From a virus (taxonomy: Duplodnaviria; Caudoviricetes), in the IMG/VR virus record IMGVR_UViG_3300035208_002849, positions 32,001 to 96,000 of that record: DNA of 64,000 bases. One strand, written 5' to 3'. Of this stretch, positions 1-64,000 are shown piece after piece. Each line of letters starts with the position of its first letter. Position 1 is the first letter of the stretch. The notes beneath the pieces are model-generated. The model was given only the letters and a program-made list of their open reading frames with translations, had not been told where the DNA came from and made no database searches. The position numbers and the translations under genes were made by a program.

Positions 1-12
1 TCCCTCAAGATT

Positions 13-987
13 TTATTTTCTGAATAGTTTCAGAAGAGCGGACAACCAACTGATTTTTTTCTTTGGTTGTTCCTCAACTACTGGAGTTGGGGCTGGAGCT
101 GAAGTTGGAACAATTACTGGCTTCTCAACTACTGGTTCAGTAACCGGATTCATCAACGATTCGAGAGAAATTTCTTCGCTCTCAGCTTCGACTTCTTCAC
201 CAGTAATTTTTTCCCACGCAAAATCAGGACCTAGATCCCATTTACCAGCCTTGCGGAAATTTACGTGAGTGCATATTCCCTTGAACTCCTTTGCCTCGGA
301 TGTAGATGCGAATGTTTCATATCGCTTATCTTCATCAAGGAATGTCTTAGGAATATTGTGTTCGATGCATAGGTAATCCAAAAGATTATTCAGAGCCTTG
401 TACTGCTCAGGTGTGAATGAAGCGAAATACTTATAACCTCGATATCCATCCTCAACAATGCTGTAATACTCAGGTTCATGAAGAGTGCAATACACATCTT
501 TCTTTGTCTTCTTAGTATCTCCATTTGAATCCTTGTAGGTGACCTGAGAATATATCGTCTCCAAATCTTCACCACGTAATGTCAAGGGTCCATAGTTAGA
601 CATTTCGATTGCAATGCTGCGTTGTGAGTTAGGCTTATTTCCACCTACCGCACCAGTACCAAGATGGTATGACCAATACTTAGGATCGAACAACTCATAT
701 ACCTCACCCGATCTTGCGATAACATAAGATACGCTCACATGATTGTCTTTGGTTGTTAATGATGCCATATCAGCACGTAGTGTACCTGCGGTTGAATGAA
801 TGACAATCATATCTTTCTTGGTTTCGGTCGCATAATAATACGAGTTGAAATTAGGTCGGATCTGGCGAATAGTTGTATCACCGCCAGCGATTACTATTGT
901 ATCGATTTCCTTGTATTTTACTTTACTCGTATTAGTCAGTTCGGTTCCGAATTTTGTTTCTTGTTCTGCAATAGCACTTGCTTTCAT
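13..987 (-). CDS. N-acetylmuramoyl-L-alanine amidase (Amidase_2), probable endolysin
   Basis: IVIHSTAG, VSYVIARSG, WSYHLG, N..SIAIEMSN, FTPEQYKAL and THVNF..KWDLG motifs; Pro/Glu-rich linker and basic amphipathic C-terminus. Confidence 0.85.
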   Translation of the reverse strand: MKASAIAEQETKFGTELTNTSKVKYKEIDTIVIAGGDTTIRQIRPNFNSYYYATETKKDMIVIHSTAGTLRADMASLTTKDNHVSVSYVIARSGEVYELFDPKYWSYHLGTGAVGGNKPNSQRSIAIEMSNYGPLTLRGEDLETIYSQVTYKDSNGDTKKTKKDVYCTLHEPEYYSIVEDGYRGYKYFASFTPEQYKALNNLLDYLCIEHNIPKTFLDEDKRYETFASTSEAKEFKGICTHVNFRKAGKWDLGPDFAWEKITGEEVEAESEEISLESLMNPVTEPVVEKPVIVPTSAPAPTPVVEEQPKKKISWLSALLKLFRK

Positions 988-1009
988 TGGTATTTCTCCA
1001 TTTTTATAA

Positions 1010-1036
1010 AGTTTATAATTAGTTATGTTATAAACT
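1010..1036. promoter_or_regulatory. Divergent pair of TTATAAACT putative late promoters
   Basis: AGTTTATAA at 1010-1018 (minus) and TTATAAACT at 1028-1036 (plus), each just upstream of an ORF start. Confidence 0.7.
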
Positions 1037-1053
1037 ATAGGTAGAGGTTATTC

Positions 1054-1401
1054 ATGTCCGAAAATGAAGATATGTTAAATGAAGAAGAGATCGAAGAAAT
1101 TTTTGAAGAAAATGCTTCAGATGAACCTTCACAGACGATAAATAAAAACTCTCGAAAACGAGGAAAATCAAAAGAGTCAACAATGGATGATTCCGGTGAA
1201 AAAACTGTAGAATTGGACGAATCTTCTAAAAAATCTGATTCAGAACCAGTGTTGGATGAATCATCCGAGATGCTGAAAAAGATAGAGAATCGACCCAAGA
1301 TTGTACCTCCTGTCCGAGTACCACGAACCAAGAAACCTGCACGTAAAAAGGCCGTCAAAGTAAACACTAAGACGATTAGTCGTGTTGTGCGATTTTTTTA
1401 A
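1054..1401 (+). CDS. Hypothetical protein (acidic N-terminus, basic C-terminus)
   Basis: 115-aa ORF with GAGGT RBS, downstream of the late-promoter motif. Confidence 0.7.
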   Translation: MSENEDMLNEEEIEEIFEENASDEPSQTINKNSRKRGKSKESTMDDSGEKTVELDESSKKSDSEPVLDESSEMLKKIENRPKIVPPVRVPRTKKPARKKAVKVNTKTISRVVRFF

Positions 1402-1410
1402 TTTACTTGA

Positions 1411-1438
1411 TTGACAAAACAAAATAGTTTTCTATATT
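1411..1438 (+). promoter_or_regulatory. Sigma70-like early promoter
   Basis: TTGACA-16 nt-TATATT, followed by AGGAG RBS and ATG at 1462. Confidence 0.6.
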
Positions 1439-1461
1439 TATGAGTATCAAAGGAGACTCAT

Positions 1462-2244
1462 ATGAAATTTACTGTAGCTATTATGTTTGTCATTATGATG
1501 TTCGCCGCCGCTGCGGATGCTGGTGACTTCGAAGTAAAGGTAAGCAACTTCGATAAAACGAACATCAATGCCACTGCCGATGATATGATGGAAGATATGG
1601 AATACTTCCTGAAAGAACCGCTTAACTGGTGTGAAGTGACTCCGGTTGGTGAACTCTCCATCATGCATCAAAATAAATCCTATAGCCGAGTACAGCTATC
1701 ATTTGAAATCAAATGTGACCACGAGAATGTTCGTAAGAAATTCAAGAAGTTTTGGAACCAGTACGAAGATTTCATGTACAAAAATCAGAATCTGGTTGAC
1801 TCCAGAATCAGCCGAGAATATCCTGACTACGAACTGTGGTGGGGAATGGAGATCAATGACTACATGTTCATCCAGTTACATCTCATGAGTGCGTTCGGTG
1901 GAAGTAATACGTTCAATAACCAATGTGTATTTTTCCGACTCAAAATTGGTGATGAATTCGAAACAATTCCGTTTCGTGCTGACATGCCCGGAAGTATGTT
2001 GAAAATCATTGCAACCAATACCATTCCAAATAGGACTCAATATGTTTACACATATTTATTCGATATTCCTACCATGCTGATCGAGGATGGTGAATTGGAC
2101 ATCGATGTCGAACGTGTATGGCATTTGGTAAATCGGGAAAAGTATATCAGACGTAAAATAAGAAGGGAGCAGCCAGTGGCCACTCCCTTCACCCCCAATC
2201 CATTAACTGGATTTAATCCTGCACCGGGACATACTCACGCTTGA
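1462..2244 (+). CDS. Hypothetical exported protein with Sec-type signal peptide
   Basis: N-terminus MKFTVAIMFVIMMFAAAADA; AGGAG RBS. Confidence 0.7.
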   Translation: MKFTVAIMFVIMMFAAAADAGDFEVKVSNFDKTNINATADDMMEDMEYFLKEPLNWCEVTPVGELSIMHQNKSYSRVQLSFEIKCDHENVRKKFKKFWNQYEDFMYKNQNLVDSRISREYPDYELWWGMEINDYMFIQLHLMSAFGGSNTFNNQCVFFRLKIGDEFETIPFRADMPGSMLKIIATNTIPNRTQYVYTYLFDIPTMLIEDGELDIDVERVWHLVNREKYIRRKIRREQPVATPFTPNPLTGFNPAPGHTHA

Positions 2245-2899
2245 GTACTTCTTTGTAGATTCGAACTCTGGAAGCACGAATCAGATCAATATCACGCTTG
2301 TAATAAGTCGGATAATGATTCTGCTTCAGATAGCCTTCCTGCTTCACTACGCAGTTCGCACCAGATACTTCAACACCCTTGTAGAACATCTTGCGAAGGG
2401 ACTGAACGGTTTCTCTGACTTCCATAAGCATACGAAGACGCTGTGAGTTCAGATAACGCATATAAGTGCCCTTAATGACCTTTTCGCTCTTACCCTGTGA
2501 ATCCATATCAACCAACTTAGAAAGGGTGTCCTCAAGCTTTCCGAGGCCCTTGTCATCGGTGATACGCAGGAACGAAGCAAGGCGGTCGGTGCAAGATGAA
2601 TTACGAAGTGCAAAGTAATCCATGAGCAATGTCATTGCCTCAGCTTCGAAGTTGGATACAACCCCAGTTTCATCACAACCAATCAATTCGATCAAACGAT
2701 TGATAGGTTCAATGCCAAGACGCTGAACTCGACTGAGTACCGATTTGGTAGAAGCCATAGGCTTTCCATCAATAGATGCTCTGACGTAGTACGTGGGTGT
2801 ACTTTTGCTCAGGTCATATCCATATTCGATTCGAAATTCATTTCCCTTAGTGTTTACCACATTCAGGGAAAATTCTCTCAAGGTTTCTCGTGTTTCCAT
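2213..2899 (-). CDS. Hypothetical protein
   Basis: 228-aa ORF with AGGAG RBS. Confidence 0.7.
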   Translation of the reverse strand: METRETLREFSLNVVNTKGNEFRIEYGYDLSKSTPTYYVRASIDGKPMASTKSVLSRVQRLGIEPINRLIELIGCDETGVVSNFEAEAMTLLMDYFALRNSSCTDRLASFLRITDDKGLGKLEDTLSKLVDMDSQGKSEKVIKGTYMRYLNSQRLRMLMEVRETVQSLRKMFYKGVEVSGANCVVKQEGYLKQNHYPTYYKRDIDLIRASRVRIYKEVLKREYVPVQD

Positions 2900-2925
2900 T
2901 ATGTACTCCTTTGTACTTTATACTC

Positions 2926-3426
2926 TTACAGTAGCTCGTTATCGGAAGAGTGTGTTTGAGGTTCATCGCACAGGTTGATAAGAACGGGGTAATCCATCAG
3001 TACTTTTTTACCGTCTTCATTCTCTTCCTTGTGCTTCAGGTAGATATAGGCATTCTTACCATCACTATCGCTGATTTCTTTCTTGAAGTGAAAATTGTAA
3101 TCAAACGAATCAATTCCTTCTTCAGTTTTTCGGGTCACTTCAATCTTCTGAAGTCTCGCATTGAATTCCATTTCATCGAACTCTACCAGATAGTAGTTCG
3201 GATCATAGTCCGATACGTCAAATACCAGCTTCGACCAGCGAACAGGGTATTCGAACATGGACTGGATATTCGTAGTGTCCAGTGCTTTCTCGAAGTGCGA
3301 CATAAGATTCTGAACATCACCGGAACTGGTATGCTTAATTACGACCTGTACACATGCTTCACTGTCGCCGCTGGGAGGAACGTTGGTGTACTTGGTCAGA
3401 ATACCTTGAATTTCTTTACCGATCAT
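2926..3426 (-). CDS. Hypothetical protein
   Basis: 166-aa ORF, AGGAG RBS, upstream TATCTTT motif. Confidence 0.7.
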   Translation of the reverse strand: MIGKEIQGILTKYTNVPPSGDSEACVQVVIKHTSSGDVQNLMSHFEKALDTTNIQSMFEYPVRWSKLVFDVSDYDPNYYLVEFDEMEFNARLQKIEVTRKTEEGIDSFDYNFHFKKEISDSDGKNAYIYLKHKEENEDGKKVLMDYPVLINLCDEPQTHSSDNELL

Positions 3427-3507
3427 CGGTTGACTCCTGTCAGATAGGGGGTTATGGCTTTGTTTCAGTCAAAGATAGCAAAAAAATTGGGATTGGCACT
3501 AATTTTT

Positions 3508-3516
3508 TTATAAACT
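3508..3516 (+). promoter_or_regulatory. TTATAAACT putative late promoter upstream of the omegaRNA
   Basis: Exact copy of the recurrent motif, 24 nt before the omegaRNA scaffold. Confidence 0.7.
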
Positions 3517-3520
3517 ATTG

Positions 3521-3800
3521 AGAGAAACACGTTAGGTATCGTCAACAACCCCTAGACTGAAGATTTAGGGGCTTGCTAAGTGACCAGATATAGTCACTGA
3601 GAGCTTAGTAGGATATATTGAATTTGTTGACTAGCCTGTGCGAACATGTCCCGTTAGGGACATGCATAGCAAACTGAACCATCGTGTTGACAACACAATC
3701 ACTCTCTGATGCTCGTCCAGTTAGAGATTCAAGTGAGGTGGTCAGTGGCGAGGATGTATATATACCCCTAGAAATAGGGAGTGGTCGTAAGACCAAATTT
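3521..3800 (+). ncRNA. omegaRNA (HEARO-like): ~20-nt 5' guide plus scaffold starting at 3541
   Basis: GTCAAC(3541) pairs with GTTGAC(3626) followed by TAGCCT; CATGTCCC/GGGACATG stem; GATGCT..CCAGT and TGGCGAGG segments resembling IscB/IsrB omegaRNAs; directly 5' of isrB; ends approximate. Confidence 0.75.
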
Positions 3801-4837
3801 TAAAAAGGAATGATAATGTTAGTAGGTGTTGTATATAATGGAAAGGCTTTGATGCCAACTTGCCCTACAAGGGCAAGGCGACTCATTGCGTCCAAACATG
3901 CAACGCCTTTTATCCATAAAGGTATTTTCTGTATCAGACTGAACAGAACACCTTCTGATAACAAAATTCAGTCAGTTACCGCCGGGGTAGACCCCGGCTC
4001 AAAAAAAGAAGGAATTTCTGTAGTTACTAAAACAAAAACTGTATTGAATATACAGTTGGATTCAGTGACGTGGGTGACAGACACACTAGAATCCAGACGG
4101 AACGCTCGTAGAGCGAGACGTTTCCGTAATACCCCATGTAGAAAAGGTAAACCAGTGATAGATAAAACTGATTGGATTCCACCGAGCACCAAAGCTCGGT
4201 GGCAAGCCAAACTCAACCTGATTAAATCTCTTACTCAGGTATTTCCAATACAAACAGTTGTGGTGGAAGATATTAAAACCAAGTCCATCAAAGGTAAGTC
4301 AAGATGGAACGCATCGTTCAGCCCGTTAGAAACGGGTAAACGATGGTTTTATTCCAGTTTAACTGATATCGGATTAGAAGTTATCACTAAGCAGGGGTAT
4401 GAAACAGCCGAGATGCGTAAGCAACTCGGTCTGTCTAAGAATCCTAAGAAACTTTCGAATACATGGGATGCACATTGTGTCGATTCATGGGTTCTAGCTG
4501 CGTCACAGACGCAGGGTAAACCAAGCATTGACACTGATATGCTACTGATTAAACCAATGCAGTTTCATCGTAGACAGTTACATGCATTCCAACCTTCGGT
4601 TGGTGGATTTCGCAGAACCTATGGTTCTACTCGATCTATGGGATTCAGACGTGGATCTATCGTCAAACACTCTAAATACGGGGTTTGTACGGTAGGTGGA
4701 ACATCCAAAGGTTTTATCAGTTTACATAGCTTAACTACAGGAAAACGGTTGTGTCAGAACGCTTTGCGTTCCGACACAACTTTTAAATCATTTAACAATT
4801 ATTTTATCAGACCACTTAGGGGTTTCATGGAGACCAT
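3541..4837 (+). mobile_element. IS200/IS605-superfamily IsrB (OMEGA) element, non-autonomous (no tnpA)
   Basis: Left end GTCAAC..CCCCTAGA-loop-TTTAGGGG hairpin, structured ncRNA, isrB ORF, remnant right-end TTAGGGGTTTC; boundaries inferred. Confidence 0.75.
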
Positions 4838-4841
4838 ATGA
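3810..4841 (+). CDS. isrB: IsrB RNA-guided nickase (PLMP + split RuvC, no HNH)
   Basis: ALMPT (PLMP), RARRL, GVDPG (RuvC-I), RRNARRARRFR bridge helix, VVEDI (RuvC-II), AHCVDS (RuvC-III); 343 aa; no HNH/CxxC region. Confidence 0.85.
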   Translation: MIMLVGVVYNGKALMPTCPTRARRLIASKHATPFIHKGIFCIRLNRTPSDNKIQSVTAGVDPGSKKEGISVVTKTKTVLNIQLDSVTWVTDTLESRRNARRARRFRNTPCRKGKPVIDKTDWIPPSTKARWQAKLNLIKSLTQVFPIQTVVVEDIKTKSIKGKSRWNASFSPLETGKRWFYSSLTDIGLEVITKQGYETAEMRKQLGLSKNPKKLSNTWDAHCVDSWVLAASQTQGKPSIDTDMLLIKPMQFHRRQLHAFQPSVGGFRRTYGSTRSMGFRRGSIVKHSKYGVCTVGGTSKGFISLHSLTTGKRLCQNALRSDTTFKSFNNYFIRPLRGFMETI

Positions 4842-5938
4842 AAGCTCGTAAAATTGCAGGAATTCGCCTAGTTAACTATATTCATGATAGTATCAACTGG
4901 AAAGATCACAGAGACATTGTATTGGACTTCTGGGTGGCATTCAAGTGCCGTGAGTCTGGCTATTACCCAAAACAGTTCGATGGTATGTTTGTCGTGGAAG
5001 AACTCCCCATACAGGCCCAAAGTGACTATGAAGCATGGTTTAATGGATTCGATTTCCAGACGGAAGAAGATAAGGACTGGCTAGAATTTGTCAGCGACAC
5101 CCTGAATATCTTCTATCACACCCAAGATCCTATCGAAATGCCAGAAGAAACATGGTATATCGACCTAATGCAATCCGAAGTGAAAGCTCGTGAAATTGCA
5201 GAGAAACAGGTATATCATGGGAATCCCAATATTAACAATTTCTGGAAAATCGATACAAACTCCAAACCCGATGAAGTTGGTGGTAGACGTAATGGGTATC
5301 TATTTACCTCCGAGCTGGCTGAAATCGATCCGAGTGACACAAAGGGATTCTATTGGGCAATTGCTTTCCAGTGTCCCGAAACCGTGAAACTGTTTTTCCT
5401 TGATGGGGAGCAGAAAAAAAGTAAATGCATTAACTGGGCAGCTAATTGTACTCACATGACTCTACTGAAAATTACTGGGGATGGTCGTTTCCGGGTTGAA
5501 CCAGTATTCGTTGAAGGAAAGGCATGGCGTAGTGACCGAAACATTCCTCAGGGCAATCTACCTACTTCTCCGCTATCTGGACGAGCACTAAACAAATACT
5601 TTAATCATAATTTCAAAGAAATGTATGGTATTTGGGATGAGATTGATGAAAAAACTAAGAAAGCAAATGAAGCCGCTAACCAACGTAAGAACGCAGTGAA
5701 TACGTTCAACGATGAACAAGTTAAGGTTAGTAAGGTTCTTGATAAGACAGTCAATGAATTTATTGTTGATGGAAACGTATCCCCAGAGAGACGTGAACGC
5801 AATAAAAAGATTCGCCAAGCTATCCGTGAAAAGAACAAACTTCGTGAGCGAGAAATCAAAAAGAAAATGCGTGATATCGAGAAAGCTGAGACCAAGCAAA
5901 GTAATCGAGATCATGACAAATACAATGCTTTCAAATAG
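4838..5938 (+). CDS. Hypothetical protein (basic coiled-coil C-terminus)
   Basis: 366-aa ORF; ATGA overlaps the isrB stop. Confidence 0.75.
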   Translation: MKARKIAGIRLVNYIHDSINWKDHRDIVLDFWVAFKCRESGYYPKQFDGMFVVEELPIQAQSDYEAWFNGFDFQTEEDKDWLEFVSDTLNIFYHTQDPIEMPEETWYIDLMQSEVKAREIAEKQVYHGNPNINNFWKIDTNSKPDEVGGRRNGYLFTSELAEIDPSDTKGFYWAIAFQCPETVKLFFLDGEQKKSKCINWAANCTHMTLLKITGDGRFRVEPVFVEGKAWRSDRNIPQGNLPTSPLSGRALNKYFNHNFKEMYGIWDEIDEKTKKANEAANQRKNAVNTFNDEQVKVSKVLDKTVNEFIVDGNVSPERRERNKKIRQAIREKNKLREREIKKKMRDIEKAETKQSNRDHDKYNAFK

Positions 5939-5991
5939 TTTTTCAGATTATTATAAACTAAGTATAGCAAACAGGTATAGGACTATTTACC

Positions 5992-6675
5992 ATGAAAAAA
6001 TTCGAGTTACCAAATAACGATGATGTTGAAAAGATTCTCATGAAGAATCTTAAACACACTAACCCTCTGGAAATGAAAGAGAAGGAAGTTAGTGGCGAAA
6101 AAACTTTGTTCCCTTTCTGGACACCTGTCAAACATGACGGTGCAGAAACTTTCCATGACTATCAAGAATATCTGACCAAGAAAGATAAGAAACTCCGTGG
6201 CGATAAAGTTGGCATTGTTGAGCCTAAGTCTACTTTCAAGACAAATGCAAATGGAAGTATCGAAGTAAAAAACAGCTACGAGGACTATTCCATTATTGGT
6301 CAAATGCAGAGTGTTGTGGATAAAATCAATGATACTGATCTTGGTGACAACACGGGTGTTGTTAAAGCAACAACCGAAGCCATGCCTAAGAAGAAAACTG
6401 ATGCAATCACAACTAATGTTACTACCGCTGAATATGAAGAAGAATCAAATGCAGCAAAACCTAAGGGTGACAAAGTTGGTATCGTTAAACCAAAGGGTGA
6501 AGGAATGCCAACAAAAAAAGTTGCTCCTATCACAAAATCTGAGGTGATTGAACAGGAAGTTGAAGAAGAATCGAATGCTGCTAAGCCAAAAGGTGACAAT
6601 GTTGGTGTTGTTAAACCTCAAGCAGATTTCGATGTCGATATCAGCGAGATCGATTTCAAGCGTTTCATGAAATAA
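5992..6675 (+). CDS. Hypothetical late protein with internal GD(K/N)VG(I/V)V(K/E)P repeats
   Basis: TTATAAACT at 5951-5959; repeated EEESNAAKPKGDxVGxVKP. Confidence 0.7.
   Translation: MKKFELPNNDDVEKILMKNLKHTNPLEMKEKEVSGEKTLFPFWTPVKHDGAETFHDYQEYLTKKDKKLRGDKVGIVEPKSTFKTNANGSIEVKNSYEDYSIIGQMQSVVDKINDTDLGDNTGVVKATTEAMPKKKTDAITTNVTTAEYEEESNAAKPKGDKVGIVKPKGEGMPTKKVAPITKSEVIEQEVEEESNAAKPKGDNVGVVKPQADFDVDISEIDFKRFMK
6435..6618 (+). repeat. Two ~57-bp imperfect coding repeats
   Basis: gaagaagaatc.aatgc.gc.aa.cc.aa.ggtgacaa.gttggt.t.gttaaacc at about 6435 and 6562. Confidence 0.7.
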
Positions 6676-6692
6676 GATAACTCGAATAACAT

Positions 6693-6720
6693 AAAAGCCC
6701 CTGCATGCGGGGCTTTTTTT
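6693..6720 (+). terminator. Intrinsic terminator (possibly bidirectional)
   Basis: AAAAGCCCC-TGCATGC-GGGGCTTTTTTT. Confidence 0.75.
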
Positions 6721-6902
6721 ATTCATCAGCAGAACATAGTTCACATTCGGTATCACCATCTTCCGGTCGAATACCACCAATATGTGATGGCTTAAATGTA
6801 CTGTGTGTTATTTCAACCGGACCAGTGATTATTGTTTCCTCTCTATCATTTCATAGTTGGTGTCATGAACAGTAGTCATATTGAAACTCCTTATTGGTAA
6901 AT

Positions 6903-6914
6903 AGTTTATAAACT
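6903..6914. promoter_or_regulatory. Palindromic bidirectional late-promoter motif AGTTTATAAACT
   Basis: Perfect 12-bp palindrome containing TTATAAACT on both strands. Confidence 0.65.
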
Positions 6915-6931
6915 GTATATGAGGAAACCGT

Positions 6932-7591
6932 ATGGATGGTGATAGTTTTACACAAATTTTAACAGACATGCCGAGACGAGCAAAAAAACGAAATAAAAAC
7001 CGAAACAATCAGTTGCCAGTGCAAGTATTTGCTCCGCATCGCACTAATCCCCAATCTCCTATGGGAGAATCGGCGGATAAGTTTGTTTACGAATATAGCT
7101 GTGCTATGTTGAATCTCAGTGCTGATATTGCAGATAAGGTTCTTCAGTGGGCAACCGAAAATATCCCCGAAGAAAATCTTTATATTAACGAAGATTATGG
7201 GATGGATGGTTATGAAGATACGCCGCATGTTACAGTAAAATATGGATTGCACGATAGTGATCCAAAAAAATTACAAGAGTTGATTGATGGATATGGCCCG
7301 ATCTCATTTAAACTGGGGTTGGTTGAAAAATTCGACACTAACCCAAATTTCGATGTATTGAAAATAACAGTTGAAAGTCCCCAGTTGCGAGAATTGAATC
7401 AATATATCTCGGATAATATGGAACATACCGATACATTCGATGAATACAAACCACATGCAACATTGGCGTATATTAAAAAAGGGACGTGCACCGAGTTAAT
7501 TTCGAATACATTCTTTGATAAACTAGAAGATGAAGTATATGAGATTTATTTCACTTCAAAGACAGGAGATGAGTACTTCTTAGACTTATAA
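6932..7591 (+). CDS. 2H phosphoesterase, Acb1/T4 gp57B-like (candidate anti-CBASS nuclease)
   Basis: Two HxT motifs (PHVTVKY, PHATLAY); HTDTFDEYKPHATLAY resembles the T4 gp57B/Acb1 segment as recalled (THDFDDYTPHITLSY). Confidence 0.7.
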   Translation: MDGDSFTQILTDMPRRAKKRNKNRNNQLPVQVFAPHRTNPQSPMGESADKFVYEYSCAMLNLSADIADKVLQWATENIPEENLYINEDYGMDGYEDTPHVTVKYGLHDSDPKKLQELIDGYGPISFKLGLVEKFDTNPNFDVLKITVESPQLRELNQYISDNMEHTDTFDEYKPHATLAYIKKGTCTELISNTFFDKLEDEVYEIYFTSKTGDEYFLDL

Positions 7592-7601
7592 GGTAATAAT
7601 T

Positions 7602-8222
7602 ATGGATGGACCATTACAAGACAGAAATCTAGGACGTTTGCACCAAGGAACCGCTCGATGTGAGATCGGCCCTATTCCTGTATCGTATGATGAAAATGAT
7701 GCACCCTCATTCGAAGCTGTCAATGGTAGTATCACCGCATTTGTTGCCCCCGGACTTAGTTTAAAATACAAGCTGGATGGCAACTATAAAGCGTTGGTTC
7801 ATATTCCTATCACTGAAGATAATGAATATTATGACAGGCTGCTAACAATTACTATGATCTGTGATGATCGAATGGAAAACTACTGGAACCTACATAGATA
7901 TATGCAGACTATCCAGAGTGGAGCAACCGATGCATTCCCAGCTCAGAGCATACAACATCGTGTATATGGACAGGATGGGTTTTATCGCAATCGAAGAACT
8001 TATATTCCTTACATTAACATTCACATGGCAGATGATTCATATCAGAAACATCAGATCGTTAAATTCGAACGATGCTTCCCATTGGAACTTGAACAATTGA
8101 GTATGAACTTCATGGGACAAGATCCAGTTAAATTCACTGTAAGTTTTGTGTATTCGAAATTGACAGTGCAACGTCAAGCTCCTCCGAATGAAATAGATCC
8201 AGTAAATTGTATAGCGGAGTAA
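7602..8222 (+). CDS. Putative tail-tube-fold protein (gp19/gp3/gp54-like)
   Basis: LTITMICDDRMENYWNL and KFERCFPLEL..F.VSF.Y pattern of tube-fold proteins. Confidence 0.45.
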   Translation: MDGPLQDRNLGRLHQGTARCEIGPIPVSYDENDAPSFEAVNGSITAFVAPGLSLKYKLDGNYKALVHIPITEDNEYYDRLLTITMICDDRMENYWNLHRYMQTIQSGATDAFPAQSIQHRVYGQDGFYRNRRTYIPYINIHMADDSYQKHQIVKFERCFPLELEQLSMNFMGQDPVKFTVSFVYSKLTVQRQAPPNEIDPVNCIAE

Positions 8223-8225
8223 TGT

Positions 8226-9155
8226 ATGCCAGTAGTTCACTCATTAAACAAAACAATGAAAGAACGCATAGATGAGTTCTATGGGAATGCCAGTATATTC
8301 AGACCAAACAAATTTTTGGTTGGGTTCTACGGTGAATATGTTAGACAGGCTATTGAAAAGCTGAAATCGGATGCAAAATTTGAGCGTTCGGCTTCGAATC
8401 AATACACAGGAAACATAAAAACATCATTGGGTGATACGGTGTATCTCACAGCTCTTGATCGTTGGTTGTCCAAGCACTACAACTCCGAAGATGAACAGGT
8501 TGAGTTGAAGTGGACATGTACTGATGCTGAACTACCAAGTGTTCAAGCTTCTGTTGATAACTCATATATGATTGATTCTATCAAATCAATTAGACATCCA
8601 TTGGTAAAAAGTGCCACTGATGATGTACAACAAATTAAAATCGGTATCATGGAAGATCGAAACATGATGATGTATCAGTTTTTCAATGCATTAATGAACC
8701 GATTCTATACACCACAGATTCTGAAACCCCGTAGCTCGTTCCATAAATTAGGAATGTATGTGGCAGTACTTCAGGAAGATTTTGTTATTCCTCATGGAGT
8801 TAAAGAAAACGGAACTCCACGTGATAAAGATTTGGATGCCGTTGTGTCCCATATCTTTGAATTCAATTCAGTCGTAATGGCTGGTATTCCAACGTTGAAT
8901 TTCAATAATAAAATTGACCAACCATTGAAATACAGTCTATCGTTCTACGCCCCAAATACATTCCAAGGATCATTCAAAACCAGTTTCAAAGGATTGCGAA
9001 ACAATAGCGGTGATAAACAATTCCTATCAGGAGTTGATGGAAATGGAATGGATCGCACTGGACAGAGATATATCAAGAGTAATTTCGAAGTCAGTATTAA
9101 TGATCTTCGAACTACCACGAATGGCGTTTACGAGAGAACGACTGAACCAGAATAA
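8226..9155 (+). CDS. Putative baseplate/tail-tube initiator-like protein
   Basis: RPNKFLV, CTDAELPS and IMEDRNM..YQFF pattern seen in gp54/gp19-type proteins. Confidence 0.4.
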   Translation: MPVVHSLNKTMKERIDEFYGNASIFRPNKFLVGFYGEYVRQAIEKLKSDAKFERSASNQYTGNIKTSLGDTVYLTALDRWLSKHYNSEDEQVELKWTCTDAELPSVQASVDNSYMIDSIKSIRHPLVKSATDDVQQIKIGIMEDRNMMMYQFFNALMNRFYTPQILKPRSSFHKLGMYVAVLQEDFVIPHGVKENGTPRDKDLDAVVSHIFEFNSVVMAGIPTLNFNNKIDQPLKYSLSFYAPNTFQGSFKTSFKGLRNNSGDKQFLSGVDGNGMDRTGQRYIKSNFEVSINDLRTTTNGVYERTTEPE

Positions 9156-10057
9156 TCAAAAAAATCTAGATCTAAGGGATTAAGCCGCACTTTATCCCTT
9201 AGTCGATTACATTGCTTGGTAAAATATTCTTTATGTTCAATTGAATGGGTTTCGGTTGGACGTGGATGGTCAATGTGATGCACCCCGGATAGCCTATCGC
9301 CAATGGTTGTGATGAATATTCGACAATACACCGCCTGTATTCCAAGATAACTGTCCTCACCTCCCCATGCACCAAGAAAATCACTGCTGAATAGCTCTTT
9401 TCGCTGAAAGTATCGGTAATTCAACTTTTTGATTAGATTCACTGCATATAGATTGATTCCAATGTTACATGACCATACAACCATGCAGTCTTTAATCAGA
9501 TTGCCATGCTCGTTGATGACAGTCCCTTTATCACGAAATAGTTGTAGATGAGCCAGTGCTGCTACTGATTCTCTGCGATCTTGAAACCGATATTGACGTT
9601 CTCTGCGTCTGCCCACCGTGAGAATAGGCAAATTTTTCCCTAATTTGGCATTATGTGCCTTAACTAGATCAGATTCGGGGACGCAATCACCATCAATGAA
9701 GATGAAATTGGTACAGCCTTGTCGAATTGCAACTTCCAATCCTACATTTCGTGCCATACCAGCTAGGAAAATTTTACCATCGGCTGTTCGGGGTAGTTGA
9801 GCGGGAACTGAGTAGATAACCTCTATTGTGATATTCAAGTCAGGAAACTCGGAATTCTGGGTTGAGATATGTGTAAGTGCATCCCACGTGGCGTTTTCTG
9901 GCTCTCCAGAGCCTACCAGAGGCCCCTTATCACAGCCAGGGCGGTCCACAACCGCAATAACCAAATCGGGCTTCACAGATTGTCTCTGAAGCCCTATAAG
10001 GATCTTATTCCAATACTTAGATTGGTTATGTAAAGGGACGATAACAGCAGTTTTCAT
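9128..10057 (-). CDS. Glycosyltransferase family 2
   Basis: AVIVPLHN, VVD, ARNVGL, FIDGDC (DxD) and WGGEDS motifs. Confidence 0.85.
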   Translation of the reverse strand: MKTAVIVPLHNQSKYWNKILIGLQRQSVKPDLVIAVVDRPGCDKGPLVGSGEPENATWDALTHISTQNSEFPDLNITIEVIYSVPAQLPRTADGKIFLAGMARNVGLEVAIRQGCTNFIFIDGDCVPESDLVKAHNAKLGKNLPILTVGRRRERQYRFQDRRESVAALAHLQLFRDKGTVINEHGNLIKDCMVVWSCNIGINLYAVNLIKKLNYRYFQRKELFSSDFLGAWGGEDSYLGIQAVYCRIFITTIGDRLSGVHHIDHPRPTETHSIEHKEYFTKQCNRLRDKVRLNPLDLDFFDYSGSVVLS

Positions 10058-10060
10058 TGA

Positions 10061-10216
10061 TTATGCGTATTTACTCTTATTTTTGAGTTTTCTGGCTTTC
10101 CAATCTTCAAATGACTCCGATTCAACATTCGGCACCAAAATAGTTTCAGTGGAATTAATCACCTCGACTGGTTCTTCGTTAGTTGCAACTTCGGAATTTG
10201 GGTTGGCTTTATTCAT
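10061..10216 (-). CDS. Small hypothetical protein (51 aa)
   Basis: Translated by hand (MNKANPNSEV...KSKYA); AGGAG RBS; sigma70-like promoter upstream. Confidence 0.55.
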   Translation of the reverse strand: MNKANPNSEVATNEEPVEVINSTETILVPNVESESFEDWKARKLKNKSKYA

Positions 10217-10239
10217 AATCGACTCCTTTGTTACTTACT

Positions 10240-10267
10240 AATATAGAAAAATGTTTTCCTTTGTCAA
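10240..10267 (-). promoter_or_regulatory. Sigma70-like early promoter
   Basis: TTGACA-16 nt-TATATT on the minus strand, same layout as at 1411. Confidence 0.6.
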
Positions 10268-10291
10268 ACATAAATCTGAAGAAATTTGAAA

Positions 10292-11332
10292 TTATTTCAC
10301 AGTCGTGTTAAGCTGACTCGATAAATATAAGATTTTCCCAGAATACAGGGTAAGCATTTTTTGATATTCGCTATAAAGCTTCCGATTATGGGCGGTGGTT
10401 GGGATTACAGATTGTTTCAGATAATTCAACTCGTCAATCTTCTGGCTACGGATCTTTACAATATCACCTAGCTCATTCGATATGCACCAGTAATCTTTGG
10501 TTGGTGTGAATACAATCCCTTCGCTGATATCATAAAACTCTTCCAGATTCTGTTCACGATTACGCTCAACCTGAAATTCGATACGGTCAAATGCACCGTA
10601 GGTATAATTGCATATATAATCGACTCGATTGTCAGCAAGGATGACATCAGCTTGCTTTTCTCGTCTAGTGATAATTTTATTCACGTGTCGAATATCAATA
10701 CTATCACGCTTAATTTTCGGATGCTCTAATAATTTTTCGCATACATCGGCATAACCATCAACTGGACGATAAATGCTTCCCGTATTATTTCCATCAAGAC
10801 AAGATAGATCGATTTCACGGGCCAGTCCCTCACGAGTAAATTTGGACTGTCGAATACCACCCCATTTATTTATTCCCATGTATTTCAACAAACTATCATA
10901 CAACCACTTGGGGAAAAAATTCTTGTAGATATTAATGAAATTACTTGCGGTTTCAAGATTATCTCGGAATTCATCAATCTTAGTAAGACAGAAAGCAACT
11001 TGTTCCCATTCTTCGGCAGATTCAAAGCTAGACTTATTCAATGGATAACTAATCAGACCATTTCGGTTGTTGACAAACTTAAGATCATTGTATGGAATGA
11101 AGACAAACGTAGAATTGTTCATTTTCTTGAATTCGACATCGATTCCAAGTGCTTTGATCTGCAACGTGTTTTCATATGATATGTAATCACGTGTGTCATC
11201 AAGCGGATGTGCTAAGTCACCTGTCTGTAAATAAACCACCTCGATATCTCGTTTCACAGCAAGTTCACGTGCGAACATAGATGAATCCAGAGAATATCCG
11301 ATGATATATGCTTTAGTGTTGAGTTTATTCAT
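10292..11332 (-). CDS. UDP-galactopyranose mutase (Glf)-like protein, divergent
   Basis: YPLN, KWG, PVDGYADVCEKLLEHPKI and VDYICNYTYG resemble Glf; FAD GxG motif degenerate (IIGYSL); start moved to ATG 11332. Confidence 0.55.
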   Translation of the reverse strand: MNKLNTKAYIIGYSLDSSMFARELAVKRDIEVVYLQTGDLAHPLDDTRDYISYENTLQIKALGIDVEFKKMNNSTFVFIPYNDLKFVNNRNGLISYPLNKSSFESAEEWEQVAFCLTKIDEFRDNLETASNFINIYKNFFPKWLYDSLLKYMGINKWGGIRQSKFTREGLAREIDLSCLDGNNTGSIYRPVDGYADVCEKLLEHPKIKRDSIDIRHVNKIITRREKQADVILADNRVDYICNYTYGAFDRIEFQVERNREQNLEEFYDISEGIVFTPTKDYWCISNELGDIVKIRSQKIDELNYLKQSVIPTTAHNRKLYSEYQKMLTLYSGKILYLSSQLNTTVK

Positions 11333-11772
11333 TAAAACTTCATCTCTTCTTTTACCAAGGGCAAAATATATTTTTCGAGCCACTCAGGGGTCGGGAATCC
11401 CATTATAATATCAATAATTTTCCCATCCTTGTCACAGAACATGTGCATAGGAGTTTTTGAAAATCCCATTTCCTGATAAATCAAATTTTTCTCAGGTTCA
11501 TCTTCAAGTATCCACTTCACGTTTCGGATCGGATCAGTAAACAGACTGTATTGTTGAAACCATTGATTCATGGCAGCAAACTTGAATTTGCAATCATCAC
11601 ATAAGTCGTCATCGCCATAAAACGTGAATACCCACATGAACGTGGAACTATATTGCTTCATCAATTGTTCACCACTGACTTCTTTACCGAAATCAACTAA
11701 GCGTTCACTGAGAGGAACATAGATGTAATCAATTGGAGCTTTTTTGTTACAGCAAGTCATACAGAATAACAT
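11332..11772 (-). CDS. Thioredoxin-fold protein
   Basis: FTFY..CDDC, cis-Pro KTPMHMF, DKDGKII..GF. Confidence 0.7.
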   Translation of the reverse strand: MLFCMTCCNKKAPIDYIYVPLSERLVDFGKEVSGEQLMKQYSSTFMWVFTFYGDDDLCDDCKFKFAAMNQWFQQYSLFTDPIRNVKWILEDEPEKNLIYQEMGFSKTPMHMFCDKDGKIIDIIMGFPTPEWLEKYILPLVKEEMKF

Positions 11773-11823
11773 ACCTCGTAGTATACACTACAAAATATAT
11801 TATTGACACAGTATAACTTTCTA

Positions 11824-12330
11824 TTATTTGAATAGAGTATTTGTATTCTTTTCGTTAATAACACGCCAGATCATGCCGTTTTTCTGACACCATCTCTGAG
11901 CAGCTTCCCATTTCGCCATGTTCACCATATAATCTTTACTATCAGATTTGAATCTGAGCATACTTTTTCGGTATCGATCCCATTTCTTGGGGTCTTGATC
12001 CTTAGGTGGATTCGGCTTTTTAGGCATCATACAATATTTAGCTGGTTTGATCTCAGCGAGAATTTTATGTTGGGCACCACTGTCCATTTGAATATGACAG
12101 TAGATGTCAGGCCAATAGATTGTAAAATTCATGTATATCGGATTGTGATAGTAAATGGGAAATGGTTCATATCCCCATTCGATTACATATGGATTGATAT
12201 CCAAAGCATGAAATACTTGGGCTTCCCATCCAGACTTAAAGAGAGGTGGTTTGGCAGCCTTATGATATTTCTCAGGATATTTCAGAGGAAATGGTTCCTT
12301 CGCTTTATGTGTGTCCTTCTTATAATTCAT
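11824..12330 (-). CDS. Head completion nuclease (T4 gp4-like, TnsA-type fold)
   Basis: KSGWE, WGYEP..IYY, YWPD, EIKP and N.AKWEAA..WC motifs. Confidence 0.8.
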   Translation of the reverse strand: MNYKKDTHKAKEPFPLKYPEKYHKAAKPPLFKSGWEAQVFHALDINPYVIEWGYEPFPIYYHNPIYMNFTIYWPDIYCHIQMDSGAQHKILAEIKPAKYCMMPKKPNPPKDQDPKKWDRYRKSMLRFKSDSKDYMVNMAKWEAAQRWCQKNGMIWRVINEKNTNTLFK

Positions 12331-14153
12331 TATGCAGTTACCGTATTAAACCATCTTCCGTAATAATTTTGAAGACTCTCATTAGATAGTTTATCAGGTT
12401 TAGCATTTGTTTTTATTTTTTCGATTGTAGTCGCATTATAATCACTCGCTACCTGATAGGTCGGGGACTGAAATGATTGTACTTCCTGACTGTTGGCTTT
12501 CGAGAATGCATCAACTGAACGTTCAAGCGATGTATCATCCAATGCAGTTGATACTTCACGTTGTTTGATATTAGCGGCTGTATTCTCTTTACTCTTAGCA
12601 TCAATTGCTTGGATCAACTGTGTATGCACGGTTGATTTCTTAAATCGAGCATCCCATTCAACTAATTGTAGGAATCGTTCAAAATAAATACCTTGGTCAA
12701 CCGAAGTACCAATGTTTCGGATAATACTAATAACACTATCTTCTACACCCGAATTGAATGCTTCAGTACCCTGTTGTATCTGCAAGCCTTCCCCATCAGG
12801 ACCATCCTTAAATTGGATTGCATCTGCAATTGGAGTCGGATTCTTTACAGCAGGTGCACGTGCGGTATCAATTTTACCAGTTTGCTTGAATGCATCTATG
12901 ATACCAACAAAAATGCCCTTACCTTTATCCTGATTTTTAACAAACAGTTCTCGGATCATGGTAGGCCGTGGTTGTTGTGCTTGAACATTTACTGCAATAC
13001 ATGATTGGTAAATATCGATCATCATAACATCACGCCAGTATTTATCGTCAAGTCGAAGATCTTCATTCATTGCCTTGATCTGAGTTCTTAGATCATCAAC
13101 AAATGACGCACATACGAACTCGAAACAATTAGCCCACATCTTGAATGTGTTAATCATGTCAATCACACTCATACCGAAATATTCTTTTCCAGATGCATCA
13201 CGTTCAGTGGTATATACAAGAAGACAATCAGCATCACCGAGAGTCTTGATAAGACCAGTCACGTTGATTTTTTCGTTGAGCAACATGCAGTAAACACGCA
13301 TAAGTTCACGCAATGGTGTCATCAACAGTTCCATTGTGTTCTTGATGAACTCATCAAGCATGTTGAATCCTTTGTCGATATTATCCAAGATGCTGTTATC
13401 GATGAAACTATTAACTGCATTAAGGATAGAACTAGGATCAAGTGAGAACTTTGCAAGTACGCAATTAACAACTTGCTGAGGAGTAGTCAACTCATTTCCG
13501 TCATCATCTTGTTCACAATTGAACATCTTTGCCACGATAGTTTGTATACATGGACAATGCTCCATCAACTCGATCAAAATATCGAAGTCAGTGATATTTC
13601 TGACTAGCTTGTTGATAGCGTTTTTCGCATCAACAATAACGCTGATAATACAGTCACGAACTTCACTGGTGAAATCAAGCAACGCCTTTTCAATCTTTCG
13701 TTTCAATGCATCAATTTTTTTGAATAACACGAATGCGGATTTGGTTGCCGTATCTACATAGAAGATTACTGTACGAAATGCGTTAGTCACAGTTACGCAA
13801 AATGATGATGTGATACTTTCGGCATCAAATCCTACAGATGATGCAACCTTATCAAGTGCACCACCAACTTTTTGCATACCTGTCTGGAGATTCACATTAT
13901 CGGATACCCAGTCATACCCACCACGAACAGCCCCAGTAGTAGCTGGAAATTTATTTGAGAAATATTCGAGTACCACATCAGTACAGTTTGTACGCTGAAG
14001 TTTCAATGTAGCGGTTTCTATTGCATCAAGAAAACTATCAGCAAATGTTATATCACCTTTATTACTGCGGTCATATACATTCGCATCAGTAGCATTACGT
14101 ACACCACTTGCAGATACATCTTGATTCACGATTTTGTTAATACATTTTGCCAT
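12330..14153 (-). CDS. Hypothetical helical, Cys-containing protein in the baseplate operon
   Basis: 607-aa ORF coupled to its neighbours. Confidence 0.7.
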   Translation of the reverse strand: MAKCINKIVNQDVSASGVRNATDANVYDRSNKGDITFADSFLDAIETATLKLQRTNCTDVVLEYFSNKFPATTGAVRGGYDWVSDNVNLQTGMQKVGGALDKVASSVGFDAESITSSFCVTVTNAFRTVIFYVDTATKSAFVLFKKIDALKRKIEKALLDFTSEVRDCIISVIVDAKNAINKLVRNITDFDILIELMEHCPCIQTIVAKMFNCEQDDDGNELTTPQQVVNCVLAKFSLDPSSILNAVNSFIDNSILDNIDKGFNMLDEFIKNTMELLMTPLRELMRVYCMLLNEKINVTGLIKTLGDADCLLVYTTERDASGKEYFGMSVIDMINTFKMWANCFEFVCASFVDDLRTQIKAMNEDLRLDDKYWRDVMMIDIYQSCIAVNVQAQQPRPTMIRELFVKNQDKGKGIFVGIIDAFKQTGKIDTARAPAVKNPTPIADAIQFKDGPDGEGLQIQQGTEAFNSGVEDSVISIIRNIGTSVDQGIYFERFLQLVEWDARFKKSTVHTQLIQAIDAKSKENTAANIKQREVSTALDDTSLERSVDAFSKANSQEVQSFQSPTYQVASDYNATTIEKIKTNAKPDKLSNESLQNYYGRWFNTVTA

Positions 14154-14170
14154 TATGCACTCGCATTCTT

Positions 14171-15409
14171 TTATACATTAATCTTGTTCTTATCAAGATT
14201 TCCCATTCCATCCACCGCAGGTAATGCCAACAATTCTTCTGGATATACCGGAACAATAGGAAGGTCATTATCATTTGCAGTGTATCGAATATGCTTAATT
14301 AGTTTATTCAACAAGTCATATTGATACTGAGTATAAAAATCACCAGTTCCACTCAACATGATTACAACCGCACCTTCATTAGCAGTAGCACCATCCAGAG
14401 TTTTTGCATTACTCATATAAGAAACATCATTAGTAAGTTCAACGAACTGAACAAATCCTTTCTGTTTTTCACCTTCGGTCGAATCACGTTCACCGTCAAT
14501 CGGAGGAGTTCCTTCATTTCTACCAATGAGATAATGAACTGCCATATCATTATTCGAATCAGCAATCTTAGAGGAAGATTCCAAGAAATCATCGGTATCA
14601 GATTTTGCAATAATGATACGACTAAATTCTTTATCATTGCGTTCAACGTAACTCTCAATTGGATAGAATGGAACACTATCGACCTGTTCGCCAGCTTCAT
14701 CATAGATTGGCTTCGATTCAAGTTCAGAACCACCAACTTCTTTCGATGGTTCTCTATCATCCACCGTGTCGAAATCGCTATTGCTACGACCATTGATAAG
14801 ATCAGCAACTGCATTAGACATATGAGTAACGAACATGTATTCAGAACCCTGATATGCACCACCATTCGACACATTATTTCCAACTGGCGTACAACAGAAA
14901 ACATCAATAGTTGCTTCCGTCAATACAGACTGGATTCGAGTACCTTGATTATTAATCGCACCTCGACCAGTATTACTATACCCTTTATCGCTATTATGCA
15001 CCAATGCACCAGATGATGTCCATGTAACCGTACTATTACTTGGATGAGTTACCTGACTTTCCTTTGTGCGTCTATTATGACTCATCTGGAAAAAATCACC
15101 ACCAAGATTTGATATTGAGACGTTCGGGTAATCCGATACATATTCATCTGGAAGATATCGAGGCTCAGGAGATGATTGAAAGTATTTACCCTTGTTAATA
15201 TCACCGTCATCGAATGCAACACGCAGTATAGTTCCTTTAGTAGGAACAGCCTGTATGCTATTCACCGCAGGAATGACAAATGGCTGCTCATCGTTCTTAA
15301 GGTCTTCAGTAACGCCTTTGATTAACGCACGAACAGCACCACCGTGATTTGGATCTACTTCATCAGTAACCACAACAGCATCATAATATTTATCATTCAA
15401 CTTACCCAT
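14171..15409 (-). CDS. Baseplate hub/spike gp5-like protein with degenerate C-terminal amidase-like domain
   Basis: N-terminal OB fold (VV..DP...G.VR, P.KG..RV.FDDGD); C-terminal AVHYLIGR, FVQFVE, YTQYQYDLL. Confidence 0.65.
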   Translation of the reverse strand: MGKLNDKYYDAVVVTDEVDPNHGGAVRALIKGVTEDLKNDEQPFVIPAVNSIQAVPTKGTILRVAFDDGDINKGKYFQSSPEPRYLPDEYVSDYPNVSISNLGGDFFQMSHNRRTKESQVTHPSNSTVTWTSSGALVHNSDKGYSNTGRGAINNQGTRIQSVLTEATIDVFCCTPVGNNVSNGGAYQGSEYMFVTHMSNAVADLINGRSNSDFDTVDDREPSKEVGGSELESKPIYDEAGEQVDSVPFYPIESYVERNDKEFSRIIIAKSDTDDFLESSSKIADSNNDMAVHYLIGRNEGTPPIDGERDSTEGEKQKGFVQFVELTNDVSYMSNAKTLDGATANEGAVVIMLSGTGDFYTQYQYDLLNKLIKHIRYTANDNDLPIVPVYPEELLALPAVDGMGNLDKNKINV

Positions 15410-16719
15410 TACTTAACTTCCTTCATGGTGTTAATAAATTTCATGGTGTCTTCAAGTCCAGCCGTACCATAATTATCGGATACAAATTTCAATATGGTAA
15501 CCATTTCATCATTACCACTGCCTTTAAGTCTACCTGTAGTATTTCGTTCAACGGTGGTGAAGCGAATCTGTTTTTCGGCAAGTATATATGTGTCGGTATA
15601 CGTTGTGTCAATGTTAGCACCACGTACTTTTAGGTCATTGTTCAATGCAAGGATAGATGCTTTAGTACCGATAGCTGGTCCTATGGTATTGTATATTCTC
15701 ACATACATTACTTTACCATATGTTGCCATCTTGTAATCACGATATACATCAGATAATGAATACATTTTATGGGTATTATTCGGCCAATGTCTACGTACTT
15801 GCAGATCACCGAATACATCATTCGGGTCTTTTAGGTCAGTGATATTCTGAAGTTCACTTTGTTTATCATCACCCATCGATTTCAATACGGAGGAAAAACA
15901 ACCTTTTCTGAATCCGGCTTGATTCATATCGGTATCACCAATCCCCGAAAATGATATATTAGGAAATAATTTTTTTCGATTTTTCCCTAATTCATTCGCA
16001 CGTGAATCACCATTATATGCCCATATAGTAACCGCTGGTTCATTCAGTCGTTTTTTAACTTCACTCTTTGATGCACTCGCATTATCAGCAAACATGAACA
16101 AATGAGTAGTCTCTAGAGCACGTTCCAAATTTAATGTAGATATCTTGATACAATTATTTACATCGTCAAATACCCAAAATAAAAAATCGTTTTTCATATA
16201 TGATTTGGATATGACAGTGTCAAATGATTCCCACATACTATCTTGGATGTATCGCCATGTCATTGAATCAGTTGGTTTTTCAAAATCTGTTTTACTTAAC
16301 AAATCCAATGCTTTATAGTCATGGTATTCACATATGTCAACCAATGCTTCCAGACTTGTTCCCTTAAATGCACGGGTACTATTACGAAGTGATTCTTTCG
16401 TACCAGCAGTCCATTTGATTTTATATGCAGTATCAGCACCACTTTGTTCAACTTGAATCATTTCATCAATAATGAATGGAATAGCACTCGCTTTTTCCAT
16501 ATTGGTATCGCTTGTATCGGTAAAATATATAACACCATAATCACCACTATTAGCGATTACGAAATCACTGCCTTTATCGGCCAATACGAATTCACCAGTT
16601 GGTATAGTATTCATAGCATTGAATACATCAAATCGAAGAATTGACATGGAGGTGAACGCAAGATTCTTCAATGTAATTAAGATCTTTACGTCACCTGAGG
16701 TGGTTGATACTGATGACAT
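15409..16719 (-). CDS. Putative baseplate hub protein (gp27-like)
   Basis: Size and position immediately upstream of the gp5-like gene; weak motif support. Confidence 0.4.
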   Translation of the reverse strand: MSSVSTTSGDVKILITLKNLAFTSMSILRFDVFNAMNTIPTGEFVLADKGSDFVIANSGDYGVIYFTDTSDTNMEKASAIPFIIDEMIQVEQSGADTAYKIKWTAGTKESLRNSTRAFKGTSLEALVDICEYHDYKALDLLSKTDFEKPTDSMTWRYIQDSMWESFDTVISKSYMKNDFLFWVFDDVNNCIKISTLNLERALETTHLFMFADNASASKSEVKKRLNEPAVTIWAYNGDSRANELGKNRKKLFPNISFSGIGDTDMNQAGFRKGCFSSVLKSMGDDKQSELQNITDLKDPNDVFGDLQVRRHWPNNTHKMYSLSDVYRDYKMATYGKVMYVRIYNTIGPAIGTKASILALNNDLKVRGANIDTTYTDTYILAEKQIRFTTVERNTTGRLKGSGNDEMVTILKFVSDNYGTAGLEDTMKFINTMKEVK

Positions 16720-17144
16720 TAATTAGTCTCCAAATACTCATACTGCTTGAGCCAGCTATCGGCACTTTCAAATGTTGGTACAAACAACACTCGACCTGTA
16801 TATACATCGCTTACCATTCCATAGCTAATATCAGCGTAGGAATGCCAATCATATGCACTATATCGTTTCTCATCCATCAGTCTATTGTATTCCGCTTCCA
16901 ATTCGGTTCCAGTGAACCCTCTAAGAAGTAGCTCATGCATTAATGCATCATCGACCTTTCGGATTCCAGTTCGAAATCCCTGATTAAGAACGATGTTATT
17001 TGCAGCCGCCAACGGTTTATACATGTTAACGTAGCCATATAGCTTATATGCAATTTTATCCAATCGACCAACTTCATATGCTTGTACAACATATGTACTC
17101 TCTATTGAAAAGTTAAATTTTTTTATTCTGGGATATGCCATCAT
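16719..17144 (-). CDS. Baseplate wedge protein gp53-like (LysM-like)
   Basis: YVV..GRLDKIAYKLYG...LAAANNI ... GRVLFVP. Confidence 0.6.
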   Translation of the reverse strand: MMAYPRIKKFNFSIESTYVVQAYEVGRLDKIAYKLYGYVNMYKPLAAANNIVLNQGFRTGIRKVDDALMHELLLRGFTGTELEAEYNRLMDEKRYSAYDWHSYADISYGMVSDVYTGRVLFVPTFESADSWLKQYEYLETN

Positions 17145-17154
17145 AAACCTCGGA

Positions 17155-18354
17155 TTAATATGGACTCAATGGAGAGTTACCGTAACGACCAATATTTGTA
17201 ACAGTGTTATCCATATAACTTCTGGTCATATTATTTTCTTCAATTACATCCTGAACGGTTTTACCATTTGGATCATACGTACCGGTAGAATAAGTGTTAA
17301 CCGACTTTGCAGGAATTGGATCTTCACCAAACAATTCTTCACCAAGAAGACTTGTAAACTGAAGATTAGGAGCAGGGTTGAGCCAATACTTAAAGCTAAT
17401 CGTAGTCGTAACGAAGATAGGAAGATGTCGTCCGATATCATTTTTTGAACCACTGTAATTAATAAATGTTTCTTTTGAGAATTTTGTACTCACTCCAGTT
17501 ATTACCAATGGCTCAACGTCCATATGCTGACCTACGCATACACGCACAGGGAGAGGGTTAAATGTGAAGTTTCTACCGAATGCCTCTTGAATATCTTTAT
17601 ATCCATTAAACATTTTCTGAGGAATTTCCGATTGATTTACTGCTTCACCAACAGTTGATGCAACCTTTTCTGATGTATCAGCTATAAGACCATCACCAAC
17701 CTGAATTTGTTGTAATCCTTGTCCTACGTCCTTAATAATATTGGCTAATCCGAAGTCACCAATTTGTTTGGGATATGCCATTCGATACAGGGTTTTCAGT
17801 GACTTGACACATAGATGATATTGTTCGGGTAGATACCAACCACATGTAATCGAATAATCGTTCAGACTTACACCTGAAAAATTCTTAACTGTAGCACTAC
17901 CAGTAGCTGATTTGTTAACGCCTAGTAACTGGCTACCGATTTCGCCAACCTTATCAACGATATCCATAGCACCCGATACTAATCCGCTAGTACCAGCAAC
18001 AATACCTTTAAGTTCACCCAAAAGCGTAGCATCAGCACTTCTGTCATTCCATTCAATGCTTAGATCAAATTCGGTCTCACCGCCGCCAACTAGGAAGCCA
18101 TAAAATACTCGCTCACCATCCTGACTGATACGCTGATACAATGATCTTCGCACTTGGTCACCAACACGTTGTACAGATGACAAATATCGTTCACGTGCAT
18201 TTCCATCAAGAACTTCAATTCGCAAAATATTAGGCTTTGGAAGAGTTGTAGCTAATCCTTTACCTTTTTCAACAACATACTCACCTTCGGCATTAGTATC
18301 ACCCAACCCACGATTGGTAAAATTTCTTTCTGTATATTTTTTATCCGTTGCCAT
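17155..18354 (-). CDS. Putative baseplate tail-tube cap/initiator (gp48-like)
   Basis: LYRMAYP, P.PVRVCVG..VITGVS.KF and P....TISF pattern; operon context. Confidence 0.45.
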   Translation of the reverse strand: MATDKKYTERNFTNRGLGDTNAEGEYVVEKGKGLATTLPKPNILRIEVLDGNARERYLSSVQRVGDQVRRSLYQRISQDGERVFYGFLVGGGETEFDLSIEWNDRSADATLLGELKGIVAGTSGLVSGAMDIVDKVGEIGSQLLGVNKSATGSATVKNFSGVSLNDYSITCGWYLPEQYHLCVKSLKTLYRMAYPKQIGDFGLANIIKDVGQGLQQIQVGDGLIADTSEKVASTVGEAVNQSEIPQKMFNGYKDIQEAFGRNFTFNPLPVRVCVGQHMDVEPLVITGVSTKFSKETFINYSGSKNDIGRHLPIFVTTTISFKYWLNPAPNLQFTSLLGEELFGEDPIPAKSVNTYSTGTYDPNGKTVQDVIEENNMTRSYMDNTVTNIGRYGNSPLSPY

Positions 18355-18359
18355 AACAA

Positions 18360-20525
18360 TTATCCAACCATAGTGTTTTTCATATAAGTAGCTTGATTCT
18401 TAGCACTTTGTCTCTGCGACAGAACATATTCATCGCTCTTGTATAGCTTGCTCATTTCCATTGCTATCAAACGAGCCTGAATCTGCATTGCATTCAATTG
18501 ATCTCGACCCACCGCACCTTCAACAACACTTGCAGTTGTCATGGTCTTAAATGTTGGTCGTGTACGTTCAACATCCTTTTGACGAACATCAGTTCGAGAC
18601 GATTTGATAGAGCGTTCGAAATCGTTCAGACTTTGTTCTTCTTCATCACCAGCTCCATTAGCATTTTTGATATCACGTGCAACAAGAGCAGCGTCAATAC
18701 CAATTGAGGCGGCTGTTCCGAGTACAGGTAGTAATGATACAAGACCTGACAACACTTCACCACCAGCACCTAAATAATCGCCATCCATAAGACGATCGAT
18801 ACCGAATCCAAGACCAGCGATCAAACCGAGTACAGGAATTTTTTTAGCAACACCTTTAGCAAGTCCCTTACTACCAATTTTAGTAGCTTCTTTACCACCC
18901 ATCTTAAGAGCACCCTTACCACCTAGTTTAAGTGCTTCTTTACCACCGAGTTTTTCGGCACCCTTTAGCCCACCTTTCAAAATTCCTTTCTCGGCACCCT
19001 TGAATCCTCCTTTCAGAAGTCCCTTTCCGCCAAGTTTTGAAAATGCTTTTCCACCAAGTTTGGAAAATGGTTTCATTAGGAATCTACCTAGTTTACCCAT
19101 TTTACCCATTACCATACTACCAAGACCACCTAGAACGGCTCCCATTATACCAGAGAAGATTCCGCCACCTCCGCCTTCACCAGTAGCTACTTTTCCAGTT
19201 TTACCTTTACCACCACCCAATGTATCATTCAATTCATCGAGTTCTTGATAAATACCAGCAATGTATTGTCCATATGTTCTAGGATTTTTTGCAGGAACAA
19301 TTGGAGTATTCATAAGTGATTTAGACTGAAGTCGCATACCACGATCCGGTGTCGAGGCATCGGCTCCTTTTGGTTTTAATAGACCCGCAAGACCACCCGC
19401 AAAGCCACCTAACATACCACCTATACCAGTCGATTTAGATCCTCTCATCGAAGCATATGCATCCTCACGTGACATACCTTGAGCTTCACTAAGCAATTCA
19501 TTTTTTCTACGTCTAGATGTCAATTGCTGGTCATCGGATGATTTACGTTTGGATGCTGCCGTGATTTTTCCATTAATATCACTAGTGGCACTTACAGCAA
19601 TATTTTTAGCAGAATGTTCAATAAGAAGTTCACGCTCATATTTACTCATCTTGCGATAGTCTTTATCGGTTCGACCACGCTGATGCATATATTCACGAGC
19701 TGTATATTCACCAAACGATTTCGACTTACCACGAATTCGGTCAGCACGTGATTTTATACTCGCTTGGAGGGCATCTATATCAGATTGAGAACCACCGGAT
19801 TTTTTCAATTCATCCAGTCGATTTCGTTCAGCCGCAATAAGAGCTTTATCTTTATTGATATCCTTTACCAATTTACCAATAGTAGATTGACGTTTACGAC
19901 TTCCACGCTGTGTAAAGAAATCTGATCCTTTTTTGAATATACTGACTAATTCACGGGCACCGCCCATCATTTCACCAATGCCACCGCCAATCTGACTGCC
20001 TTTAGCACCAGTTCTACCAAAATAATTTTCAGCAACCCCGTAGCCTTTTCCGATCATACCCATGCTCTTTCCGAGAAGGCTTTTAGTTTCTTGGTCTCGA
20101 TTTCGGGTACGAGTATTATTCTCATTAGTAAGATCTGTGAGCAAACGAAGATACTCATTGGTCTTCATTTGATTGGCACTAGTTTTCTGCTGATTGCGAA
20201 GCATTTCCGCAGTATTCTTCGTATTTTTTGCTTCAACGTCAGCTTGCTCAGCCTCTTCTTTCTCAGATTTCAATCCTTCGACCAATTTCATATGAGCATC
20301 GAGAGTCTTCTTCATATCATCAGTGTCATTACCTTCATATGTGATAATGTCATCTTCTTCGTCACGAGCTTTGGCCTGAGCCGCAGATTGTTCCTTAATG
20401 GCCTTTTCAATACCTTCTAAGGTCACACGTGATTTACGTGTGTCATCTAACATCCCGCCAAAATTTTCACGGAATTTCTGCAACTCACTGGTTAGAGCAT
20501 TAATATCTTCTTCGTTTACAGCCAT
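18360..20525 (-). CDS. Tape-measure/gp29-like protein
   Basis: Coiled coils, (L/M)GGK repeats, KKIPVLGLIAGLGFGIDRL..GD motif; late promoter at 20552-20560. Confidence 0.6.
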   Translation of the reverse strand: MAVNEEDINALTSELQKFRENFGGMLDDTRKSRVTLEGIEKAIKEQSAAQAKARDEEDDIITYEGNDTDDMKKTLDAHMKLVEGLKSEKEEAEQADVEAKNTKNTAEMLRNQQKTSANQMKTNEYLRLLTDLTNENNTRTRNRDQETKSLLGKSMGMIGKGYGVAENYFGRTGAKGSQIGGGIGEMMGGARELVSIFKKGSDFFTQRGSRKRQSTIGKLVKDINKDKALIAAERNRLDELKKSGGSQSDIDALQASIKSRADRIRGKSKSFGEYTAREYMHQRGRTDKDYRKMSKYERELLIEHSAKNIAVSATSDINGKITAASKRKSSDDQQLTSRRRKNELLSEAQGMSREDAYASMRGSKSTGIGGMLGGFAGGLAGLLKPKGADASTPDRGMRLQSKSLMNTPIVPAKNPRTYGQYIAGIYQELDELNDTLGGGKGKTGKVATGEGGGGGIFSGIMGAVLGGLGSMVMGKMGKLGRFLMKPFSKLGGKAFSKLGGKGLLKGGFKGAEKGILKGGLKGAEKLGGKEALKLGGKGALKMGGKEATKIGSKGLAKGVAKKIPVLGLIAGLGFGIDRLMDGDYLGAGGEVLSGLVSLLPVLGTAASIGIDAALVARDIKNANGAGDEEEQSLNDFERSIKSSRTDVRQKDVERTRPTFKTMTTASVVEGAVGRDQLNAMQIQARLIAMEMSKLYKSDEYVLSQRQSAKNQATYMKNTMVG

Positions 20526-20611
20526 ACAAATCTACGGTTTATCGTACCTATAGTTTATAAAAAGAAAAAAGGACCATTTCTTTAAAAAATAGTCCTTTTC
20601 GAAGTGTGATA

Positions 20612-20824
20612 TTAAGAATTCGTCAGTCCTAACATATGAGATAGATGTTCAAGTATATCGGACGAGTTCTCGAATTTTTTCTTCAATGTCTTCTGAATAG
20701 TCGCATCGAGTTTGATAAAATCCGGTATGAACATTCTATCACAGTCATGAAACGTATTAGATGAATTCATTGATATGAGGGATTTGGTTTCACTCACATT
20801 ATCGTCAGGTATCAAAGGGAACAT
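20612..20824 (-). CDS. Small baseplate hub assembly protein (gp51-like, tentative)
   Basis: 70 aa, overlaps the end of the gp26-like gene. Confidence 0.35.
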   Translation of the reverse strand: MFPLIPDDNVSETKSLISMNSSNTFHDCDRMFIPDFIKLDATIQKTLKKKFENSSDILEHLSHMLGLTNS

Positions 20825-21887
20825 ACGTATCAGGGCGAAACGGATACCCCTTCAATGGAGTTACCTCCCCACATTTTGGGCAAATGTGATTAACAATCGG
20901 CTCTGCAATGAGAGAATTGCTATTAACCAATTTGACTAGATCCAAAAAGTCCAATGCACTCCATTGACTGATTGCTTGTGCACGTTCACGAAGATCTGGA
21001 ACACCAATATCAGTGATTACAGCAAGCCGAAGAAGATCAACATATTCCTGACTTGGCATCTCATCATTGGAATAGAAATCTTCTTCAAGTACCGTGAGCA
21101 CTTGTTTAGCATGCCATCTACGAGCCAATGTAATACGTACAACAGTTCCCGATCTCAATTGAGTTTCTACGTAACCATGTGGTAAAAACTTCTTTGCAAC
21201 TTCATCGGGAGAGAAATTTGCATCCCATGTTATCTGTTGAAATCGAACTGCATATTCTGGATCTTCAATCTGGAAATCACATTCTGGATTTTCACATACG
21301 AATCCATTTGATGGGTAATTGTATCCGGGGAATGATGTTGCACGTAACCACATGGTTAGATACAACTCATCCGCAGATAATATTTCATCGGGAAGAACAT
21401 CTCGAATACGGCGACCAAATATCTCATCAAAACGTGAATGAATGTTAAACTCATCCATACTCTGAATCAATAACAAATCTTCAACCTTCAATGCCTGAGC
21501 GAGAAGTTTATTGTTGTAAAAAAGTCCCTTAGATGGGAGATTTTCCACTTCAATAAACGTTTCGTATGCAATTTGATTCTGCGGGATACCAGAGCTTGTG
21601 GGAGCACTAGGGAAAACAGGGGAAGCACCCAGAGGTGCTTGACTCTGTAGATAATCACTTGGAATATCCACTGTTTTCGGTTCCTGTATAGGGTTTGTTT
21701 CCGCCACAGATTTTTTTGCCACTACAGGTTTCGAAACAGGTGGAAGATCCTGTTTTTTCTTTTTAATAGGCTCCTCAGCACCACTAGCAAGCCCCATATT
21801 TCTTAGTTGCTGCTGTGATTTCTTAGCTTGCACCAATGCAGCAACTGCATCGCTATCAAGTTGTTGGGTCAATTTGTTACCAGACAT
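20805..21887 (-). CDS. Baseplate hub assembly protein gp26-like
   Basis: LPSKGLFY, LKVEDLLLI, DELYL..WLRATS, CENPEC and CPKCG motifs. Confidence 0.7.
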   Translation of the reverse strand: MSGNKLTQQLDSDAVAALVQAKKSQQQLRNMGLASGAEEPIKKKKQDLPPVSKPVVAKKSVAETNPIQEPKTVDIPSDYLQSQAPLGASPVFPSAPTSSGIPQNQIAYETFIEVENLPSKGLFYNNKLLAQALKVEDLLLIQSMDEFNIHSRFDEIFGRRIRDVLPDEILSADELYLTMWLRATSFPGYNYPSNGFVCENPECDFQIEDPEYAVRFQQITWDANFSPDEVAKKFLPHGYVETQLRSGTVVRITLARRWHAKQVLTVLEEDFYSNDEMPSQEYVDLLRLAVITDIGVPDLRERAQAISQWSALDFLDLVKLVNSNSLIAEPIVNHICPKCGEVTPLKGYPFRPDTYVPFDT

Positions 21888-21889
21888 TC

Positions 21890-22624
21890 TTATACCTCGA
21901 TAAGACCTTCCTCGACTACTTTCGCTCTCTTGAAGAGGTCAGTAATATCACCACTGATATTGAAAACCTGAACTCCTTCAATGTCAACTTCTTTAATGAT
22001 CTTATACCAGCTTTCCCCGGTATAGAAGTCAGTCAAGTACTGATCTCGGATTCCATCTTTCAACTTGTTTATACCTTGATCCTTCCAAGGATAAGTCACA
22101 AAAACAGCTTTATAGAAATTCTTGGTGTTAATTTCAGCAGTTTTCTTGCACAACTCGATCAAATACTTACAATGATCGTTCGGCTTACGCTTCAATTCAC
22201 TCTGAAGGTACTTCATTCCACATACAGTGATGGCATAGAAATCAATCGGACTTCGATCTGTCATCAATACAGAAGGAACGTAATGCTTATCCTGAGTGGC
22301 AAGAAATACTTCGGTTGAGAAATCATTCAATAACTGCATCTGCGACTTGATATACTTTTCGTAAATCTCATCGATCTTAGCAGCACGTTCCTTGGGCTTC
22401 ATGGTTTCCAAATCGCCCTTGTACTTATGAAGAATTTCATCGGGATTGATGTAAGTCTTCTTACCATTGGTGTTGTTCTTTCCAAACAGATAGCGAATGA
22501 TTCCAGTGTATGGAGCGATCCGCTGTCCATTAATAGGGCCTTGAACATTTCGGATTATCGTGGTCTTTCCTGCACCAGACTGTCCAAAGAATCCTACGAT
22601 CTTAAGGTTTTCATTTCTGTTCAT
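21890..22624 (-). CDS. P-loop nucleotide kinase/AAA_28-like ATPase
   Basis: GQSGAGKTT, TDRSPIDFYA, DGIR; start moved to ATG 22624. Confidence 0.7.
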   Translation of the reverse strand: MNRNENLKIVGFFGQSGAGKTTIIRNVQGPINGQRIAPYTGIIRYLFGKNNTNGKKTYINPDEILHKYKGDLETMKPKERAAKIDEIYEKYIKSQMQLLNDFSTEVFLATQDKHYVPSVLMTDRSPIDFYAITVCGMKYLQSELKRKPNDHCKYLIELCKKTAEINTKNFYKAVFVTYPWKDQGINKLKDGIRDQYLTDFYTGESWYKIIKEVDIEGVQVFNISGDITDLFKRAKVVEEGLIEV

Positions 22625-22625
22625 A

Positions 22626-24152
22626 TTACTGTCCCTTATTGATGTTAATTTCAACGTCAATCAATTTGTCTGACGCTGGTTCAGTTTGTACAGGAGTAGC
22701 ATCCTGCGTGGATTCGATTTTGGCCTTTTGTGCATCGGCTTCCGCTTCCATCTTCAACCGAGTTTCGGTTGCCAATGCTTCACGTGCCATCGCCATCTCT
22801 TTACCAAGCATAATCACGAAATATCCGTTGATAATGTTAGGGGAAGTAATCAATCGACCTTCCACATATGGGCGATACTTGTTATATGATTCATTCCAAC
22901 GAACGGGAATCTTATGGGCTTCGATCATTGCACGAATCTGCTTAGCAGGAGTGTTCTTACCAAATGTAAGTCCAGCAGCAAATCCCATCATACTTGCCTT
23001 GATCTCATCAGCATCTTCCTTATCGGTTCCATCTGGGATGATATGGTCGATACCACAAATAGGCAGTGCACCATAAGATACGGAGAAGAGAATATCTTCT
23101 TCACCACAGCTCAGTTCATATGCACGACCGAGAAGATCCTCAGACAACGTGTGGATCACGAAGTCAAACCCAATATCACGTTCGATTGCATAGGTAGGAT
23201 AGATATTCCCACTATTGACATAGGGGTTAGCCCAGTGATAAATATGCTTCACCTTACCACGCTGCATAAGACCGAGAATATGAGGATTCACTTCATCAAC
23301 AGAGCATATTGTGATATCCATCTTGCGATGATTATCCATAATAAACTCTTCAACATTCTCAGGTATGCTCAACCCCTTAATAAGCACCTTAGGCTTATTC
23401 ATAGTGAGCTGAGTGGTGCCGATATTATTGCGAGTGAAATTCTTGTATACTGGAGAGAATTCGAGATTCATTGCAGTAGGAATCACAGCGATTGGTTTAT
23501 TAGCATCAAGTACCAACGGACGAACATTTCTTACACGAGCTTGCTCATTCAGATTCTTGATAACGCCCTTCAAATCAACAGTCGGTACTACAATCACGTC
23601 AGCGATGTTCACGAATGTTTCAATGATCTGCACGGATTGAATATCATGTGAACGTCCGATAGGACCTTCCCATACGAATTCATCAAGTGCGTAAATAATA
23701 CGAAGCTTATTTTCACGCTTCTTACCAAGGTCCTGAACATATGCTTCGACCTTGGACTTATCTTCATCCTGTTCAAGTTTCTCAATAGTTTCTTTCCATT
23801 CAGGATCGATATCATCGAACATACTGACATGCAATTCGGATAGATTCTTAGCCGCCTTGAAATCGGTTGCATTATCAATCCAAAGAATATTGATTCCTTC
23901 GAGATCAGACTTGGTCAACGTAGCCAGCTTCGAAGATGATGCTGTCATATATGAAATTTCAGCTTGTTTGCGATAGAATTCTGCGAAATTACGCACTGCT
24001 ACTTCACCACGGAAAGGACGAAGGCGTGAATCCCCATCGGTGATGTAGAGAATCTTGAAAACAGGCTTCTTGGATGCCTTTTCTCTCAATTCATCGGTGA
24101 GTATGAATTTGGACTGCTCGTCCTGTACGACTTCATTGGTTTCCTCAGACAT
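22626..24152 (-). CDS. Hypothetical protein, possibly a degenerate GT-B glycosyltransferase
   Basis: IIYALDEFVW, ADVIVVPT.DL and IAVIPTAM resemble GT-B N-terminal motifs. Confidence 0.45.
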   Translation of the reverse strand: MSEETNEVVQDEQSKFILTDELREKASKKPVFKILYITDGDSRLRPFRGEVAVRNFAEFYRKQAEISYMTASSSKLATLTKSDLEGINILWIDNATDFKAAKNLSELHVSMFDDIDPEWKETIEKLEQDEDKSKVEAYVQDLGKKRENKLRIIYALDEFVWEGPIGRSHDIQSVQIIETFVNIADVIVVPTVDLKGVIKNLNEQARVRNVRPLVLDANKPIAVIPTAMNLEFSPVYKNFTRNNIGTTQLTMNKPKVLIKGLSIPENVEEFIMDNHRKMDITICSVDEVNPHILGLMQRGKVKHIYHWANPYVNSGNIYPTYAIERDIGFDFVIHTLSEDLLGRAYELSCGEEDILFSVSYGALPICGIDHIIPDGTDKEDADEIKASMMGFAAGLTFGKNTPAKQIRAMIEAHKIPVRWNESYNKYRPYVEGRLITSPNIINGYFVIMLGKEMAMAREALATETRLKMEAEADAQKAKIESTQDATPVQTEPASDKLIDVEININKGQ

Positions 24153-24161
24153 GTATACCTC

Positions 24162-25280
24162 TTAGGAGTTAATGGTTTCATCAAAAAATTTGATTTGGTT
24201 CATGATTGCGGATTTTACATCCGTTGTAAGTTTGAGTTTAGGTAGATCTTCAGAGTTCTGTTCGATGAAGATTTCCGACAGACTGACTGTGGTCATCTTC
24301 ATGATCTGATTGGCTTCTCTTTCATCCTCTGGTTTAGATTCTACTTCCGATTTGTCACCAGCATATGACATTGGCCTTATTAAGATAGGCTTTTTATGCT
24401 CGACTTTTAATCTTATCTCAAATTCTTCTTCTTTCGTAAGATTACTGCTAATATACAGACGAACAAAGCAATTTTCCAAATTATCAATTGCATCAATGTC
24501 ATCGGTATCCCATAAATCAACGAATCGAGGGGAAATGGTATTTTCGATATATTCCATTTCCATATTTTCATCAAGTATCCATACACCATGACTCTGATTT
24601 GCATTAGCGAATGTCATGGGGTAAGGAGATCCCAAGTAATACAAATTATCATCACCTTTCTGGGTATGCGATTGCCCATGATAATGACCACTGAAAATAT
24701 TACTTGCTGCATTCATGTATAAGTTAGGATCGAGACCGAAGGTTGACATACTGTTACCTTCCATATTAATCCCGAACATTTCGAAGTGACCGAAGAATAC
24801 AGTATTCTGGCGATCATCACGAGATTTAGTAGACATCTTCTCAAGGAACTGAACAACCTTTTCTTCACGAGATCCTATAATCCAAGGGAACATATACCAT
24901 TTTTTCCCAAGGAACTCCTTGACCTGAACTCCATCTCGATATACGGTAACATTAGGAATGTCTTCAAATAATTCAAGTGCAGTAATATCATAATCGTTCT
25001 CGTAATACATATCATGATTACCGAGAATAATATGAATATCGAAATCTTTCATCTTTGTTTGGAATAGACGCTTGGTATTTACAAGTGCTTCCACATTGAT
25101 TGTTTGGCGAGTATCATGAACGTCACCAGTAAAGAGTATTGTCTTTACATTACGTTCATTCAATTCCTCAATGAGGTGATCGAAAAACTCAAGTTGACCA
25201 TCCTTGATATGTTTCTTTATCAAAGGATGCTCAGCTTTACGAGCAAAATGCACATCACCAATTAAGCATATCTTATCCAT
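24162..25280 (-). CDS. Recombination nuclease gp47 (Mre11/SbcD family)
   Basis: GDVHF, GDVHD, GNHD, GHFE, SGHYH, YLGSP. Confidence 0.9.
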   Translation of the reverse strand: MDKICLIGDVHFARKAEHPLIKKHIKDGQLEFFDHLIEELNERNVKTILFTGDVHDTRQTINVEALVNTKRLFQTKMKDFDIHIILGNHDMYYENDYDITALELFEDIPNVTVYRDGVQVKEFLGKKWYMFPWIIGSREEKVVQFLEKMSTKSRDDRQNTVFFGHFEMFGINMEGNSMSTFGLDPNLYMNAASNIFSGHYHGQSHTQKGDDNLYYLGSPYPMTFANANQSHGVWILDENMEMEYIENTISPRFVDLWDTDDIDAIDNLENCFVRLYISSNLTKEEEFEIRLKVEHKKPILIRPMSYAGDKSEVESKPEDEREANQIMKMTTVSLSEIFIEQNSEDLPKLKLTTDVKSAIMNQIKFFDETINS

Positions 25281-25327
25281 GCCTTGAAAGGTACTATATT
25301 AGAGGTGAAAATACCCGAAAAAGTTGA

Positions 25328-25903
25328 CTATTGTTCAATTATTTCTTCGGAATCTTTGGGCGGTTTATTTGCAGTAATTGAATCGATTTCTTCGGAGTCT
25401 TTCACTTCTTTGATATATGCTATCCAATCCTGCGGTGTCATAGGTTTGGATGTCTGTTCGTTCTCACCAACAATAGTAAGACCTTTCATTTCTTCCTCTT
25501 GCTTGAACTTGAGGATCATGTTAGTCAGCCTATCCAAACTACCAGTTACCGAATCAATTAGTTTAGCACCAGCAGTCCACATACGATCACTGGGATTTAC
25601 TAATCCATCAAGCTGAGTTTTGAACCCATCAAGAAGAGCTTTGCTAATTTCGTATACTTCAAATGCCTCACTCTTGATTCGAACTTTGTCCTGTTCGAGT
25701 TCAGCGATATCGAATCCACTTTTTACTAGTTCACTGGATGGCAAGCTACCAAGCACTTCCAGCTCATGGCTTTTTTCAACCAACTCCTTAGTTTTGTTTT
25801 TGACTCCATTGGCGAGGGTTGCCCCTATTTTTTCTTCACTCTGAGACGTGGAGCCGGGGGGAAGGCCAAGTAATCGTTCAATTGCGTCAAATTTATCGGA
25901 CAT
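25328..25903 (-). CDS. Probable terminase small subunit (gp16-like)
   Basis: PSDRMWTAGAKLIDSVTGSLDRL resembles the gp16 PRaxEVa.qLi helix. Confidence 0.5.
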   Translation of the reverse strand: MSDKFDAIERLLGLPPGSTSQSEEKIGATLANGVKNKTKELVEKSHELEVLGSLPSSELVKSGFDIAELEQDKVRIKSEAFEVYEISKALLDGFKTQLDGLVNPSDRMWTAGAKLIDSVTGSLDRLTNMILKFKQEEEMKGLTIVGENEQTSKPMTPQDWIAYIKEVKDSEEIDSITANKPPKDSEEIIEQ

Positions 25904-25989
25904 AATTCGTATATTTAGGTGTGGGTGTGACTAATTGTGTATACACTCTAATATATTTATTTTCAATCGACAAAAATGGAGGAAAATTG

Positions 25990-26466
25990 ATGTCTGGCGA
26001 AAATGTAAACTTTGGACCTATTGAGATCAAGAACAAAAAGATCATCAGGCTTCGAGATTGGGTAAACCAATACTTGGAAATCGAAGACGAAAATGGTGTT
26101 CTTGATATTGACCGTGCGATGAGAAACATCAATTACAGTGCGGGTAATTTCTATTCTAACCTAAATGGCATATTGATGCAGGAGCGATTTAAGCTAACCG
26201 ATATTGAAGGTGACTTGAATCGTATCCGAGCACAGCAATATGATAAAGTAAAACGATTTACTGACTATCAAGTTGATTCAAGTGGAATTAAACTTTTGGT
26301 TGAGGGCAATGAGGCAGTTATTGCTAAAAAACGTGAATATGATATGCAAGCCGAATATGTAGATTACATTGACCGCACAATGAAACAGTTTAGCTTCTAC
26401 TCGAATAAAGTAGATACTATGATAAAAGCCCGTGAAACGAAAGAACGATACGGTGGATTTATCTAA
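25990..26466 (+). CDS. uvsY: UvsY-like recombination mediator
   Basis: Helical ~158 aa with LEID-like start, IKLLVEGNEAV and VDYIDRTMKQF pattern; ATG at 25990 with GGAGG RBS. Confidence 0.55.
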   Translation: MSGENVNFGPIEIKNKKIIRLRDWVNQYLEIEDENGVLDIDRAMRNINYSAGNFYSNLNGILMQERFKLTDIEGDLNRIRAQQYDKVKRFTDYQVDSSGIKLLVEGNEAVIAKKREYDMQAEYVDYIDRTMKQFSFYSNKVDTMIKARETKERYGGFI

Positions 26467-26470
26467 AAAG

Positions 26471-26494
26471 AAAGGGAGCCAATCGGCTCCCTTT
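26471..26494. terminator. Bidirectional terminator between convergent genes
   Basis: AAAGGGAGCC-AATC-GGCTCCCTTT. Confidence 0.75.
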
Positions 26495-26498
26495 TCTA

Positions 26499-27179
26499 TT
26501 AAAGACCAGTTGCGTAGTCTTCCGGTATCTGAATCGTCCATCGGTCTGCATGCAATGTGAACTTGAAGTTCGCAATGTTTGCATCCTTATAGCTAAGATC
26601 AAAACCAGTGATCTGTGTTGGATATGCATTGATGAGGTTCAATCGCATGATTACTTCACCACGCATCCAGTTGTGCAGTTCGATCTTGATGTTGCTATTA
26701 CGAACAACCGCTACGGTTGGGTTCTCGATATCTTTATGGTTACCAAGACCAAGACGAAGTCCAGTCTGGTTCATTCTGTCATTAAACTGTTCGTTCACAA
26801 GAACGCCAGTGTTCTGACAAGCCTGTTCCCAACCCAACATCGCTTCGTAAGCTCTCATATCTTCAAGAAGAATGGTTTCGAATTCGATATCAGCGGAGAT
26901 ATCGGTATTAACCACGTGGGCTTGTGGGAAGCCCATGTAGTGATGATCTGCACTGGTATTCTTCAGAGTAGGGATCTGACAGCTTTTCACATGAAGTGCA
27001 AAGTTATCAGTACCGTCCTCACCGTTGGTGAACTGGTCACCATTGGTTACCTGAATACCGCTTGCGGCGAACACACTGGATGGTATGAGTACTCTCCAGC
27101 GAGTGGTTCTAACCGGATCTCTTAAGTTGTCAATACCACTTAAGAAGAACATTTTTGTTTGATTGCTAAAATCGGCCAT
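26499..27179 (-). CDS. Tail tube protein (gp19-like)
   Basis: VKSCQIP, YMG, LINAYPTQITGFDLSY, FTLHADRW; directly follows the sheath gene. Confidence 0.8.
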   Translation of the reverse strand: MADFSNQTKMFFLSGIDNLRDPVRTTRWRVLIPSSVFAASGIQVTNGDQFTNGEDGTDNFALHVKSCQIPTLKNTSADHHYMGFPQAHVVNTDISADIEFETILLEDMRAYEAMLGWEQACQNTGVLVNEQFNDRMNQTGLRLGLGNHKDIENPTVAVVRNSNIKIELHNWMRGEVIMRLNLINAYPTQITGFDLSYKDANIANFKFTLHADRWTIQIPEDYATGL

Positions 27180-27185
27180 GATGTA

Positions 27186-30100
27186 TTATCCTCCAATTAA
27201 CTGAGCACTAACAATGCTTGCAGTATCTCCAGTTCTTTGTACAGTTGTTCTAAGAGTGATGAACTCAGCAGTTCGTGTAGGCTGTAAGAAGATGTCAACA
27301 ATCAACTGGTTGGTATCGATGATATCAGCAGTGTTGTTGGTATCGTCACAGATACAGATACCTTCGGTCAAACCAGCAGGGTTAGCAGACTTGATGAGTT
27401 CAAGTTGTGCTTGAAGTTCTGCTGTGATTCCATTTCTCAGAGCAGGAGTATTCAACTGGAATACCTTACGATCCAAGAAATCGGCGAATCTCTTATGAAT
27501 ACCAGCAACCAACATGATTACGTTCAATCTGTTGAGAGCGGTCATTCTCTTAAGCATTGTCTTCTGACCATAGATGAACTGACCCTGATCGTTTACACGA
27601 GTTGGGTTGATGTTCGCATCGTACAGACGAGCGATGTCAGAAGTAGGATCGTCAGCATAGTTGTAAGTACGGATGTACTTCTGTCTGCTGGACAATGCCG
27701 CAGGGATTCTACCAGTTTCATAACCAGCAGGTGGCAACCAGTAAACATTCGCAGCTCTGTTAAGAGTGATGATTGCAGCGACTTCGATAGACTTAACTGC
27801 TTCAACATTCAACTTAGTGTAAACTGAGTCGAAGAAGATTGAGCGACCATCGAACAAAGCACCCCAGCGAGAGATATCTCCCTGAGAACCGATACCAACC
27901 ATCTTACGAAGAGCGACATCGATTTTCTTTTCATCAACACCATCAAAGATTGCGAAGCAGTCCTTTCTCTTTTCACATATATCAAGCATTGTATCCATTA
28001 CACTGTAGTTGATTGTTTCCATATTCTTAACGAACAGGTTGCTAATCGCAGTACCAGCAGCGATGAACATGTCAGCACGAGCTTCGTCCTTATTAAGGAA
28101 CAACTGCCATGCTTGACCGAGCATTGCCGAACCGTTGTTGTTGCGTGGGTCATATTCCCAAACCACATCATTCACGATAGCAGGATCGTTAGCATTGAAT
28201 GCAACTTGTACGAATTCACTTTCGATGTTTTCGTTATACAAACTCTGAGACAGATCGAAGTTAGGATCAAGGATCGCATTCTCAAGAGAGATGTTTTCAT
28301 TGATAACGAACTTCCAACCATTTGCTACATTGTTAGCCTGTTCCTTGATATCAAGGTTCAAGTCATTGTATACGTAAGGGACGATTGTACCGCTGAAGTT
28401 ATAAGTTTCACCACCGAAGTAGTATTCAACGATCAAAAAGATTCGAGCAACTGCTTCACCATCAGCGGTCAGTGTGAATACACGATCCTGATCGCCATCG
28501 AAATCGATGTCCTGATAATCTTCAACTGCGAGACCAAGGCTCAAGAATGTACGACCAACCGCATCGTCAAGAACGATACCATCAGTGGTTGTTGCAATAT
28601 CTTCCAGATCATTAGCAGTTGTCAAGTATGTCAAGCTGTTAGTGTTAACGAAAGAAGTTGCTGCATCCTGAGTAGCACTAGGAACAGTCAAATTGAACTT
28701 ACCAACGATGTCAAGTCTCAGTTTCTGATTACCATCATTAACAGTGAGAGATACCTTTGCAGTAGTAAGGTTAAGAACACGATAGAGAGTGTTTGTTGCA
28801 CTTACACCAGTGATCGAAATAGTATTACCAGTTGTAGCATCCTTAAGACCAATTGTGTCATTAGGAATGCTTACGGAAGCAACCTGATAGATTGTACCAG
28901 CGGTAAGACCGAGATCCGAGATTTTTTCACGGCCAGTTGCAGTTTCCAAGTCACTGAACATAACGTAATCATTGATGGAGAACTTAGATGCATAACCGTT
29001 GCTCAACTTAATCAAGTTGTTGGTAACATCAACCAACTTACCGTCAAACACGATCTTAGCTGAAGAAGTAGTTCCATAACCAGCGGTTGTCAATGCACTT
29101 GCAATATTGCGAAGGATTGCAGTCTGGTTGATAATTGTATTAATTCCAGTGCCATCATCCGTCAATGTAATTGCGGTTGCGTTGCCATCATTTGTTACAA
29201 GAGTGATGTCATCGCCATCAATTGCACTTACTAGATAATCGGTTCCAACTGCAAGAGGTGCAGGTAAATCAGGAGTAACAATCGAATTAGTCAATGTAAC
29301 AGCGTCACCAACAAGGAACTTAACACCAGTACCGGATGCGGCAGTGATGATAGTTGCATCAGTTGCATAATTGCTAGTGAATGTTGTATTCACAATCTCA
29401 ACGGCCAAATTACCAGAAGTAACGGTAGAGTCATTATCAAATTCGAGTGTGTACTCAGTGTTTGATGCATCAACTACAGAGAATGTATCACCATCATTTG
29501 CAGTCGTGATTACACTTGCACCACCAACGATTTCGAGGTAATCGTACTTCTTAGTAGCTTTACCAGTAGCAACGGTTTTAATGCTAAGATAGTCAACACC
29601 GCTTTCAGAAGTATCTTCATTCTTGAACACAGCACCAGTTGTTTCAGTACCGTATACAGTAGCTGAAGAAGTGTATGTAAATGTAGTTGTGGAAGTAACC
29701 GTGATGATCACATCTGATTCATTATAGTTCACAGTACCAGCGATTGTAACAGTGTCACCCGTGCTGAATCCATGAGGAGAAGCAGTGGTTACAGTAGCGA
29801 TGGTGCTATTAACAACGATAGAAGAGATCACAAATCGATCACCTGCACGAGTAGCAGCAGTAGGGTCACTGTTCATAATAGCGAACAATGCAACCTTATC
29901 GGTTCCACTATCATAGTCAGTCTGAGCATCTGCGTCAATTTCGAAATCCACATTGGTATTTTCAAGAAGGGTCTTGGCGATTGTGAGGATCTCACGCTTA
30001 CCCTTCTTGGTAGCAAGACCATCCAAGTAGTAACGAGTTGCTGCGTAGTATGAAATATCGAATGAAGTAGGAGCACCGTCAGAGAAATCATATTCTACCA

Positions 30101-30443
30101 AGAAAGTGTCAGTCTTCAATTCTTGACTTGTTTCATAATCAGGATCGCTATCGTCATCGATGATTTCTTCGCCATATGGACGTACATATTCTACGAATCC
30201 ACCAGCATTGATAACAGCTCTGGCTGCATATAGACCTTGATTGAATTTAGGGTTGTTGTACCCGTTACCTAGAATCGTATCCTGTTCAGCGGTTGAAGTC
30301 AGATCGATGATCTTGTTCAATTCACCTCTAGAAGAATAGCCAACGATACCTGCTGTAATTCTTGGATTAGTAACCAAGTTAACAGCACTTGCATCTCGCA
30401 ATCTGATTCTTACGCCGGGGGCACCTTGTCCAAAAGTTGGCAT
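27186..30443 (-). CDS. Tail sheath protein (gp18-like), enlarged by inserted beta domains
   Basis: APGVRIR.D N-terminus; CEKRKDCFAI, WLPPAG..TGRI, LYDANINP, GQKT, LNRLNV, CDDTNNT and LQPTRTAEFI; late promoter at 30484-30492. Confidence 0.92.
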   Translation of the reverse strand: MPTFGQGAPGVRIRLRDASAVNLVTNPRITAGIVGYSSRGELNKIIDLTSTAEQDTILGNGYNNPKFNQGLYAARAVINAGGFVEYVRPYGEEIIDDDSDPDYETSQELKTDTFLVEYDFSDGAPTSFDISYYAATRYYLDGLATKKGKREILTIAKTLLENTNVDFEIDADAQTDYDSGTDKVALFAIMNSDPTAATRAGDRFVISSIVVNSTIATVTTASPHGFSTGDTVTIAGTVNYNESDVIITVTSTTTFTYTSSATVYGTETTGAVFKNEDTSESGVDYLSIKTVATGKATKKYDYLEIVGGASVITTANDGDTFSVVDASNTEYTLEFDNDSTVTSGNLAVEIVNTTFTSNYATDATIITAASGTGVKFLVGDAVTLTNSIVTPDLPAPLAVGTDYLVSAIDGDDITLVTNDGNATAITLTDDGTGINTIINQTAILRNIASALTTAGYGTTSSAKIVFDGKLVDVTNNLIKLSNGYASKFSINDYVMFSDLETATGREKISDLGLTAGTIYQVASVSIPNDTIGLKDATTGNTISITGVSATNTLYRVLNLTTAKVSLTVNDGNQKLRLDIVGKFNLTVPSATQDAATSFVNTNSLTYLTTANDLEDIATTTDGIVLDDAVGRTFLSLGLAVEDYQDIDFDGDQDRVFTLTADGEAVARIFLIVEYYFGGETYNFSGTIVPYVYNDLNLDIKEQANNVANGWKFVINENISLENAILDPNFDLSQSLYNENIESEFVQVAFNANDPAIVNDVVWEYDPRNNNGSAMLGQAWQLFLNKDEARADMFIAAGTAISNLFVKNMETINYSVMDTMLDICEKRKDCFAIFDGVDEKKIDVALRKMVGIGSQGDISRWGALFDGRSIFFDSVYTKLNVEAVKSIEVAAIITLNRAANVYWLPPAGYETGRIPAALSSRQKYIRTYNYADDPTSDIARLYDANINPTRVNDQGQFIYGQKTMLKRMTALNRLNVIMLVAGIHKRFADFLDRKVFQLNTPALRNGITAELQAQLELIKSANPAGLTEGICICDDTNNTADIIDTNQLIVDIFLQPTRTAEFITLRTTVQRTGDTASIVSAQLIGG

Positions 30444-30622
30444 AATGTTACTCCTATTAAAAAGCTCTTTTTTCTTTACTTATAGTTTATAAGCGTGACA
30501 TTTTTGTTTTGTCGTCTGACAATTTCTAAAAGCCTCCGCTATTGTTAGATGTTTATATTTTGTGCAACAACTTTTTTGAATATTTGCTATCTTTACTCCA
30601 AACCCCTATCATGGAGAATAAA

Positions 30623-31129
30623 ATGAGTAGAACTCGTGGATTTGAAGTAGTATCGAAGTATGCTGATGAAACCGACAAACTGTTGGTCCCCAGACGTGCA
30701 ACAAAGAAATCAGCATGTTATGATGTGTACAATAACTCCGGCGAAGACATTGTGTTACAACCCGGAGATATTTCTGGTGTCATCACAACAAAATTCAAGT
30801 CTTACATGCTGGACGATGAAGTACTTAAAGCATTTGTCCGATCTGGGCATGGATTCAAGTATTCGGTGCGACTGGCCAATTCGACTGGTATCATCGATTC
30901 GGACTACTACAACAATCCCAAAAACGAAGGCGAAATTTTCATCAAGCTTCATAATCAGGGTGATAAAGAACTTGTGATTCCGGTTGGTGAAGCAATGGCT
31001 CAGTTTATGTTCCAGAAATATCTCCTTGCTGATGGAGATTCATTCGAAAACGGTGATGATCGAGACGGTGGAATAGGAGCACCAGTAAGTAAAAACACAA
31101 AAGCCCCGCAACTGGGGCTTTTTTTATAA
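30623..31129 (+). CDS. dut: Trimeric dUTPase (C-terminal motif 5 apparently frameshifted)
   Basis: SACYDV, RSG, GIIDSDYY, AQFMF, RDGGIG motifs; GGAG RBS. Confidence 0.9.
   Translation: MSRTRGFEVVSKYADETDKLLVPRRATKKSACYDVYNNSGEDIVLQPGDISGVITTKFKSYMLDDEVLKAFVRSGHGFKYSVRLANSTGIIDSDYYNNPKNEGEIFIKLHNQGDKELVIPVGEAMAQFMFQKYLLADGDSFENGDDRDGGIGAPVSKNTKAPQLGLFL
31099..31125 (+). terminator. Intrinsic terminator
   Basis: AAAAGCCCC-GCAACT-GGGGCTTTTTTT, abutting the TTATAAACT promoter at 31124-31132. Confidence 0.7.
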
Positions 31130-31159
31130 ACTATAGTAGAAATTAGGTAGAATGTAACT

Positions 31160-31957
31160 ATGGACAAAAGATTATTTCATAACTATTTGAATAACCTGAA
31201 GGATGAACGTCCAGATGACTTCGCATTGATTGAGAGTATTCAAGAGACTTTCGAGAAATCTATTGATACCATTACAGATAGTCAACGCAAAGCTCTTCGT
31301 AATCATCCGATTCAGTTTATTGAACGAATTCCACAAGATGATGGCGGCTGGACAACCAATCTTCATATCTGGGGAGAAAACTGCGTCGAGGAACTCCTTG
31401 AAGTCGATCCAATGATTCTCAGTCACAAAAACGGATACGGTGATACCGTATTGATGTCTATGATCGTCGGTGCCACAGGAGCACATACTGAAACCGTGAA
31501 CCATAAGCTCATACAACGGATTCTGGAAAAGAATATGGAATTCGAAGATATAGAGAAAGTAGATGGTAATGACGAAATTACGTTGAAGAATGTCTTGGAT
31601 ATAACTGATCTGAATGGTCAGTCGATTCTAGACTATCTCATCGATTTCGCATTTGCAACTGGAGCTTATGAAGGTCAGGAACCGGATGAGAAACTTCAGA
31701 TGCTGCTCAGATATTTTGCTGAGATGCATAATGATGAAGGTGAAGAAGATCCTATTGAGAAAGTAATCATCGTTCATGAAGATGAATTAGTGGAACCCCC
31801 AGAATCAGAGGAAACTCCTGAAATCCCCGAATCAACAGAATCCGAAGAAGATGAATTGGAAGAACCTGACGTGGAAATACCAGAAGAGGATACACCAAAT
31901 TCTGAGCACGGTAAACTAAGTCTGGAAAATTTGGATCTGAAGCGATATATCGACTAA
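31160..31957 (+). CDS. Hypothetical late protein with ankyrin-like motifs and acidic tail
   Basis: DDGGWTTNLH, KNGYGDTVLM, DLNGQSILDY. Confidence 0.6.
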   Translation: MDKRLFHNYLNNLKDERPDDFALIESIQETFEKSIDTITDSQRKALRNHPIQFIERIPQDDGGWTTNLHIWGENCVEELLEVDPMILSHKNGYGDTVLMSMIVGATGAHTETVNHKLIQRILEKNMEFEDIEKVDGNDEITLKNVLDITDLNGQSILDYLIDFAFATGAYEGQEPDEKLQMLLRYFAEMHNDEGEEDPIEKVIIVHEDELVEPPESEETPEIPESTESEEDELEEPDVEIPEEDTPNSEHGKLSLENLDLKRYID

Positions 31958-32152
31958 TCAACCCGAAAATTCTTCATCAACAATTGCATCAACTCGTTCT
32001 TGATACTTATCAACCAACCGTTCTTTTTCGGTTCCGATAAATCCAGTGCGTAGATACTTGATATTAAGCCCATTGTCAATCATGACTTGGGCTTTTTCTT
32101 CATCTACGTTGAAATATTTCTGTACAATCTCAATATCAGTCATGTTCATCAA
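31958..32152 (-). CDS. Small hypothetical protein
   Basis: 64-aa ORF abutting the convergent gene. Confidence 0.5.
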   Translation of the reverse strand: MMNMTDIEIVQKYFNVDEEKAQVMIDNGLNIKYLRTGFIGTEKERLVDKYQERVDAIVDEEFSG

Positions 32153-32213
32153 TATATGCTAACATCAATGTGGTATAATAAGGGAATGTGTGCTCCGATT
32201 ATCAATCCCTTTA

Positions 32214-32654
32214 TCATACTTTCTTCCTAGTCACACGGGACTTTCTGAATTTGATAGATTCGGGATCGAATAACCTAGCATATAAATCCTCGACTTCATC
32301 GAGATCAACAGTGCCGAAATGAAGACATGATTCGGCCTCACTATACGACAAGTCGAACACATGCATTACCTTCTCAATAGTTTCTGCTTTTCCCTTAGTA
32401 GTGCCAGCTTTAGCTTTCTTCCAACTTGTATCAATATATTGACCCTTGAAAGACGTGAATGCCAGACACTGAATCTTTTTAGGCAACTTAAAAAACTTCT
32501 CGGTATTTATTGCATCACAATGATTAATAAATTTCCGATCCATAGAGAGTGCCATCTGAGTCATGAACAGATTGAAATCAGCCAAATCTTCTTCGGTTGG
32601 CTCAAATCCTTGTCTAAGCTCTTTGAGGAAATTAAAATGGTTGAAATTACCCAT
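32214..32654 (-). CDS. Clamp loader small subunit (gp62-like)
   Basis: FNLFMTQMALS, CDAIN, WKK and FDLSYSEA pattern; follows gp44. Confidence 0.65.
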   Translation of the reverse strand: MGNFNHFNFLKELRQGFEPTEEDLADFNLFMTQMALSMDRKFINHCDAINTEKFFKLPKKIQCLAFTSFKGQYIDTSWKKAKAGTTKGKAETIEKVMHVFDLSYSEAESCLHFGTVDLDEVEDLYARLFDPESIKFRKSRVTRKKV

Positions 32655-32661
32655 TATCGCC

Positions 32662-33702
32662 TCATTGAGTTTTCATTGTCTGAAGTAACTGCATGGTCTT
32701 GGCAAGGAATCCATTCATATTAATCTCTTGATCCACCGCAGGTGCTGCTGCTCGATATTGGTATTCAGCCAGTAATACAGCGAAATTCAATCGGAGCTGT
32801 GGAGGAAGATTCTCAATGATATAGTCACCGAGTGGTGCGAATACCGACTGATAATCAACAATAGTCCCCGACACGAACTGTCGCATTTCCATGTAATTGA
32901 ATGTTGTCAAATACCCCCAGATCTTTTCGATATGGTCATGGGTTACAAATGTAGGAACACCATCAATGTTTCCTTTATGTTCAAGATAATTAATGAACAT
33001 AGTCTGAATGATGGATCGAAAGTCAGGGTAGTAGTGACGAGCAATTTGTTTCAGAGTCTCATCATTTACGGTTCCGCCTTTCTGAATAACTTCAACATCA
33101 GCGATTTGTTTCATTCGCTTGAACAACTGCTTCTTCAGAGATACATCATCCAAATCATATGCAAACGAAATAGGTGAGCATCTGGAGATGATAGGTTCGG
33201 GAATCTTGTATAGGTTGTTGCAAGTCAGAATGAATCGAAGTGTGCTTTCGGTTGCTTCGATCAGAGAGTTAAGACCATTGTAAAACTTAGCTGGGTCCTG
33301 TGCTTTCGGGCGGTCAGCTTCGTCAATGATAACAAACCGTGCTTTTCCATCCATAGTTTTTTGGGACGCAAATGCACGAATGCTGTCAAATATATCAGCA
33401 TTACATTCAGCCCCAGCGTAGAAATCATAATCAGTATTCAACTGGGTGGGAATTGCACGTGCAGTCGTGGTCTTACCAGTTCCGGGTTTACCCGAATGAA
33501 GAATCATATGAGTGAATTCATTATTTTCCAGTCCATACTCCAACATATTCTTGATATTATCAGGAAGAATAACATCCTGAATAGTCTGTGGTCTCCACCG
33601 AGCAACCCAAGGGGCTTTAACCTGAACAATGCGTTGAGCCTGATCCTTTTGTTTCTCTGCTTCCGCTACGCCTTCGCCGCTAAAAATATCAATTTCAGAC
33701 AT
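32662..33702 (-). CDS. Clamp loader large subunit (gp44/RFC-like AAA+)
   Basis: PWVARWRP, GKPGTGKTT, IIDEAD, FILTCN, SRC, YPDFR. Confidence 0.92.
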   Translation of the reverse strand: MSEIDIFSGEGVAEAEKQKDQAQRIVQVKAPWVARWRPQTIQDVILPDNIKNMLEYGLENNEFTHMILHSGKPGTGKTTTARAIPTQLNTDYDFYAGAECNADIFDSIRAFASQKTMDGKARFVIIDEADRPKAQDPAKFYNGLNSLIEATESTLRFILTCNNLYKIPEPIISRCSPISFAYDLDDVSLKKQLFKRMKQIADVEVIQKGGTVNDETLKQIARHYYPDFRSIIQTMFINYLEHKGNIDGVPTFVTHDHIEKIWGYLTTFNYMEMRQFVSGTIVDYQSVFAPLGDYIIENLPPQLRLNFAVLLAEYQYRAAAPAVDQEINMNGFLAKTMQLLQTMKTQ

Positions 33703-33775
33703 GTAAACCTCGTATTTGTGAGTAAAGATAGCAACTTATCCAGATTTTTGTGAAGAAATCTTATAAACTCTAGGT

Positions 33776-34174
33776 ATGGATAAATTCATTACATTTTTAA
33801 ATTCATTGGACGACCAAACCAATTCCGATCTGTTATCGGCAATCAAACGTGGGTATGATCTTATCGAATCTTTAAGCACTGACGATGCCAATAATAAACC
33901 ATTTGGATTGAATGTAACTCATATCAAGCCAGCTAGTATAGTGAACTATCTCCAGAATAAAGACAATGAATATTTTCCACAAACACTCGGTGAGCGAAAA
34001 ATACAGCAGATTGAAAAAGCATATATTGGTAAGCGAATGGCTCAGTTTCCTTCTGCTGGTAGAACTGCACTCGGTAGCGATTCTCTAAAAAAGGATCAAT
34101 CCACATATAATGTGAATGGTGTAGGTGGTGATTATGCAGGTGGGGGAACTGGATACAATCTAGGTGCTCCATAA
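33776..34174 (+). CDS. Hypothetical late protein
   Basis: TTATAAACT at 33761-33769; shared N-terminal motif. Confidence 0.7.
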   Translation: MDKFITFLNSLDDQTNSDLLSAIKRGYDLIESLSTDDANNKPFGLNVTHIKPASIVNYLQNKDNEYFPQTLGERKIQQIEKAYIGKRMAQFPSAGRTALGSDSLKKDQSTYNVNGVGGDYAGGGTGYNLGAP

Positions 34175-34326
34175 TGAAAATCGATTACACTAATCCGCTG
34201 TATTACTATTACGAATCCCCAATCCGAACCTCATATACTCCGAAACCAACTGTAAAACAGGCTACACAGGAATATAGAAAAGTCGAATCAGTTGAAAAGG
34301 GAAAGCATATCGATCAATATGCTTAA
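34174..34326 (+). CDS. Small hypothetical protein (50 aa)
   Basis: Translated by hand (MKIDYTNPLYYYY...KGKHIDQYA); TAATG coupling. Confidence 0.5.
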   Translation: MKIDYTNPLYYYYESPIRTSYTPKPTVKQATQEYRKVESVEKGKHIDQYA

Positions 34327-34524
34327 CCCCCAACCAGATCAAATAATTTCCATATCGTCAGAAATGCGATTGTACCTATTAACAACACCTTAATAGCATT
34401 AACGAAAAATACATAAATTTCCAAAATGATAAATGGATTTATGATAGTTCCCAATATTCACCCATTTCATCCCCGGAGAGTTCAGCGTATTCTTCGAGGA
34501 ATTCAATCTTTTTGTCCATGTTCA

Positions 34525-37383
34525 TTATAGAAACTCGATTAGATTATCTGTTTCATCCGCTTCTAGGTTTTTACCCCATCCGATAGCAATGAAAATTTTG
34601 TCCATTGTTTGAGCAAATGTTTTTGTCCATTGCTCGTCCCAGTTCGGATTAAATATCTCAAGCAGTCGGTCAGGGCATTTATCCCCAACGTATGCAATAC
34701 TCTTAATACCGAATTTATTAGATCCGACCTTAATGAACTTCACCTTTGAAGCCTCGAAAATAGGTTCGAGTGGCATCTCCGATAGAATTTCATCATTTTC
34801 AATCAGGTAATTCCATACTGAACTTGATCGAAGTCTCCAGTCAACTGCTTTTTTATCCTCAGCACTCCAATTCACGTACTCGACCCACTTAGGCGGATCT
34901 TTTTTCACACCGGATGGAATCGATATTTCATATATCTTACCATCATTAACGTAATCAAAAAATTCTTTCTTGATTTTCAAATACTCTTTTCGAATGTATC
35001 CCTTATTACGGTTCTCAAACATTTTATTGATGAGACCCAAAATACGTTCACGTGCGAATGGAGTAGTCGAACTACGAACGATTTCCATACCAGTAATTGC
35101 AAATTTTGCATGCAATTCATAGATATCTTGCTCGGCCTTTTTCTTATCGAAATATTTGGCATCTTCGTTACTTTCTACACGACAGATATATTTCTTCTTT
35201 GCCGTAACAATGGCCTGATGAATGCACTTCTCACGTTTCAAGAAGATAGTATTCTCGTAATAATTCCAACGATTGGCATAGTTCTCCATGATGCCAGCAA
35301 GCACATCTTCCATTAATCCAGCATCTAACACACGACAGAAATCAGTTAGTAGATAGCGATTGTAGATGATACGATATGACTTATCACCGAATATAATACC
35401 TTCTGCAAATGCTCGTTTTTTCTTACTTACACTCATCTTCTTCCAGTCAGATACGTAAGTAGTGCAAGCAGCATTGAATGCTTTTTTAGCCTCGGTCTCA
35501 CCGTTAGCCAATCCGAATTTTTCGGAGGATATTAGTTGGTTACCATCAAATACAAGCACTTCAACTTCGTTACCAACCTTTGGTTCGAAATCACTGTAAA
35601 AGTCAGTGTACTTAACGAAGAATGAGTCAGTGTCACCATGAGAAATACGATGATATGACAGTCCATCAACTCCTTCAAATGTTCCTAGAAGTTTTTCGTC
35701 AATGGTAGGTTTCTGACCAAATAATATCTCAAATCGTGGATCATCACGGAAATATTTCTCAAAATATTCACACAGCTCTTTAATAGTCGATTGAATCAAT
35801 TCTCGACCGAATGCAGTAATGGTAGCACTATTGTCAATATCATACAACTGGAAGAATGGGTTACCCAACAAACCATACAGAGAGTTACCTAGAATCTTAT
35901 AGGTTTTCTGCTTCATGTCATAGTAGTCAGCCAGAGCCTGATCACCAGCTTTGAGTGCTTCTTTCATCTTCTTCTTAAGGTCACTACGACCATCGAACAA
36001 GATTTTAACAACCTGAGGTACGATACCAACAATGTCCTTTCGATAGAACACCTGTCGTTTACCATTAGCTGTCCAAGGGCTTCTCACGAGTTTTGCGAGT
36101 GCCTCTGGTGGTACTATTTCATCAATACCATATGTAACCTTGGTCTCAGGGCTAATGTTAGCACCCATCATAATAGACGGATACATAGAGCGATAGTCGT
36201 ATGACACCAATTTATCATAATACCCCGGAGTAGAATATACATACGCACCGGGGAACCACTCACGTTCATTTTCACGAAGAGGAGGGAGAGTTAGGTTATG
36301 TTGATGCAAATAATTGAGCAAGAATCCGACAAGCATTTTCTTGGCTTCAAATATTGCGGAAAATGGAACACGAGCTTCAGAACAAGCAGTCACAGTAGTT
36401 TCGAACATGCGACAATGTTCTTCGATTCGTTTCATCAAGCGAACGTCCTGAAAGTTATACAGAACGAATTCATCCCAATATTTAACCCATGACATGTAGC
36501 CATCAGGAAGCGGGGCCTTACGTTCGCCTACTTCAACTTCACCGATAGTATCAAGTTTAAAGTTATCACGTTCAGAGAAAGTATACTTACGATATAACTT
36601 CAAAAAGTCAATAACTTCAGTTCCACCAATCTTCAATGCGTTATCACGCTTGCTGATGTAAGCACATTTATGAGATCCGGGGAGGCGGCTCATTCTTCTG
36701 ATATCAACTTCGAGTTTCTGTGCTCGATTTACCAGATAAGGAAAGTCGTAAAAATCCGAGTTCCATCCAGTGATAATATCAACTTGATTTTCACCAATTA
36801 ACATGAACAACTTGGTGAGCAAATCCACTTCAGTCGGACAATTGATATATGCACAATTTTCATCCGCTAGTTTCTTAGCGGTATCTTCTCTAATTTCACG
36901 ATTAAGGCCAAGGGTATAATAGATATCTTCCTTGGAGAAATACACAGTAACACAGTTTACAGGATAGTCGGCACGTTCGGCGGTTGGAAACCGACCTTTG
37001 GTGGCGACCTCAATATCAAGAAAGCAGATATTGATATCCTTGAAATTGAATCGAATATCACCTTGATCTTCATATTGATGCTGAAGCCAACGAGTACGGA
37101 AATCAACGTCACATTCAGCCAACTTATTGTATCGACCGGAATGCTGGTTCTTGATGTCCTGTTCTTCTTTCCCACTTACAATGACTTCATACATGTCATT
37201 GCCATATATGTCCTTCATACCACAAGGATATGAACCATACTGGTTTCTGTCGGGAGTAAAGAATCTATGCTTTACTGGATATTTGTATCTCTTACCGTCT
37301 GTGTACCATACAAATACATGACCTGAATTCTGGTCATGGTGAATGGCCGACCACATCGGTTTAACTGGTTGGGTTTCAGGCAC
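34525..37383 (-). CDS. Family B DNA polymerase (gp43-like)
   Basis: Exo DIEV, GWNSDFYDFPY, YNFQDV; Pol DYRSMYPS, KILGNSLYG, GDTDS, KKKY. Confidence 0.95.
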   Translation of the reverse strand: MPETQPVKPMWSAIHHDQNSGHVFVWYTDGKRYKYPVKHRFFTPDRNQYGSYPCGMKDIYGNDMYEVIVSGKEEQDIKNQHSGRYNKLAECDVDFRTRWLQHQYEDQGDIRFNFKDINICFLDIEVATKGRFPTAERADYPVNCVTVYFSKEDIYYTLGLNREIREDTAKKLADENCAYINCPTEVDLLTKLFMLIGENQVDIITGWNSDFYDFPYLVNRAQKLEVDIRRMSRLPGSHKCAYISKRDNALKIGGTEVIDFLKLYRKYTFSERDNFKLDTIGEVEVGERKAPLPDGYMSWVKYWDEFVLYNFQDVRLMKRIEEHCRMFETTVTACSEARVPFSAIFEAKKMLVGFLLNYLHQHNLTLPPLRENEREWFPGAYVYSTPGYYDKLVSYDYRSMYPSIMMGANISPETKVTYGIDEIVPPEALAKLVRSPWTANGKRQVFYRKDIVGIVPQVVKILFDGRSDLKKKMKEALKAGDQALADYYDMKQKTYKILGNSLYGLLGNPFFQLYDIDNSATITAFGRELIQSTIKELCEYFEKYFRDDPRFEILFGQKPTIDEKLLGTFEGVDGLSYHRISHGDTDSFFVKYTDFYSDFEPKVGNEVEVLVFDGNQLISSEKFGLANGETEAKKAFNAACTTYVSDWKKMSVSKKKRAFAEGIIFGDKSYRIIYNRYLLTDFCRVLDAGLMEDVLAGIMENYANRWNYYENTIFLKREKCIHQAIVTAKKKYICRVESNEDAKYFDKKKAEQDIYELHAKFAITGMEIVRSSTTPFARERILGLINKMFENRNKGYIRKEYLKIKKEFFDYVNDGKIYEISIPSGVKKDPPKWVEYVNWSAEDKKAVDWRLRSSSVWNYLIENDEILSEMPLEPIFEASKVKFIKVGSNKFGIKSIAYVGDKCPDRLLEIFNPNWDEQWTKTFAQTMDKIFIAIGWGKNLEADETDNLIEFL

Positions 37384-37488
37384 TAAAATAACTCCGTAAT
37401 CTACATAGAGAAATATAGCAATAAATGAAAAAAACGACCTAAGAAAATCTTAGGCCGTTGGCGATTTGATAGTATATGTTTTATTTTG

Positions 37489-38196
37489 TTAAATCAAAGG
37501 CTTGATTGTAACATTGAATGCTTCAATAATACCATTAATGTACTTGGCATTCTCATCGGTCTTGAGAGATTCGATGAAGCCGATGTACTTATCAGCATTT
37601 TCCTTGAGCACAGATTTGGCTTCAGCCTTTTCCTGTTTCTTGGAGTTTTCTTCCCATTCCTTGTTGTCATCAGCGTCTTTCTGCATTTCTTTCATGCTGC
37701 TTTCAGCTTGCTTTTCAACGCTCTTATCGGACTTGTGTTCAGTAACAACGTGTTCGGAATTGGTGTTAGCTGCATCAAGTTCAGTACTGTCTTTAGAGTC
37801 AGTCTTTGCTTTCACAAATTCTTTCTGCTTAACAGGCTGTGCTTTCAGGAACTTCTCAGCGGAGTCTACTCCGGAAGAAGGATTTGCAGCCGCTTCATTA
37901 ATTGGTTGAGTTTTCATCTCTTTCTCCTTTTTATCGCTTTCGATTTTTGGTTTTGCGGATTCTGTAATACCCAAAGCTCCGTTAATAGTTCTTTCCAAAT
38001 CGGCAAAGTCGAGGCGATCATTTACATCGTTGCCTCTACTAAGAATACCTTCAACTTCTTCACGTGATTCCATGATTGCACTTTCATTAATGCACTGGGT
38101 TACTGCATTATATGCGGAATCATCAACTGTGCCCTCAGTGATTCGTTCGAATACCTTGGCATCTCTCATCAATTTATCTAGATCTAACATATCCAT
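37489..38196 (-). CDS. Hypothetical late protein, possible head core/internal protein
   Basis: Late promoter 38239-38247; charged; repeated I/L-x-E sites. Confidence 0.65.
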   Translation of the reverse strand: MDMLDLDKLMRDAKVFERITEGTVDDSAYNAVTQCINESAIMESREEVEGILSRGNDVNDRLDFADLERTINGALGITESAKPKIESDKKEKEMKTQPINEAAANPSSGVDSAEKFLKAQPVKQKEFVKAKTDSKDSTELDAANTNSEHVVTEHKSDKSVEKQAESSMKEMQKDADDNKEWEENSKKQEKAEAKSVLKENADKYIGFIESLKTDENAKYINGIIEAFNVTIKPLI

Positions 38197-38238
38197 CTTT
38201 CTAGCCTCTCAAGTTCATTATGGACTTGCTTTACTTTT

Positions 38239-38268
38239 AGTTTATAAAACTAAGGAAAATTATAAACT
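38239..38268. promoter_or_regulatory. Divergent pair of TTATAAACT late promoters
   Basis: AGTTTATAA at 38239-38247 and TTATAAACT at 38260-38268. Confidence 0.7.
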
Positions 38269-38293
38269 TTTAGTAATTGAATAGGTATTGGAT

Positions 38294-38800
38294 ATGCAAG
38301 TAGTACACACATCATATATTAAAAGACTGGCCGACAAGACTGGAAAAACCTACCGTGAACTCGAAACATTGTGGAAAAAAATGGAACGAGAGGTAGATAA
38401 CGAACGAATGTTCGATCCCAACAAATTCAGCCATCTCAGATCACGAGACGGTTCCATTGCACAAGAGATCGCTAGACGTTTCGAAGAACAGGTTATTAAC
38501 CCAATAGGGGCTAAATCTGAAGAAGTTCAGGAAAATGTGGTAGCCGAAGAGAATGAAGAATTTGCACAGGATATTGAGACTAGTATGGAACAAGATCTCG
38601 ATGCTGAAGCAAATGAAGTAGAATCCGAACTAGAAACTGAACTAGAAGAACCAGCAGGGGAAGTTGATTTCGGAGATGCTGAGATCAATCTAGATGATTT
38701 CGAAGATTTGGAGCCAGTCGAAGAAACGGCTCCTGCGGAAACATCCGAGGAGCCTGAAGTCGAATCTGAAGTTAAAGAAGAAACCGAGGAACCTGCTTAG
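38294..38800 (+). CDS. Hypothetical late protein with very acidic C-terminus
   Basis: YIKRLADKTGKTYRELETLW helical N-terminus; late promoter upstream. Confidence 0.7.
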   Translation: MQVVHTSYIKRLADKTGKTYRELETLWKKMEREVDNERMFDPNKFSHLRSRDGSIAQEIARRFEEQVINPIGAKSEEVQENVVAEENEEFAQDIETSMEQDLDAEANEVESELETELEEPAGEVDFGDAEINLDDFEDLEPVEETAPAETSEEPEVESEVKEETEEPA

Positions 38801-39408
38801 ATACAATCTCTAAGTGAGGGTCCTTTATCTGTATAATTCCGAATACTATTTAGTACCCATTGGACTCTAGCGTTAAGATCGGATACCTCGATGATTTCGA
38901 ACTGTCGAGGTTGGAACATCTTAAATAGAGACTTGGTGAATGCATCTGCTTCAACACGCCATTTCTTGTCCTTTACACACTCGTCTCGGACATCATCGAT
39001 AACCACTGGAATACCATCTTCAGGAAGATGGAAAATGATATCGTATGGGTTACTGGCGGTTATACGAGAAATCTTCTTAAATACATCAGACATGACCATT
39101 TGGTCTTTCGGAGATCCGGTATTTAATTCAGTAGCATATAAGAACGCCAATTGAATAGGACTATCAGCCAAAAGAACATCAACCTTACTAGGATCGATCA
39201 AATCTTCCCACTCTTGTTGAATATCAACAAGGCGATATTCTTCCCAGATACTTTGAGTAGGGCCATACTTTCTAATGTATGAACGAGCATACTCAGATAT
39301 CAATTCCACCTTACTGAAATCATTGGACTGCTTAAGAGCCAGATTCACAGCCTGTGTGAGAGTTGTTTTACCAGTGGACGGTAACCCAGAAAATCCTACT
39401 CTAATCAT
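38797..39408 (-). CDS. NadR-type/AAA_28 P-loop kinase
   Basis: GLPSTGKTT, SEYARSY, LADSP, YDIIFHL, DDVR. Confidence 0.75.
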   Translation of the reverse strand: MIRVGFSGLPSTGKTTLTQAVNLALKQSNDFSKVELISEYARSYIRKYGPTQSIWEEYRLVDIQQEWEDLIDPSKVDVLLADSPIQLAFLYATELNTGSPKDQMVMSDVFKKISRITASNPYDIIFHLPEDGIPVVIDDVRDECVKDKKWRVEADAFTKSLFKMFQPRQFEIIEVSDLNARVQWVLNSIRNYTDKGPSLRDCI

Positions 39409-40651
39409 TCTTTTTCTTCCATTCTTGATATTTTTGTTCTCGATATTCAGAGAATACCTTATGATCGTATTCCATGACTTTCTCAATCAACCCATTTTCC
39501 AGCTTCATGCACACTACATTAGGACTGAAAATATTCATCTGAATTGCATCAACTTGCGTCCCGCTTACCATTTCCTGAAAAATGTCAGCGTCAATCACAA
39601 CGGTTTCTTTCGACAGCATAGCCAAGTCAGTGCGAATCGAGATACCCCAACGACCATCTAGTTGACATGATAGATCAGCTTCGCCATCACTTACATATTC
39701 GATCATCATATTGTTGATCTGAGAGGCTTTATTCAAACGATTCATCAACTTCATGGTGCCATCGATAAGCTTAGCATCAATAATCAGATACCGTGTCGAA
39801 TCAGCGATACTCAACTTCAAATCAGGACGACCCAACTCAGCTTTGTAATAGAACTGATATGCATCTGTCTTGAGTATGATACTACCATTGTCATACACGT
39901 CAATTTTCAGATCATATACGTGCCCTGTACTCACCATCTGAATGAATACCGTGATTGGTAGGAACACGCTAAAGTCATTGGGATATACTTCGTCCTCGAA
40001 TTGCTTAACTCGCATATCACTATTGAACCCATGATAAGATGCTTGGAATCGCAGCTTCCCATCACGAACCACAATATTTATCCCATCGATGCTGTTTTCA
40101 ACGTTCAATTCTTCAGTAATCATTCTGGTCATGATTGCATTCAAAGTGATCGTACCGAGCTTATTCTGATCGTCCAGTGGCTCAGTAGACAATGCACGAG
40201 TAGGGAATCCACGCTTGAGTATCTTGAAGCGAATTTCAAGTTCATCAATGTCTTTATCTGGATTCTGGAACGAGTTGAATACCAACTCGTTATCTTCTTC
40301 ATCGATCCAGAACTTCAATAGTTCATCTGGACAGTTTTCCACCGCATTATACAAATCAAATAGATTTACCGATACGGACTCAGGAAGCAATGCACCCGAA
40401 ACTTTATCAACTGGATTGAGTTCAGTCCACATTCCAGTATCATTGCTCAGTCGAATGACTTGTAGATTGCTACCATTCACTTCCTTACTGTAGCAATCAA
40501 TGTTGATGTAGTGCATATCGGCTTCGGACTCATCCTTGATGGCGGAGGCAAAATACTTTAGGTGGTTCGCAATATTGCTATATGGACTCACTACCATGAC
40601 AATCGGATTGAATCCCTGTACTTCATCTTCTGATACTTCAATTTCGTTCAT
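39401..40651 (-). CDS. Hypothetical protein (possibly clamp-like beta/alpha repeats)
   Basis: 416-aa ORF, GAGGT RBS; weak resemblance to beta-clamp segments (IDGINIV..DGKLRFQAS, FSVFLP). Confidence 0.5.
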   Translation of the reverse strand: MNEIEVSEDEVQGFNPIVMVVSPYSNIANHLKYFASAIKDESEADMHYINIDCYSKEVNGSNLQVIRLSNDTGMWTELNPVDKVSGALLPESVSVNLFDLYNAVENCPDELLKFWIDEEDNELVFNSFQNPDKDIDELEIRFKILKRGFPTRALSTEPLDDQNKLGTITLNAIMTRMITEELNVENSIDGINIVVRDGKLRFQASYHGFNSDMRVKQFEDEVYPNDFSVFLPITVFIQMVSTGHVYDLKIDVYDNGSIILKTDAYQFYYKAELGRPDLKLSIADSTRYLIIDAKLIDGTMKLMNRLNKASQINNMMIEYVSDGEADLSCQLDGRWGISIRTDLAMLSKETVVIDADIFQEMVSGTQVDAIQMNIFSPNVVCMKLENGLIEKVMEYDHKVFSEYREQKYQEWKKKND

Positions 40652-40739
40652 TTTATACCTCAATGGTATGAAATATACATATTTTGGCATAAAAAAAGGA
40701 GAGAACTTGTCTCTCCTGCTATAAAAATGTGAATGTGGA

Positions 40740-42314
40740 TTATACGTTAGGGAATTCGTTCAATTCCTCTCCACCCACTTCATTCTCGGCTTCTTTACGA
40801 GCCTCTGTATCTTCTTCCTCTTCTTCATCAATGGTAGGTTCGGCTGCAATATCAGCAAACAAACTATCAATGTCTCCTTCGTCAGAAGTGGTTTCATCAA
40901 CGAAGTCATCGAACTCACCGAGGCCACCGAATTCATCAGGCTGTTCACCGCCCATTTCTTCGAAGTCATCGAACATATCGTTGTCGAGGGTATCACTGAC
41001 ATCTTTATCGCCTCTCATCTCAGGAAGTTCAGCCTGAAGCCATGCATCAAACTGACCATCATCAAGAGAAAGTTTTTCTTCGATGCGATTCAAGTCTTCT
41101 TCCTTGAGTTCGATTTCATCAAGCGAAGGATATACTTTCAAGAACTTTTCGATGATTTCTGGATTGCTATCATTCTTGATACCAACGGAACCATTAAGGA
41201 TTTCATCGGAGGTAAGGATAACACCTTCACCGTCCTGCATCTTATCAGCAACACTCTTAGCAACAAGTTTCTGCATGGAGTCGAGTGCTGAATTCAACCA
41301 ATCGGATTTCTCACGGAATGTCATGAAATTGACATTTTCTTCCACCGATACGCCACTGTCGCCTTCTTCGGCATTTACATCCCCACCACCGAAGTCATTT
41401 CCACCACCGAGATCCAATGCACCGCCGCCGCCCATACTGGCTCCAAGGTCATTGAATTCGTCCATATTAACATCGCCAGCATCGTCAAGTGAGAAATCAG
41501 ACTCCGAGAAATTCTCATCGGCATTAACGTCACCCGCATCAAACTCTTCACCTTCACCTTCTACATCTACATCAGGAGTAGCCGTCTTATCTTTCTCTTC
41601 GTCATCCGCTTCGACCAATGCCATCAAATCTTTCATACGAGAAACAGCAGCTTCGGTAACGTTACCACCAGCTTCCCAACTAGGAGCAAATCCAGTTAAC
41701 CCACCACTCTTATTGCCAATGTAGTACTCATCATCATAGTCACCGATACCCATGCTTTCTTTTTCGTTAATCATAGAATCAATTTCCTTGAGAATAGAAG
41801 ATCCGAAATTACCGACATAGGCTTCATCTTCTAATGACAACTCATAAATTTTGTCTTCAACGCCATCTACAGTGATTTTCACTGTGATTTTATCATTTGC
41901 ATTAGGATACATCAATTCGACACGAACTTTTTCACCAGCACGTGTCAATCCAACCTTAGCATGAGTTTTATCCAGAACCAGACTACCCAAGTCCAATCTG
42001 AATGCATTGGGTGAGCTGTTTTCAAGAATAGCACTTTCAGCAAGAAATTTCTGGCTTACATTCTTAATATCACTCTGCTGAAGTTTGCAGCCATAATTAC
42101 TTTCGAACTTGATTTCTTTTTCGGGCTTAGCCAAATCCGAATTCAATTTCTTACTGGAATCATCCTTGTACTGACCTTTACCATCGGCTTTAGGCATATA
42201 GCCACCAATGTTCTTAAGGAAGTCAGTTTTTGCGAATGATTCGGTATTCTTGGGGCCATTATCTACTTTCATAGCTTTAAGGGCACCCAACATATCGTCT
42301 TTATTCATTTTCAT
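40740..42314 (-). CDS. Hypothetical highly acidic late protein (scaffold/core-like)
   Basis: Late promoter 42344-42352; D/E/G-rich. Confidence 0.7.
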   Translation of the reverse strand: MKMNKDDMLGALKAMKVDNGPKNTESFAKTDFLKNIGGYMPKADGKGQYKDDSSKKLNSDLAKPEKEIKFESNYGCKLQQSDIKNVSQKFLAESAILENSSPNAFRLDLGSLVLDKTHAKVGLTRAGEKVRVELMYPNANDKITVKITVDGVEDKIYELSLEDEAYVGNFGSSILKEIDSMINEKESMGIGDYDDEYYIGNKSGGLTGFAPSWEAGGNVTEAAVSRMKDLMALVEADDEEKDKTATPDVDVEGEGEEFDAGDVNADENFSESDFSLDDAGDVNMDEFNDLGASMGGGGALDLGGGNDFGGGDVNAEEGDSGVSVEENVNFMTFREKSDWLNSALDSMQKLVAKSVADKMQDGEGVILTSDEILNGSVGIKNDSNPEIIEKFLKVYPSLDEIELKEEDLNRIEEKLSLDDGQFDAWLQAELPEMRGDKDVSDTLDNDMFDDFEEMGGEQPDEFGGLGEFDDFVDETTSDEGDIDSLFADIAAEPTIDEEEEEDTEARKEAENEVGGEELNEFPNV

Positions 42315-42370
42315 AACAGTAACCTAAATGTAGAGTTACTATTAGTTTATAATTAACGAGTTTTCCAGCT

Positions 42371-43228
42371 TTATTCGATAATATCGTAGTTGTTCATAGT
42401 CTGAGACGTACTTTCAGTGGCTCCCAGATATACATCGATATCATCTTTACCAGCAGTGGTCAATTTTCCGAATGCTTTGAATCCAACGATATCCTTGGAT
42501 TCCATATATCGAATTTCGACTTCGAAATCGGTCTTGAAATAAGACATGAAATTGAACAATCTAGCAGGGAACAACCTAAATTTTTCAATACCATCAGATG
42601 CTAGTATCTCACTGTTGTAGATTTTGGTTTTAAGCCCATCCACTTTGCGAGTAACTTGTTGACGTTCGGTTCCTCTCATATAGTATGAAACATCATTATT
42701 CACAGTCAATCCAAAGAATTCACATCCTTTCATCAACTTGATGTCATTAGTCAACTTAGTCAGATCATCTTGAGTCACCATAAATTTCGCTACAAGTTGC
42801 ATTGGGTCAATGTCACGTGCGATTGGAACTTTCTTGTCTTTACGGGCTTCAAACTCTGTGGCTTCAGCAACAATCATTCGATACTTCGTATAATCATCAG
42901 CAAGTACAACACATGAATAATTTCGACCTTTAGTAGAAACTTCATCATTCAAATAGATCTCACCGTGTTTGGGATATTCCAATGCGGATACGTAATCCAT
43001 GAACTCACTCAACTTAGTGACACCGAATTCCTCTATATCGAAATTAGCATGTTGTTTGGTGGTGCTAATATGCACAAGTGCTCCCAAATCCATGAGAGAT
43101 ATTTTTGGCATATCATCCTTTTCATCACGATAAAATAATAGGGTCTCTTTCTTAGCACCTTTAGATACTTTCAATAGTTTCTGAAGCATCTCAACGTATT
43201 CTTTAGAGAAATTAATCGCAGTCGGCAT
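42371..43228 (-). CDS. Sliding clamp (gp45-like)
   Basis: FSKEYVEMLQKL start and EFGVTKLSEFMDYVSAL resemble gp45; 285 aa. Confidence 0.6.
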   Translation of the reverse strand: MPTAINFSKEYVEMLQKLLKVSKGAKKETLLFYRDEKDDMPKISLMDLGALVHISTTKQHANFDIEEFGVTKLSEFMDYVSALEYPKHGEIYLNDEVSTKGRNYSCVVLADDYTKYRMIVAEATEFEARKDKKVPIARDIDPMQLVAKFMVTQDDLTKLTNDIKLMKGCEFFGLTVNNDVSYYMRGTERQQVTRKVDGLKTKIYNSEILASDGIEKFRLFPARLFNFMSYFKTDFEVEIRYMESKDIVGFKAFGKLTTAGKDDIDVYLGATESTSQTMNNYDIIE

Positions 43229-43337
43229 ACAAACTCCTTAAGATGTAGATAAATATACCAAATTAATTGATTTTTTGGGAAACAAAAAACGACCTCATAT
43301 AGAGATCGTTTTATGTTTGTCAAATTACGAAGAAAAA

Positions 43338-44348
43338 TTATTTGCCTTGACGCTCAAATGCGGGTTTGTTCTCTTCTTTCACATCTTCACCAAGATATAG
43401 ATTGCGTAGAACATCAATGTTAGCTCCACCTTTCTCGAATTCAGCTAGAAGTGCTTCACGAACTTCACCTGCATTGATTTGAGGAATCTCCCCAAGACGA
43501 GGTTTATCCGATTCTTCGTGCATTTCTTTTGGTATCCAATCGTTAGTAGACCGAGCCGCAGAAACTTTAGGGAGCCACTGTTCGATTGCATAGTTTACAA
43601 CAGATTCATAATCGGTTGCAAGGTCAACATTATCATCAGTGTTATCAAAATTGCGTAAAATATAACGCATCATATCACCAACAATCAAATGGAGAGCTTT
43701 TTCACGATCATGATTATTAAGATCACCCGAATACAATTTACCTCGATCAATTTCCGAATCAATTTTATCAATGAATTCTCGAACACTGTCAATATCGAAT
43801 GTCGAAATGAATCCAGATGCACTAGAAATGATATGTTGTAAGGTTTCAGGATCTTCATTCTTGAATAGTTGTTTTAGGATATTCAAGAATTGGCCCTTAT
43901 CTTTGAAAGTGATATCGGTGCTCAACGGGGGAGGAAATTTGGCATCATTCATTGCAGCTTTGATGGATCGATATTCACTGTCATCACCACCCTCAACACC
44001 ACGCATAAAACCGAGTGCAGAATCAACACGATGATCTGGCTTGAATGTTTCCTCTGCTTTCTTTTCTTTTTCGTTAACTTGCTTAAGCTTTGCCCGAAGA
44101 TAGTTTTTGATTACATCAAGTCGATCATAGATAGGCTTAATGTCATATACATATTCAACGGCCTCGTTCATAGAAACAGTATTATCTCGGTATGTATCGA
44201 AACGAGTAACCGCTTTATTATACATTCCAAGACCATCATCCAGAGGGGAGTATACATTATTTCCAAGATGGGTGGACAGTTCACCCTGTGTGTTTTCTGA
44301 AATACCTTGTGTTAGGTCTTTGAGGTTTTCAAAATTGGTTAATTTCAT
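43338..44348 (-). CDS. Hypothetical late protein
   Basis: Late promoter 44372-44380; 336 aa. Confidence 0.7.
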   Translation of the reverse strand: MKLTNFENLKDLTQGISENTQGELSTHLGNNVYSPLDDGLGMYNKAVTRFDTYRDNTVSMNEAVEYVYDIKPIYDRLDVIKNYLRAKLKQVNEKEKKAEETFKPDHRVDSALGFMRGVEGGDDSEYRSIKAAMNDAKFPPPLSTDITFKDKGQFLNILKQLFKNEDPETLQHIISSASGFISTFDIDSVREFIDKIDSEIDRGKLYSGDLNNHDREKALHLIVGDMMRYILRNFDNTDDNVDLATDYESVVNYAIEQWLPKVSAARSTNDWIPKEMHEESDKPRLGEIPQINAGEVREALLAEFEKGGANIDVLRNLYLGEDVKEENKPAFERQGK

Positions 44349-44382
44349 AAGAGATACCCTGTATTTTCTATAGTTTATAAAA

Positions 44383-44475
44383 AAAGGAGCAATGTTGTCT
44401 AGCTATGGATTACTTCGGTCGTTAACACTTAGAACACCACTTGCCTGAGCGACATGTAAATGACATTGCTCCTTT
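44383..44475. repeat. 93-bp intergenic unit bounded by a perfect 13-bp inverted repeat
   Basis: AAAGGAGCAATGT (44383-44395) ... ACATTGCTCCTTT (44463-44475). Confidence 0.75.
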
Positions 44476-44480
44476 AGTTA

Positions 44481-45566
44481 TTAGCTGAAAATACTGATTG
44501 GTAGCATTCGCTGCCACTTTGATGTGAAATACGACTGATCGTTCAGCAAATCTTCCTCATCTCGATGTGATGTAATATTGTCATATTGCCATGACAAAGC
44601 CTTTACCTGTGCAACTAATAGCCCACGAGAAGCACATTCCATTGAGATATCTGCCATGTAATGGAAGAAACCACTTTTGCAGTTTTCTGCCATTCCGCTG
44701 AAATCAATCTGCATAAATGTCTCACCTCGAATCGCAATGAATGGACCATGCCCAATCATTACACGAGTCTTTGGACGACTGTTGTATTCAGCACCCACAA
44801 TGAAATTCCAATCGTTGTTGTACATACTACCTTGTACATAACAACCACGAAGGTTATGTGCTGGCAATCCCTCGATATCGTACCAACGCCCAGATGCACG
44901 TACTTCTTGGAATCCATATGGTGCAGCAGCGTGTGTATTCGGTCTCAGTTCTTCTAGATAACTGATAAGATTTCTATCAAGGATGATAGAAGTGTCATTA
45001 CTGATGATTATCCATTTAGGTGCATTAGCTGGATTATCACCTCGATTCTCACGGATTTTTTCTTGTATCGTAATCAGATGTTCGAATGCATTCTTTTTAC
45101 TGGTATTACCGAATCCGGGGATACCCATCAAAATACGAGGTGCGATATCGGCACCATCCTTATAGATTTCAGTGCGGTGCTGGTTAAGAACGATATGAAT
45201 AGCTCGGTCACTCTGACTTTCACCAAGGAATGAATGACTTCTACTATTGAATTTGCTCTGTTTACCTTTACGAATACCTAATTTCTTCTTGGTTTCGTTT
45301 ACAACTTTACGTTTCTTCGAAGCCTTATCCTTCATTGCCTGAGTTCTGGCATCCTTTTCAGCTTGAACTTCTTCAATGGCAGAATCAAGAGCATCACCGA
45401 GGTCTTCGTCATCAAATTCACAATCATCGAAATCACCGTCTTCTATCATTCCATCTCCTTCATAGAAGGAGTCATCTTCACCTTCGAATCCAGAAATTAG
45501 TCCGGGTTCAACGTTAACTGAACGGTTCACCAGAATCTCATCTGCTTTTTTATTTTTCTCTGCCAT
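44481..45566 (-). CDS. Protein with C-terminal GT-A-like (GT2-related) domain
   Basis: IIISNDT, GPFIAIR and GFFHYMADISMEC..RG motifs; acidic and basic N-terminus. Confidence 0.5.
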   Translation of the reverse strand: MAEKNKKADEILVNRSVNVEPGLISGFEGEDDSFYEGDGMIEDGDFDDCEFDDEDLGDALDSAIEEVQAEKDARTQAMKDKASKKRKVVNETKKKLGIRKGKQSKFNSRSHSFLGESQSDRAIHIVLNQHRTEIYKDGADIAPRILMGIPGFGNTSKKNAFEHLITIQEKIRENRGDNPANAPKWIIISNDTSIILDRNLISYLEELRPNTHAAAPYGFQEVRASGRWYDIEGLPAHNLRGCYVQGSMYNNDWNFIVGAEYNSRPKTRVMIGHGPFIAIRGETFMQIDFSGMAENCKSGFFHYMADISMECASRGLLVAQVKALSWQYDNITSHRDEEDLLNDQSYFTSKWQRMLPISIFS

Positions 45567-45573
45567 TGTTACC

Positions 45574-46827
45574 TCAAAAGTATGGTCGGATTTCTTTTTT
45601 CTTTGTGTTTGATTTCATTTGCTCATTACGCTTACGATTTTTTTCTCGTCGCATTTTCTCACGATTTCCGTAAATCATAGTAAGCAATATCATTGCACCA
45701 TCTGCTTTCCTAATATATTTTTTTAGATCATCTAAAACTACAAAACCATCAGAATCAGTACGAAATGCATCAGTAAACATAACAGCATCATTCATGTCTT
45801 TAATAACACGTTGTTTACGCTCACCATTTTCATCAATGTAATACTCAAATTCAGGTAGCGGTTTTATAGTTCTCCAGTCGAACCAATTAAACCCTAGCTT
45901 CACCGTAGTCGGCATTTCATCATATCCGGGTTCATCATTATCCCATATCACAGTTCCATTATATGCATGTTCTGCAATGTGTGGATATTCCTTTAAAAAG
46001 GATAATAGATGCTTGGTTCCACCAAATGCAACCGAATTACGAACGAACGTTGAATCGATAGATCCTTCAAAGAGGAAAAATGGTTGGTTTACATTGATGA
46101 AATCAGCATTATACAATTCACGTTCCGCACCCTCAAGATTTCTATAACGAAGATTTGACTTCGGTGCAAGATCACGAGCATCGAATTGTACCCAATTACC
46201 ACCGTAAGTATAATATGGAATAATGAGCCGATTTCCATATTCATTTCCAGTAGGATACCCACGATCATTGTATATATAATGACCATTCGCATCAAGATCG
46301 AGAAATTTTTTATCTCGTAAGCAGACGAACCATCTATGATAAACCCTTTGAGGGATTTTACGTTTGATACAATAATCACGTGCGATTTTGCATGTTGGAT
46401 GATCTTCTAATATACCTATCAGTTCACCTTTCTTAAACTGGTATACTTCTTTTCCCTTGAATGATTTTTCGGCTTGAGACAATTCCTCTTGTTTCTTACG
46501 GTACTTCGATTCTCGCTTAGCTGAATTATCGAAGGCGTGAAAAATAACTCGGCGATACACTTCTCGATGATATTCTTTGAGAAAGTGAATGAAACTCATT
46601 GAACCACACTCATTATGACATTGATATCCCCAACCTCTTTTATACATAACGAACCCACGTTTCTTATGCGGATTATCTTTCGAGTCACCACATATAGGAC
46701 AACGGAAATTATATGGGGAACCATGTTCACCACCCGATAAATTTCTATCGCCAAGGGTTTCATGGACCGCATCATGAAGGATGTAATCCGGTATGCGGTC
46801 ATAGTCAAAATCAGAATCAAAGTCCAT
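45574..46827 (-). CDS. DNA primase (gp61-like)
   Basis: NFRCPICGDS..CHNEC zinc finger, RLIIP, FEGSIDS, WDND, KDMND (TOPRIM). Confidence 0.92.
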   Translation of the reverse strand: MDFDSDFDYDRIPDYILHDAVHETLGDRNLSGGEHGSPYNFRCPICGDSKDNPHKKRGFVMYKRGWGYQCHNECGSMSFIHFLKEYHREVYRRVIFHAFDNSAKRESKYRKKQEELSQAEKSFKGKEVYQFKKGELIGILEDHPTCKIARDYCIKRKIPQRVYHRWFVCLRDKKFLDLDANGHYIYNDRGYPTGNEYGNRLIIPYYTYGGNWVQFDARDLAPKSNLRYRNLEGAERELYNADFINVNQPFFLFEGSIDSTFVRNSVAFGGTKHLLSFLKEYPHIAEHAYNGTVIWDNDEPGYDEMPTTVKLGFNWFDWRTIKPLPEFEYYIDENGERKQRVIKDMNDAVMFTDAFRTDSDGFVVLDDLKKYIRKADGAMILLTMIYGNREKMRREKNRKRNEQMKSNTKKKEIRPYF

Positions 46828-47056
46828 TACGTTTCAAATCTTTAAGTGTATCTTCCATGAACTTTAAATATACAAAAGTTCTCGTATAATCGGAAAATAA
46901 ACCATCTGATTCATGTATGTGATTCTGATAATATTGTCTACCATATCGTCGGATTCGAGATAATCCTTCAATTCGGATCAATTCTTTTGCCATTCCATCG
47001 TAGTGATCCAGCTCTGCGTTGATTGCATTCAATAGTTTTTTATTGTGTTTCATCAT
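46817..47056 (-). CDS. Small hypothetical protein
   Basis: 79-aa ORF overlapping the primase start. Confidence 0.55.
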   Translation of the reverse strand: MMKHNKKLLNAINAELDHYDGMAKELIRIEGLSRIRRYGRQYYQNHIHESDGLFSDYTRTFVYLKFMEDTLKDLKRNGL

Positions 47057-47070
47057 TTGATATAAATAAA

Positions 47071-47098
47071 AAAGGAGAGGAAAAAAATTCCTCTCCTT
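47071..47098 (-). terminator. Intrinsic terminator after the SSB gene
   Basis: AAGGAGAGGAA...TTCCTCTCCTT stem with a U-tract on the minus strand. Confidence 0.7.
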
Positions 47099-47121
47099 AG
47101 AAAATATATCATTGTTGATGA

Positions 47122-48222
47122 TTAAAATGGTAAATCGTCATCATCAGAATCGGAAATATCATCGGTGTTTGTGGCTTCTTCGAAAACCTGAGCACCAACT
47201 GAAGGAGCACCATCATTCATATCGAATGGATCTTCCTCGGCTGCATCACCAGCAACTGCATTGTTTTCTTCCTTGGCTGCGAAGTAAGAAGAAGCATTGG
47301 CAGTCTTAACCTTAGGAGGAGCTGCGTCATTACCAGTACTCGATGCACGATCAGCAACAACACCATTAACAGCAGCAGCACGTTCCTTAGCCTCAACGAG
47401 GGCGATGAATTCGTTATACTGAGCCATCAGTTCTTCAGCACTAGGAATTGCACGATAACCGCTTAGATCATGACACTGATCCAGAATACCCATAATTTCT
47501 TCAGTAGTTGCGGCCAAGTCGGTAAGACCATCTTCGTCCCAGAAAGAACCGTCATACGTAGCATAGCCAGTCTTAGGATTCTTTTCAACGATAACGATTC
47601 GATCACGACCATTGCGTGGACTATGAGGAGTGAATTTTTCCTTCGACTTTCTCAGCGAGGACTTCGCTGGCTTCTGAGTGGCATTCTTTCCGTTTTCTTC
47701 TTCAGTAGAATCACGGAGAGGTTCCATCAAATTGCCATTAACGTTGTCAGTGTGATCCCACTTAAGAACCTTTCCATTGTTTGCAGGATTGGTCAAATCT
47801 TCACGCACGAGAACGTTGATTACGTGACGGGTAGTAGGGAGACGGCTCTTAGCAAGATTCTGCAACGCTTCGCCACGTGCTCCACCTGCGTCTTTACCAG
47901 CGTTCCAAATGGCCCATGCTGCTTCACAGACAGGACAATCTTCACCAATGGTCTTACGACAGGGGACATTTTTGGAAATCTTGTGTTTCTTGTCTTTCAG
48001 ATAATGCATCTGATAAGATACGGATGCGGGGAGCTTATTCTTCACCCCATTAACACCTTGAGGGAGTAGGCGAACCTTTGCTTCGTAAGGTTCATCATTG
48101 CGACCAAGTCCGGGTTTCCACATAGTGGGATCAATTTGACGACCACCGCTGGCTTCGACCTGTGCTCTTGCATCAATTGCGGATGCTTCTTCGGTATCTA
48201 TGGTAAGAAAATCTTCTGACAT
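47122..48222 (-). CDS. Single-stranded DNA-binding protein (gp32-like)
   Basis: WKP, VRLLP, C..TIGEDCPVC, NVLV.ED..NP.NNGKV, acidic DDDDLPF tail. Confidence 0.9.
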   Translation of the reverse strand: MSEDFLTIDTEEASAIDARAQVEASGGRQIDPTMWKPGLGRNDEPYEAKVRLLPQGVNGVKNKLPASVSYQMHYLKDKKHKISKNVPCRKTIGEDCPVCEAAWAIWNAGKDAGGARGEALQNLAKSRLPTTRHVINVLVREDLTNPANNGKVLKWDHTDNVNGNLMEPLRDSTEEENGKNATQKPAKSSLRKSKEKFTPHSPRNGRDRIVIVEKNPKTGYATYDGSFWDEDGLTDLAATTEEIMGILDQCHDLSGYRAIPSAEELMAQYNEFIALVEAKERAAAVNGVVADRASSTGNDAAPPKVKTANASSYFAAKEENNAVAGDAAEEDPFDMNDGAPSVGAQVFEEATNTDDISDSDDDDLPF

Positions 48223-48376
48223 TTTGTACTCCTTGGTCTAAGCGACCTCTTTTTAGTCAATAAGTTGTTCGTTTTTTTCATGTCCTGTTTCCAAGACATA
48301 AACAAAGATACGTCATTTTTTCCGGTACGACATAACTTTTTTTTATCTTGGAATAATTTCGATATATAGGAAATTA

Positions 48377-49015
48377 TTACTCTTTGTAACCAGTAAGTTT
48401 TAATTGTTCTGGGTGTTCTCCAGCCGCTTTCTGTTGCTCGATAAGTCGCACAGTTGACGTTTCTATAATCTTAGAAACATCAATATCAGTTGTGTAATGA
48501 GCATCCCCATAATAAGACTGCATTGCCTTAGTAGCTTCTTTTTCGATCTCTTCAATAGGACGACCGAGAAGTTTGTTTGTTATATTTTCAGCAATTGTAA
48601 TATCAATGAATCTAACATCATGTTTGTCATCACCAATAAGAGCTTCGCCCAATTCTTCAGCTTCTCCACCAAACTTAGAGTTCGGATCGAATGTCTGCAA
48701 ACCGATATCATCATTATTAAGAAATGCTTCAGTCTCTTCTGGACTAAGCGTTTCATCATCATTAAGACGAACTTCTTCAGTGTATTCTTCAGGGGCAGCA
48801 GTTACATGTTTTCCAATAAACGGATTATTACTTCGATGTGCATCGAGCCATGTATTGAATGCTTTGCTTTTGACAGGAAGGTTATTTATCGACCCACCAG
48901 CATACGCAACTAGATCAACCGATCCAACATCTTCGTGTTTAAGTCGTTCTTCGTTGTATGTGTCTTGGGTTTTCTTGTCCTGTTCACTCGGTCGTATCAC
49001 TTGCTTTCTGGGCAT
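48377..49015 (-). CDS. Hypothetical protein
   Basis: 212-aa ORF with GGAGA RBS. Confidence 0.65.
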   Translation of the reverse strand: MPRKQVIRPSEQDKKTQDTYNEERLKHEDVGSVDLVAYAGGSINNLPVKSKAFNTWLDAHRSNNPFIGKHVTAAPEEYTEEVRLNDDETLSPEETEAFLNNDDIGLQTFDPNSKFGGEAEELGEALIGDDKHDVRFIDITIAENITNKLLGRPIEEIEKEATKAMQSYYGDAHYTTDIDVSKIIETSTVRLIEQQKAAGEHPEQLKLTGYKE

Positions 49016-49340
49016 TACTCTTTCTCCGTTGAGTAGGTCTTATGTGATAAGCTTCTTCCATTTCTGCTTTAACAATCTTTCTCAGTTTCGGACTAAGCAA
49101 TTGATGTACAAGTAAATCCATTTCAAAGAACTCTTGTAATGAAAGAATGATATGATACAATTTCACATCACGCTCTTTATATTTCTCATAAACCATGGTG
49201 ATTGCATAATTGAATTTTTCCACATTCTTCTTGAACTTGTGTTCGGGCATGTGTAATGTAAACGGATCAACATCATCTTCAGATCGTTTCGTCATTAGAA
49301 TGGTATTGATCTCATTTATAAAATTTAGACTAAGTGACAT
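48984..49340 (-). CDS. Late transcription co-activator gp33-like
   Basis: LLSPKLRKIVKAEMEEAYHIRP resembles the gp33 C-terminal helix; lies near gp32 as in T4. Confidence 0.45.
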   Translation of the reverse strand: MSLSLNFINEINTILMTKRSEDDVDPFTLHMPEHKFKKNVEKFNYAITMVYEKYKERDVKLYHIILSLQEFFEMDLLVHQLLSPKLRKIVKAEMEEAYHIRPTQRRKSNAQKASDTTE

Positions 49341-50896
49341 TAAAAAGGACTCCCAGAATCCCCATGATTCTGTTTGCTACTATCGGTATTAACTAATATA
49401 GTTTCTTCCGATCCTTTATTAACATCATTTCCAGTCTTAACAGTTGGTGCCCTTAATTCTTCCATCTTTTTACGCTGGGCTTCAATATCATCTCGTCTCT
49501 TAGATGGAGCAAGATCGGACCCATCTTTATCACTACGAGGCGAAAATGTCTCAACTTCACCACCGCTAGATAATTGTGCCTCTGAGTATGCTCTCATATC
49601 ATCTTCACTTGCGGTGCGAACACGCATATGACTATAATCGACTTTCGAGATACTGTTGATAGTATTTGGTCCAAATCGATTCTTCAGAATATTGTGAGAA
49701 AATAGAGCAAATGGTTTCATTTCGGGTGGCTGGTTGATAGTCATCATGAAATCAGCAGTATCATTGAGACCAGCACTACCAGCAACATGTTGCATCGAAG
49801 CTTCTTTGTTGCTATATCCATCACGATTCATCTGTGAAGCAGTCACCACAGCAATTTCACGAGCCTTTGCAAGGTCACGAAGCTGTTCCGCAATTTCTTT
49901 ACCCATTGTATACAAACTATGAGCGGCTACACTATTGGATCTCTTAGATGGTTTCATGATACCGATATAGTCAACTACGAGCAAATCAATATCGAATCCC
50001 TTCGTCCGTTTGACCTCGATGATTTCATTCTCAATGTCAACTACGGTGGCCGTAGTTGGAAGTGCTTTCACAACTAGATTACCAACCGAATGAGTATCTG
50101 CATCTGGGACTGTCTGTAAAAGTCTCTGAATATCTTCAGCAGAAGTGGCTCGAACTTCACCCAATGAAATATTAGTTACATTCGATGCAATGCGTTCCCA
50201 AATCAATTCTTCTGACATTTCGAGGGTAACATACAATACATTGTATCCCTTCTGATATGCAAACGCAGCTTCATTACATAGAACAATTGATTTACCCACA
50301 TTGGGCATACCAAGAAATATACTCAGAGCTTTACGATAATGTCCACCATACCCAGATCCGGTAGATGTAAACCTTCTCACATCAGCGAGTGCTGATGGGA
50401 TTGCACGTAAAGTCTCATTTAAACGTCTGAGTGCTTCAGGTGTATCTTCTACGACATCGATACCAACATCGAGGTTCATATTGAAATTCACCGAGTCCTG
50501 TAACTCTTTGATTATGGATGCGATATTAGTGAAATCTCTGTCATGAATTGCTTCAGCCGCATCAACCAATACTTTCTTCGTCTTTCGTTCCTTGAAAAAC
50601 TTCTCCAACATTTCCACAACGAAGTTGCGTTCCATTGGCTGTATATCAGCGTTGCAGATGTTAATCAGCTTGGATCGTTGACTACATGCAGGTAAAGCTG
50701 TTATAAGCTCCTGTGCCCCCGGATACCTGTTATTTGCCTTCTGGAAACGATTAATCCATTCGCATATCTTTCGGTTGTGGTCATCTTCGAATAAAGCAGA
50801 ATCTAAGTGTGGTGCAATTCGGTGCTGTAGAGAGTTGTCTTCAAAAAATTTTCTTATTACCAAGTCTTCGTTGGAAAGATCATATACTTTCAACAT
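49340..50896 (-). CDS. Replicative helicase (gp41/DnaB-like)
   Basis: GMPNVGKS, YVTLEMSE, VVDYIGIM, TASQMNR, TADF, LKNRFG. Confidence 0.92.
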   Translation of the reverse strand: MLKVYDLSNEDLVIRKFFEDNSLQHRIAPHLDSALFEDDHNRKICEWINRFQKANNRYPGAQELITALPACSQRSKLINICNADIQPMERNFVVEMLEKFFKERKTKKVLVDAAEAIHDRDFTNIASIIKELQDSVNFNMNLDVGIDVVEDTPEALRRLNETLRAIPSALADVRRFTSTGSGYGGHYRKALSIFLGMPNVGKSIVLCNEAAFAYQKGYNVLYVTLEMSEELIWERIASNVTNISLGEVRATSAEDIQRLLQTVPDADTHSVGNLVVKALPTTATVVDIENEIIEVKRTKGFDIDLLVVDYIGIMKPSKRSNSVAAHSLYTMGKEIAEQLRDLAKAREIAVVTASQMNRDGYSNKEASMQHVAGSAGLNDTADFMMTINQPPEMKPFALFSHNILKNRFGPNTINSISKVDYSHMRVRTASEDDMRAYSEAQLSSGGEVETFSPRSDKDGSDLAPSKRRDDIEAQRKKMEELRAPTVKTGNDVNKGSEETILVNTDSSKQNHGDSGSPF

Positions 50897-50936
50897 CGTG
50901 TTCTCCTTGCCTACAAATATACACAATTAAAAGAAA

Positions 50937-50961
50937 AAGTCGGGAAGTTTTTTCCCGACTT
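50937..50961 (-). terminator. Intrinsic terminator after uvsX
   Basis: AAGTCGGGAA-loop-TTCCCGACTT. Confidence 0.65.
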
Positions 50962-50999
50962 CATAGAACTATCTTGTTTATGAAAGAAAATGATATTTT

Positions 51000-52217
51000 T
51001 TAATCATTCATATCGAATTCATCACCTTCTCCGGTGGAATCGGAGTAATCTACATCTGCATCCACGTCAAGGCTCTCTTCTTCGTTGGTATCATCGTCAT
51101 TATAATCAAAGTCAATTGGCTTTGTTAACTTCAAACGACTCTTGACGTATTCATTGACTTCATCGAAAATGGTTCCGATAGTCGATTTCTTATGAATGTC
51201 AGTTTCTTTAACAACTAACCACTTATCAGGGGTCAATTTAGGGTCTTTGATGACATACCAGTTATGTTTACCAGCTTTTTCTGGACCAACAACACCTTTG
51301 GCATCGAATTTGGATGACCACTTTTCGAGTAAGTTAGCAGCAAGGGCAAATTCATGCACGCCATACCACTTATTGAGGCCCTTTTCCCATGCGAGATACA
51401 TGGAAGCTTCCTGACCATCAATACACAGACGACTTTTGATGTTCTTTGCAGTGATAAGAGTACCTTTACGAACGGTTCCTTCCTTGTACTGCTTTTTACG
51501 CATACTCAAGATTACAGAAGCAGCGTATAGACCACCACTACCACCAGCAACCGTATTCGGGTCACCGTAACCACCGATGTTCTTATATACGTGGTTAGTA
51601 ATCAAAAGAGGACAATCAAGCTGACCGAGACGAACAAGAACCGACTTATAGAAGTGTTTAAGTTCCTTCTGCAAGCCCATGTTGTTCACGAAGTTTTCCT
51701 TCTTGATATCTTCCTGACCCTTAAGGCTGTCCAACATACCCTGTGAGTCGATTACGAATGCACACTTGTTGGGATTTTCCTTTTTGGTTCCCATTGCTTC
51801 TTCAAGTTGTGTCAAGATCTTATCGAAGTTGACCTTTAGTTTTTCAACAATAGACTGGGTAACAATCTTGAAAGAACCTTCGGGAAGACCGAATGCAATA
51901 AGATCATCATCAGTCAATGCGTTTTCGGTATCAATGTAATAGATAAAATATCCAGCTTCTACCAGAGGACGTGCAAATCCGTAAATGGCGAAGAATGTTT
52001 TACCTACAGCTTGCTCACCAGCAAGCATCACAGCACGATTGCCCGGAAATCCTTTAGTCATATCCCCCGAAATGAGGGCATTGAATGTATATGAACCAGT
52101 ATCGATCCAGTGCTTGATTTCCTTTTTGCGTCCACTATCGGCCAGTCGGTCACCAGTCTTCACATTACTGAAGAAACTGAAATCGGGAGCATCATCTTTC
52201 TTTTTCTTTGGTGGCAT
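51000..52217 (-). CDS. uvsX: RecA-like recombinase UvsX
   Basis: DTGSY..NALISG, AGEQAVGKT, IDTE, IDS, TNHVY, GGSG..YAAS, KSR. Confidence 0.92.
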   Translation of the reverse strand: MPPKKKKDDAPDFSFFSNVKTGDRLADSGRKKEIKHWIDTGSYTFNALISGDMTKGFPGNRAVMLAGEQAVGKTFFAIYGFARPLVEAGYFIYYIDTENALTDDDLIAFGLPEGSFKIVTQSIVEKLKVNFDKILTQLEEAMGTKKENPNKCAFVIDSQGMLDSLKGQEDIKKENFVNNMGLQKELKHFYKSVLVRLGQLDCPLLITNHVYKNIGGYGDPNTVAGGSGGLYAASVILSMRKKQYKEGTVRKGTLITAKNIKSRLCIDGQEASMYLAWEKGLNKWYGVHEFALAANLLEKWSSKFDAKGVVGPEKAGKHNWYVIKDPKLTPDKWLVVKETDIHKKSTIGTIFDEVNEYVKSRLKLTKPIDFDYNDDDTNEEESLDVDADVDYSDSTGEGDEFDMND

Positions 52218-52278
52218 AATAAAAATTCCTTATATGTATACCTGAAAGATACGACATATAAATCTTCAATGCCCACAA

Positions 52279-53208
52279 TTATTTTAACAGATTTATACCA
52301 CCCTTTAATTCACTCAGAATTTTAGTTGAGTTGAATATTAGAGGGGTTATGAATATAGGGGTTCCTCTGTAGGATACCACATTATATGGAAGCCTTTCCC
52401 GACCTAGATTGATCGGTTTGGTTGTCAATAAGACATATGGTTCCGGTTTCTGTACCTTTTTTCCATGTGTATTTAATGAACCATTGAACTTCAATTCAAT
52501 TACAGGAACACCATCACGAACTCCAGTAACGATAACTCTAGCCTGTGTAGATCCATTATTGAAATTAACCACGTAATCAGCATCAATTCCATCATACACA
52601 TCTTGAATCAACCCAGTTGTAGGCTGCTTTATCATACGTAAGTAATTCTCAAGTTTTGCGTATCCAGTCAATAGATTCTTGTTTCCCTTGAATAAATGAA
52701 TTGTATTTAGATACCGTTTAATAATCGGTGCCAACATGTGTCCGTTATCAGTTGCAAGTCTATGCATGACTTTATGTATCATAGATGAGTTATCAGAAAC
52801 TTGTTGTTCAGCAAACGATATAATCTTCCCGATATTATCCTGAATACGATTCCCAGACAATTCATTGAATGGTCCTTTGAACTCTATAGAATCCACCACT
52901 GGAATATAGTTACTACCAAAATGCTCAAATCCATGAATTGCATTTCTGATATGATCTACATTCAATACGAAATCAAATGAATTCTTAACGATGTAAGTTT
53001 CGACACCCTTTGCGATAAGTCTAACACATGGAATTGAACTTTGTGCACCACGAGGATGATACATCTGAGAGAACTCAGCGGTCACGTATTTATATAGACC
53101 GCCATCCTTTTTTGTATATCCAAGTTCGGTGGCAATAGATAAATAATCACTCTGAGCATTATCAGTAAAAATTACCTGTGTATTCGAATCAATATTTTGA
53201 ACTATCAT
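52279..53208 (-). CDS. Hypothetical protein
   Basis: 309-aa ORF, ATGA-coupled to the giant gp25 gene. Confidence 0.7.
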   Translation of the reverse strand: MIVQNIDSNTQVIFTDNAQSDYLSIATELGYTKKDGGLYKYVTAEFSQMYHPRGAQSSIPCVRLIAKGVETYIVKNSFDFVLNVDHIRNAIHGFEHFGSNYIPVVDSIEFKGPFNELSGNRIQDNIGKIISFAEQQVSDNSSMIHKVMHRLATDNGHMLAPIIKRYLNTIHLFKGNKNLLTGYAKLENYLRMIKQPTTGLIQDVYDGIDADYVVNFNNGSTQARVIVTGVRDGVPVIELKFNGSLNTHGKKVQKPEPYVLLTTKPINLGRERLPYNVVSYRGTPIFITPLIFNSTKILSELKGGINLLK

Positions 53209-56200
53209 ATATTAGCTTCTCCGTTTCGCATAGATTTGAGGGAAATACCAATAACTCGTACACTACCGGATGGGACCAGTACTTTCAGAATAACCTTCGC
53301 ATCATTTTTGTCTGGATCGAATGATATAAAGGAGTCTTCCTCAACTATAGTGATACGAGGTTCAAATCGTTTTACTGCATCGACTATGCTTCGGATACTT
53401 TTCAACTCGAATTCATTTACATCATAAATAATGTTGTGTATGAAATCTTCTATATCAGTACCAAACTCTGGGTTAAATATGCGTTCACCGACACGAGTAA
53501 GCACAATGCTATATAGATTCTGAATCATACTATTTTCATCAACGATTTCAGAATATCCCGAATATCCCAAATCACGATTATATATAGCTGTACGTTCGGC
53601 ACCTCGTTCAAACGGAGATATACGACCAGAATTAGTAGTGGCTTTACCACGTTTATTTCTAGTGGCTGTATCCTGATTATCAATGAATTCTTCATTCTCA
53701 TAGAGAACGGTGAATTGATAGATATTGGATAGAGAACATTCTTCATACCCAGTATTAGTAGGACCAGTCTCAACTTGCACTGGACCACTAGTAGCACCGA
53801 ATGGAACGATCACCTGAATTGCACTTCTATTACCACCTACCACAGTTCCTACGATTCCATTAAAGGTTACTATGTTATTAACAGGAACGGGATTAAACTC
53901 ACCCAACGTAGCAGTAACAGTAACAAGACCACCAACATATTCAGAACTTGGTGATACTGAAATATATACAGGACATCCCGTCACAACATTGACTTGTCGA
54001 ATGGCAATCGATGAATTACCACATGGATCACTGGCAGTGTATGCAATATAATATGTACCCAGTACATTAGTATTAACGATACCCTGAGTAACGATACTGG
54101 AAGTAACATCACCATAGATGTTGTCAGTTGCCGTAGCACCGAGTTCAGTATAGCTTTCACCTTGAATAACTTCCATAATCTGATCGCCAATAATATTGAT
54201 GATCGGTGGAGTATTATCAAGAATCCCAGTAAGGGTGTTACTAATCATAGTAAGGCTATCTTGATTAACGGTCAGCGTGAAATTGAAATTACCATCAGGA
54301 GAACCAGATGCCACATATGCATTGATCGTAGTCATCGTTGATGATGTAATGCTTACTAGTGGATTCAAGAACTGACGATTTATGAACGACTCTTGTGCAA
54401 GATTAAGTCCAGTGAAATACACTTCTGAGTTATTGCTAATACATTCAGGGGTAATTGATGTAAGAACGGGCGGTTGAATGTAATTATTGTTGTCATCTAG
54501 ATCTCGTGCGTAAATGGTCATTATACCATCACCCAGTGAATCAACCGTTATTGTAAATGTTATCCCATCAGCAACTGAAGTCAGATTGCCAACCACGCCG
54601 AATGTAGAGTTCTCAATACTACCTTCAACAAACACACCAGCGGTGTAATTATTAGGAGCTTCAACTGGGTCAATGTTATCATCAATAACATGAACATTAA
54701 GTACAAAATTATTCTGATCCGTGATTGTATATCCAGTCACCTCGATGAATGGAGTTTCCACTGGAGGAACATCAGCAGTGGCATATGAACTATTACCAAG
54801 CTCATCAGCAGCATCAACACGGAATGTACCAACACCAGTGATATGTACTTCATAAATCAATACACGACCATCACCATTTACATCAACGATAGGAGTTGCA
54901 GTCTGTGTACCATTAACAAATGAAACTGAACTCTGGTCAATTGGGTAAATATCCGAAATTGTTACATTGATATCGACACCGGAACCAACGATAGTATCAA
55001 TCTCGAATTTAGGTGGGTAATCATCAAGTCTGATATGCGATAAATTTCCATAATCAGAACTATCGAATCCATTTTTCTGTACATACAAAGGAGTACTGTA
55101 GTTGTATACTACCATATTCATATCGACCGGAGATACATCCAATCCCAAAGCAGTTCCCATATATGTTGTTGATATCTGAATCTCAGTATCACTCCCGATC
55201 TGAGTAGCCGCAACTACGAAATACAGACACCCAACAAGTAGTGGATCATTCATATGATTGCCAGTAGAATTAAATACGATATTATCACCTATTTTTAATT
55301 CTGAATTAGCCACCAAAATAGTATCAGTGACATCATTAACACTTATCACATCGTATTCCAATTGTGTACCCGATGGAATTGAAATCGTAAATAGATTATT
55401 CCCAGCATCAATATCACCAATACCAACACTCTGAGTAATACCACCAGATATGACACCACCAGTAAGAAAATCATCAGCGATTATAGCTGTTAATGGACTA
55501 TCCACATTAAATCCAACTATATCAACAGTCATACCAGAAGTAACTACTTCACATGGTATACCACTCTCATGTCCATAATGATACATAAGCAATGGAGGTG
55601 CAATAATCGAACTTTGATTTCCAGTAGCATCCTTTACCGAAACATCGAAATAACCATCATCAAGGTCATTCAAAACGAAATCAAATGAAGTTTGGGTGGA
55701 TGGAGACTTAACTATGTTCGTAGGAGTTACTATGGTATGCGAAGCAGTTTTTCGAATAATTAAATCAGCGGGATCATCTGACATTTCAACATCATCAATA
55801 CCAACAGCCGATACTTCAATAACATTATACTGAACTATCACACCACCATTATCAATAACAACTGACGTATTACCCGGAATATTTATATAGAATGCATTAG
55901 TTGTGGGTGAATATCCGCCTCCTAATACGGAAGTTCCAAATGCTTGATAAGTTGGCGTAATAACATCTACCAGATCCCCAGCAGACATATGATGAGCAGT
56001 TCCCATATCCACCAGAATATTTCCAACACCATCACCTTGTGATGTAACAACTGATAGCGTATTCGTAGCATTTGTCAAATGAATAGTCGGCGGATATTGG
56101 TCAGCAACCACACCCGAACTCACTACAATATATGGTTTGTATTCGACAGTCTCACTACTCCAATACACATTACTCTGACTATTTACTGTGGCTACTTTCA

Positions 56201-57728
56201 CAAATCCCACATCAGGAACATGCTCTCCAGTAATCCAAGAACTGATCTTATCAACGTCAACATCGAATTTAGTATAGGTATTATTTTCACCAGTTGACAC
56301 GTTAATAAAATTATATAAACCAATTGGGTCTGCCTCATCAATTAAAGGGTTAATTGTATCCCAAGTGTCCGAATTCGACCAGCTATCAGAAGTCATTTGA
56401 TACAATGTCATCACCGCATCGCCATCACTACCAGATGCATAGATTGCATTTATTTCAGCAAAAATAAGTTCTGACAATGGTATACCAGCAATAGGGAATC
56501 GGAATACCATTCGCTGGTAATTAGGTGGAGTATTTGACGCAAAATTTCTAACAAGCAACTGAGTCGATGCACCATAATCATTTGCAATAAGGTTATCAAT
56601 ATACGTGTCCTTATCAGCATATCGCAAATATGTGAAAGATGTATGATCGTCATATAGTAACGGCTCATATCCAGCAATGTAATTTACTGATATCGCACCA
56701 GAAGGTGGTTTACTCGAATACAAAATTCGACCAACGGTTTCCAATGTACTTGATGTATTTCCGGTTATAGTACATACAACAGATGTGCTACTATTTCGTG
56801 TAATTACAGTTAACTGAGCACCATCATAATTACTCGTACCCTCAATTGCAATTACATCATCAACTTGAAGAGAGTGGTTACGAGCAGTTTCAATTGTAAC
56901 AGATCCAGCACCATCGCCCTGAATAGAAGTTATTGCTTGTTCATATACGAACACTTCCCAGAATTCAACTCTACCAGTTGAACTATGTGTGGCTGCGGTA
57001 ACTTCATGTTTCGTTATATATTGGAATGTACTAGCTCCGGTAACAGTAATGGTGAATGTACCTTCATATCGCTCACCAGCATTACCAAATTGGCGAGGGT
57101 CAGAATTCAATCCTGTAATAAACACAGCATCACCAGTTGAAAATCCATGACTACCACTGGTTGTTACGGTTACGACATTACCAACGGATGAGATTGATGA
57201 CATATTTATGGTACGTGTGTTATCTCGTTTCTCAAATACCCATGTCAACGGATTAGTAGCGGTCGTACTGGCTTCAATAAATGAATATGATTCACGAGTA
57301 TCATTATATCGACCCAATTTGTGATCGCCATTCCAATATCCCATGAGTTTTCCGCTTCCTTGGTAGGTAAGCGGAGTCGATGCATTCAGCGTGGCCGTAG
57401 GTAGCCATGCAATTACTTCAGATGCAAATTTATTCGTGTCAATACGAGGAGGACGAATATCATTCATCCAATCATCATACCCAGCACTTAGGATCTGACC
57501 AACAGCAGCACCCTGAAAAATTTGAAATTCTCGCAAAGCGTAATATCCAATATCGGACAATACAGTGAGGGAATAATGGTGATTAAAGAAGCCTCTTAGA
57601 CGAAAATCCTGCAAATCATACGAACCATCATCAATACGCTCAAATGCAAATTCGAGACCATACTTAGTATAGTCTCCGGTAGTTCCATCAATCTGACTAC
57701 CAGTTTCAGTAATTCTAATTTCTAACAT
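53205..57728 (-). CDS. Giant multidomain virion protein with C-terminal gp25 (sheath initiator) domain
   Basis: C-terminal QNLYSIVLTRVGERIFNPEFG..AVKRFEPRI; Ig-like DUF5011-type, IPT/TIG-like, DNRLRE/CBM-like and HGFSTGD modules; late promoter at 57750-57758. Confidence 0.8.
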   Translation of the reverse strand: MLEIRITETGSQIDGTTGDYTKYGLEFAFERIDDGSYDLQDFRLRGFFNHHYSLTVLSDIGYYALREFQIFQGAAVGQILSAGYDDWMNDIRPPRIDTNKFASEVIAWLPTATLNASTPLTYQGSGKLMGYWNGDHKLGRYNDTRESYSFIEASTTATNPLTWVFEKRDNTRTINMSSISSVGNVVTVTTSGSHGFSTGDAVFITGLNSDPRQFGNAGERYEGTFTITVTGASTFQYITKHEVTAATHSSTGRVEFWEVFVYEQAITSIQGDGAGSVTIETARNHSLQVDDVIAIEGTSNYDGAQLTVITRNSSTSVVCTITGNTSSTLETVGRILYSSKPPSGAISVNYIAGYEPLLYDDHTSFTYLRYADKDTYIDNLIANDYGASTQLLVRNFASNTPPNYQRMVFRFPIAGIPLSELIFAEINAIYASGSDGDAVMTLYQMTSDSWSNSDTWDTINPLIDEADPIGLYNFINVSTGENNTYTKFDVDVDKISSWITGEHVPDVGFVKVATVNSQSNVYWSSETVEYKPYIVVSSGVVADQYPPTIHLTNATNTLSVVTSQGDGVGNILVDMGTAHHMSAGDLVDVITPTYQAFGTSVLGGGYSPTTNAFYINIPGNTSVVIDNGGVIVQYNVIEVSAVGIDDVEMSDDPADLIIRKTASHTIVTPTNIVKSPSTQTSFDFVLNDLDDGYFDVSVKDATGNQSSIIAPPLLMYHYGHESGIPCEVVTSGMTVDIVGFNVDSPLTAIIADDFLTGGVISGGITQSVGIGDIDAGNNLFTISIPSGTQLEYDVISVNDVTDTILVANSELKIGDNIVFNSTGNHMNDPLLVGCLYFVVAATQIGSDTEIQISTTYMGTALGLDVSPVDMNMVVYNYSTPLYVQKNGFDSSDYGNLSHIRLDDYPPKFEIDTIVGSGVDINVTISDIYPIDQSSVSFVNGTQTATPIVDVNGDGRVLIYEVHITGVGTFRVDAADELGNSSYATADVPPVETPFIEVTGYTITDQNNFVLNVHVIDDNIDPVEAPNNYTAGVFVEGSIENSTFGVVGNLTSVADGITFTITVDSLGDGIMTIYARDLDDNNNYIQPPVLTSITPECISNNSEVYFTGLNLAQESFINRQFLNPLVSITSSTMTTINAYVASGSPDGNFNFTLTVNQDSLTMISNTLTGILDNTPPIINIIGDQIMEVIQGESYTELGATATDNIYGDVTSSIVTQGIVNTNVLGTYYIAYTASDPCGNSSIAIRQVNVVTGCPVYISVSPSSEYVGGLVTVTATLGEFNPVPVNNIVTFNGIVGTVVGGNRSAIQVIVPFGATSGPVQVETGPTNTGYEECSLSNIYQFTVLYENEEFIDNQDTATRNKRGKATTNSGRISPFERGAERTAIYNRDLGYSGYSEIVDENSMIQNLYSIVLTRVGERIFNPEFGTDIEDFIHNIIYDVNEFELKSIRSIVDAVKRFEPRITIVEEDSFISFDPDKNDAKVILKVLVPSGSVRVIGISLKSMRNGEANI

Positions 57729-57789
57729 TGGAAAACGCTGTTTTTCTATAGTTTATAAGAAAAATACGTTTCTTTTGTTACCGATTTCG

Positions 57790-58569
57790 TTAAAACTGAA
57801 TCTTAGAAAGATATCTATCTGATATTTGTTTGTAGTTGGTGGCTGCGGTTCGGGTATAATCTTGCCATTTACCATTACCAAGAAGGGTGAGTACGCCATC
57901 ACCAAGTCGATCATAAGGCAATTCGATGATTGAATTCCCTAAATAGTTATATTCACTCTTCTCACTCACTACACACCGAGAATTGATAACAGGATAGAAC
58001 ATACGAACTTGTTCCTGTTTCGCATTGTCGCTTCCATGCACATTCAAAATGATTTTGCTTCGAGCAATGTATGAGTCCAGTTCCTGTCCCCACACTCCAT
58101 ACAAATCAAATAGTTTGTATCGACCAGCAAGTTTCTGCTGTAAATAAAACACCAACTTGGCTCGTCTCTCATGTAGATATCCATAAAACAGAATATCGAT
58201 GTCAGGTGATGGATTCGATGGAATCACTTGAAGTGACCTAGTATACAGCATGGGTACGAACTTAGCATTGAGTTTGAAATTTTGACGCAACCACTGTATG
58301 TTGGCATAGTCATAGTCCCAAATTTCATGAGCCTGTTTCAGCATCTCGTATGCATGACGATTCGCCCAATAAGAGCCATCAAATAACTGTTCTAGTTGAT
58401 AGATAATGATCCGATACCCCGGATACTTCTGACGCACATCATTAAGATCTTTCAGTACATTATATCCAAGAACAAAAACGGTTCGATTGTACGCTGGATT
58501 CGATCCTACGTATTCACGCAACATTGCTTCGACATGGTCGAATACATGATTATAACGATAGACTTCCAC
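57790..58569 (-). CDS. Glycosyltransferase (GT-B, Glyco_trans_1-like)
   Basis: DIDILFYG...RR, ARSKIILNVH, EQVRMFY..SRCVVSE. Confidence 0.75.
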   Translation of the reverse strand: MEVYRYNHVFDHVEAMLREYVGSNPAYNRTVFVLGYNVLKDLNDVRQKYPGYRIIIYQLEQLFDGSYWANRHAYEMLKQAHEIWDYDYANIQWLRQNFKLNAKFVPMLYTRSLQVIPSNPSPDIDILFYGYLHERRAKLVFYLQQKLAGRYKLFDLYGVWGQELDSYIARSKIILNVHGSDNAKQEQVRMFYPVINSRCVVSEKSEYNYLGNSIIELPYDRLGDGVLTLLGNGKWQDYTRTAATNYKQISDRYLSKIQF

Positions 58570-59207
58570 TATTTAATTCCTTCAGCATATGTCACAAGTA
58601 ATCCGTGACGGAAACATTTTTTCGAGAATTCATTGGTATAATCTCTACCGATGAATCCATTGACAGTCTTCCACGTACTGCGTTCAGTGAATAACACACC
58701 ATTTCCAAACCCATCACCATCCAGTGAACGAACCACTGTATTGTGCTCGACTTGCCATCGAATATGGTCACCAAGTATTTTATGTTTGGCATTTTCAGTA
58801 CATACACCACCCAGTTTCCGTTTGAAATCGTAATCATGATAAATAGTTACGAACTTTAAAAAACATTCAGTGTCTTCGATGCCAATATCGGGTTCCACCA
58901 CCGAAATGAACTGTAAATCTGGATTATCATGAATTACATCATTAATCATTCGAGTGGGATCAAATGTAAGGTCATCTACAATCAACTCCACACGATCAAA
59001 AATTGGTATGGTTACTGAATCACTTGAATATTCATTGATGTAAGCTTCGACAAATGACTTAAACGACTCTCGCATTCCGGTAACACAAATAAATAATCTT
59101 GGTTTTATTCCTGTGTATGACATTGAAGTCAATCGCATCAATGTTTTCGCAACCGATTCTTCTGAATAATACACTGGAACAAAAATACCAAGATTACACA
59201 TTTCCAT
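58569..59207 (-). CDS. Degenerate GT2-like protein
   Basis: IFVPVYY, VVEPDI, WKTVNGF motifs. Confidence 0.5.
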   Translation of the reverse strand: MEMCNLGIFVPVYYSEESVAKTLMRLTSMSYTGIKPRLFICVTGMRESFKSFVEAYINEYSSDSVTIPIFDRVELIVDDLTFDPTRMINDVIHDNPDLQFISVVEPDIGIEDTECFLKFVTIYHDYDFKRKLGGVCTENAKHKILGDHIRWQVEHNTVVRSLDGDGFGNGVLFTERSTWKTVNGFIGRDYTNEFSKKCFRHGLLVTYAEGIK

Positions 59208-59856
59208 CTCCTAATCTCTCAACTTGATTTAGTGGATTATTTTTCAATGGTTTACCTTCATTGTCATAATAAGCATTCGAATATGGATTCTCATCGAGTC
59301 CTTCTACGGGTTCTTCCAATTCATGGGATTTATCAACCTGATCTTGGAATTTTTGAATCCGAACTTCGAGATAATCAATCGAAACATCAATCAAATCTTG
59401 ATCATCAATTATCAACTGCTCAATGTCATAGGTTTCATTATTCACCATCTCGATAGCAGCCGCCAATGCTCGTTTGTATCCAAACGCATATATACCATAT
59501 GCGTATCCTTTGGAATTACAACATTCCCCAATATGAACAACTGATGAATTATCACCTTCCGCAAACAGAGTTTCGAATGTCTGTCCATTTGGGTGAATAT
59601 CACCACTTGTAACCATAAGATTGTTATCAAGTGATAATTGCATGGCATATGGCGTAACGAAAAACAATGCAGTGTCTTCATAGATCATACAGAACACGAT
59701 TTCAGTTGTCACCATATATTCATGATACGAGGAAAAGAGGAAGGTGTATAAACCCTCCTCATCCGTTTCAGTCAAACGATTGAACTCATCTTTGAATTCT
59801 TGTCGCAGCTCGACCATGTCGTCATTGTAAAACGCTATTATACCACGATCTATCAT
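59194..59856 (-). CDS. Hypothetical protein
   Basis: 220-aa coupled ORF. Confidence 0.65.
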   Translation of the reverse strand: MIDRGIIAFYNDDMVELRQEFKDEFNRLTETDEEGLYTFLFSSYHEYMVTTEIVFCMIYEDTALFFVTPYAMQLSLDNNLMVTSGDIHPNGQTFETLFAEGDNSSVVHIGECCNSKGYAYGIYAFGYKRALAAAIEMVNNETYDIEQLIIDDQDLIDVSIDYLEVRIQKFQDQVDKSHELEEPVEGLDENPYSNAYYDNEGKPLKNNPLNQVERLGDGNV

Positions 59857-60182
59857 ATGATTTTCTTGAAATATGTGAAAATCTTCTGAAGCATCACATT
59901 ATTCTTGTTGTCTTCGACATCCAGCAATTTGACATAATGTTTCATCCCTTCAATTACAGCAGGAGGAAAACGTTCATACTCTACGGTATAGTTTTCGTCA
60001 TTACATGTAAATGTACCAGCATCGAGATCCACAGTCACATTATACTGCTCAGCTTCTGTCGAACTGATCTCGATCTGATCGATAAAAGTATCAATATTGA
60101 AACGAAGATGCACTGTACATGGCAACTTACGGCAGTACATGCTAAGGTAGTATCGATCTTCGAGGGTAAGCTGTTTGCTCAT
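59853..60182 (-). CDS. Hypothetical protein
   Basis: 109-aa coupled ORF. Confidence 0.65.
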   Translation of the reverse strand: MSKQLTLEDRYYLSMYCRKLPCTVHLRFNIDTFIDQIEISSTEAEQYNVTVDLDAGTFTCNDENYTVEYERFPPAVIEGMKHYVKLLDVEDNKNNVMLQKIFTYFKKII

Positions 60183-60189
60183 GGTTTAC

Positions 60190-60348
60190 CTACTTTATGT
60201 TACGGTTAAATTCTTCATATAAGGAAATCAACATTGCAAATAGCATAACGACTGTTAAAATCGCTCCACTGATTAATGCAATCGGAATCACAATCATTGC
60301 ACTCAATAAACTTTTCATTAGTTCAATCAGGATGGATAGTATACGCAT
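60190..60348 (-). CDS. Small membrane protein (52 aa)
   Basis: Translated by hand (MRILSILIELMKSLLSAMIVIPIALISGAILTVVMLFAMLISLYEEFNRNIK); GAGGA RBS. Confidence 0.55.
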   Translation of the reverse strand: MRILSILIELMKSLLSAMIVIPIALISGAILTVVMLFAMLISLYEEFNRNIK

Positions 60349-60382
60349 GTTGTCCTCGATAGAAAGTTAGTTTTTATTGTAC

Positions 60383-61390
60383 TCAATTACCACAATTCCA
60401 TTCGAGATCTCGAAGTTTTTGGTATAAATCAACTTCTTCTTCAGTTGGAGTGGTTGGCACCAATACATTAAATGATAAGAACAGTGCCCCATCTTTGATT
60501 CCCTGTTTGTTCAGCTTAATCTTGGCCCCTGAGCCAGTACATGGCGGTATTACCGCTTTTATATCTCGACCAAAGAACTTAAGATTCAATTCACGGCCTA
60601 GAACCAAATCAGATGGTGTAACATCAATCGATGTAAAAATATCATTACCGACACGTTCGAAATGGGAATCAGGAGTAACTTGTACATATACAATGATATC
60701 ACCATTCTGACCACCGTTTTTACCAGCACTTCCGAGACCACTTAAGGTAATGAATTCACCATCAGATATCCCAGCGGGTATTTTAATCTTAGTTTGTTTC
60801 GTATCTGGTAATGTTGTCTGGCCTTTACATAAAGTACAAGGAGTATCAATAACCAATCCGCTCCCATCACAAGTGTAACATGATTCGACTACAAGGCCAT
60901 CACCTGCAATGAAACTATCCTTACGTGCTACTCGGACTACACCCTTTCCATCACAAGTCGGACACTTTTTCTGAACACTAGCTCCAGTCCCATCACACAT
61001 AGGGCATTTTTTACGCCGGGAAATCTCAACTGTTTTCTCCACGCCAGTAATCGATTCATCAAAATTTATCTTAAAATTTACTCGTTGATCAGGACCTTTA
61101 CTTGGACCCTTGCGTCTGGCTTTCTGACCAAAATTCGCCGCTGTATTAGCTGCCCCAAATGCTTCCCCCCATCGTTTGAAATCATGGGAAAATGACATTT
61201 TATTGTCGTATTCCTTTCGTTTATCAGAATCGGACAATACTGCGTTAGCTTCGTTCACTTCTTTGAACTTATCTTCATCACCGGGATTTTTATCTGGGTG
61301 ATATTTAACAGCAAGTTTTTTATAAGCGGTTTTAATTTCAGCCTGTGTTGCACTGCGTTCTACACCAAGTATTCTGTAATAATCAATCAT
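60383..61390 (-). CDS. dnaJ: DnaJ chaperone (class A)
   Basis: J-domain with HPD, four CxxCxGxG-type repeats, C-terminal substrate domain. Confidence 0.92.
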
Positions 61391-61405
61391 ATGCTGAAAT
61401 ATAGA

Positions 61406-61900
61406 TTATAGCAAATCTACTTCTACCTTTTTCACACCTATGAAATCATTGATACGATCACGAACATCAGGGAAAAATAGGTTAAAAACAGGAATATTGA
61501 ATGATTCCGCTATCCGAATTCCGACTCCAGTTCCACCTGAAGCTTTACCATCGGGAGTATAACATATAACAAATTTCACAGGCGAATCAAGATTTTCACC
61601 TAATATTATCATACTGTTTCGACCATGCAACTTACGAGCGATGCTGTCACAATTATCCCAATATGGATGGAAATTGGCAGCTAGGTCAATTGCAAACTGA
61701 GTAGCATGTTTCGGACGAAATATTTGTTTGGCATCATCATACACAACACCATCTTCAAACGCTTTATCGGCTCCTTGAGCACCACCACTTCGAAGAACAT
61801 AATCCATGCTCTCCAATTTAGCAGCAACCTCTGTCATCATATTACTTATGAATAAGGGAGTCCGTCTGCGTGATCCGATCCCAGCGTAAATCTTAGCCAT
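61406..61900 (-). CDS. SLOG/DprA-like nucleotide-binding protein
   Basis: YAGIGSR..TP, LRSGGAQGAD.AFE, RN, ICYTPDG..GGTG. Confidence 0.75.
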   Translation of the reverse strand: MAKIYAGIGSRRRTPLFISNMMTEVAAKLESMDYVLRSGGAQGADKAFEDGVVYDDAKQIFRPKHATQFAIDLAANFHPYWDNCDSIARKLHGRNSMIILGENLDSPVKFVICYTPDGKASGGTGVGIRIAESFNIPVFNLFFPDVRDRINDFIGVKKVEVDLL

Positions 61901-61968
61901 AGAATAAATATAGCAAAAAACCCGCAAAATGAATAAACACTTTGCGGATTATAGCACATAAATTATTA

Positions 61969-62922
61969 TCAGTCCTGAGAACCTTTTTTATTCTCGTATG
62001 CAGCAAGCTTCTTTCGCATCTCTGCATTCTCTGCTTCAAGTCGAGCCATCTTTGTGTAATAGCTCTTTCCGATGCACCCAGCCTCTTGTTCACTGTAAGT
62101 ACGACCGAAGATAGCCCCTGTCTTCACAAAGCCCCGGAAACCATCTTTCTGAGCCTTTGTTGACCACATATCCCATTCATCGATCACATTATCCTGATAA
62201 TGATACAACCAGATCTTGGATTTAATCTCAGCGGGAAGAGTTTTCAAAGATTCGTAATGGGCATGAACGTTCGATGCAAATGGTGCGGTCTCGCAATCAT
62301 GGAAAATCACATCACATTCAGTCAGATATGCCATCATAGCATTCACGGGGCAATGCTGAGTATCAGTCGTAATGTAAACACGTTCTCCGGTGTCGGGATC
62401 ATTCCACATTAAACCGAAAGAGTTCTCGATTTTCCGATGGGCTGACACATGAACAGTCTGAACAATATCAAATTTGATACCTTCCCAGATGAAATGTCCA
62501 TTGGATTCAACTGCCTGAACATCCCAATAGGTATGCAATTGGGCATCGAGTTTTTCCAATCCACGACTACCAGCTTTCAGACAGTCATGCCACAAATCAT
62601 TCACCAGTCCAGATGAGAAGGCTTGACCTTCATTGTTGATGATATACTGACCCTGAACAAATAACTTTGGTCGAGGAATCGCTGGATTGAAATATGTGCA
62701 GTATTCGACTTCTTCAAGTCCATTCACATGATCGGCATGAATGTGACTTACGTATACAGCATCCAGATCCCATACGTTAAGTCCCATTTCTTCCTTCAAT
62801 GCAATTGAAGCAAAGCTACCACAGTCGATAAGAAGCCACTTTCCATTCTGATGAATAAGAAAATTGGATTGCCAGTTCTTTTTTGTGAAAGCATTACCGC
62901 TTCCGAGTACATACAGTTCCAT
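61969..62922 (-). CDS. Metallo-beta-lactamase-fold hydrolase, Apyc1-like (candidate anti-Pycsar cNMP phosphodiesterase)
   Basis: GSGNAFTKK, LIDCG, SHIHADHVNGLEEV, LW..CLKAG, TVHV, TTDT, FHDC, VHA, LYHYQDN. Confidence 0.7.
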   Translation of the reverse strand: MELYVLGSGNAFTKKNWQSNFLIHQNGKWLLIDCGSFASIALKEEMGLNVWDLDAVYVSHIHADHVNGLEEVEYCTYFNPAIPRPKLFVQGQYIINNEGQAFSSGLVNDLWHDCLKAGSRGLEKLDAQLHTYWDVQAVESNGHFIWEGIKFDIVQTVHVSAHRKIENSFGLMWNDPDTGERVYITTDTQHCPVNAMMAYLTECDVIFHDCETAPFASNVHAHYESLKTLPAEIKSKIWLYHYQDNVIDEWDMWSTKAQKDGFRGFVKTGAIFGRTYSEQEAGCIGKSYYTKMARLEAENAEMRKKLAAYENKKGSQD

Positions 62923-63020
62923 AGATTACCTCATTGATTATTATGGCCTTATGTATTACAATATAGGAAATAATTATCTTTTTGTTAAGTGACGTACATT
63001 ACACTTTGCTAAAAAGGTGA

Positions 63021-63992
63021 TTACTGACACATAGCTCGATACTTCTCGACTATGTGAGTTTCTTCGTCCGTCATGTCGGAAATCTTAGAATCTATCTGAC
63101 TTATGATGTATGCTAAAAACAAATGCCCGTCAGTTCGATATACTGCATCGAGGATTCCATCCAATTCAACTTTACCATCTTTTGGTATTATGTCATAGAC
63201 CGTGGTGTCAACATTTATTGTACCAGAACCTATCGAGATTACAGCAGAGAATGATAATTTCCCATCTCGATCAAATTCACGCACGATATCATCGAGTACA
63301 TTTACACCATCCTGCAATGCTTCTACATATGACTGAAGTCGTTTAAGTGGCATTCTACGAATGGTAGCAACTCGTTTTTTGTTCCACGTGAAACATTCTG
63401 TGTTGAGATATTCTGATGTATTTACCTTGGGATGATATAAATGAATGAGAGTTGTGTCATCGGAACTACGTCTAATGGGTGCCACGATCCGATTGCATTT
63501 GTCAACGAATGCATCATCCTCACCACCCCAGCCTTCAAATGATTCATCGAATCCACCAACTGAATTGAAAGTAGATCGAGTAAACAGATTCACTAACCCT
63601 GTATACCGATTAATGAAATGATCTTGGCTGACGGAAGCCTGTATCAATGGTTTTTCACTAAGAAGTCTACGAGTATGGGCTTCATTAAGGAAATTCACTT
63701 TAGAAAATGGAAAATAAATGCTTGTATCTTGGAGCTGAGACCTTAGATAATACGAACTCAACTGAGGAAGTATACAATCAGCGTCCGACATCATGATTAT
63801 GTCACTTTCGATGTATTCCCGAACGGCTGTATTGATTAAAAATGACTTATTGAACCTATCGCCCTCTACTTGAAGAGGATATACATGAAAATTTGCATTC
63901 GATTTGAATTCAACGAAGCATTCAGAGGTAAATTTGCTGTCTATAGGCACTTGTTCAACGACAACAACCTTACAATCAGTAAAATTTTTCAA
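63021..63992 (-). CDS. Glycosyltransferase (GT2/GT7-like); true start may lie beyond the window
   Basis: VVVEQ, FNKSFLIN, SDADC (DxD), GGFDESFEGWGGEDD, HLYH. Confidence 0.8.
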   Translation of the reverse strand: MKNFTDCKVVVVEQVPIDSKFTSECFVEFKSNANFHVYPLQVEGDRFNKSFLINTAVREYIESDIIMMSDADCILPQLSSYYLRSQLQDTSIYFPFSKVNFLNEAHTRRLLSEKPLIQASVSQDHFINRYTGLVNLFTRSTFNSVGGFDESFEGWGGEDDAFVDKCNRIVAPIRRSSDDTTLIHLYHPKVNTSEYLNTECFTWNKKRVATIRRMPLKRLQSYVEALQDGVNVLDDIVREFDRDGKLSFSAVISIGSGTINVDTTVYDIIPKDGKVELDGILDAVYRTDGHLFLAYIISQIDSKISDMTDEETHIVEKYRAMCQ

Positions 63993-64000
63993 ATAATTGC

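Follow-up and report, generated by a model that had tools for sequence, protein, structure and literature searches.

An IsrB-omegaRNA insertion sequence at the start codon of a phage gene: a decayed ISC1-type copy and candidate RNA-guided homing element

Why does an RNA-guided IsrB element lie between the promoter and the start codon of a conserved phage gene, and could it still spread from there? An earlier note on this DNA had proposed a homing system that passes between co-infecting phages. The window, that is, the whole stretch of 64,000 nucleotides analysed here, comprises bases 32001-96000 of a 131-kb IMG/VR viral contig with a CheckV completeness of 31% (69% of the genome lies outside the contig). 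A protein near-identical to the one encoded downstream of the element occurs on contigs of up to 457 kb, and the host is therefore likely to be a jumbo phage of roughly 0.45 Mb. Its genes include a T4-like tail sheath, baseplate and UvsX-like genes, with a UvsX-like recombinase at 51000-52217. No close cultured relative of this phage was found, and megablast of the region against GenBank phages gave no match.

On re-reading of the sequence, the promoter box, leader, GTCAAC, open reading frame and ATGA stop/start overlap were all found where the earlier note had placed them; these features are on the plus strand. The box TTATAAACT (3508-3516) belongs to the interrupted gene and is now upstream of the element. 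It is followed by the 24-nt leader of that gene (3517-3540), the 3' part of which (about 16-20 nt) is the predicted omegaRNA guide and directly adjoins the scaffold. The omegaRNA scaffold (3541-3809) begins with the transposon 5'-GTCA end (GTCAAC) and contains the 5' subterminal hairpin (3549-3571), which folds. The isrB gene (3810-4841, 343 aa) encodes PLMP/RRXRR, split RuvC and TAM-interacting domains without HNH, and a conserved 15-bp hairpin (4747-4781) lies within its 3' coding region. The degenerate 3' end of the element (4808-4837) retains only the 3' arm of its subterminal hairpin (4815-4822). The ATGA at 4838-4841 is at once the N/ATGA insertion target (the slash marks the insertion point), the inferred TAM, the start codon of the late gene and the isrB stop. 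The late gene itself (4838-5938, 366 aa) is conserved and intact despite the insertion; it has 108 homologues, on contigs of up to 466 kb, and no match in Pfam or PHROG. The GGAG at 4829-4832 can serve as its putative ribosome-binding site. Scans for sigma-70 promoters and terminators gave results no better than shuffles. On sequence evidence, 3541-4837 is a non-autonomous ISC1-type insertion sequence (IS200/IS605 superfamily) with an omegaRNA gene and isrB, and we regard this anatomy as close to certain.

The limits of the element (1,297 bp) were fixed by comparing empty with occupied alleles. Exact-protein look-ups of the two flanking genes led to 14 contigs from independent samples. Ten alleles are occupied and share the same two junctions (L019-L023, L027, L029-L032), and the empty ones are metagenomic contigs of near-identical phages (L016/L024, L025 on a 110-kb contig, L026 and L028). 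It had been predicted that removal of the element would rebuild an ordinary late gene and that the empty allele would equal the guide plus ATGA. Base-by-base alignment confirmed that this junction exists in related contigs: in four of them promoter, leader and ATG are joined, and the leader runs verbatim into ATGAAAG with no duplication. These four empty alleles show that the insertion went into N/ATGA without target-site duplication and, as their phages are otherwise near-identical, that the element was mobile recently. In the occupied allele the guide is followed by GTCA instead of ATGA, so that it should not be a target, as had also been proposed. The exact 21-nt empty junction had 0 matches in the viral contig collection, and a scan of metagenome contigs with the downstream protein retrieved only a 69% relative. 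The site is empty in every more distant relative (83%, 77%, 69% and below), and emptiness is therefore the ancestral state. For the same reason we rejected the view that the empty alleles are excision products.

The RNA and the protein both belong to known types. The Rfam HEARO model (RF02033) aligned end to end over 3541-3763 (model positions 1-211, E 3e-5). This full-length alignment starts at exactly 3541; its score of 36.2 bits stays below the curated gathering threshold of 83 bits. A consensus structure for the 270-nt region, derived from the window and eight relatives, has 37 pairs, and 18 of the 37 show compensatory changes. The HEARO seed in Rfam is built on IscB-type RNAs; Meers 2023 likewise used sub-threshold HEARO matches (10.1101/2023.03.14.532601). 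IsrB matches the Pfam family RRXRR (PF14239, E 8e-31) and has no Pfam match to an HNH domain, and its LMPT motif and arginine-rich bridge helix RRNARRARRFR are conserved among homologues. It is 26% identical in sequence to DtIsrB (PDB 8DMB, E 1e-30), and an AlphaFold model (pLDDT 80) superposes on 8DMB over the whole length (TM 0.75/0.78, E 6e-25, 349 columns). The RuvC acidic motifs are intact, as the earlier note had read them: D61, E153, H222 and D225 align to the DtIsrB motifs and are invariant in 39 homologues. The hairpin at 4747-4781 was folded in five elements; its z-scores lie between -3.2 and -6.7, and its pairs show compensatory changes. Exact-protein look-ups of the window IsrB and of P0231 returned no record.

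Two residues of the protein bear on the TAM. In DtIsrB, R323 and Q326 read G3 and A4 of NTGA; that enzyme cleaves ATGA and TTGA but not ATGG, and the Q326R substitution relaxes its specificity (Hirano 2022, PMC9581776). R313 and Q316 of the window IsrB occupy the places of this pair. Among viral IsrB loci, those with Q at the TAM-reading position have an ATGA junction in 22 cases and ATGG in 2, whereas those with R or K have ATGG in 5 and ATGA in 3 (Fisher p 0.005, Q vs R/K). The presence of the R..Q pair, and the way in which Q tracks an ATGA junction and R/K an ATGG junction, support the proposed reading of an NTGA/ATGA TAM by the window protein.

The promoter deserves similar attention, as it would supply the guide transcript. 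Of the 28 copies of TATAAACT in the 131-kb contig, 23 lie between genes, compared with 10% intergenic DNA (p 9e-19); 19 of the 28 have an ATG on the same strand 10-44 nt downstream. The box motif stands 14-40 nt before the starts of the tail sheath, a giant baseplate protein, the tail-tube operon and an amidase. In about 40 of 55 distant relatives, G+C-rich ones included, an ATAAACT box precedes the orthologous gene by 20-27 nt. Judged by this distribution, TTATAAACT is a variant of the T4 late TATAAATA box and a real promoter of the T4 late type, and its timing is presumably late. Promoter and leader are unchanged across alleles (the leader was compared in four empty and six occupied ones). 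The leader sequence is unique in the window, and no off-target of the guide was found there. The earlier note had further suggested that the promoter sets the length of the guide. That could hold for this site alone: siblings and relatives are without such a box at the left flank, so that a promoter-set guide length is not a design rule of the family.

How the family travels is indicated by its other members. Siblings were sought through the 90% cluster of the window IsrB, and this cluster includes members with other C-termini. Two siblings align with the whole of the window element, at 94% (L171) and 93% (L172) identity. They have nothing in common with it in the left flank, and hence their guides differ, while the same right junction lies before other ATGA codons. 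A third sibling (L014) has the same element end ahead of an 84-aa gene; the corresponding site in the window's own phage, a little beyond the window on the minus strand (G000:C1:97176), is empty. A Y1 TnpA gene is present on contig G002 of a related jumbo phage (20992-21348, E 3e-41). That contig also has an IsrB, at a different site, and its counterpart of the site occupied in the window is empty. In another relative, a TnpB-like gene neighbours the IsrB gene. No TnpA was found in the window's own 131-kb contig, which is 31% of the genome. The earlier note had supposed a spread without transposase. For the family this does not hold: siblings at other ATGA sites keep their hairpins and a relative encodes a TnpA, and these sequences indicate that the family moves among ATGA sites of the phage clade by ordinary transposition.

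The window copy has departed from this pattern. Exactly 12 nt are missing after 4813, and with them went the 5' arm and the loop of the 3' hairpin and the stop codon borne in that loop; the same loss is found in every occupied allele at this site. The DNA fold of the 3' end is -2.4 kcal/mol (z 0, compared with -8 to -10 in relatives), and the siblings L171, L172, L014, L033 and L035 retain the hairpin. Since the deletion took the usual stop, the isrB frame ends only at the target's TGA; its final 10 codons, a 10-aa C-terminal extension, and its stop cross the degenerate 3' end. Of the two subterminal hairpins typical of ISC1, the 5' one is present and the 3' one has lost arm and loop. The window copy thus appears to be a decayed, hairpin-less derivative of its family, which TnpA can probably no longer excise. 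Homing would then plausibly be its sole remaining route of spread.

The reading that we prefer, with a probability of about 0.5, is that a transposed ISC1 element is now transcribed from the late promoter and nicks the empty allele, thereby homing into a competitor or penalising it. The element would have arrived by ordinary TnpA-type single-strand transposition into N/ATGA, the ATG of which was the start codon of the late gene. The TTATAAACT promoter would transcribe leader, omegaRNA, isrB and late gene as one unit, and the terminal GGAG and the ATGA stop/start overlap would keep the late gene translated. Because the leader adjoins the scaffold, its last 16-20 nt would become the guide. In co-circulating empty phages the guide sequence would meet ATGA, and in the carrier GTCA. 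In mixed infections IsrB-omegaRNA would nick the empty allele, and the UvsX-type recombination of the phage would repair the nicked allele from the occupied genome. The inheritance of the insertion would thus be biased ('non-restorative homing'), or the competitor would at least be penalised. The transcript start, the nicking and the homing are steps that we infer. The target ATG is a start codon and is followed by a Lys codon, so that the TAM could not drift without loss of the start.

Several preconditions of homing are present at the locus, namely a match between guide and target, a TAM within a start codon, self-protection by GTCA, a UvsX-like gene and selection on isrB; the match of the guide to the co-circulating empty alleles is perfect. 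IsrB only nicks, and no OMEGA element is known to be copied by way of a nick. Homing itself, as the function of the window copy, falls in our view somewhat short of an even chance.

It is also possible, although we think it doubtful, that the element is a passive passenger, left by one TnpA insertion that later lost its hairpin and was inherited vertically, with the empty alleles being ancestral in sister lineages. IsrB and omegaRNA would then be intact yet idle for the spread of the window copy. The population data fit such a history. The flanks of all occupied alleles belong to a single haplotype (0-2 SNPs in about 4 kb on either side), from which the empty alleles differ by 0.3-1.2%, and SNP 4885 is perfectly linked to occupancy. 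This linkage would be expected from vertical descent from one insertion; co-conversion in homing would produce the same. The element is absent from all 55 more distant orthologous sites (0/55 occupied), the 3' hairpin is gone in all occupied alleles, and empty and occupied alleles came from different samples, never from the same one. No positive trace of homing was seen in the allele contigs and the 55 distant orthologues. An idle passenger is harder to reconcile with the state of the element itself. Purifying selection on isrB is indicated by a dN/dS of 0.26 between two haplotypes, no haplotype has lost a catalytic or TAM-reading residue, the omegaRNA differs by only 4-5 SNPs between alleles, and guide and target still match perfectly.

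The two occupied haplotypes have a history of their own. Within the element they differ at 41 of about 1,060 positions (3.9%), in patches at 3867-4397 and 4661-4746, while their flanks differ at 1 of about 4,100 positions (0.02%). At the 41 sites, siblings elsewhere match the L021 haplotype in 74 comparisons and the window haplotype in 7. The haplotype shared by the window and L031 thus appears to carry imported or fast-evolving patches. Independent homing from diverged donors was considered as the source of the 3.9% difference and rejected, since the flanks are identical as far as the two junctions; a better fit is patchy exchange with siblings or with unsampled copies. Members of the 90% cluster are visibly mosaic, and exchange among element copies is the likeliest cause of the patches judging from these comparisons. 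No donor of the window/L031 patches was found. The selection signal on isrB may stem from exchange with functional sibling copies.

The nickase might instead serve to harm the late-gene start region of co-infecting close relatives that are without the element, which would raise the progeny of the carrier whether or not the element is copied into them. T4 Seg/Mob endonucleases cause marker exclusion. The match of guide and TAM to co-circulating empty alleles would suit such a weapon, as would a promoter of the type found ahead of structural and lysis genes, and homing enzymes can act as weapons between phages (review, PMC13565253). A single nick is easily religated, and sequence alone cannot separate exclusion from homing; we hold exclusion to be distinctly improbable. 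Least probable is a restorative role, in which IsrB re-installs the element on a sister genome copy after TnpA excision: this was demonstrated for IscB/TnpB (10.1101/2023.03.14.532601) and is likely to be true for the hairpin-bearing siblings L171, L172 and L014, but the window copy retains only the 3' arm of its 3' subterminal hairpin, and its 131-kb contig (69% of the genome unseen) has no TnpA.

Returning to the preferred reading of a transcribed element that nicks the empty allele, its parts are largely familiar. ISC1 transposons have a 5'-GTCA end, an N/ATGA target without duplication, subterminal hairpins and a Y1 TnpA acting in trans, and their empty sites verified insertion at N/ATGA (Kapitonov 2016, PMC4810608). 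The joint left without the element was shown to be guide plus TAM for IscB and TnpB; GstIscB has the TAM TTCAT, which is ATGAA on the iscB strand and thus equals that of the window element, and IscB elements are oriented with upstream transcription (Meers 2023, 10.1101/2023.03.14.532601). The design is therefore already published, with N/ATGA and 5'-GTCA in Kapitonov 2016, the NTGA TAM in Hirano 2022 and the identity of guide plus TAM with the empty site in Meers 2023. In a 2026 review, co-infecting phages or plasmids are named as theoretical recipients in 'transposon non-restorative homing', and TnpA-independent spread of IS605 among plasmids is cited (PMC13565253). IsrB in viruses is likewise known: K2IsrB came from a viral metagenome (PMC9581776), and IsrB genes occur in phage Ma-LMM01, in nine GenBank phage records and at at least 102 IMG/VR loci.

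The closest known element is ISC1-1_MA of Microcystis aeruginosa (PMC4810608), which resembles that of the window in encoding only an HNH-less Cas9 homologue and in its GTCA end, N/ATGA target and hairpins. Unlike ISC1-1_MA, the window element resides in a jumbo phage, its target ATG is a start codon just past a phage promoter, its 3' hairpin is half deleted and its reading frame passes beyond the element's end to stop at the target's TGA. With DtIsrB-omegaRNA (8DMB, PMC9581776) it shares the fold, the lack of HNH, the D-E-H-D RuvC residues, the R..Q pair, an omegaRNA of about 270 nt and a 5' guide; the two proteins are only 26% identical, and that of the window has the 10-aa C-terminal extension created by the deletion. 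As in the IscB/TnpB elements of Meers 2023, the guide is the flank, the TAM is the transposon target and the element-free joint is the only target. Whereas IscB and TnpB cut both strands and bring the element back on a sister chromosome after TnpA excision, the window enzyme is predicted to be a nickase and would have another phage genome as its target, and the window copy of the element is probably excision-dead.

If the element homes, it also resembles phage homing endonucleases. I-HmuI and I-BasI of Bacillus phages are nicking homing endonucleases. As with I-TevI and the free-standing SegF/Mob of T4 (PMC13565253), an enzyme of the carrier would cut or nick the site in a co-infecting relative and recombination would copy the insertion. 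In contrast to protein recognition by those enzymes, an RNA guide and a 4-nt TAM would choose the site; there is no homology, and IsrB is not a member of that group.

Transposon rescue is known only for the double-strand cutters TnpB and IscB. The locus offers a clean natural test case in which the same phage occurs with and without the element, the guide matches the empty allele perfectly, the TAM is locked in a start codon and the transposase route is probably closed. The known class of mechanism is left unchanged by our findings.

The position at a start codon is not peculiar to the window. A set of 48 non-redundant IsrB loci from IMG/VR was examined. At 19 of them the first ATGA past the isrB stop is the first ATG of a reading frame of at least 80 aa; among control ATGA sites taken from the flanks the share is 7.3% (p 4e-10). 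IsrB elements thus occupy start codons far above chance across IMG/VR phage contigs. A bolder reading would make phage IsrB elements in general RNA-guided 'start-codon parasites' and the window copy a pure nick-driven gene drive between jumbo phages. The TAM (ATG plus A) would be a start codon that the victim cannot mutate, the 3' end of the element would supply a replacement ribosome-binding site and a stop/start overlap that render the insertion harmless, and the promoter of the interrupted gene would supply the guide transcript. We consider this unlikely as a whole; if true, it would give the IsrB nickase its first natural role. The start-codon habit, together with the tracking of the junction base by the TAM residue, helps to predict TAMs and guides of uncharacterised IsrBs. 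An ATGA stop/start overlap like that of the window is found at 5 of the 48 loci.

Among the IMG/VR IsrB loci (L037-L115), the elements adjoin start codons at 19 of 48, against 7.3% by chance. Across the same loci, the residue at the position of Q326 in DtIsrB, which reads the fourth base of the TAM, follows the fourth base of the junction: glutamine is found with A, and arginine or lysine with G. A second insertion locus is empty in the window's own phage; it lies at position 97176 of the phage contig (G000:C1), on the minus strand, 1.2 kb past the window end. In a phage about 90% identical (L014, positions 1-100), the orthologous 84-aa gene is preceded directly, at its ATGA start, by the end of a sibling IsrB element. 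Another sibling copy, that of L171, has a run of N (1575-1590) 41 nt beyond its right junction. Because of this scaffold gap, the right-hand neighbour of the copy is uncertain, and its separate site is therefore defined by the left flank only.

At the window's own site, two occupied haplotypes were distinguished by comparison with L021, L019 and L027, contigs of near-identical phages, with 3.9% divergence in the element versus about 0.02% in the flanks. The divergent patches lie at 3867-4397 and 4661-4746 of the window, and the derived states are on the haplotype shared by the window and L031. Three haplotypes occur in a 30-nt stretch around 4661-4691, which lies within the coding region for the TAM-interacting domain. 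No donor of the divergent patches was found.

A conserved 15-bp hairpin (window 4747-4781) lies inside the part of isrB that encodes the TAM-reading motif. It is also present at the equivalent position in four related IsrB elements (L033, L034, L035 and L037), with compensatory changes between elements and RNA fold z scores of -3.2 to -6.7. This hairpin may serve as a signal for RNA processing or stability, or else act as a structure in the DNA.

A related jumbo phage (G002, IMGVR_UViG_3300033562_000783) carries a Y1 TnpA transposase gene at 20992-21348 (E 3e-41), and in another relative (L034:328-1470) a TnpB-like (Cas12f1-like_TNB) gene directly adjoins the IsrB element. Three IsrB genes were found on a single 365-kb phage contig.

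More than 100 jumbo-phage contigs carry conserved versions of the interrupted gene (window 4838-5938), which matched no Pfam or PHROG family and encodes a protein that ends in a long Lys/Glu/Arg-rich tail. When the 75 nt upstream of the match were compared in its distant orthologues (L116-L170), both the promoter box, ATAAACT, and an AGTTTAT box in divergent orientation were found to be retained across phages with 47% to 77% protein identity, G+C-rich genomes included. In some lineages the orthologue is placed inside an operon instead.

What the first reader, a model, noticed from the sequence alone, without database searches (positions are those of the whole stretch)
53205..57728. gp25 fused to about 1370 aa of adhesin-like domains
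Seen: only the last ~130 aa are gp25-like. Upstream are repeated TVTT..HGFSTGD.V.ITG-type beta modules, a DKDTYID..NDYG..QLLV (DNRLRE/CBM96-like) domain, several Ig-like repeats (DxxPP; DATGN, DELGN, DPCGN), a DUF5011-like repeat and an IPT/TIG-like domain. Known: gp25 is normally a ~130-aa sheath initiator. Inference: the sheath/baseplate junction displays long glycan-binding arms, an unusual place for a host-attachment device.
Basis: partly seen in the sequence, partly recalled or inferred. Interest (0 to 1): 0.7.

Follow-up and report, generated by a model that had tools for sequence, protein, structure and literature searches.

The report
Giant modular gp25 sheath-initiator protein
In this uncultured T4-like giant phage the small baseplate protein that starts tail-sheath assembly (gp25) carries a real, conserved 1,380-residue N-terminal arm with sugar-binding-like domains. 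It belongs to a large, apparently undescribed clade in which this arm ranges from about 100 to 1,540 residues.

Summary
Window 53205-57728(-) is one intact 1507-aa ORF behind a conserved late-type promoter. Residues 1381-1507 are a complete gp25/TssE module: profile E 1e-9 to T4 gp25, the YEPR motif is invariant, and the fold gives Z 8-10.5 to about a dozen solved sheath initiators.

The N-terminal part contains:
- a compact head: a CBM3-like sandwich with two nested FCCH-like barrels, plus a CBM96-like jelly roll
- a third FCCH barrel
- about 530 aa of unresolved modules
- a PF16403 Ig domain
- an IPT/TIG domain
- a disordered linker

The fusion is not an artefact. Sixteen full-length homologues (42-89% identity) come from independent assemblies with the same gene order. 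An exhaustive profile search finds about 80 clusters with this gp25 type, always at the extreme C-terminus, in proteins of 220-1666 aa. The minimal form is TIG-gp25. The orthologous locus encodes 331-, ~790- and ~1500-aa versions.

No second gp25 is found in six partial genomes. No cultured phage has a close relative.

Glycan binding and host attachment remain inferred. Conservation is uniform along the arm, which fits generic adhesion or decoration better than a fast-evolving receptor tip.

Verdict: new variant of a known kind, moderately high interest.

The parts
57750..57758 (-). Late-promoter-like motif TTATAAACT, 22 nt upstream of the ATG
   Evidence: 15 exact copies in the window against 0.9 expected by chance. 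TATAAACTA sits at the same distance upstream of the orthologous gene in all long-form loci and in the short-form locus L008.
53205..57728 (-). Intact ORF for the 1507-aa extended gp25 (P0001)
   Evidence: Sixteen full-length homologues at 42-89% identity.
57225..57728 (-). Residues 1-168: CBM3-like beta sandwich. A closing strand returns near residue 340.
   Evidence: AF2 model of residues 1-565 has pTM 0.80. VIA-align Z 14.5, rmsd 2.5 A, 146 residues aligned to CBM3b 2XBT over model range 1..342. Foldseek gives CBM3 hits at E 2e-5.
56694..57224 (-). Residues 169-345: two E1-FCCH-like beta barrels (the 'TVTT..HGFSTGD' modules), nested in the CBM3-like sandwich
   Evidence: Z 9.3 to E1 FCCH 4P22 and Z 9.7 to the phi92 endosialidase barrel. 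Pfam E1_FCCH matches 10 of 17 members, best E 1e-6. hhalign between barrels 1 and 2 gives 95% probability.
56103..56693 (-). Residues 346-542: CBM96-like jelly roll
   Evidence: Z 13.4 to 8WAB (chondroitin-sulfate-binding CBM) and Z 10.7 to 7VBO. 7VBO is the founding CBM96 structure (PMC9971899). Pfam CBM96 matches only 1 of 17 members, E 0.003.
55809..56102 (-). Residues 543-640: third FCCH-like barrel (about 557-632)
   Evidence: hhalign between FCCH2 and this segment gives 99.1% probability, E 6e-19. The FCCH2 HMM hits 559-631 in ORF numbering (567-639 in the stop-to-stop frame) at iE 1e-6.
54219..55808 (-). Residues 641-1170: about six further modules of 80-100 aa; fold not established
   Evidence: Only weak internal similarities, 41-68% probability. 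The best PDB match is an Ig domain at E 0.033 for residues 927-1008. The ESM Atlas lead scored 0.77. Conserved in all long forms.
53979..54218 (-). Residues 1171-1250: bacterial surface Ig-like domain (PF16403, formerly DUF5011)
   Evidence: Pfam 61.1 bits, E 1e-16, above the 27-bit cut-off. Present in 17 of 17 members. PDB profile hits to 2KPN and Chitinase 60 Ig domains.
53694..53978 (-). Residues 1251-1345: IPT/TIG domain, the one extension module shared by nearly all clade members
   Evidence: Model pLDDT about 85. Z 11.9 to alpha-amylase domain D (1QHP), and Z 9-10 to plexin and Met IPT and CAMTA1 TIG domains. TIG-gp25 is the minimal architecture in the clade.
53589..53693 (-). Residues 1346-1380: linker of variable length, predicted disordered
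   Evidence: pLDDT below 50 for model residues 96-146. Length and sequence vary among relatives. Lowest identity of all segments, 0.41.
53208..53588 (-). Residues 1381-1507: complete gp25/TssE sheath-initiator module with invariant YEPR
   Evidence: E1456 and R1458 are invariant and align with T4 'NYEPRI'.
53205..53208 (-). ATGA stop/start overlap with the downstream 309-aa ORF
   Evidence: Read directly from the sequence. The same abutting arrangement is found in all relatives.
52279..53208 (-). Conserved 309-aa partner ORF of unknown function, always directly downstream of the gp25 gene
   Evidence: Present next to short, mid and long gp25 forms. No Pfam, PHROG, PDB or Atlas match.
29628..29828 (-). 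FCCH-like module inserted in the 1085-aa tail sheath (sheath residues about 206-272), the same module type as in the gp25 arm
   Evidence: BLASTP gives 55% identity over 31 aa, E 2e-4. The FCCH2 HMM scores iE 1e-6 and this is the only other hit in the 131-kb record. Sheath proteins from other phages also carry the module.

Best explanation
This gene encodes the phage's own gp25, the sheath-polymerisation initiator and a wedge subunit present in six copies per baseplate.

The C-terminal 127 residues do the conserved job. They dock on the wedge core through the YEPR region and start the first sheath ring. This role is inferred from homology.

A flexible linker of 35-50 residues joins the start of that module to a single-chain arm. 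The arm is a string of about nine small beta modules: TIG, PF16403 Ig, six unresolved modules and one FCCH barrel. It ends in a compact 540-residue head built from two carbohydrate-binding-module folds (CBM3-like and CBM96-like) and two nested FCCH barrels.

The arm most likely leaves the baseplate-sheath junction and sits on the outside of the tail. There, six arms would give low-specificity, reversible adhesion to polysaccharide, such as host capsule, LPS, EPS or surrounding matrix. They would supplement the true fibres rather than replace them.

My odds for the separate steps are:
- real gene and real gp25: about 0.9
- the only gp25 in the genome: about 0.75
- externally displayed: about 0.7
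- binds glycans: about 0.5
For: The gene is real:
- The ORF is intact.
- Sixteen full-length homologues at 42-89% identity come from JGI, ENA and Logan assemblies.
- Gene order is conserved: DnaJ-orf109-orf220-orf212-orf259-gp25-orf309-uvsX-gp41-gp32.
- A late-type promoter motif is conserved upstream.

It is a gp25:
- Profile E 1e-9 to T4 gp25 over nearly its whole length, with YEPR aligned.
- A classical-gp25 HMM scores E 5e-24.
- Fold Z 8-10.5 to pyocin R2, Afp9, Pvc9, KP1, TssE, diffocin and others.
- Sheath and tube genes lie in the same window.

It is the orthologous, single copy:
- The same locus encodes 331-aa, ~790-aa and ~1500-aa forms.
- No other gp25 is found in six records of 84-165 kb with Pfam, or in the own record with two custom HMMs.
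- No close stand-alone form exists among 5.8 billion proteins apart from one fragment.

The arm is displayed outside:
- The linker is disordered.
- The roughly 100-aa N-terminal extension of PlPVC1 Pvc9 protrudes over the wedge and faces outward (bioRxiv 10.1101/2025.04.20.649488).
- The FCCH module is also an insertion in this phage's sheath and in other phage sheaths.

It may bind glycans:
- CBM3-like fold Z 14.5; CBM96-like fold Z 13.4 and 10.7.
- The PF16403 and IPT domains are typical of surface glycan-binding proteins.
- BFVD matches are to phage fibre and baseplate-periphery proteins, though with low TM-scores.
Against: - No binding data exist, and a shared fold does not show function.
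- No CBM family is matched convincingly by sequence.
- Conservation is uniform along the arm with no variable tip. The protein co-diverges with neighbouring core genes. Both are atypical for a host-range determinant.
- All six genomes examined are only 20-44% complete and lack a detectable gp6. A second, divergent gp25 elsewhere in the genome therefore cannot be excluded.
- I did not check on coordinates where the gp25 N-terminus lies in a T4-type baseplate.
- The fold of residues 641-1170 is unverified.
Confidence: 0.5

Rival explanations
1. The arm is a structural decoration and not an adhesin. It lies along the baseplate rim or the first sheath rings and acts as a brace or shield. In effect the 'zeroth' sheath ring is dressed with the same surface modules as the sheath, with no role in binding the host.
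For: Conservation is uniform and there is no variable tip. The FCCH module is shared with the sheath insertion and with the sheaths of other phages. The minimal TIG-gp25 forms show that the long arm is dispensable in relatives. The protein co-diverges with core genes.
Against: Two CBM-type folds form a compact distal head, which is the arrangement seen in binding proteins. The disordered linker suggests a tethered, mobile arm rather than a fixed brace.
Confidence: 0.25
2. The protein is a precursor that is cut in the linker. Cleavage would release a normal-sized gp25 and a separate 1,350-aa surface protein in 1:1 ratio.
For: A 35-50 aa disordered linker of variable length with basic residues lies exactly at the domain border.
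Against: No protease motif or autoproteolytic domain was found. Parts of the linker and the first gp25 residues are among the most conserved in the protein (S1367, F1373, AIYNRD), which suggests an interface rather than a scissile spacer. Forms as short as about 240 aa keep the same layout.
Confidence: 0.07
3. A separate classical gp25 exists in the unsampled part of the roughly 400-kb genome. This protein would then be a paralogue that uses its gp25 fold to attach elsewhere, for example onto sheath subunits.
For: The record is only about 31% complete and contains no detectable gp6 wedge gene. The same holds for five relatives.
Against: YEPR and the whole gp25 length are conserved as in T4. 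The locus is orthologous across the clade and, as in T4-like phages, lies next to recombination genes. Only one gp25 hit was found in each of six records. The clade-specific gp25 type is essentially never found stand-alone.
Confidence: 0.1
4. The fusion is an assembly or gene-calling artefact.
For: None found. Read-level support could not be inspected.
Against: The same architecture occurs in at least 17 diverged proteins from independent assemblies and sources and in about 80 clusters overall. The reading frame is continuous with conserved junction residues. There is no internal start with a ribosome-binding site before the gp25 module.
Confidence: 0.01

Closest known systems
T4 gp25 (PDB 5IW9, 5IV5) and T6SS TssE: sheath-polymerisation initiator, PF04965
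   Same: Residues 1381-1507 align with T4 gp25 residues 33-129 at E 1e-9, including the YEPR motif. The fold is the same. The gene sits in a T4-like genome with sheath, tube, UvsX, gp41, gp32 and gp43 and lies next to recombination genes, as T4-type gene 25 does.
   Different: T4 gp25 is a 132-aa single-domain protein. This one is 1507 aa, with about 1,345 aa of folded modules and a linker in front of the gp25 module.
PlPVC1 Pvc9 (PDB 9QGL chain 9A, 239 aa) and the phi812 gp25-like chain (9EUF_L, 212 aa)
   Same: Both are gp25 homologues with an N-terminal extension. The Pvc9 extension protrudes over the wedge proteins, faces the outside of the particle, and was predicted by its authors to contact carbohydrate.
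   Different: Their extensions are about 85-130 aa and form a single small domain. Here the extension is ten times longer, multi-domain and highly variable in length within one clade.
Ig-like and CBM decorations on phage structural proteins, such as T4 Hoc and Ig domains on tail tube or sheath proteins (recalled from the literature, not tested here)
   Same: Single-chain strings of small beta domains appended to a structural anchor, and thought to give weak carbohydrate adhesion. PF16403, TIG and FCCH modules also occur in this phage's sheath and in other phage sheaths.
   Different: The anchor here is the inner-baseplate sheath initiator, not a capsid, tube or sheath subunit. The arm ends in a compact two-CBM head.
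CBM96 (7VBO, alginate-binding; related to the DNRLRE domain) and CBM3 (2XBT)
   Same: Same folds: Z 10.7-13.4 for residues 360-539 and Z 14.5 for residues 1-168 plus about 340. 7VBO is the founding CBM96 structure.
   Different: There is no convincing sequence membership. The ligand is unknown. The CBM3-like sandwich carries two nested FCCH barrels.

Membership tests
gp25 / TssE / GPW sheath initiator (PF04965) | Significant sequence match to family profiles | tested here: met
   PHROG 261 E 1.4e-12. HMM of 63 classical gp25 proteins E 5e-24. Family profile against T4 gp25 E 1e-9. Pfam itself is below its cut-off for this protein (20.4 against 27.2 bits) but above it in 3 of 5 relatives.
gp25 / TssE / GPW sheath initiator (PF04965) | gp25 fold | tested here: met
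   AF2 model pLDDT about 80 for the module. Z 10.5 to pyocin R2, 10.4 to 2IA7, 9.8 to Pvc9 and Afp9, 9.6 to KP1, 8.5 to TssE. Foldseek hits T4 gp25 at E 7e-4, TMt 0.54.
gp25 / TssE / GPW sheath initiator (PF04965) | Conserved Glu-Pro-Arg motif. From my own knowledge this is the wedge core-bundle contact; I could not find a paper in the library to confirm it. | tested here: met
   E1456 and R1458 are invariant in 17 of 17 sequences. 'YEPR' aligns with T4 'NYEPRI' and with KP1 and Pvc9.
gp25 / TssE / GPW sheath initiator (PF04965) | Encoded by a genome with a contractile sheath and tube | tested here: met
   Sheath at 27186-30443. gp19-like tube at 26499-27179.
gp25 / TssE / GPW sheath initiator (PF04965) | Small single-domain protein of about 100-150 aa | tested here: not met
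   1507 aa. The gp25 module is only the last 127 residues.
gp25 / TssE / GPW sheath initiator (PF04965) | Six copies in the baseplate, strand exchange with the first sheath ring | not testable with these tools
   Needs cryo-EM or proteomics of virions.
CBM96 / DNRLRE domain | Jelly-roll fold of the founding member 7VBO | tested here: met
   Z 10.7 to 7VBO (148 residues aligned) and Z 13.4 to 8WAB, for residues 360-539. The identity of 7VBO was confirmed.
CBM96 / DNRLRE domain | Sequence match to PF24517 or NF033679 | tested here: not met
   PF24517 matches only 1 of 17 members at E 0.003 and does not match this protein. No NCBIfam hit at E 0.1 in six clade members.
CBM96 / DNRLRE domain | Binds a polysaccharide | not testable with these tools
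   Needs a binding assay.
CBM3 | Nine-stranded beta-sandwich fold | tested here: met
   Z 14.5, rmsd 2.5 A, 146 of 158 residues aligned to 2XBT. Foldseek E 2e-5.
CBM3 | Sequence match to the Pfam CBM_3 family | tested here: not met
   No such hit at E 1 in this protein or at E 0.05 in the 17 family members.
Bacterial surface Ig-like domain (PF16403) | Match above the gathering score | tested here: met
   61.1 bits against a 27-bit cut-off, residues 1177-1248. Present in 17 of 17 members.
IPT/TIG domain (PF01833) | Fold and sequence match | tested here: inconclusive
   The fold is clearly IPT-like, Z 9-12. By sequence there is only a weak TIG hit in one relative, E 0.011.
Phage receptor-binding protein or tail fibre | Distal tip more variable than the anchor | tested here: not met
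   Mean pairwise identity is 0.49 for the head domains and 0.57 for gp25. The profile is flat along the protein.
Phage receptor-binding protein or tail fibre | Binds a host receptor; usually trimeric | not testable with these tools
   No assay or complex prediction was available.

The most novel reading that the evidence does not exclude
The six arms act as receptor sensors wired directly to the sheath initiator. Binding or tension on an arm would be passed through the linker to gp25 itself, biasing or triggering sheath contraction without the usual path from fibres through the peripheral baseplate to the wedge. The clade-wide variation in arm length, from about 100 to 1,540 aa, would then be tuning of this sensor to different cell-surface layers.
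Probability: 0.1. Interest if true: 0.85.

Novelty: new variant of a known kind. Interest (0 to 1): 0.6.

Why it matters
gp25/TssE is one of the most conserved and size-constrained parts of all contractile injection machines. It is treated as a small internal adaptor. This work shows a whole clade of uncultured T4-like giant phages in which it serves as a modular display platform. About 80 clusters at 50% identity carry extensions from one TIG domain up to about 1,540 residues.

This changes what can be expected at the sheath-baseplate junction. It gives a natural example of large cargo tolerated on the gp25 N-terminus, which is useful for engineering phage tails, pyocins or PVC-like injectors. 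It also flags a candidate adhesion device that fibre-based host-range prediction would miss.

Tried and rejected
- **Close relatives in cultured phages.** megablast found nothing. tblastn with the whole protein hit only an Ig domain in an Alteromonas phage. The C-terminal part hit only T4-like gp25 at 29-34% identity.
- **Nested stand-alone gp25 from an internal start.** The only in-frame Met, M1401, lies inside the invariant DENSMIQN block and has no ribosome-binding site. Rejected.
- **ORF 16719-17144 (141 aa) as a hidden gp25.** hhalign probability 0.8% and no Pfam hit. Rejected.
- **orf309 and orf259 as homologues of T4 UvsY or gp26.** hhalign probability below 0.2%. No PDB, Pfam, PHROG or Atlas hit.
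- **gp6 (Baseplate_J) in six records.** None found. The wedge cluster is either outside these fragments or too diverged to detect.
- **The 365-kb contig that carries P0014.** It could not be reached: the look-up showed shorter copies, and Logan contigs cannot be searched as handles.
- **Fold of residues 641-1170.** hhalign against the known Ig and TIG segments gave only 41-68% probability. The ESM Atlas scored 0.77, a lead only.
- **DNRLRE by NCBIfam.** No hit.
- **Literature.** No paper in the library describes a large gp25 fusion. Searches for the 'EPR motif' found nothing, so that point rests on my own knowledge.
- **'Moraphages' as the lineage.** The moraphages of PMC12619734 (DnaJ-encoding, Bacteroidota hosts) may be this lineage, but no shared identifiers were found. 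Untested.
Full report
**What is there.** Window 53205-57728 on the minus strand is one uninterrupted ORF of 1507 codons. It sits in a block of minus-strand genes of a T4-like myovirus:
- UvsX-like recombinase at 51000-52217
- gp41-type helicase at 49340-50926
- gp32 at 47122-48222
- primase at 45574-46827
- gp43 polymerase at 34525-37383
- a 1085-aa tail sheath at 27186-30443, with the gp19-like tube just downstream

The window is part of a 131-kb IMG/VR record that CheckV rates about 31% complete, so the phage is probably a jumbo phage of about 400 kb. Its polymerase is only about 28% identical to those of the nearest isolates, which are cyanomyoviruses. There is no nucleotide-level relative in the phage collection.

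**Expression signals.** The motif TTATAAACT lies 22 nt upstream of the ATG. It occurs 15 times in the window against 0.9 expected. TATAAACTA is at the same distance upstream of the orthologous gene in every long-form relative and in a short-form relative, although the surrounding intergenic DNA has diverged. It resembles the T4 late promoter TATAAATA (own knowledge), so the gene is probably a late, structural gene. Its stop overlaps the start of a conserved 309-aa ORF in an ATGA.

**The C-terminus is a real gp25.**
- PHROG baseplate-wedge families match residues 1394-1479 at E 1e-12 and 7e-9.
- Pfam GPW_gp25 is below its cut-off in this protein. It matches all 17 family members and passes the cut-off in relatives.
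- A profile of the last 133 residues hits T4 gp25 at E 1e-9 over T4 residues 33-129. It also hits Klebsiella phage KP1 gp25, Pvc9, Afp9 and other sheath initiators. The family's invariant YEPR aligns with T4 NYEPRI.
- An HMM built from 63 classical ~125-aa gp25 proteins scores the ORF at E 5e-24.
- In the AlphaFold model of residues 1250-1507 the module has pLDDT about 80. It superposes on gp25-type chains from about a dozen solved baseplates at Z 8-10.5 (Foldseek).
- The module covers the full length of T4 gp25, so the extension is attached exactly at the N-terminus of a complete gp25.

**The N-terminal 1,380 residues.** The model of residues 1-565 is compact, pTM 0.80.
- Residues 1-168, plus a strand near 340, form a CBM3-like sandwich: Z 14.5, 146 residues aligned.
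- Two E1-FCCH-like beta barrels at 169-258 and 259-345 are nested in it. Evidence: Z about 9; Pfam E1_FCCH in 10 of 17 members.
- Residues 346-542 are a jelly roll. It is closest to a chondroitin-sulfate-binding CBM (8WAB, Z 13.4) and to 7VBO (Z 10.7). 7VBO is the founding CBM96 structure and is related to DNRLRE domains (PMC9971899).
- Sequence-level membership of CBM96/DNRLRE is not supported.
- A third FCCH barrel lies at about 557-632: hhalign 99%.
- Residues 1177-1248 are a PF16403 (ex-DUF5011) Ig domain, E 1e-16.
- Residues 1251-1345 are an IPT/TIG domain, Z 9-12.
- Residues 1346-1395 are predicted disordered and vary in length among relatives.
- Residues 641-1170 contain about six conserved modules whose Ig-like nature I could not establish.

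**Not an artefact, and not unique.** Sixteen proteins of 1490-1554 aa align end to end at 42-89% identity. They come from contigs assembled independently by JGI, ENA and Logan.

The neighbourhood is the same everywhere: DnaJ-orf109-orf220-orf212-orf259-gp25-orf309-uvsX-gp41-gp32. In that same orthologous slot, other members of the lineage encode shorter versions:
- a 331-aa version (one FCCH barrel apparently nested in TIG, then gp25; locus L008)
- 750-800-aa versions (head, TIG, gp25; loci L009-L012)

An exhaustive HMMER search of 1.84 billion representatives with the gp25-module profile gives a sharp picture. About 80 clusters score E below 1e-17. In all of them the module is at the extreme C-terminus, and the proteins are 220-1666 aa long. 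Classical ~125-aa gp25 proteins appear only from about E 1e-15 on.

Domain mapping of these proteins shows four recurring architectures:
- TIG-gp25, about 230-260 aa
- PF16403 repeats followed by gp25, about 400-440 aa
- head-TIG-gp25, about 730-800 aa
- long forms of 1320-1670 aa

Some intermediate lengths are N-truncated fragments, as their near-identical long neighbours in the tree show. In a quick maximum-likelihood tree the extended clade is separated from classical gp25 by a branch with 98% SH-aLRT support. The window's protein falls in a group of 14 long forms. Length classes are clustered but need several changes.

A word-based search for stand-alone proteins close to this gp25 module found only one fragment on a 1.5-kb contig. 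No cultured phage carries a close relative.

**Is it the only gp25?** Pfam finds one hit, the fused gene, in the own record and in each of five related records of 84-165 kb. Two custom HMMs run over all six-frame ORFs of the own record find nothing else; the next best E is 0.1. A 141-aa ORF in a putative tail operon is not gp25-like. However, all these records are 20-44% complete and none shows a gp6 gene. A second gp25 in unsampled DNA cannot be excluded. The 365-kb contig that could settle this was out of reach.

**How it most likely works.** Shown: a complete gp25 module, a disordered tether, a chain of small beta modules, and a compact head with two CBM folds.

Inferred: the gp25 module occupies the usual place, six per baseplate, bridging the wedge core and the first sheath ring. 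The tether lets the arm exit to the outside. Two things support external display:
- In the PlPVC1 injection system the ~100-aa N-terminal extension of the gp25 homologue Pvc9 protrudes over the wedge and is exposed on the particle surface. The phi812 homologue also has an N-terminal extension.
- The FCCH module of the arm is also inserted in this phage's sheath and in the sheaths of other phages.

The CBM folds and the Ig and IPT modules suggest reversible binding to polysaccharide.

Against a classical host-range determinant, identity is flat along the protein at 0.40-0.62 per domain. The protein also diverges in step with its neighbours. I therefore favour generic glycan adhesion by six single-chain arms (about 0.5). 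Pure decoration or bracing comes next (about 0.25). Cleavage into two proteins and a paralogue role are minor rivals.

**Comparison with known systems.** It works like gp25/TssE at its C-terminus and meets every testable family criterion except size. I found no description of a gp25 with more than about 130 extra residues in the structures matched or in the literature searched. The finding is best classed as a new variant of a known kind. More precisely, it is one long member of an undescribed, widespread clade of N-terminally extended, modular gp25 proteins in uncultured T4-like jumbo phages. The earlier notes of this scan on the late-promoter motif and on modules shared with the sheath were tested here and hold.

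Noticed in passing
window 52279-53208 (-): A 309-aa ORF of unknown function is always directly downstream of the gp25 gene, with a stop/start overlap. This holds next to short, mid and long gp25 forms, down to 20% identity. It is a likely functional partner. It has no Pfam, PHROG, PDB or Atlas match and no similarity to T4-type gp26 or UvsY.
   Followed up: partly
window 57790-58569 (-): The 259-aa ORF directly upstream of gp25 is more conserved than gp25 itself (75% mean column identity across 6 loci). It has no family match. I found no Pfam or PDB support, although a neighbouring ORF in one relative (L024 2381-3145) has a weak Glyco_tranf_2_3 hit.
   Followed up: partly
window 27186-30443 (-), module at about 29628-29828: The tail sheath is 1085 aa, against about 660 aa in T4, and carries an FCCH-like barrel of the same type as the gp25 arm. 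Sheath proteins of other uncultured phages (P0173, P0174) carry it too. The FCCH barrel behaves as an insertion module: it is nested in a CBM3-like sandwich, in a TIG domain (L008, P0033) and in sheaths.
   Followed up: partly
window 12330-20560 (-): A putative tail or baseplate operon lies behind a late-promoter motif at 20552-20560. It holds a 721-aa protein with a peptidase/lysin-like region (PHROG E 2e-18), then ORFs of 399, 141, 436, 412 and 607 aa with no family matches. The 141-aa ORF (16719-17144) has a LysM-like look by eye; this is unverified.
   Followed up: partly
window 11824-12330 (-): A 168-aa ORF with a TnsA-like endonuclease N-terminal domain (Pfam E 7.5e-16) sits at the end of the putative tail operon. 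It could be a homing or mobile endonuclease.
   Followed up: no
window 57729-57760 and upstream regions of loci L003-L025: No Shine-Dalgarno-like sequence precedes the gp25 start in any locus. Together with the phage DnaJ gene (60383-61390) this fits a Bacteroidota host. It also fits the DnaJ-encoding 'moraphage' lineage of PMC12619734. That link was not tested.
   Followed up: no
loci L009, L010, L012 (mid-length forms): The sub-lineage with ~750-800-aa gp25 lacks the TATAAACTA motif upstream of the gene and has a different upstream gene set between DnaJ and gp25. It is probably a distinct phage group with different late promoters.
   Followed up: no
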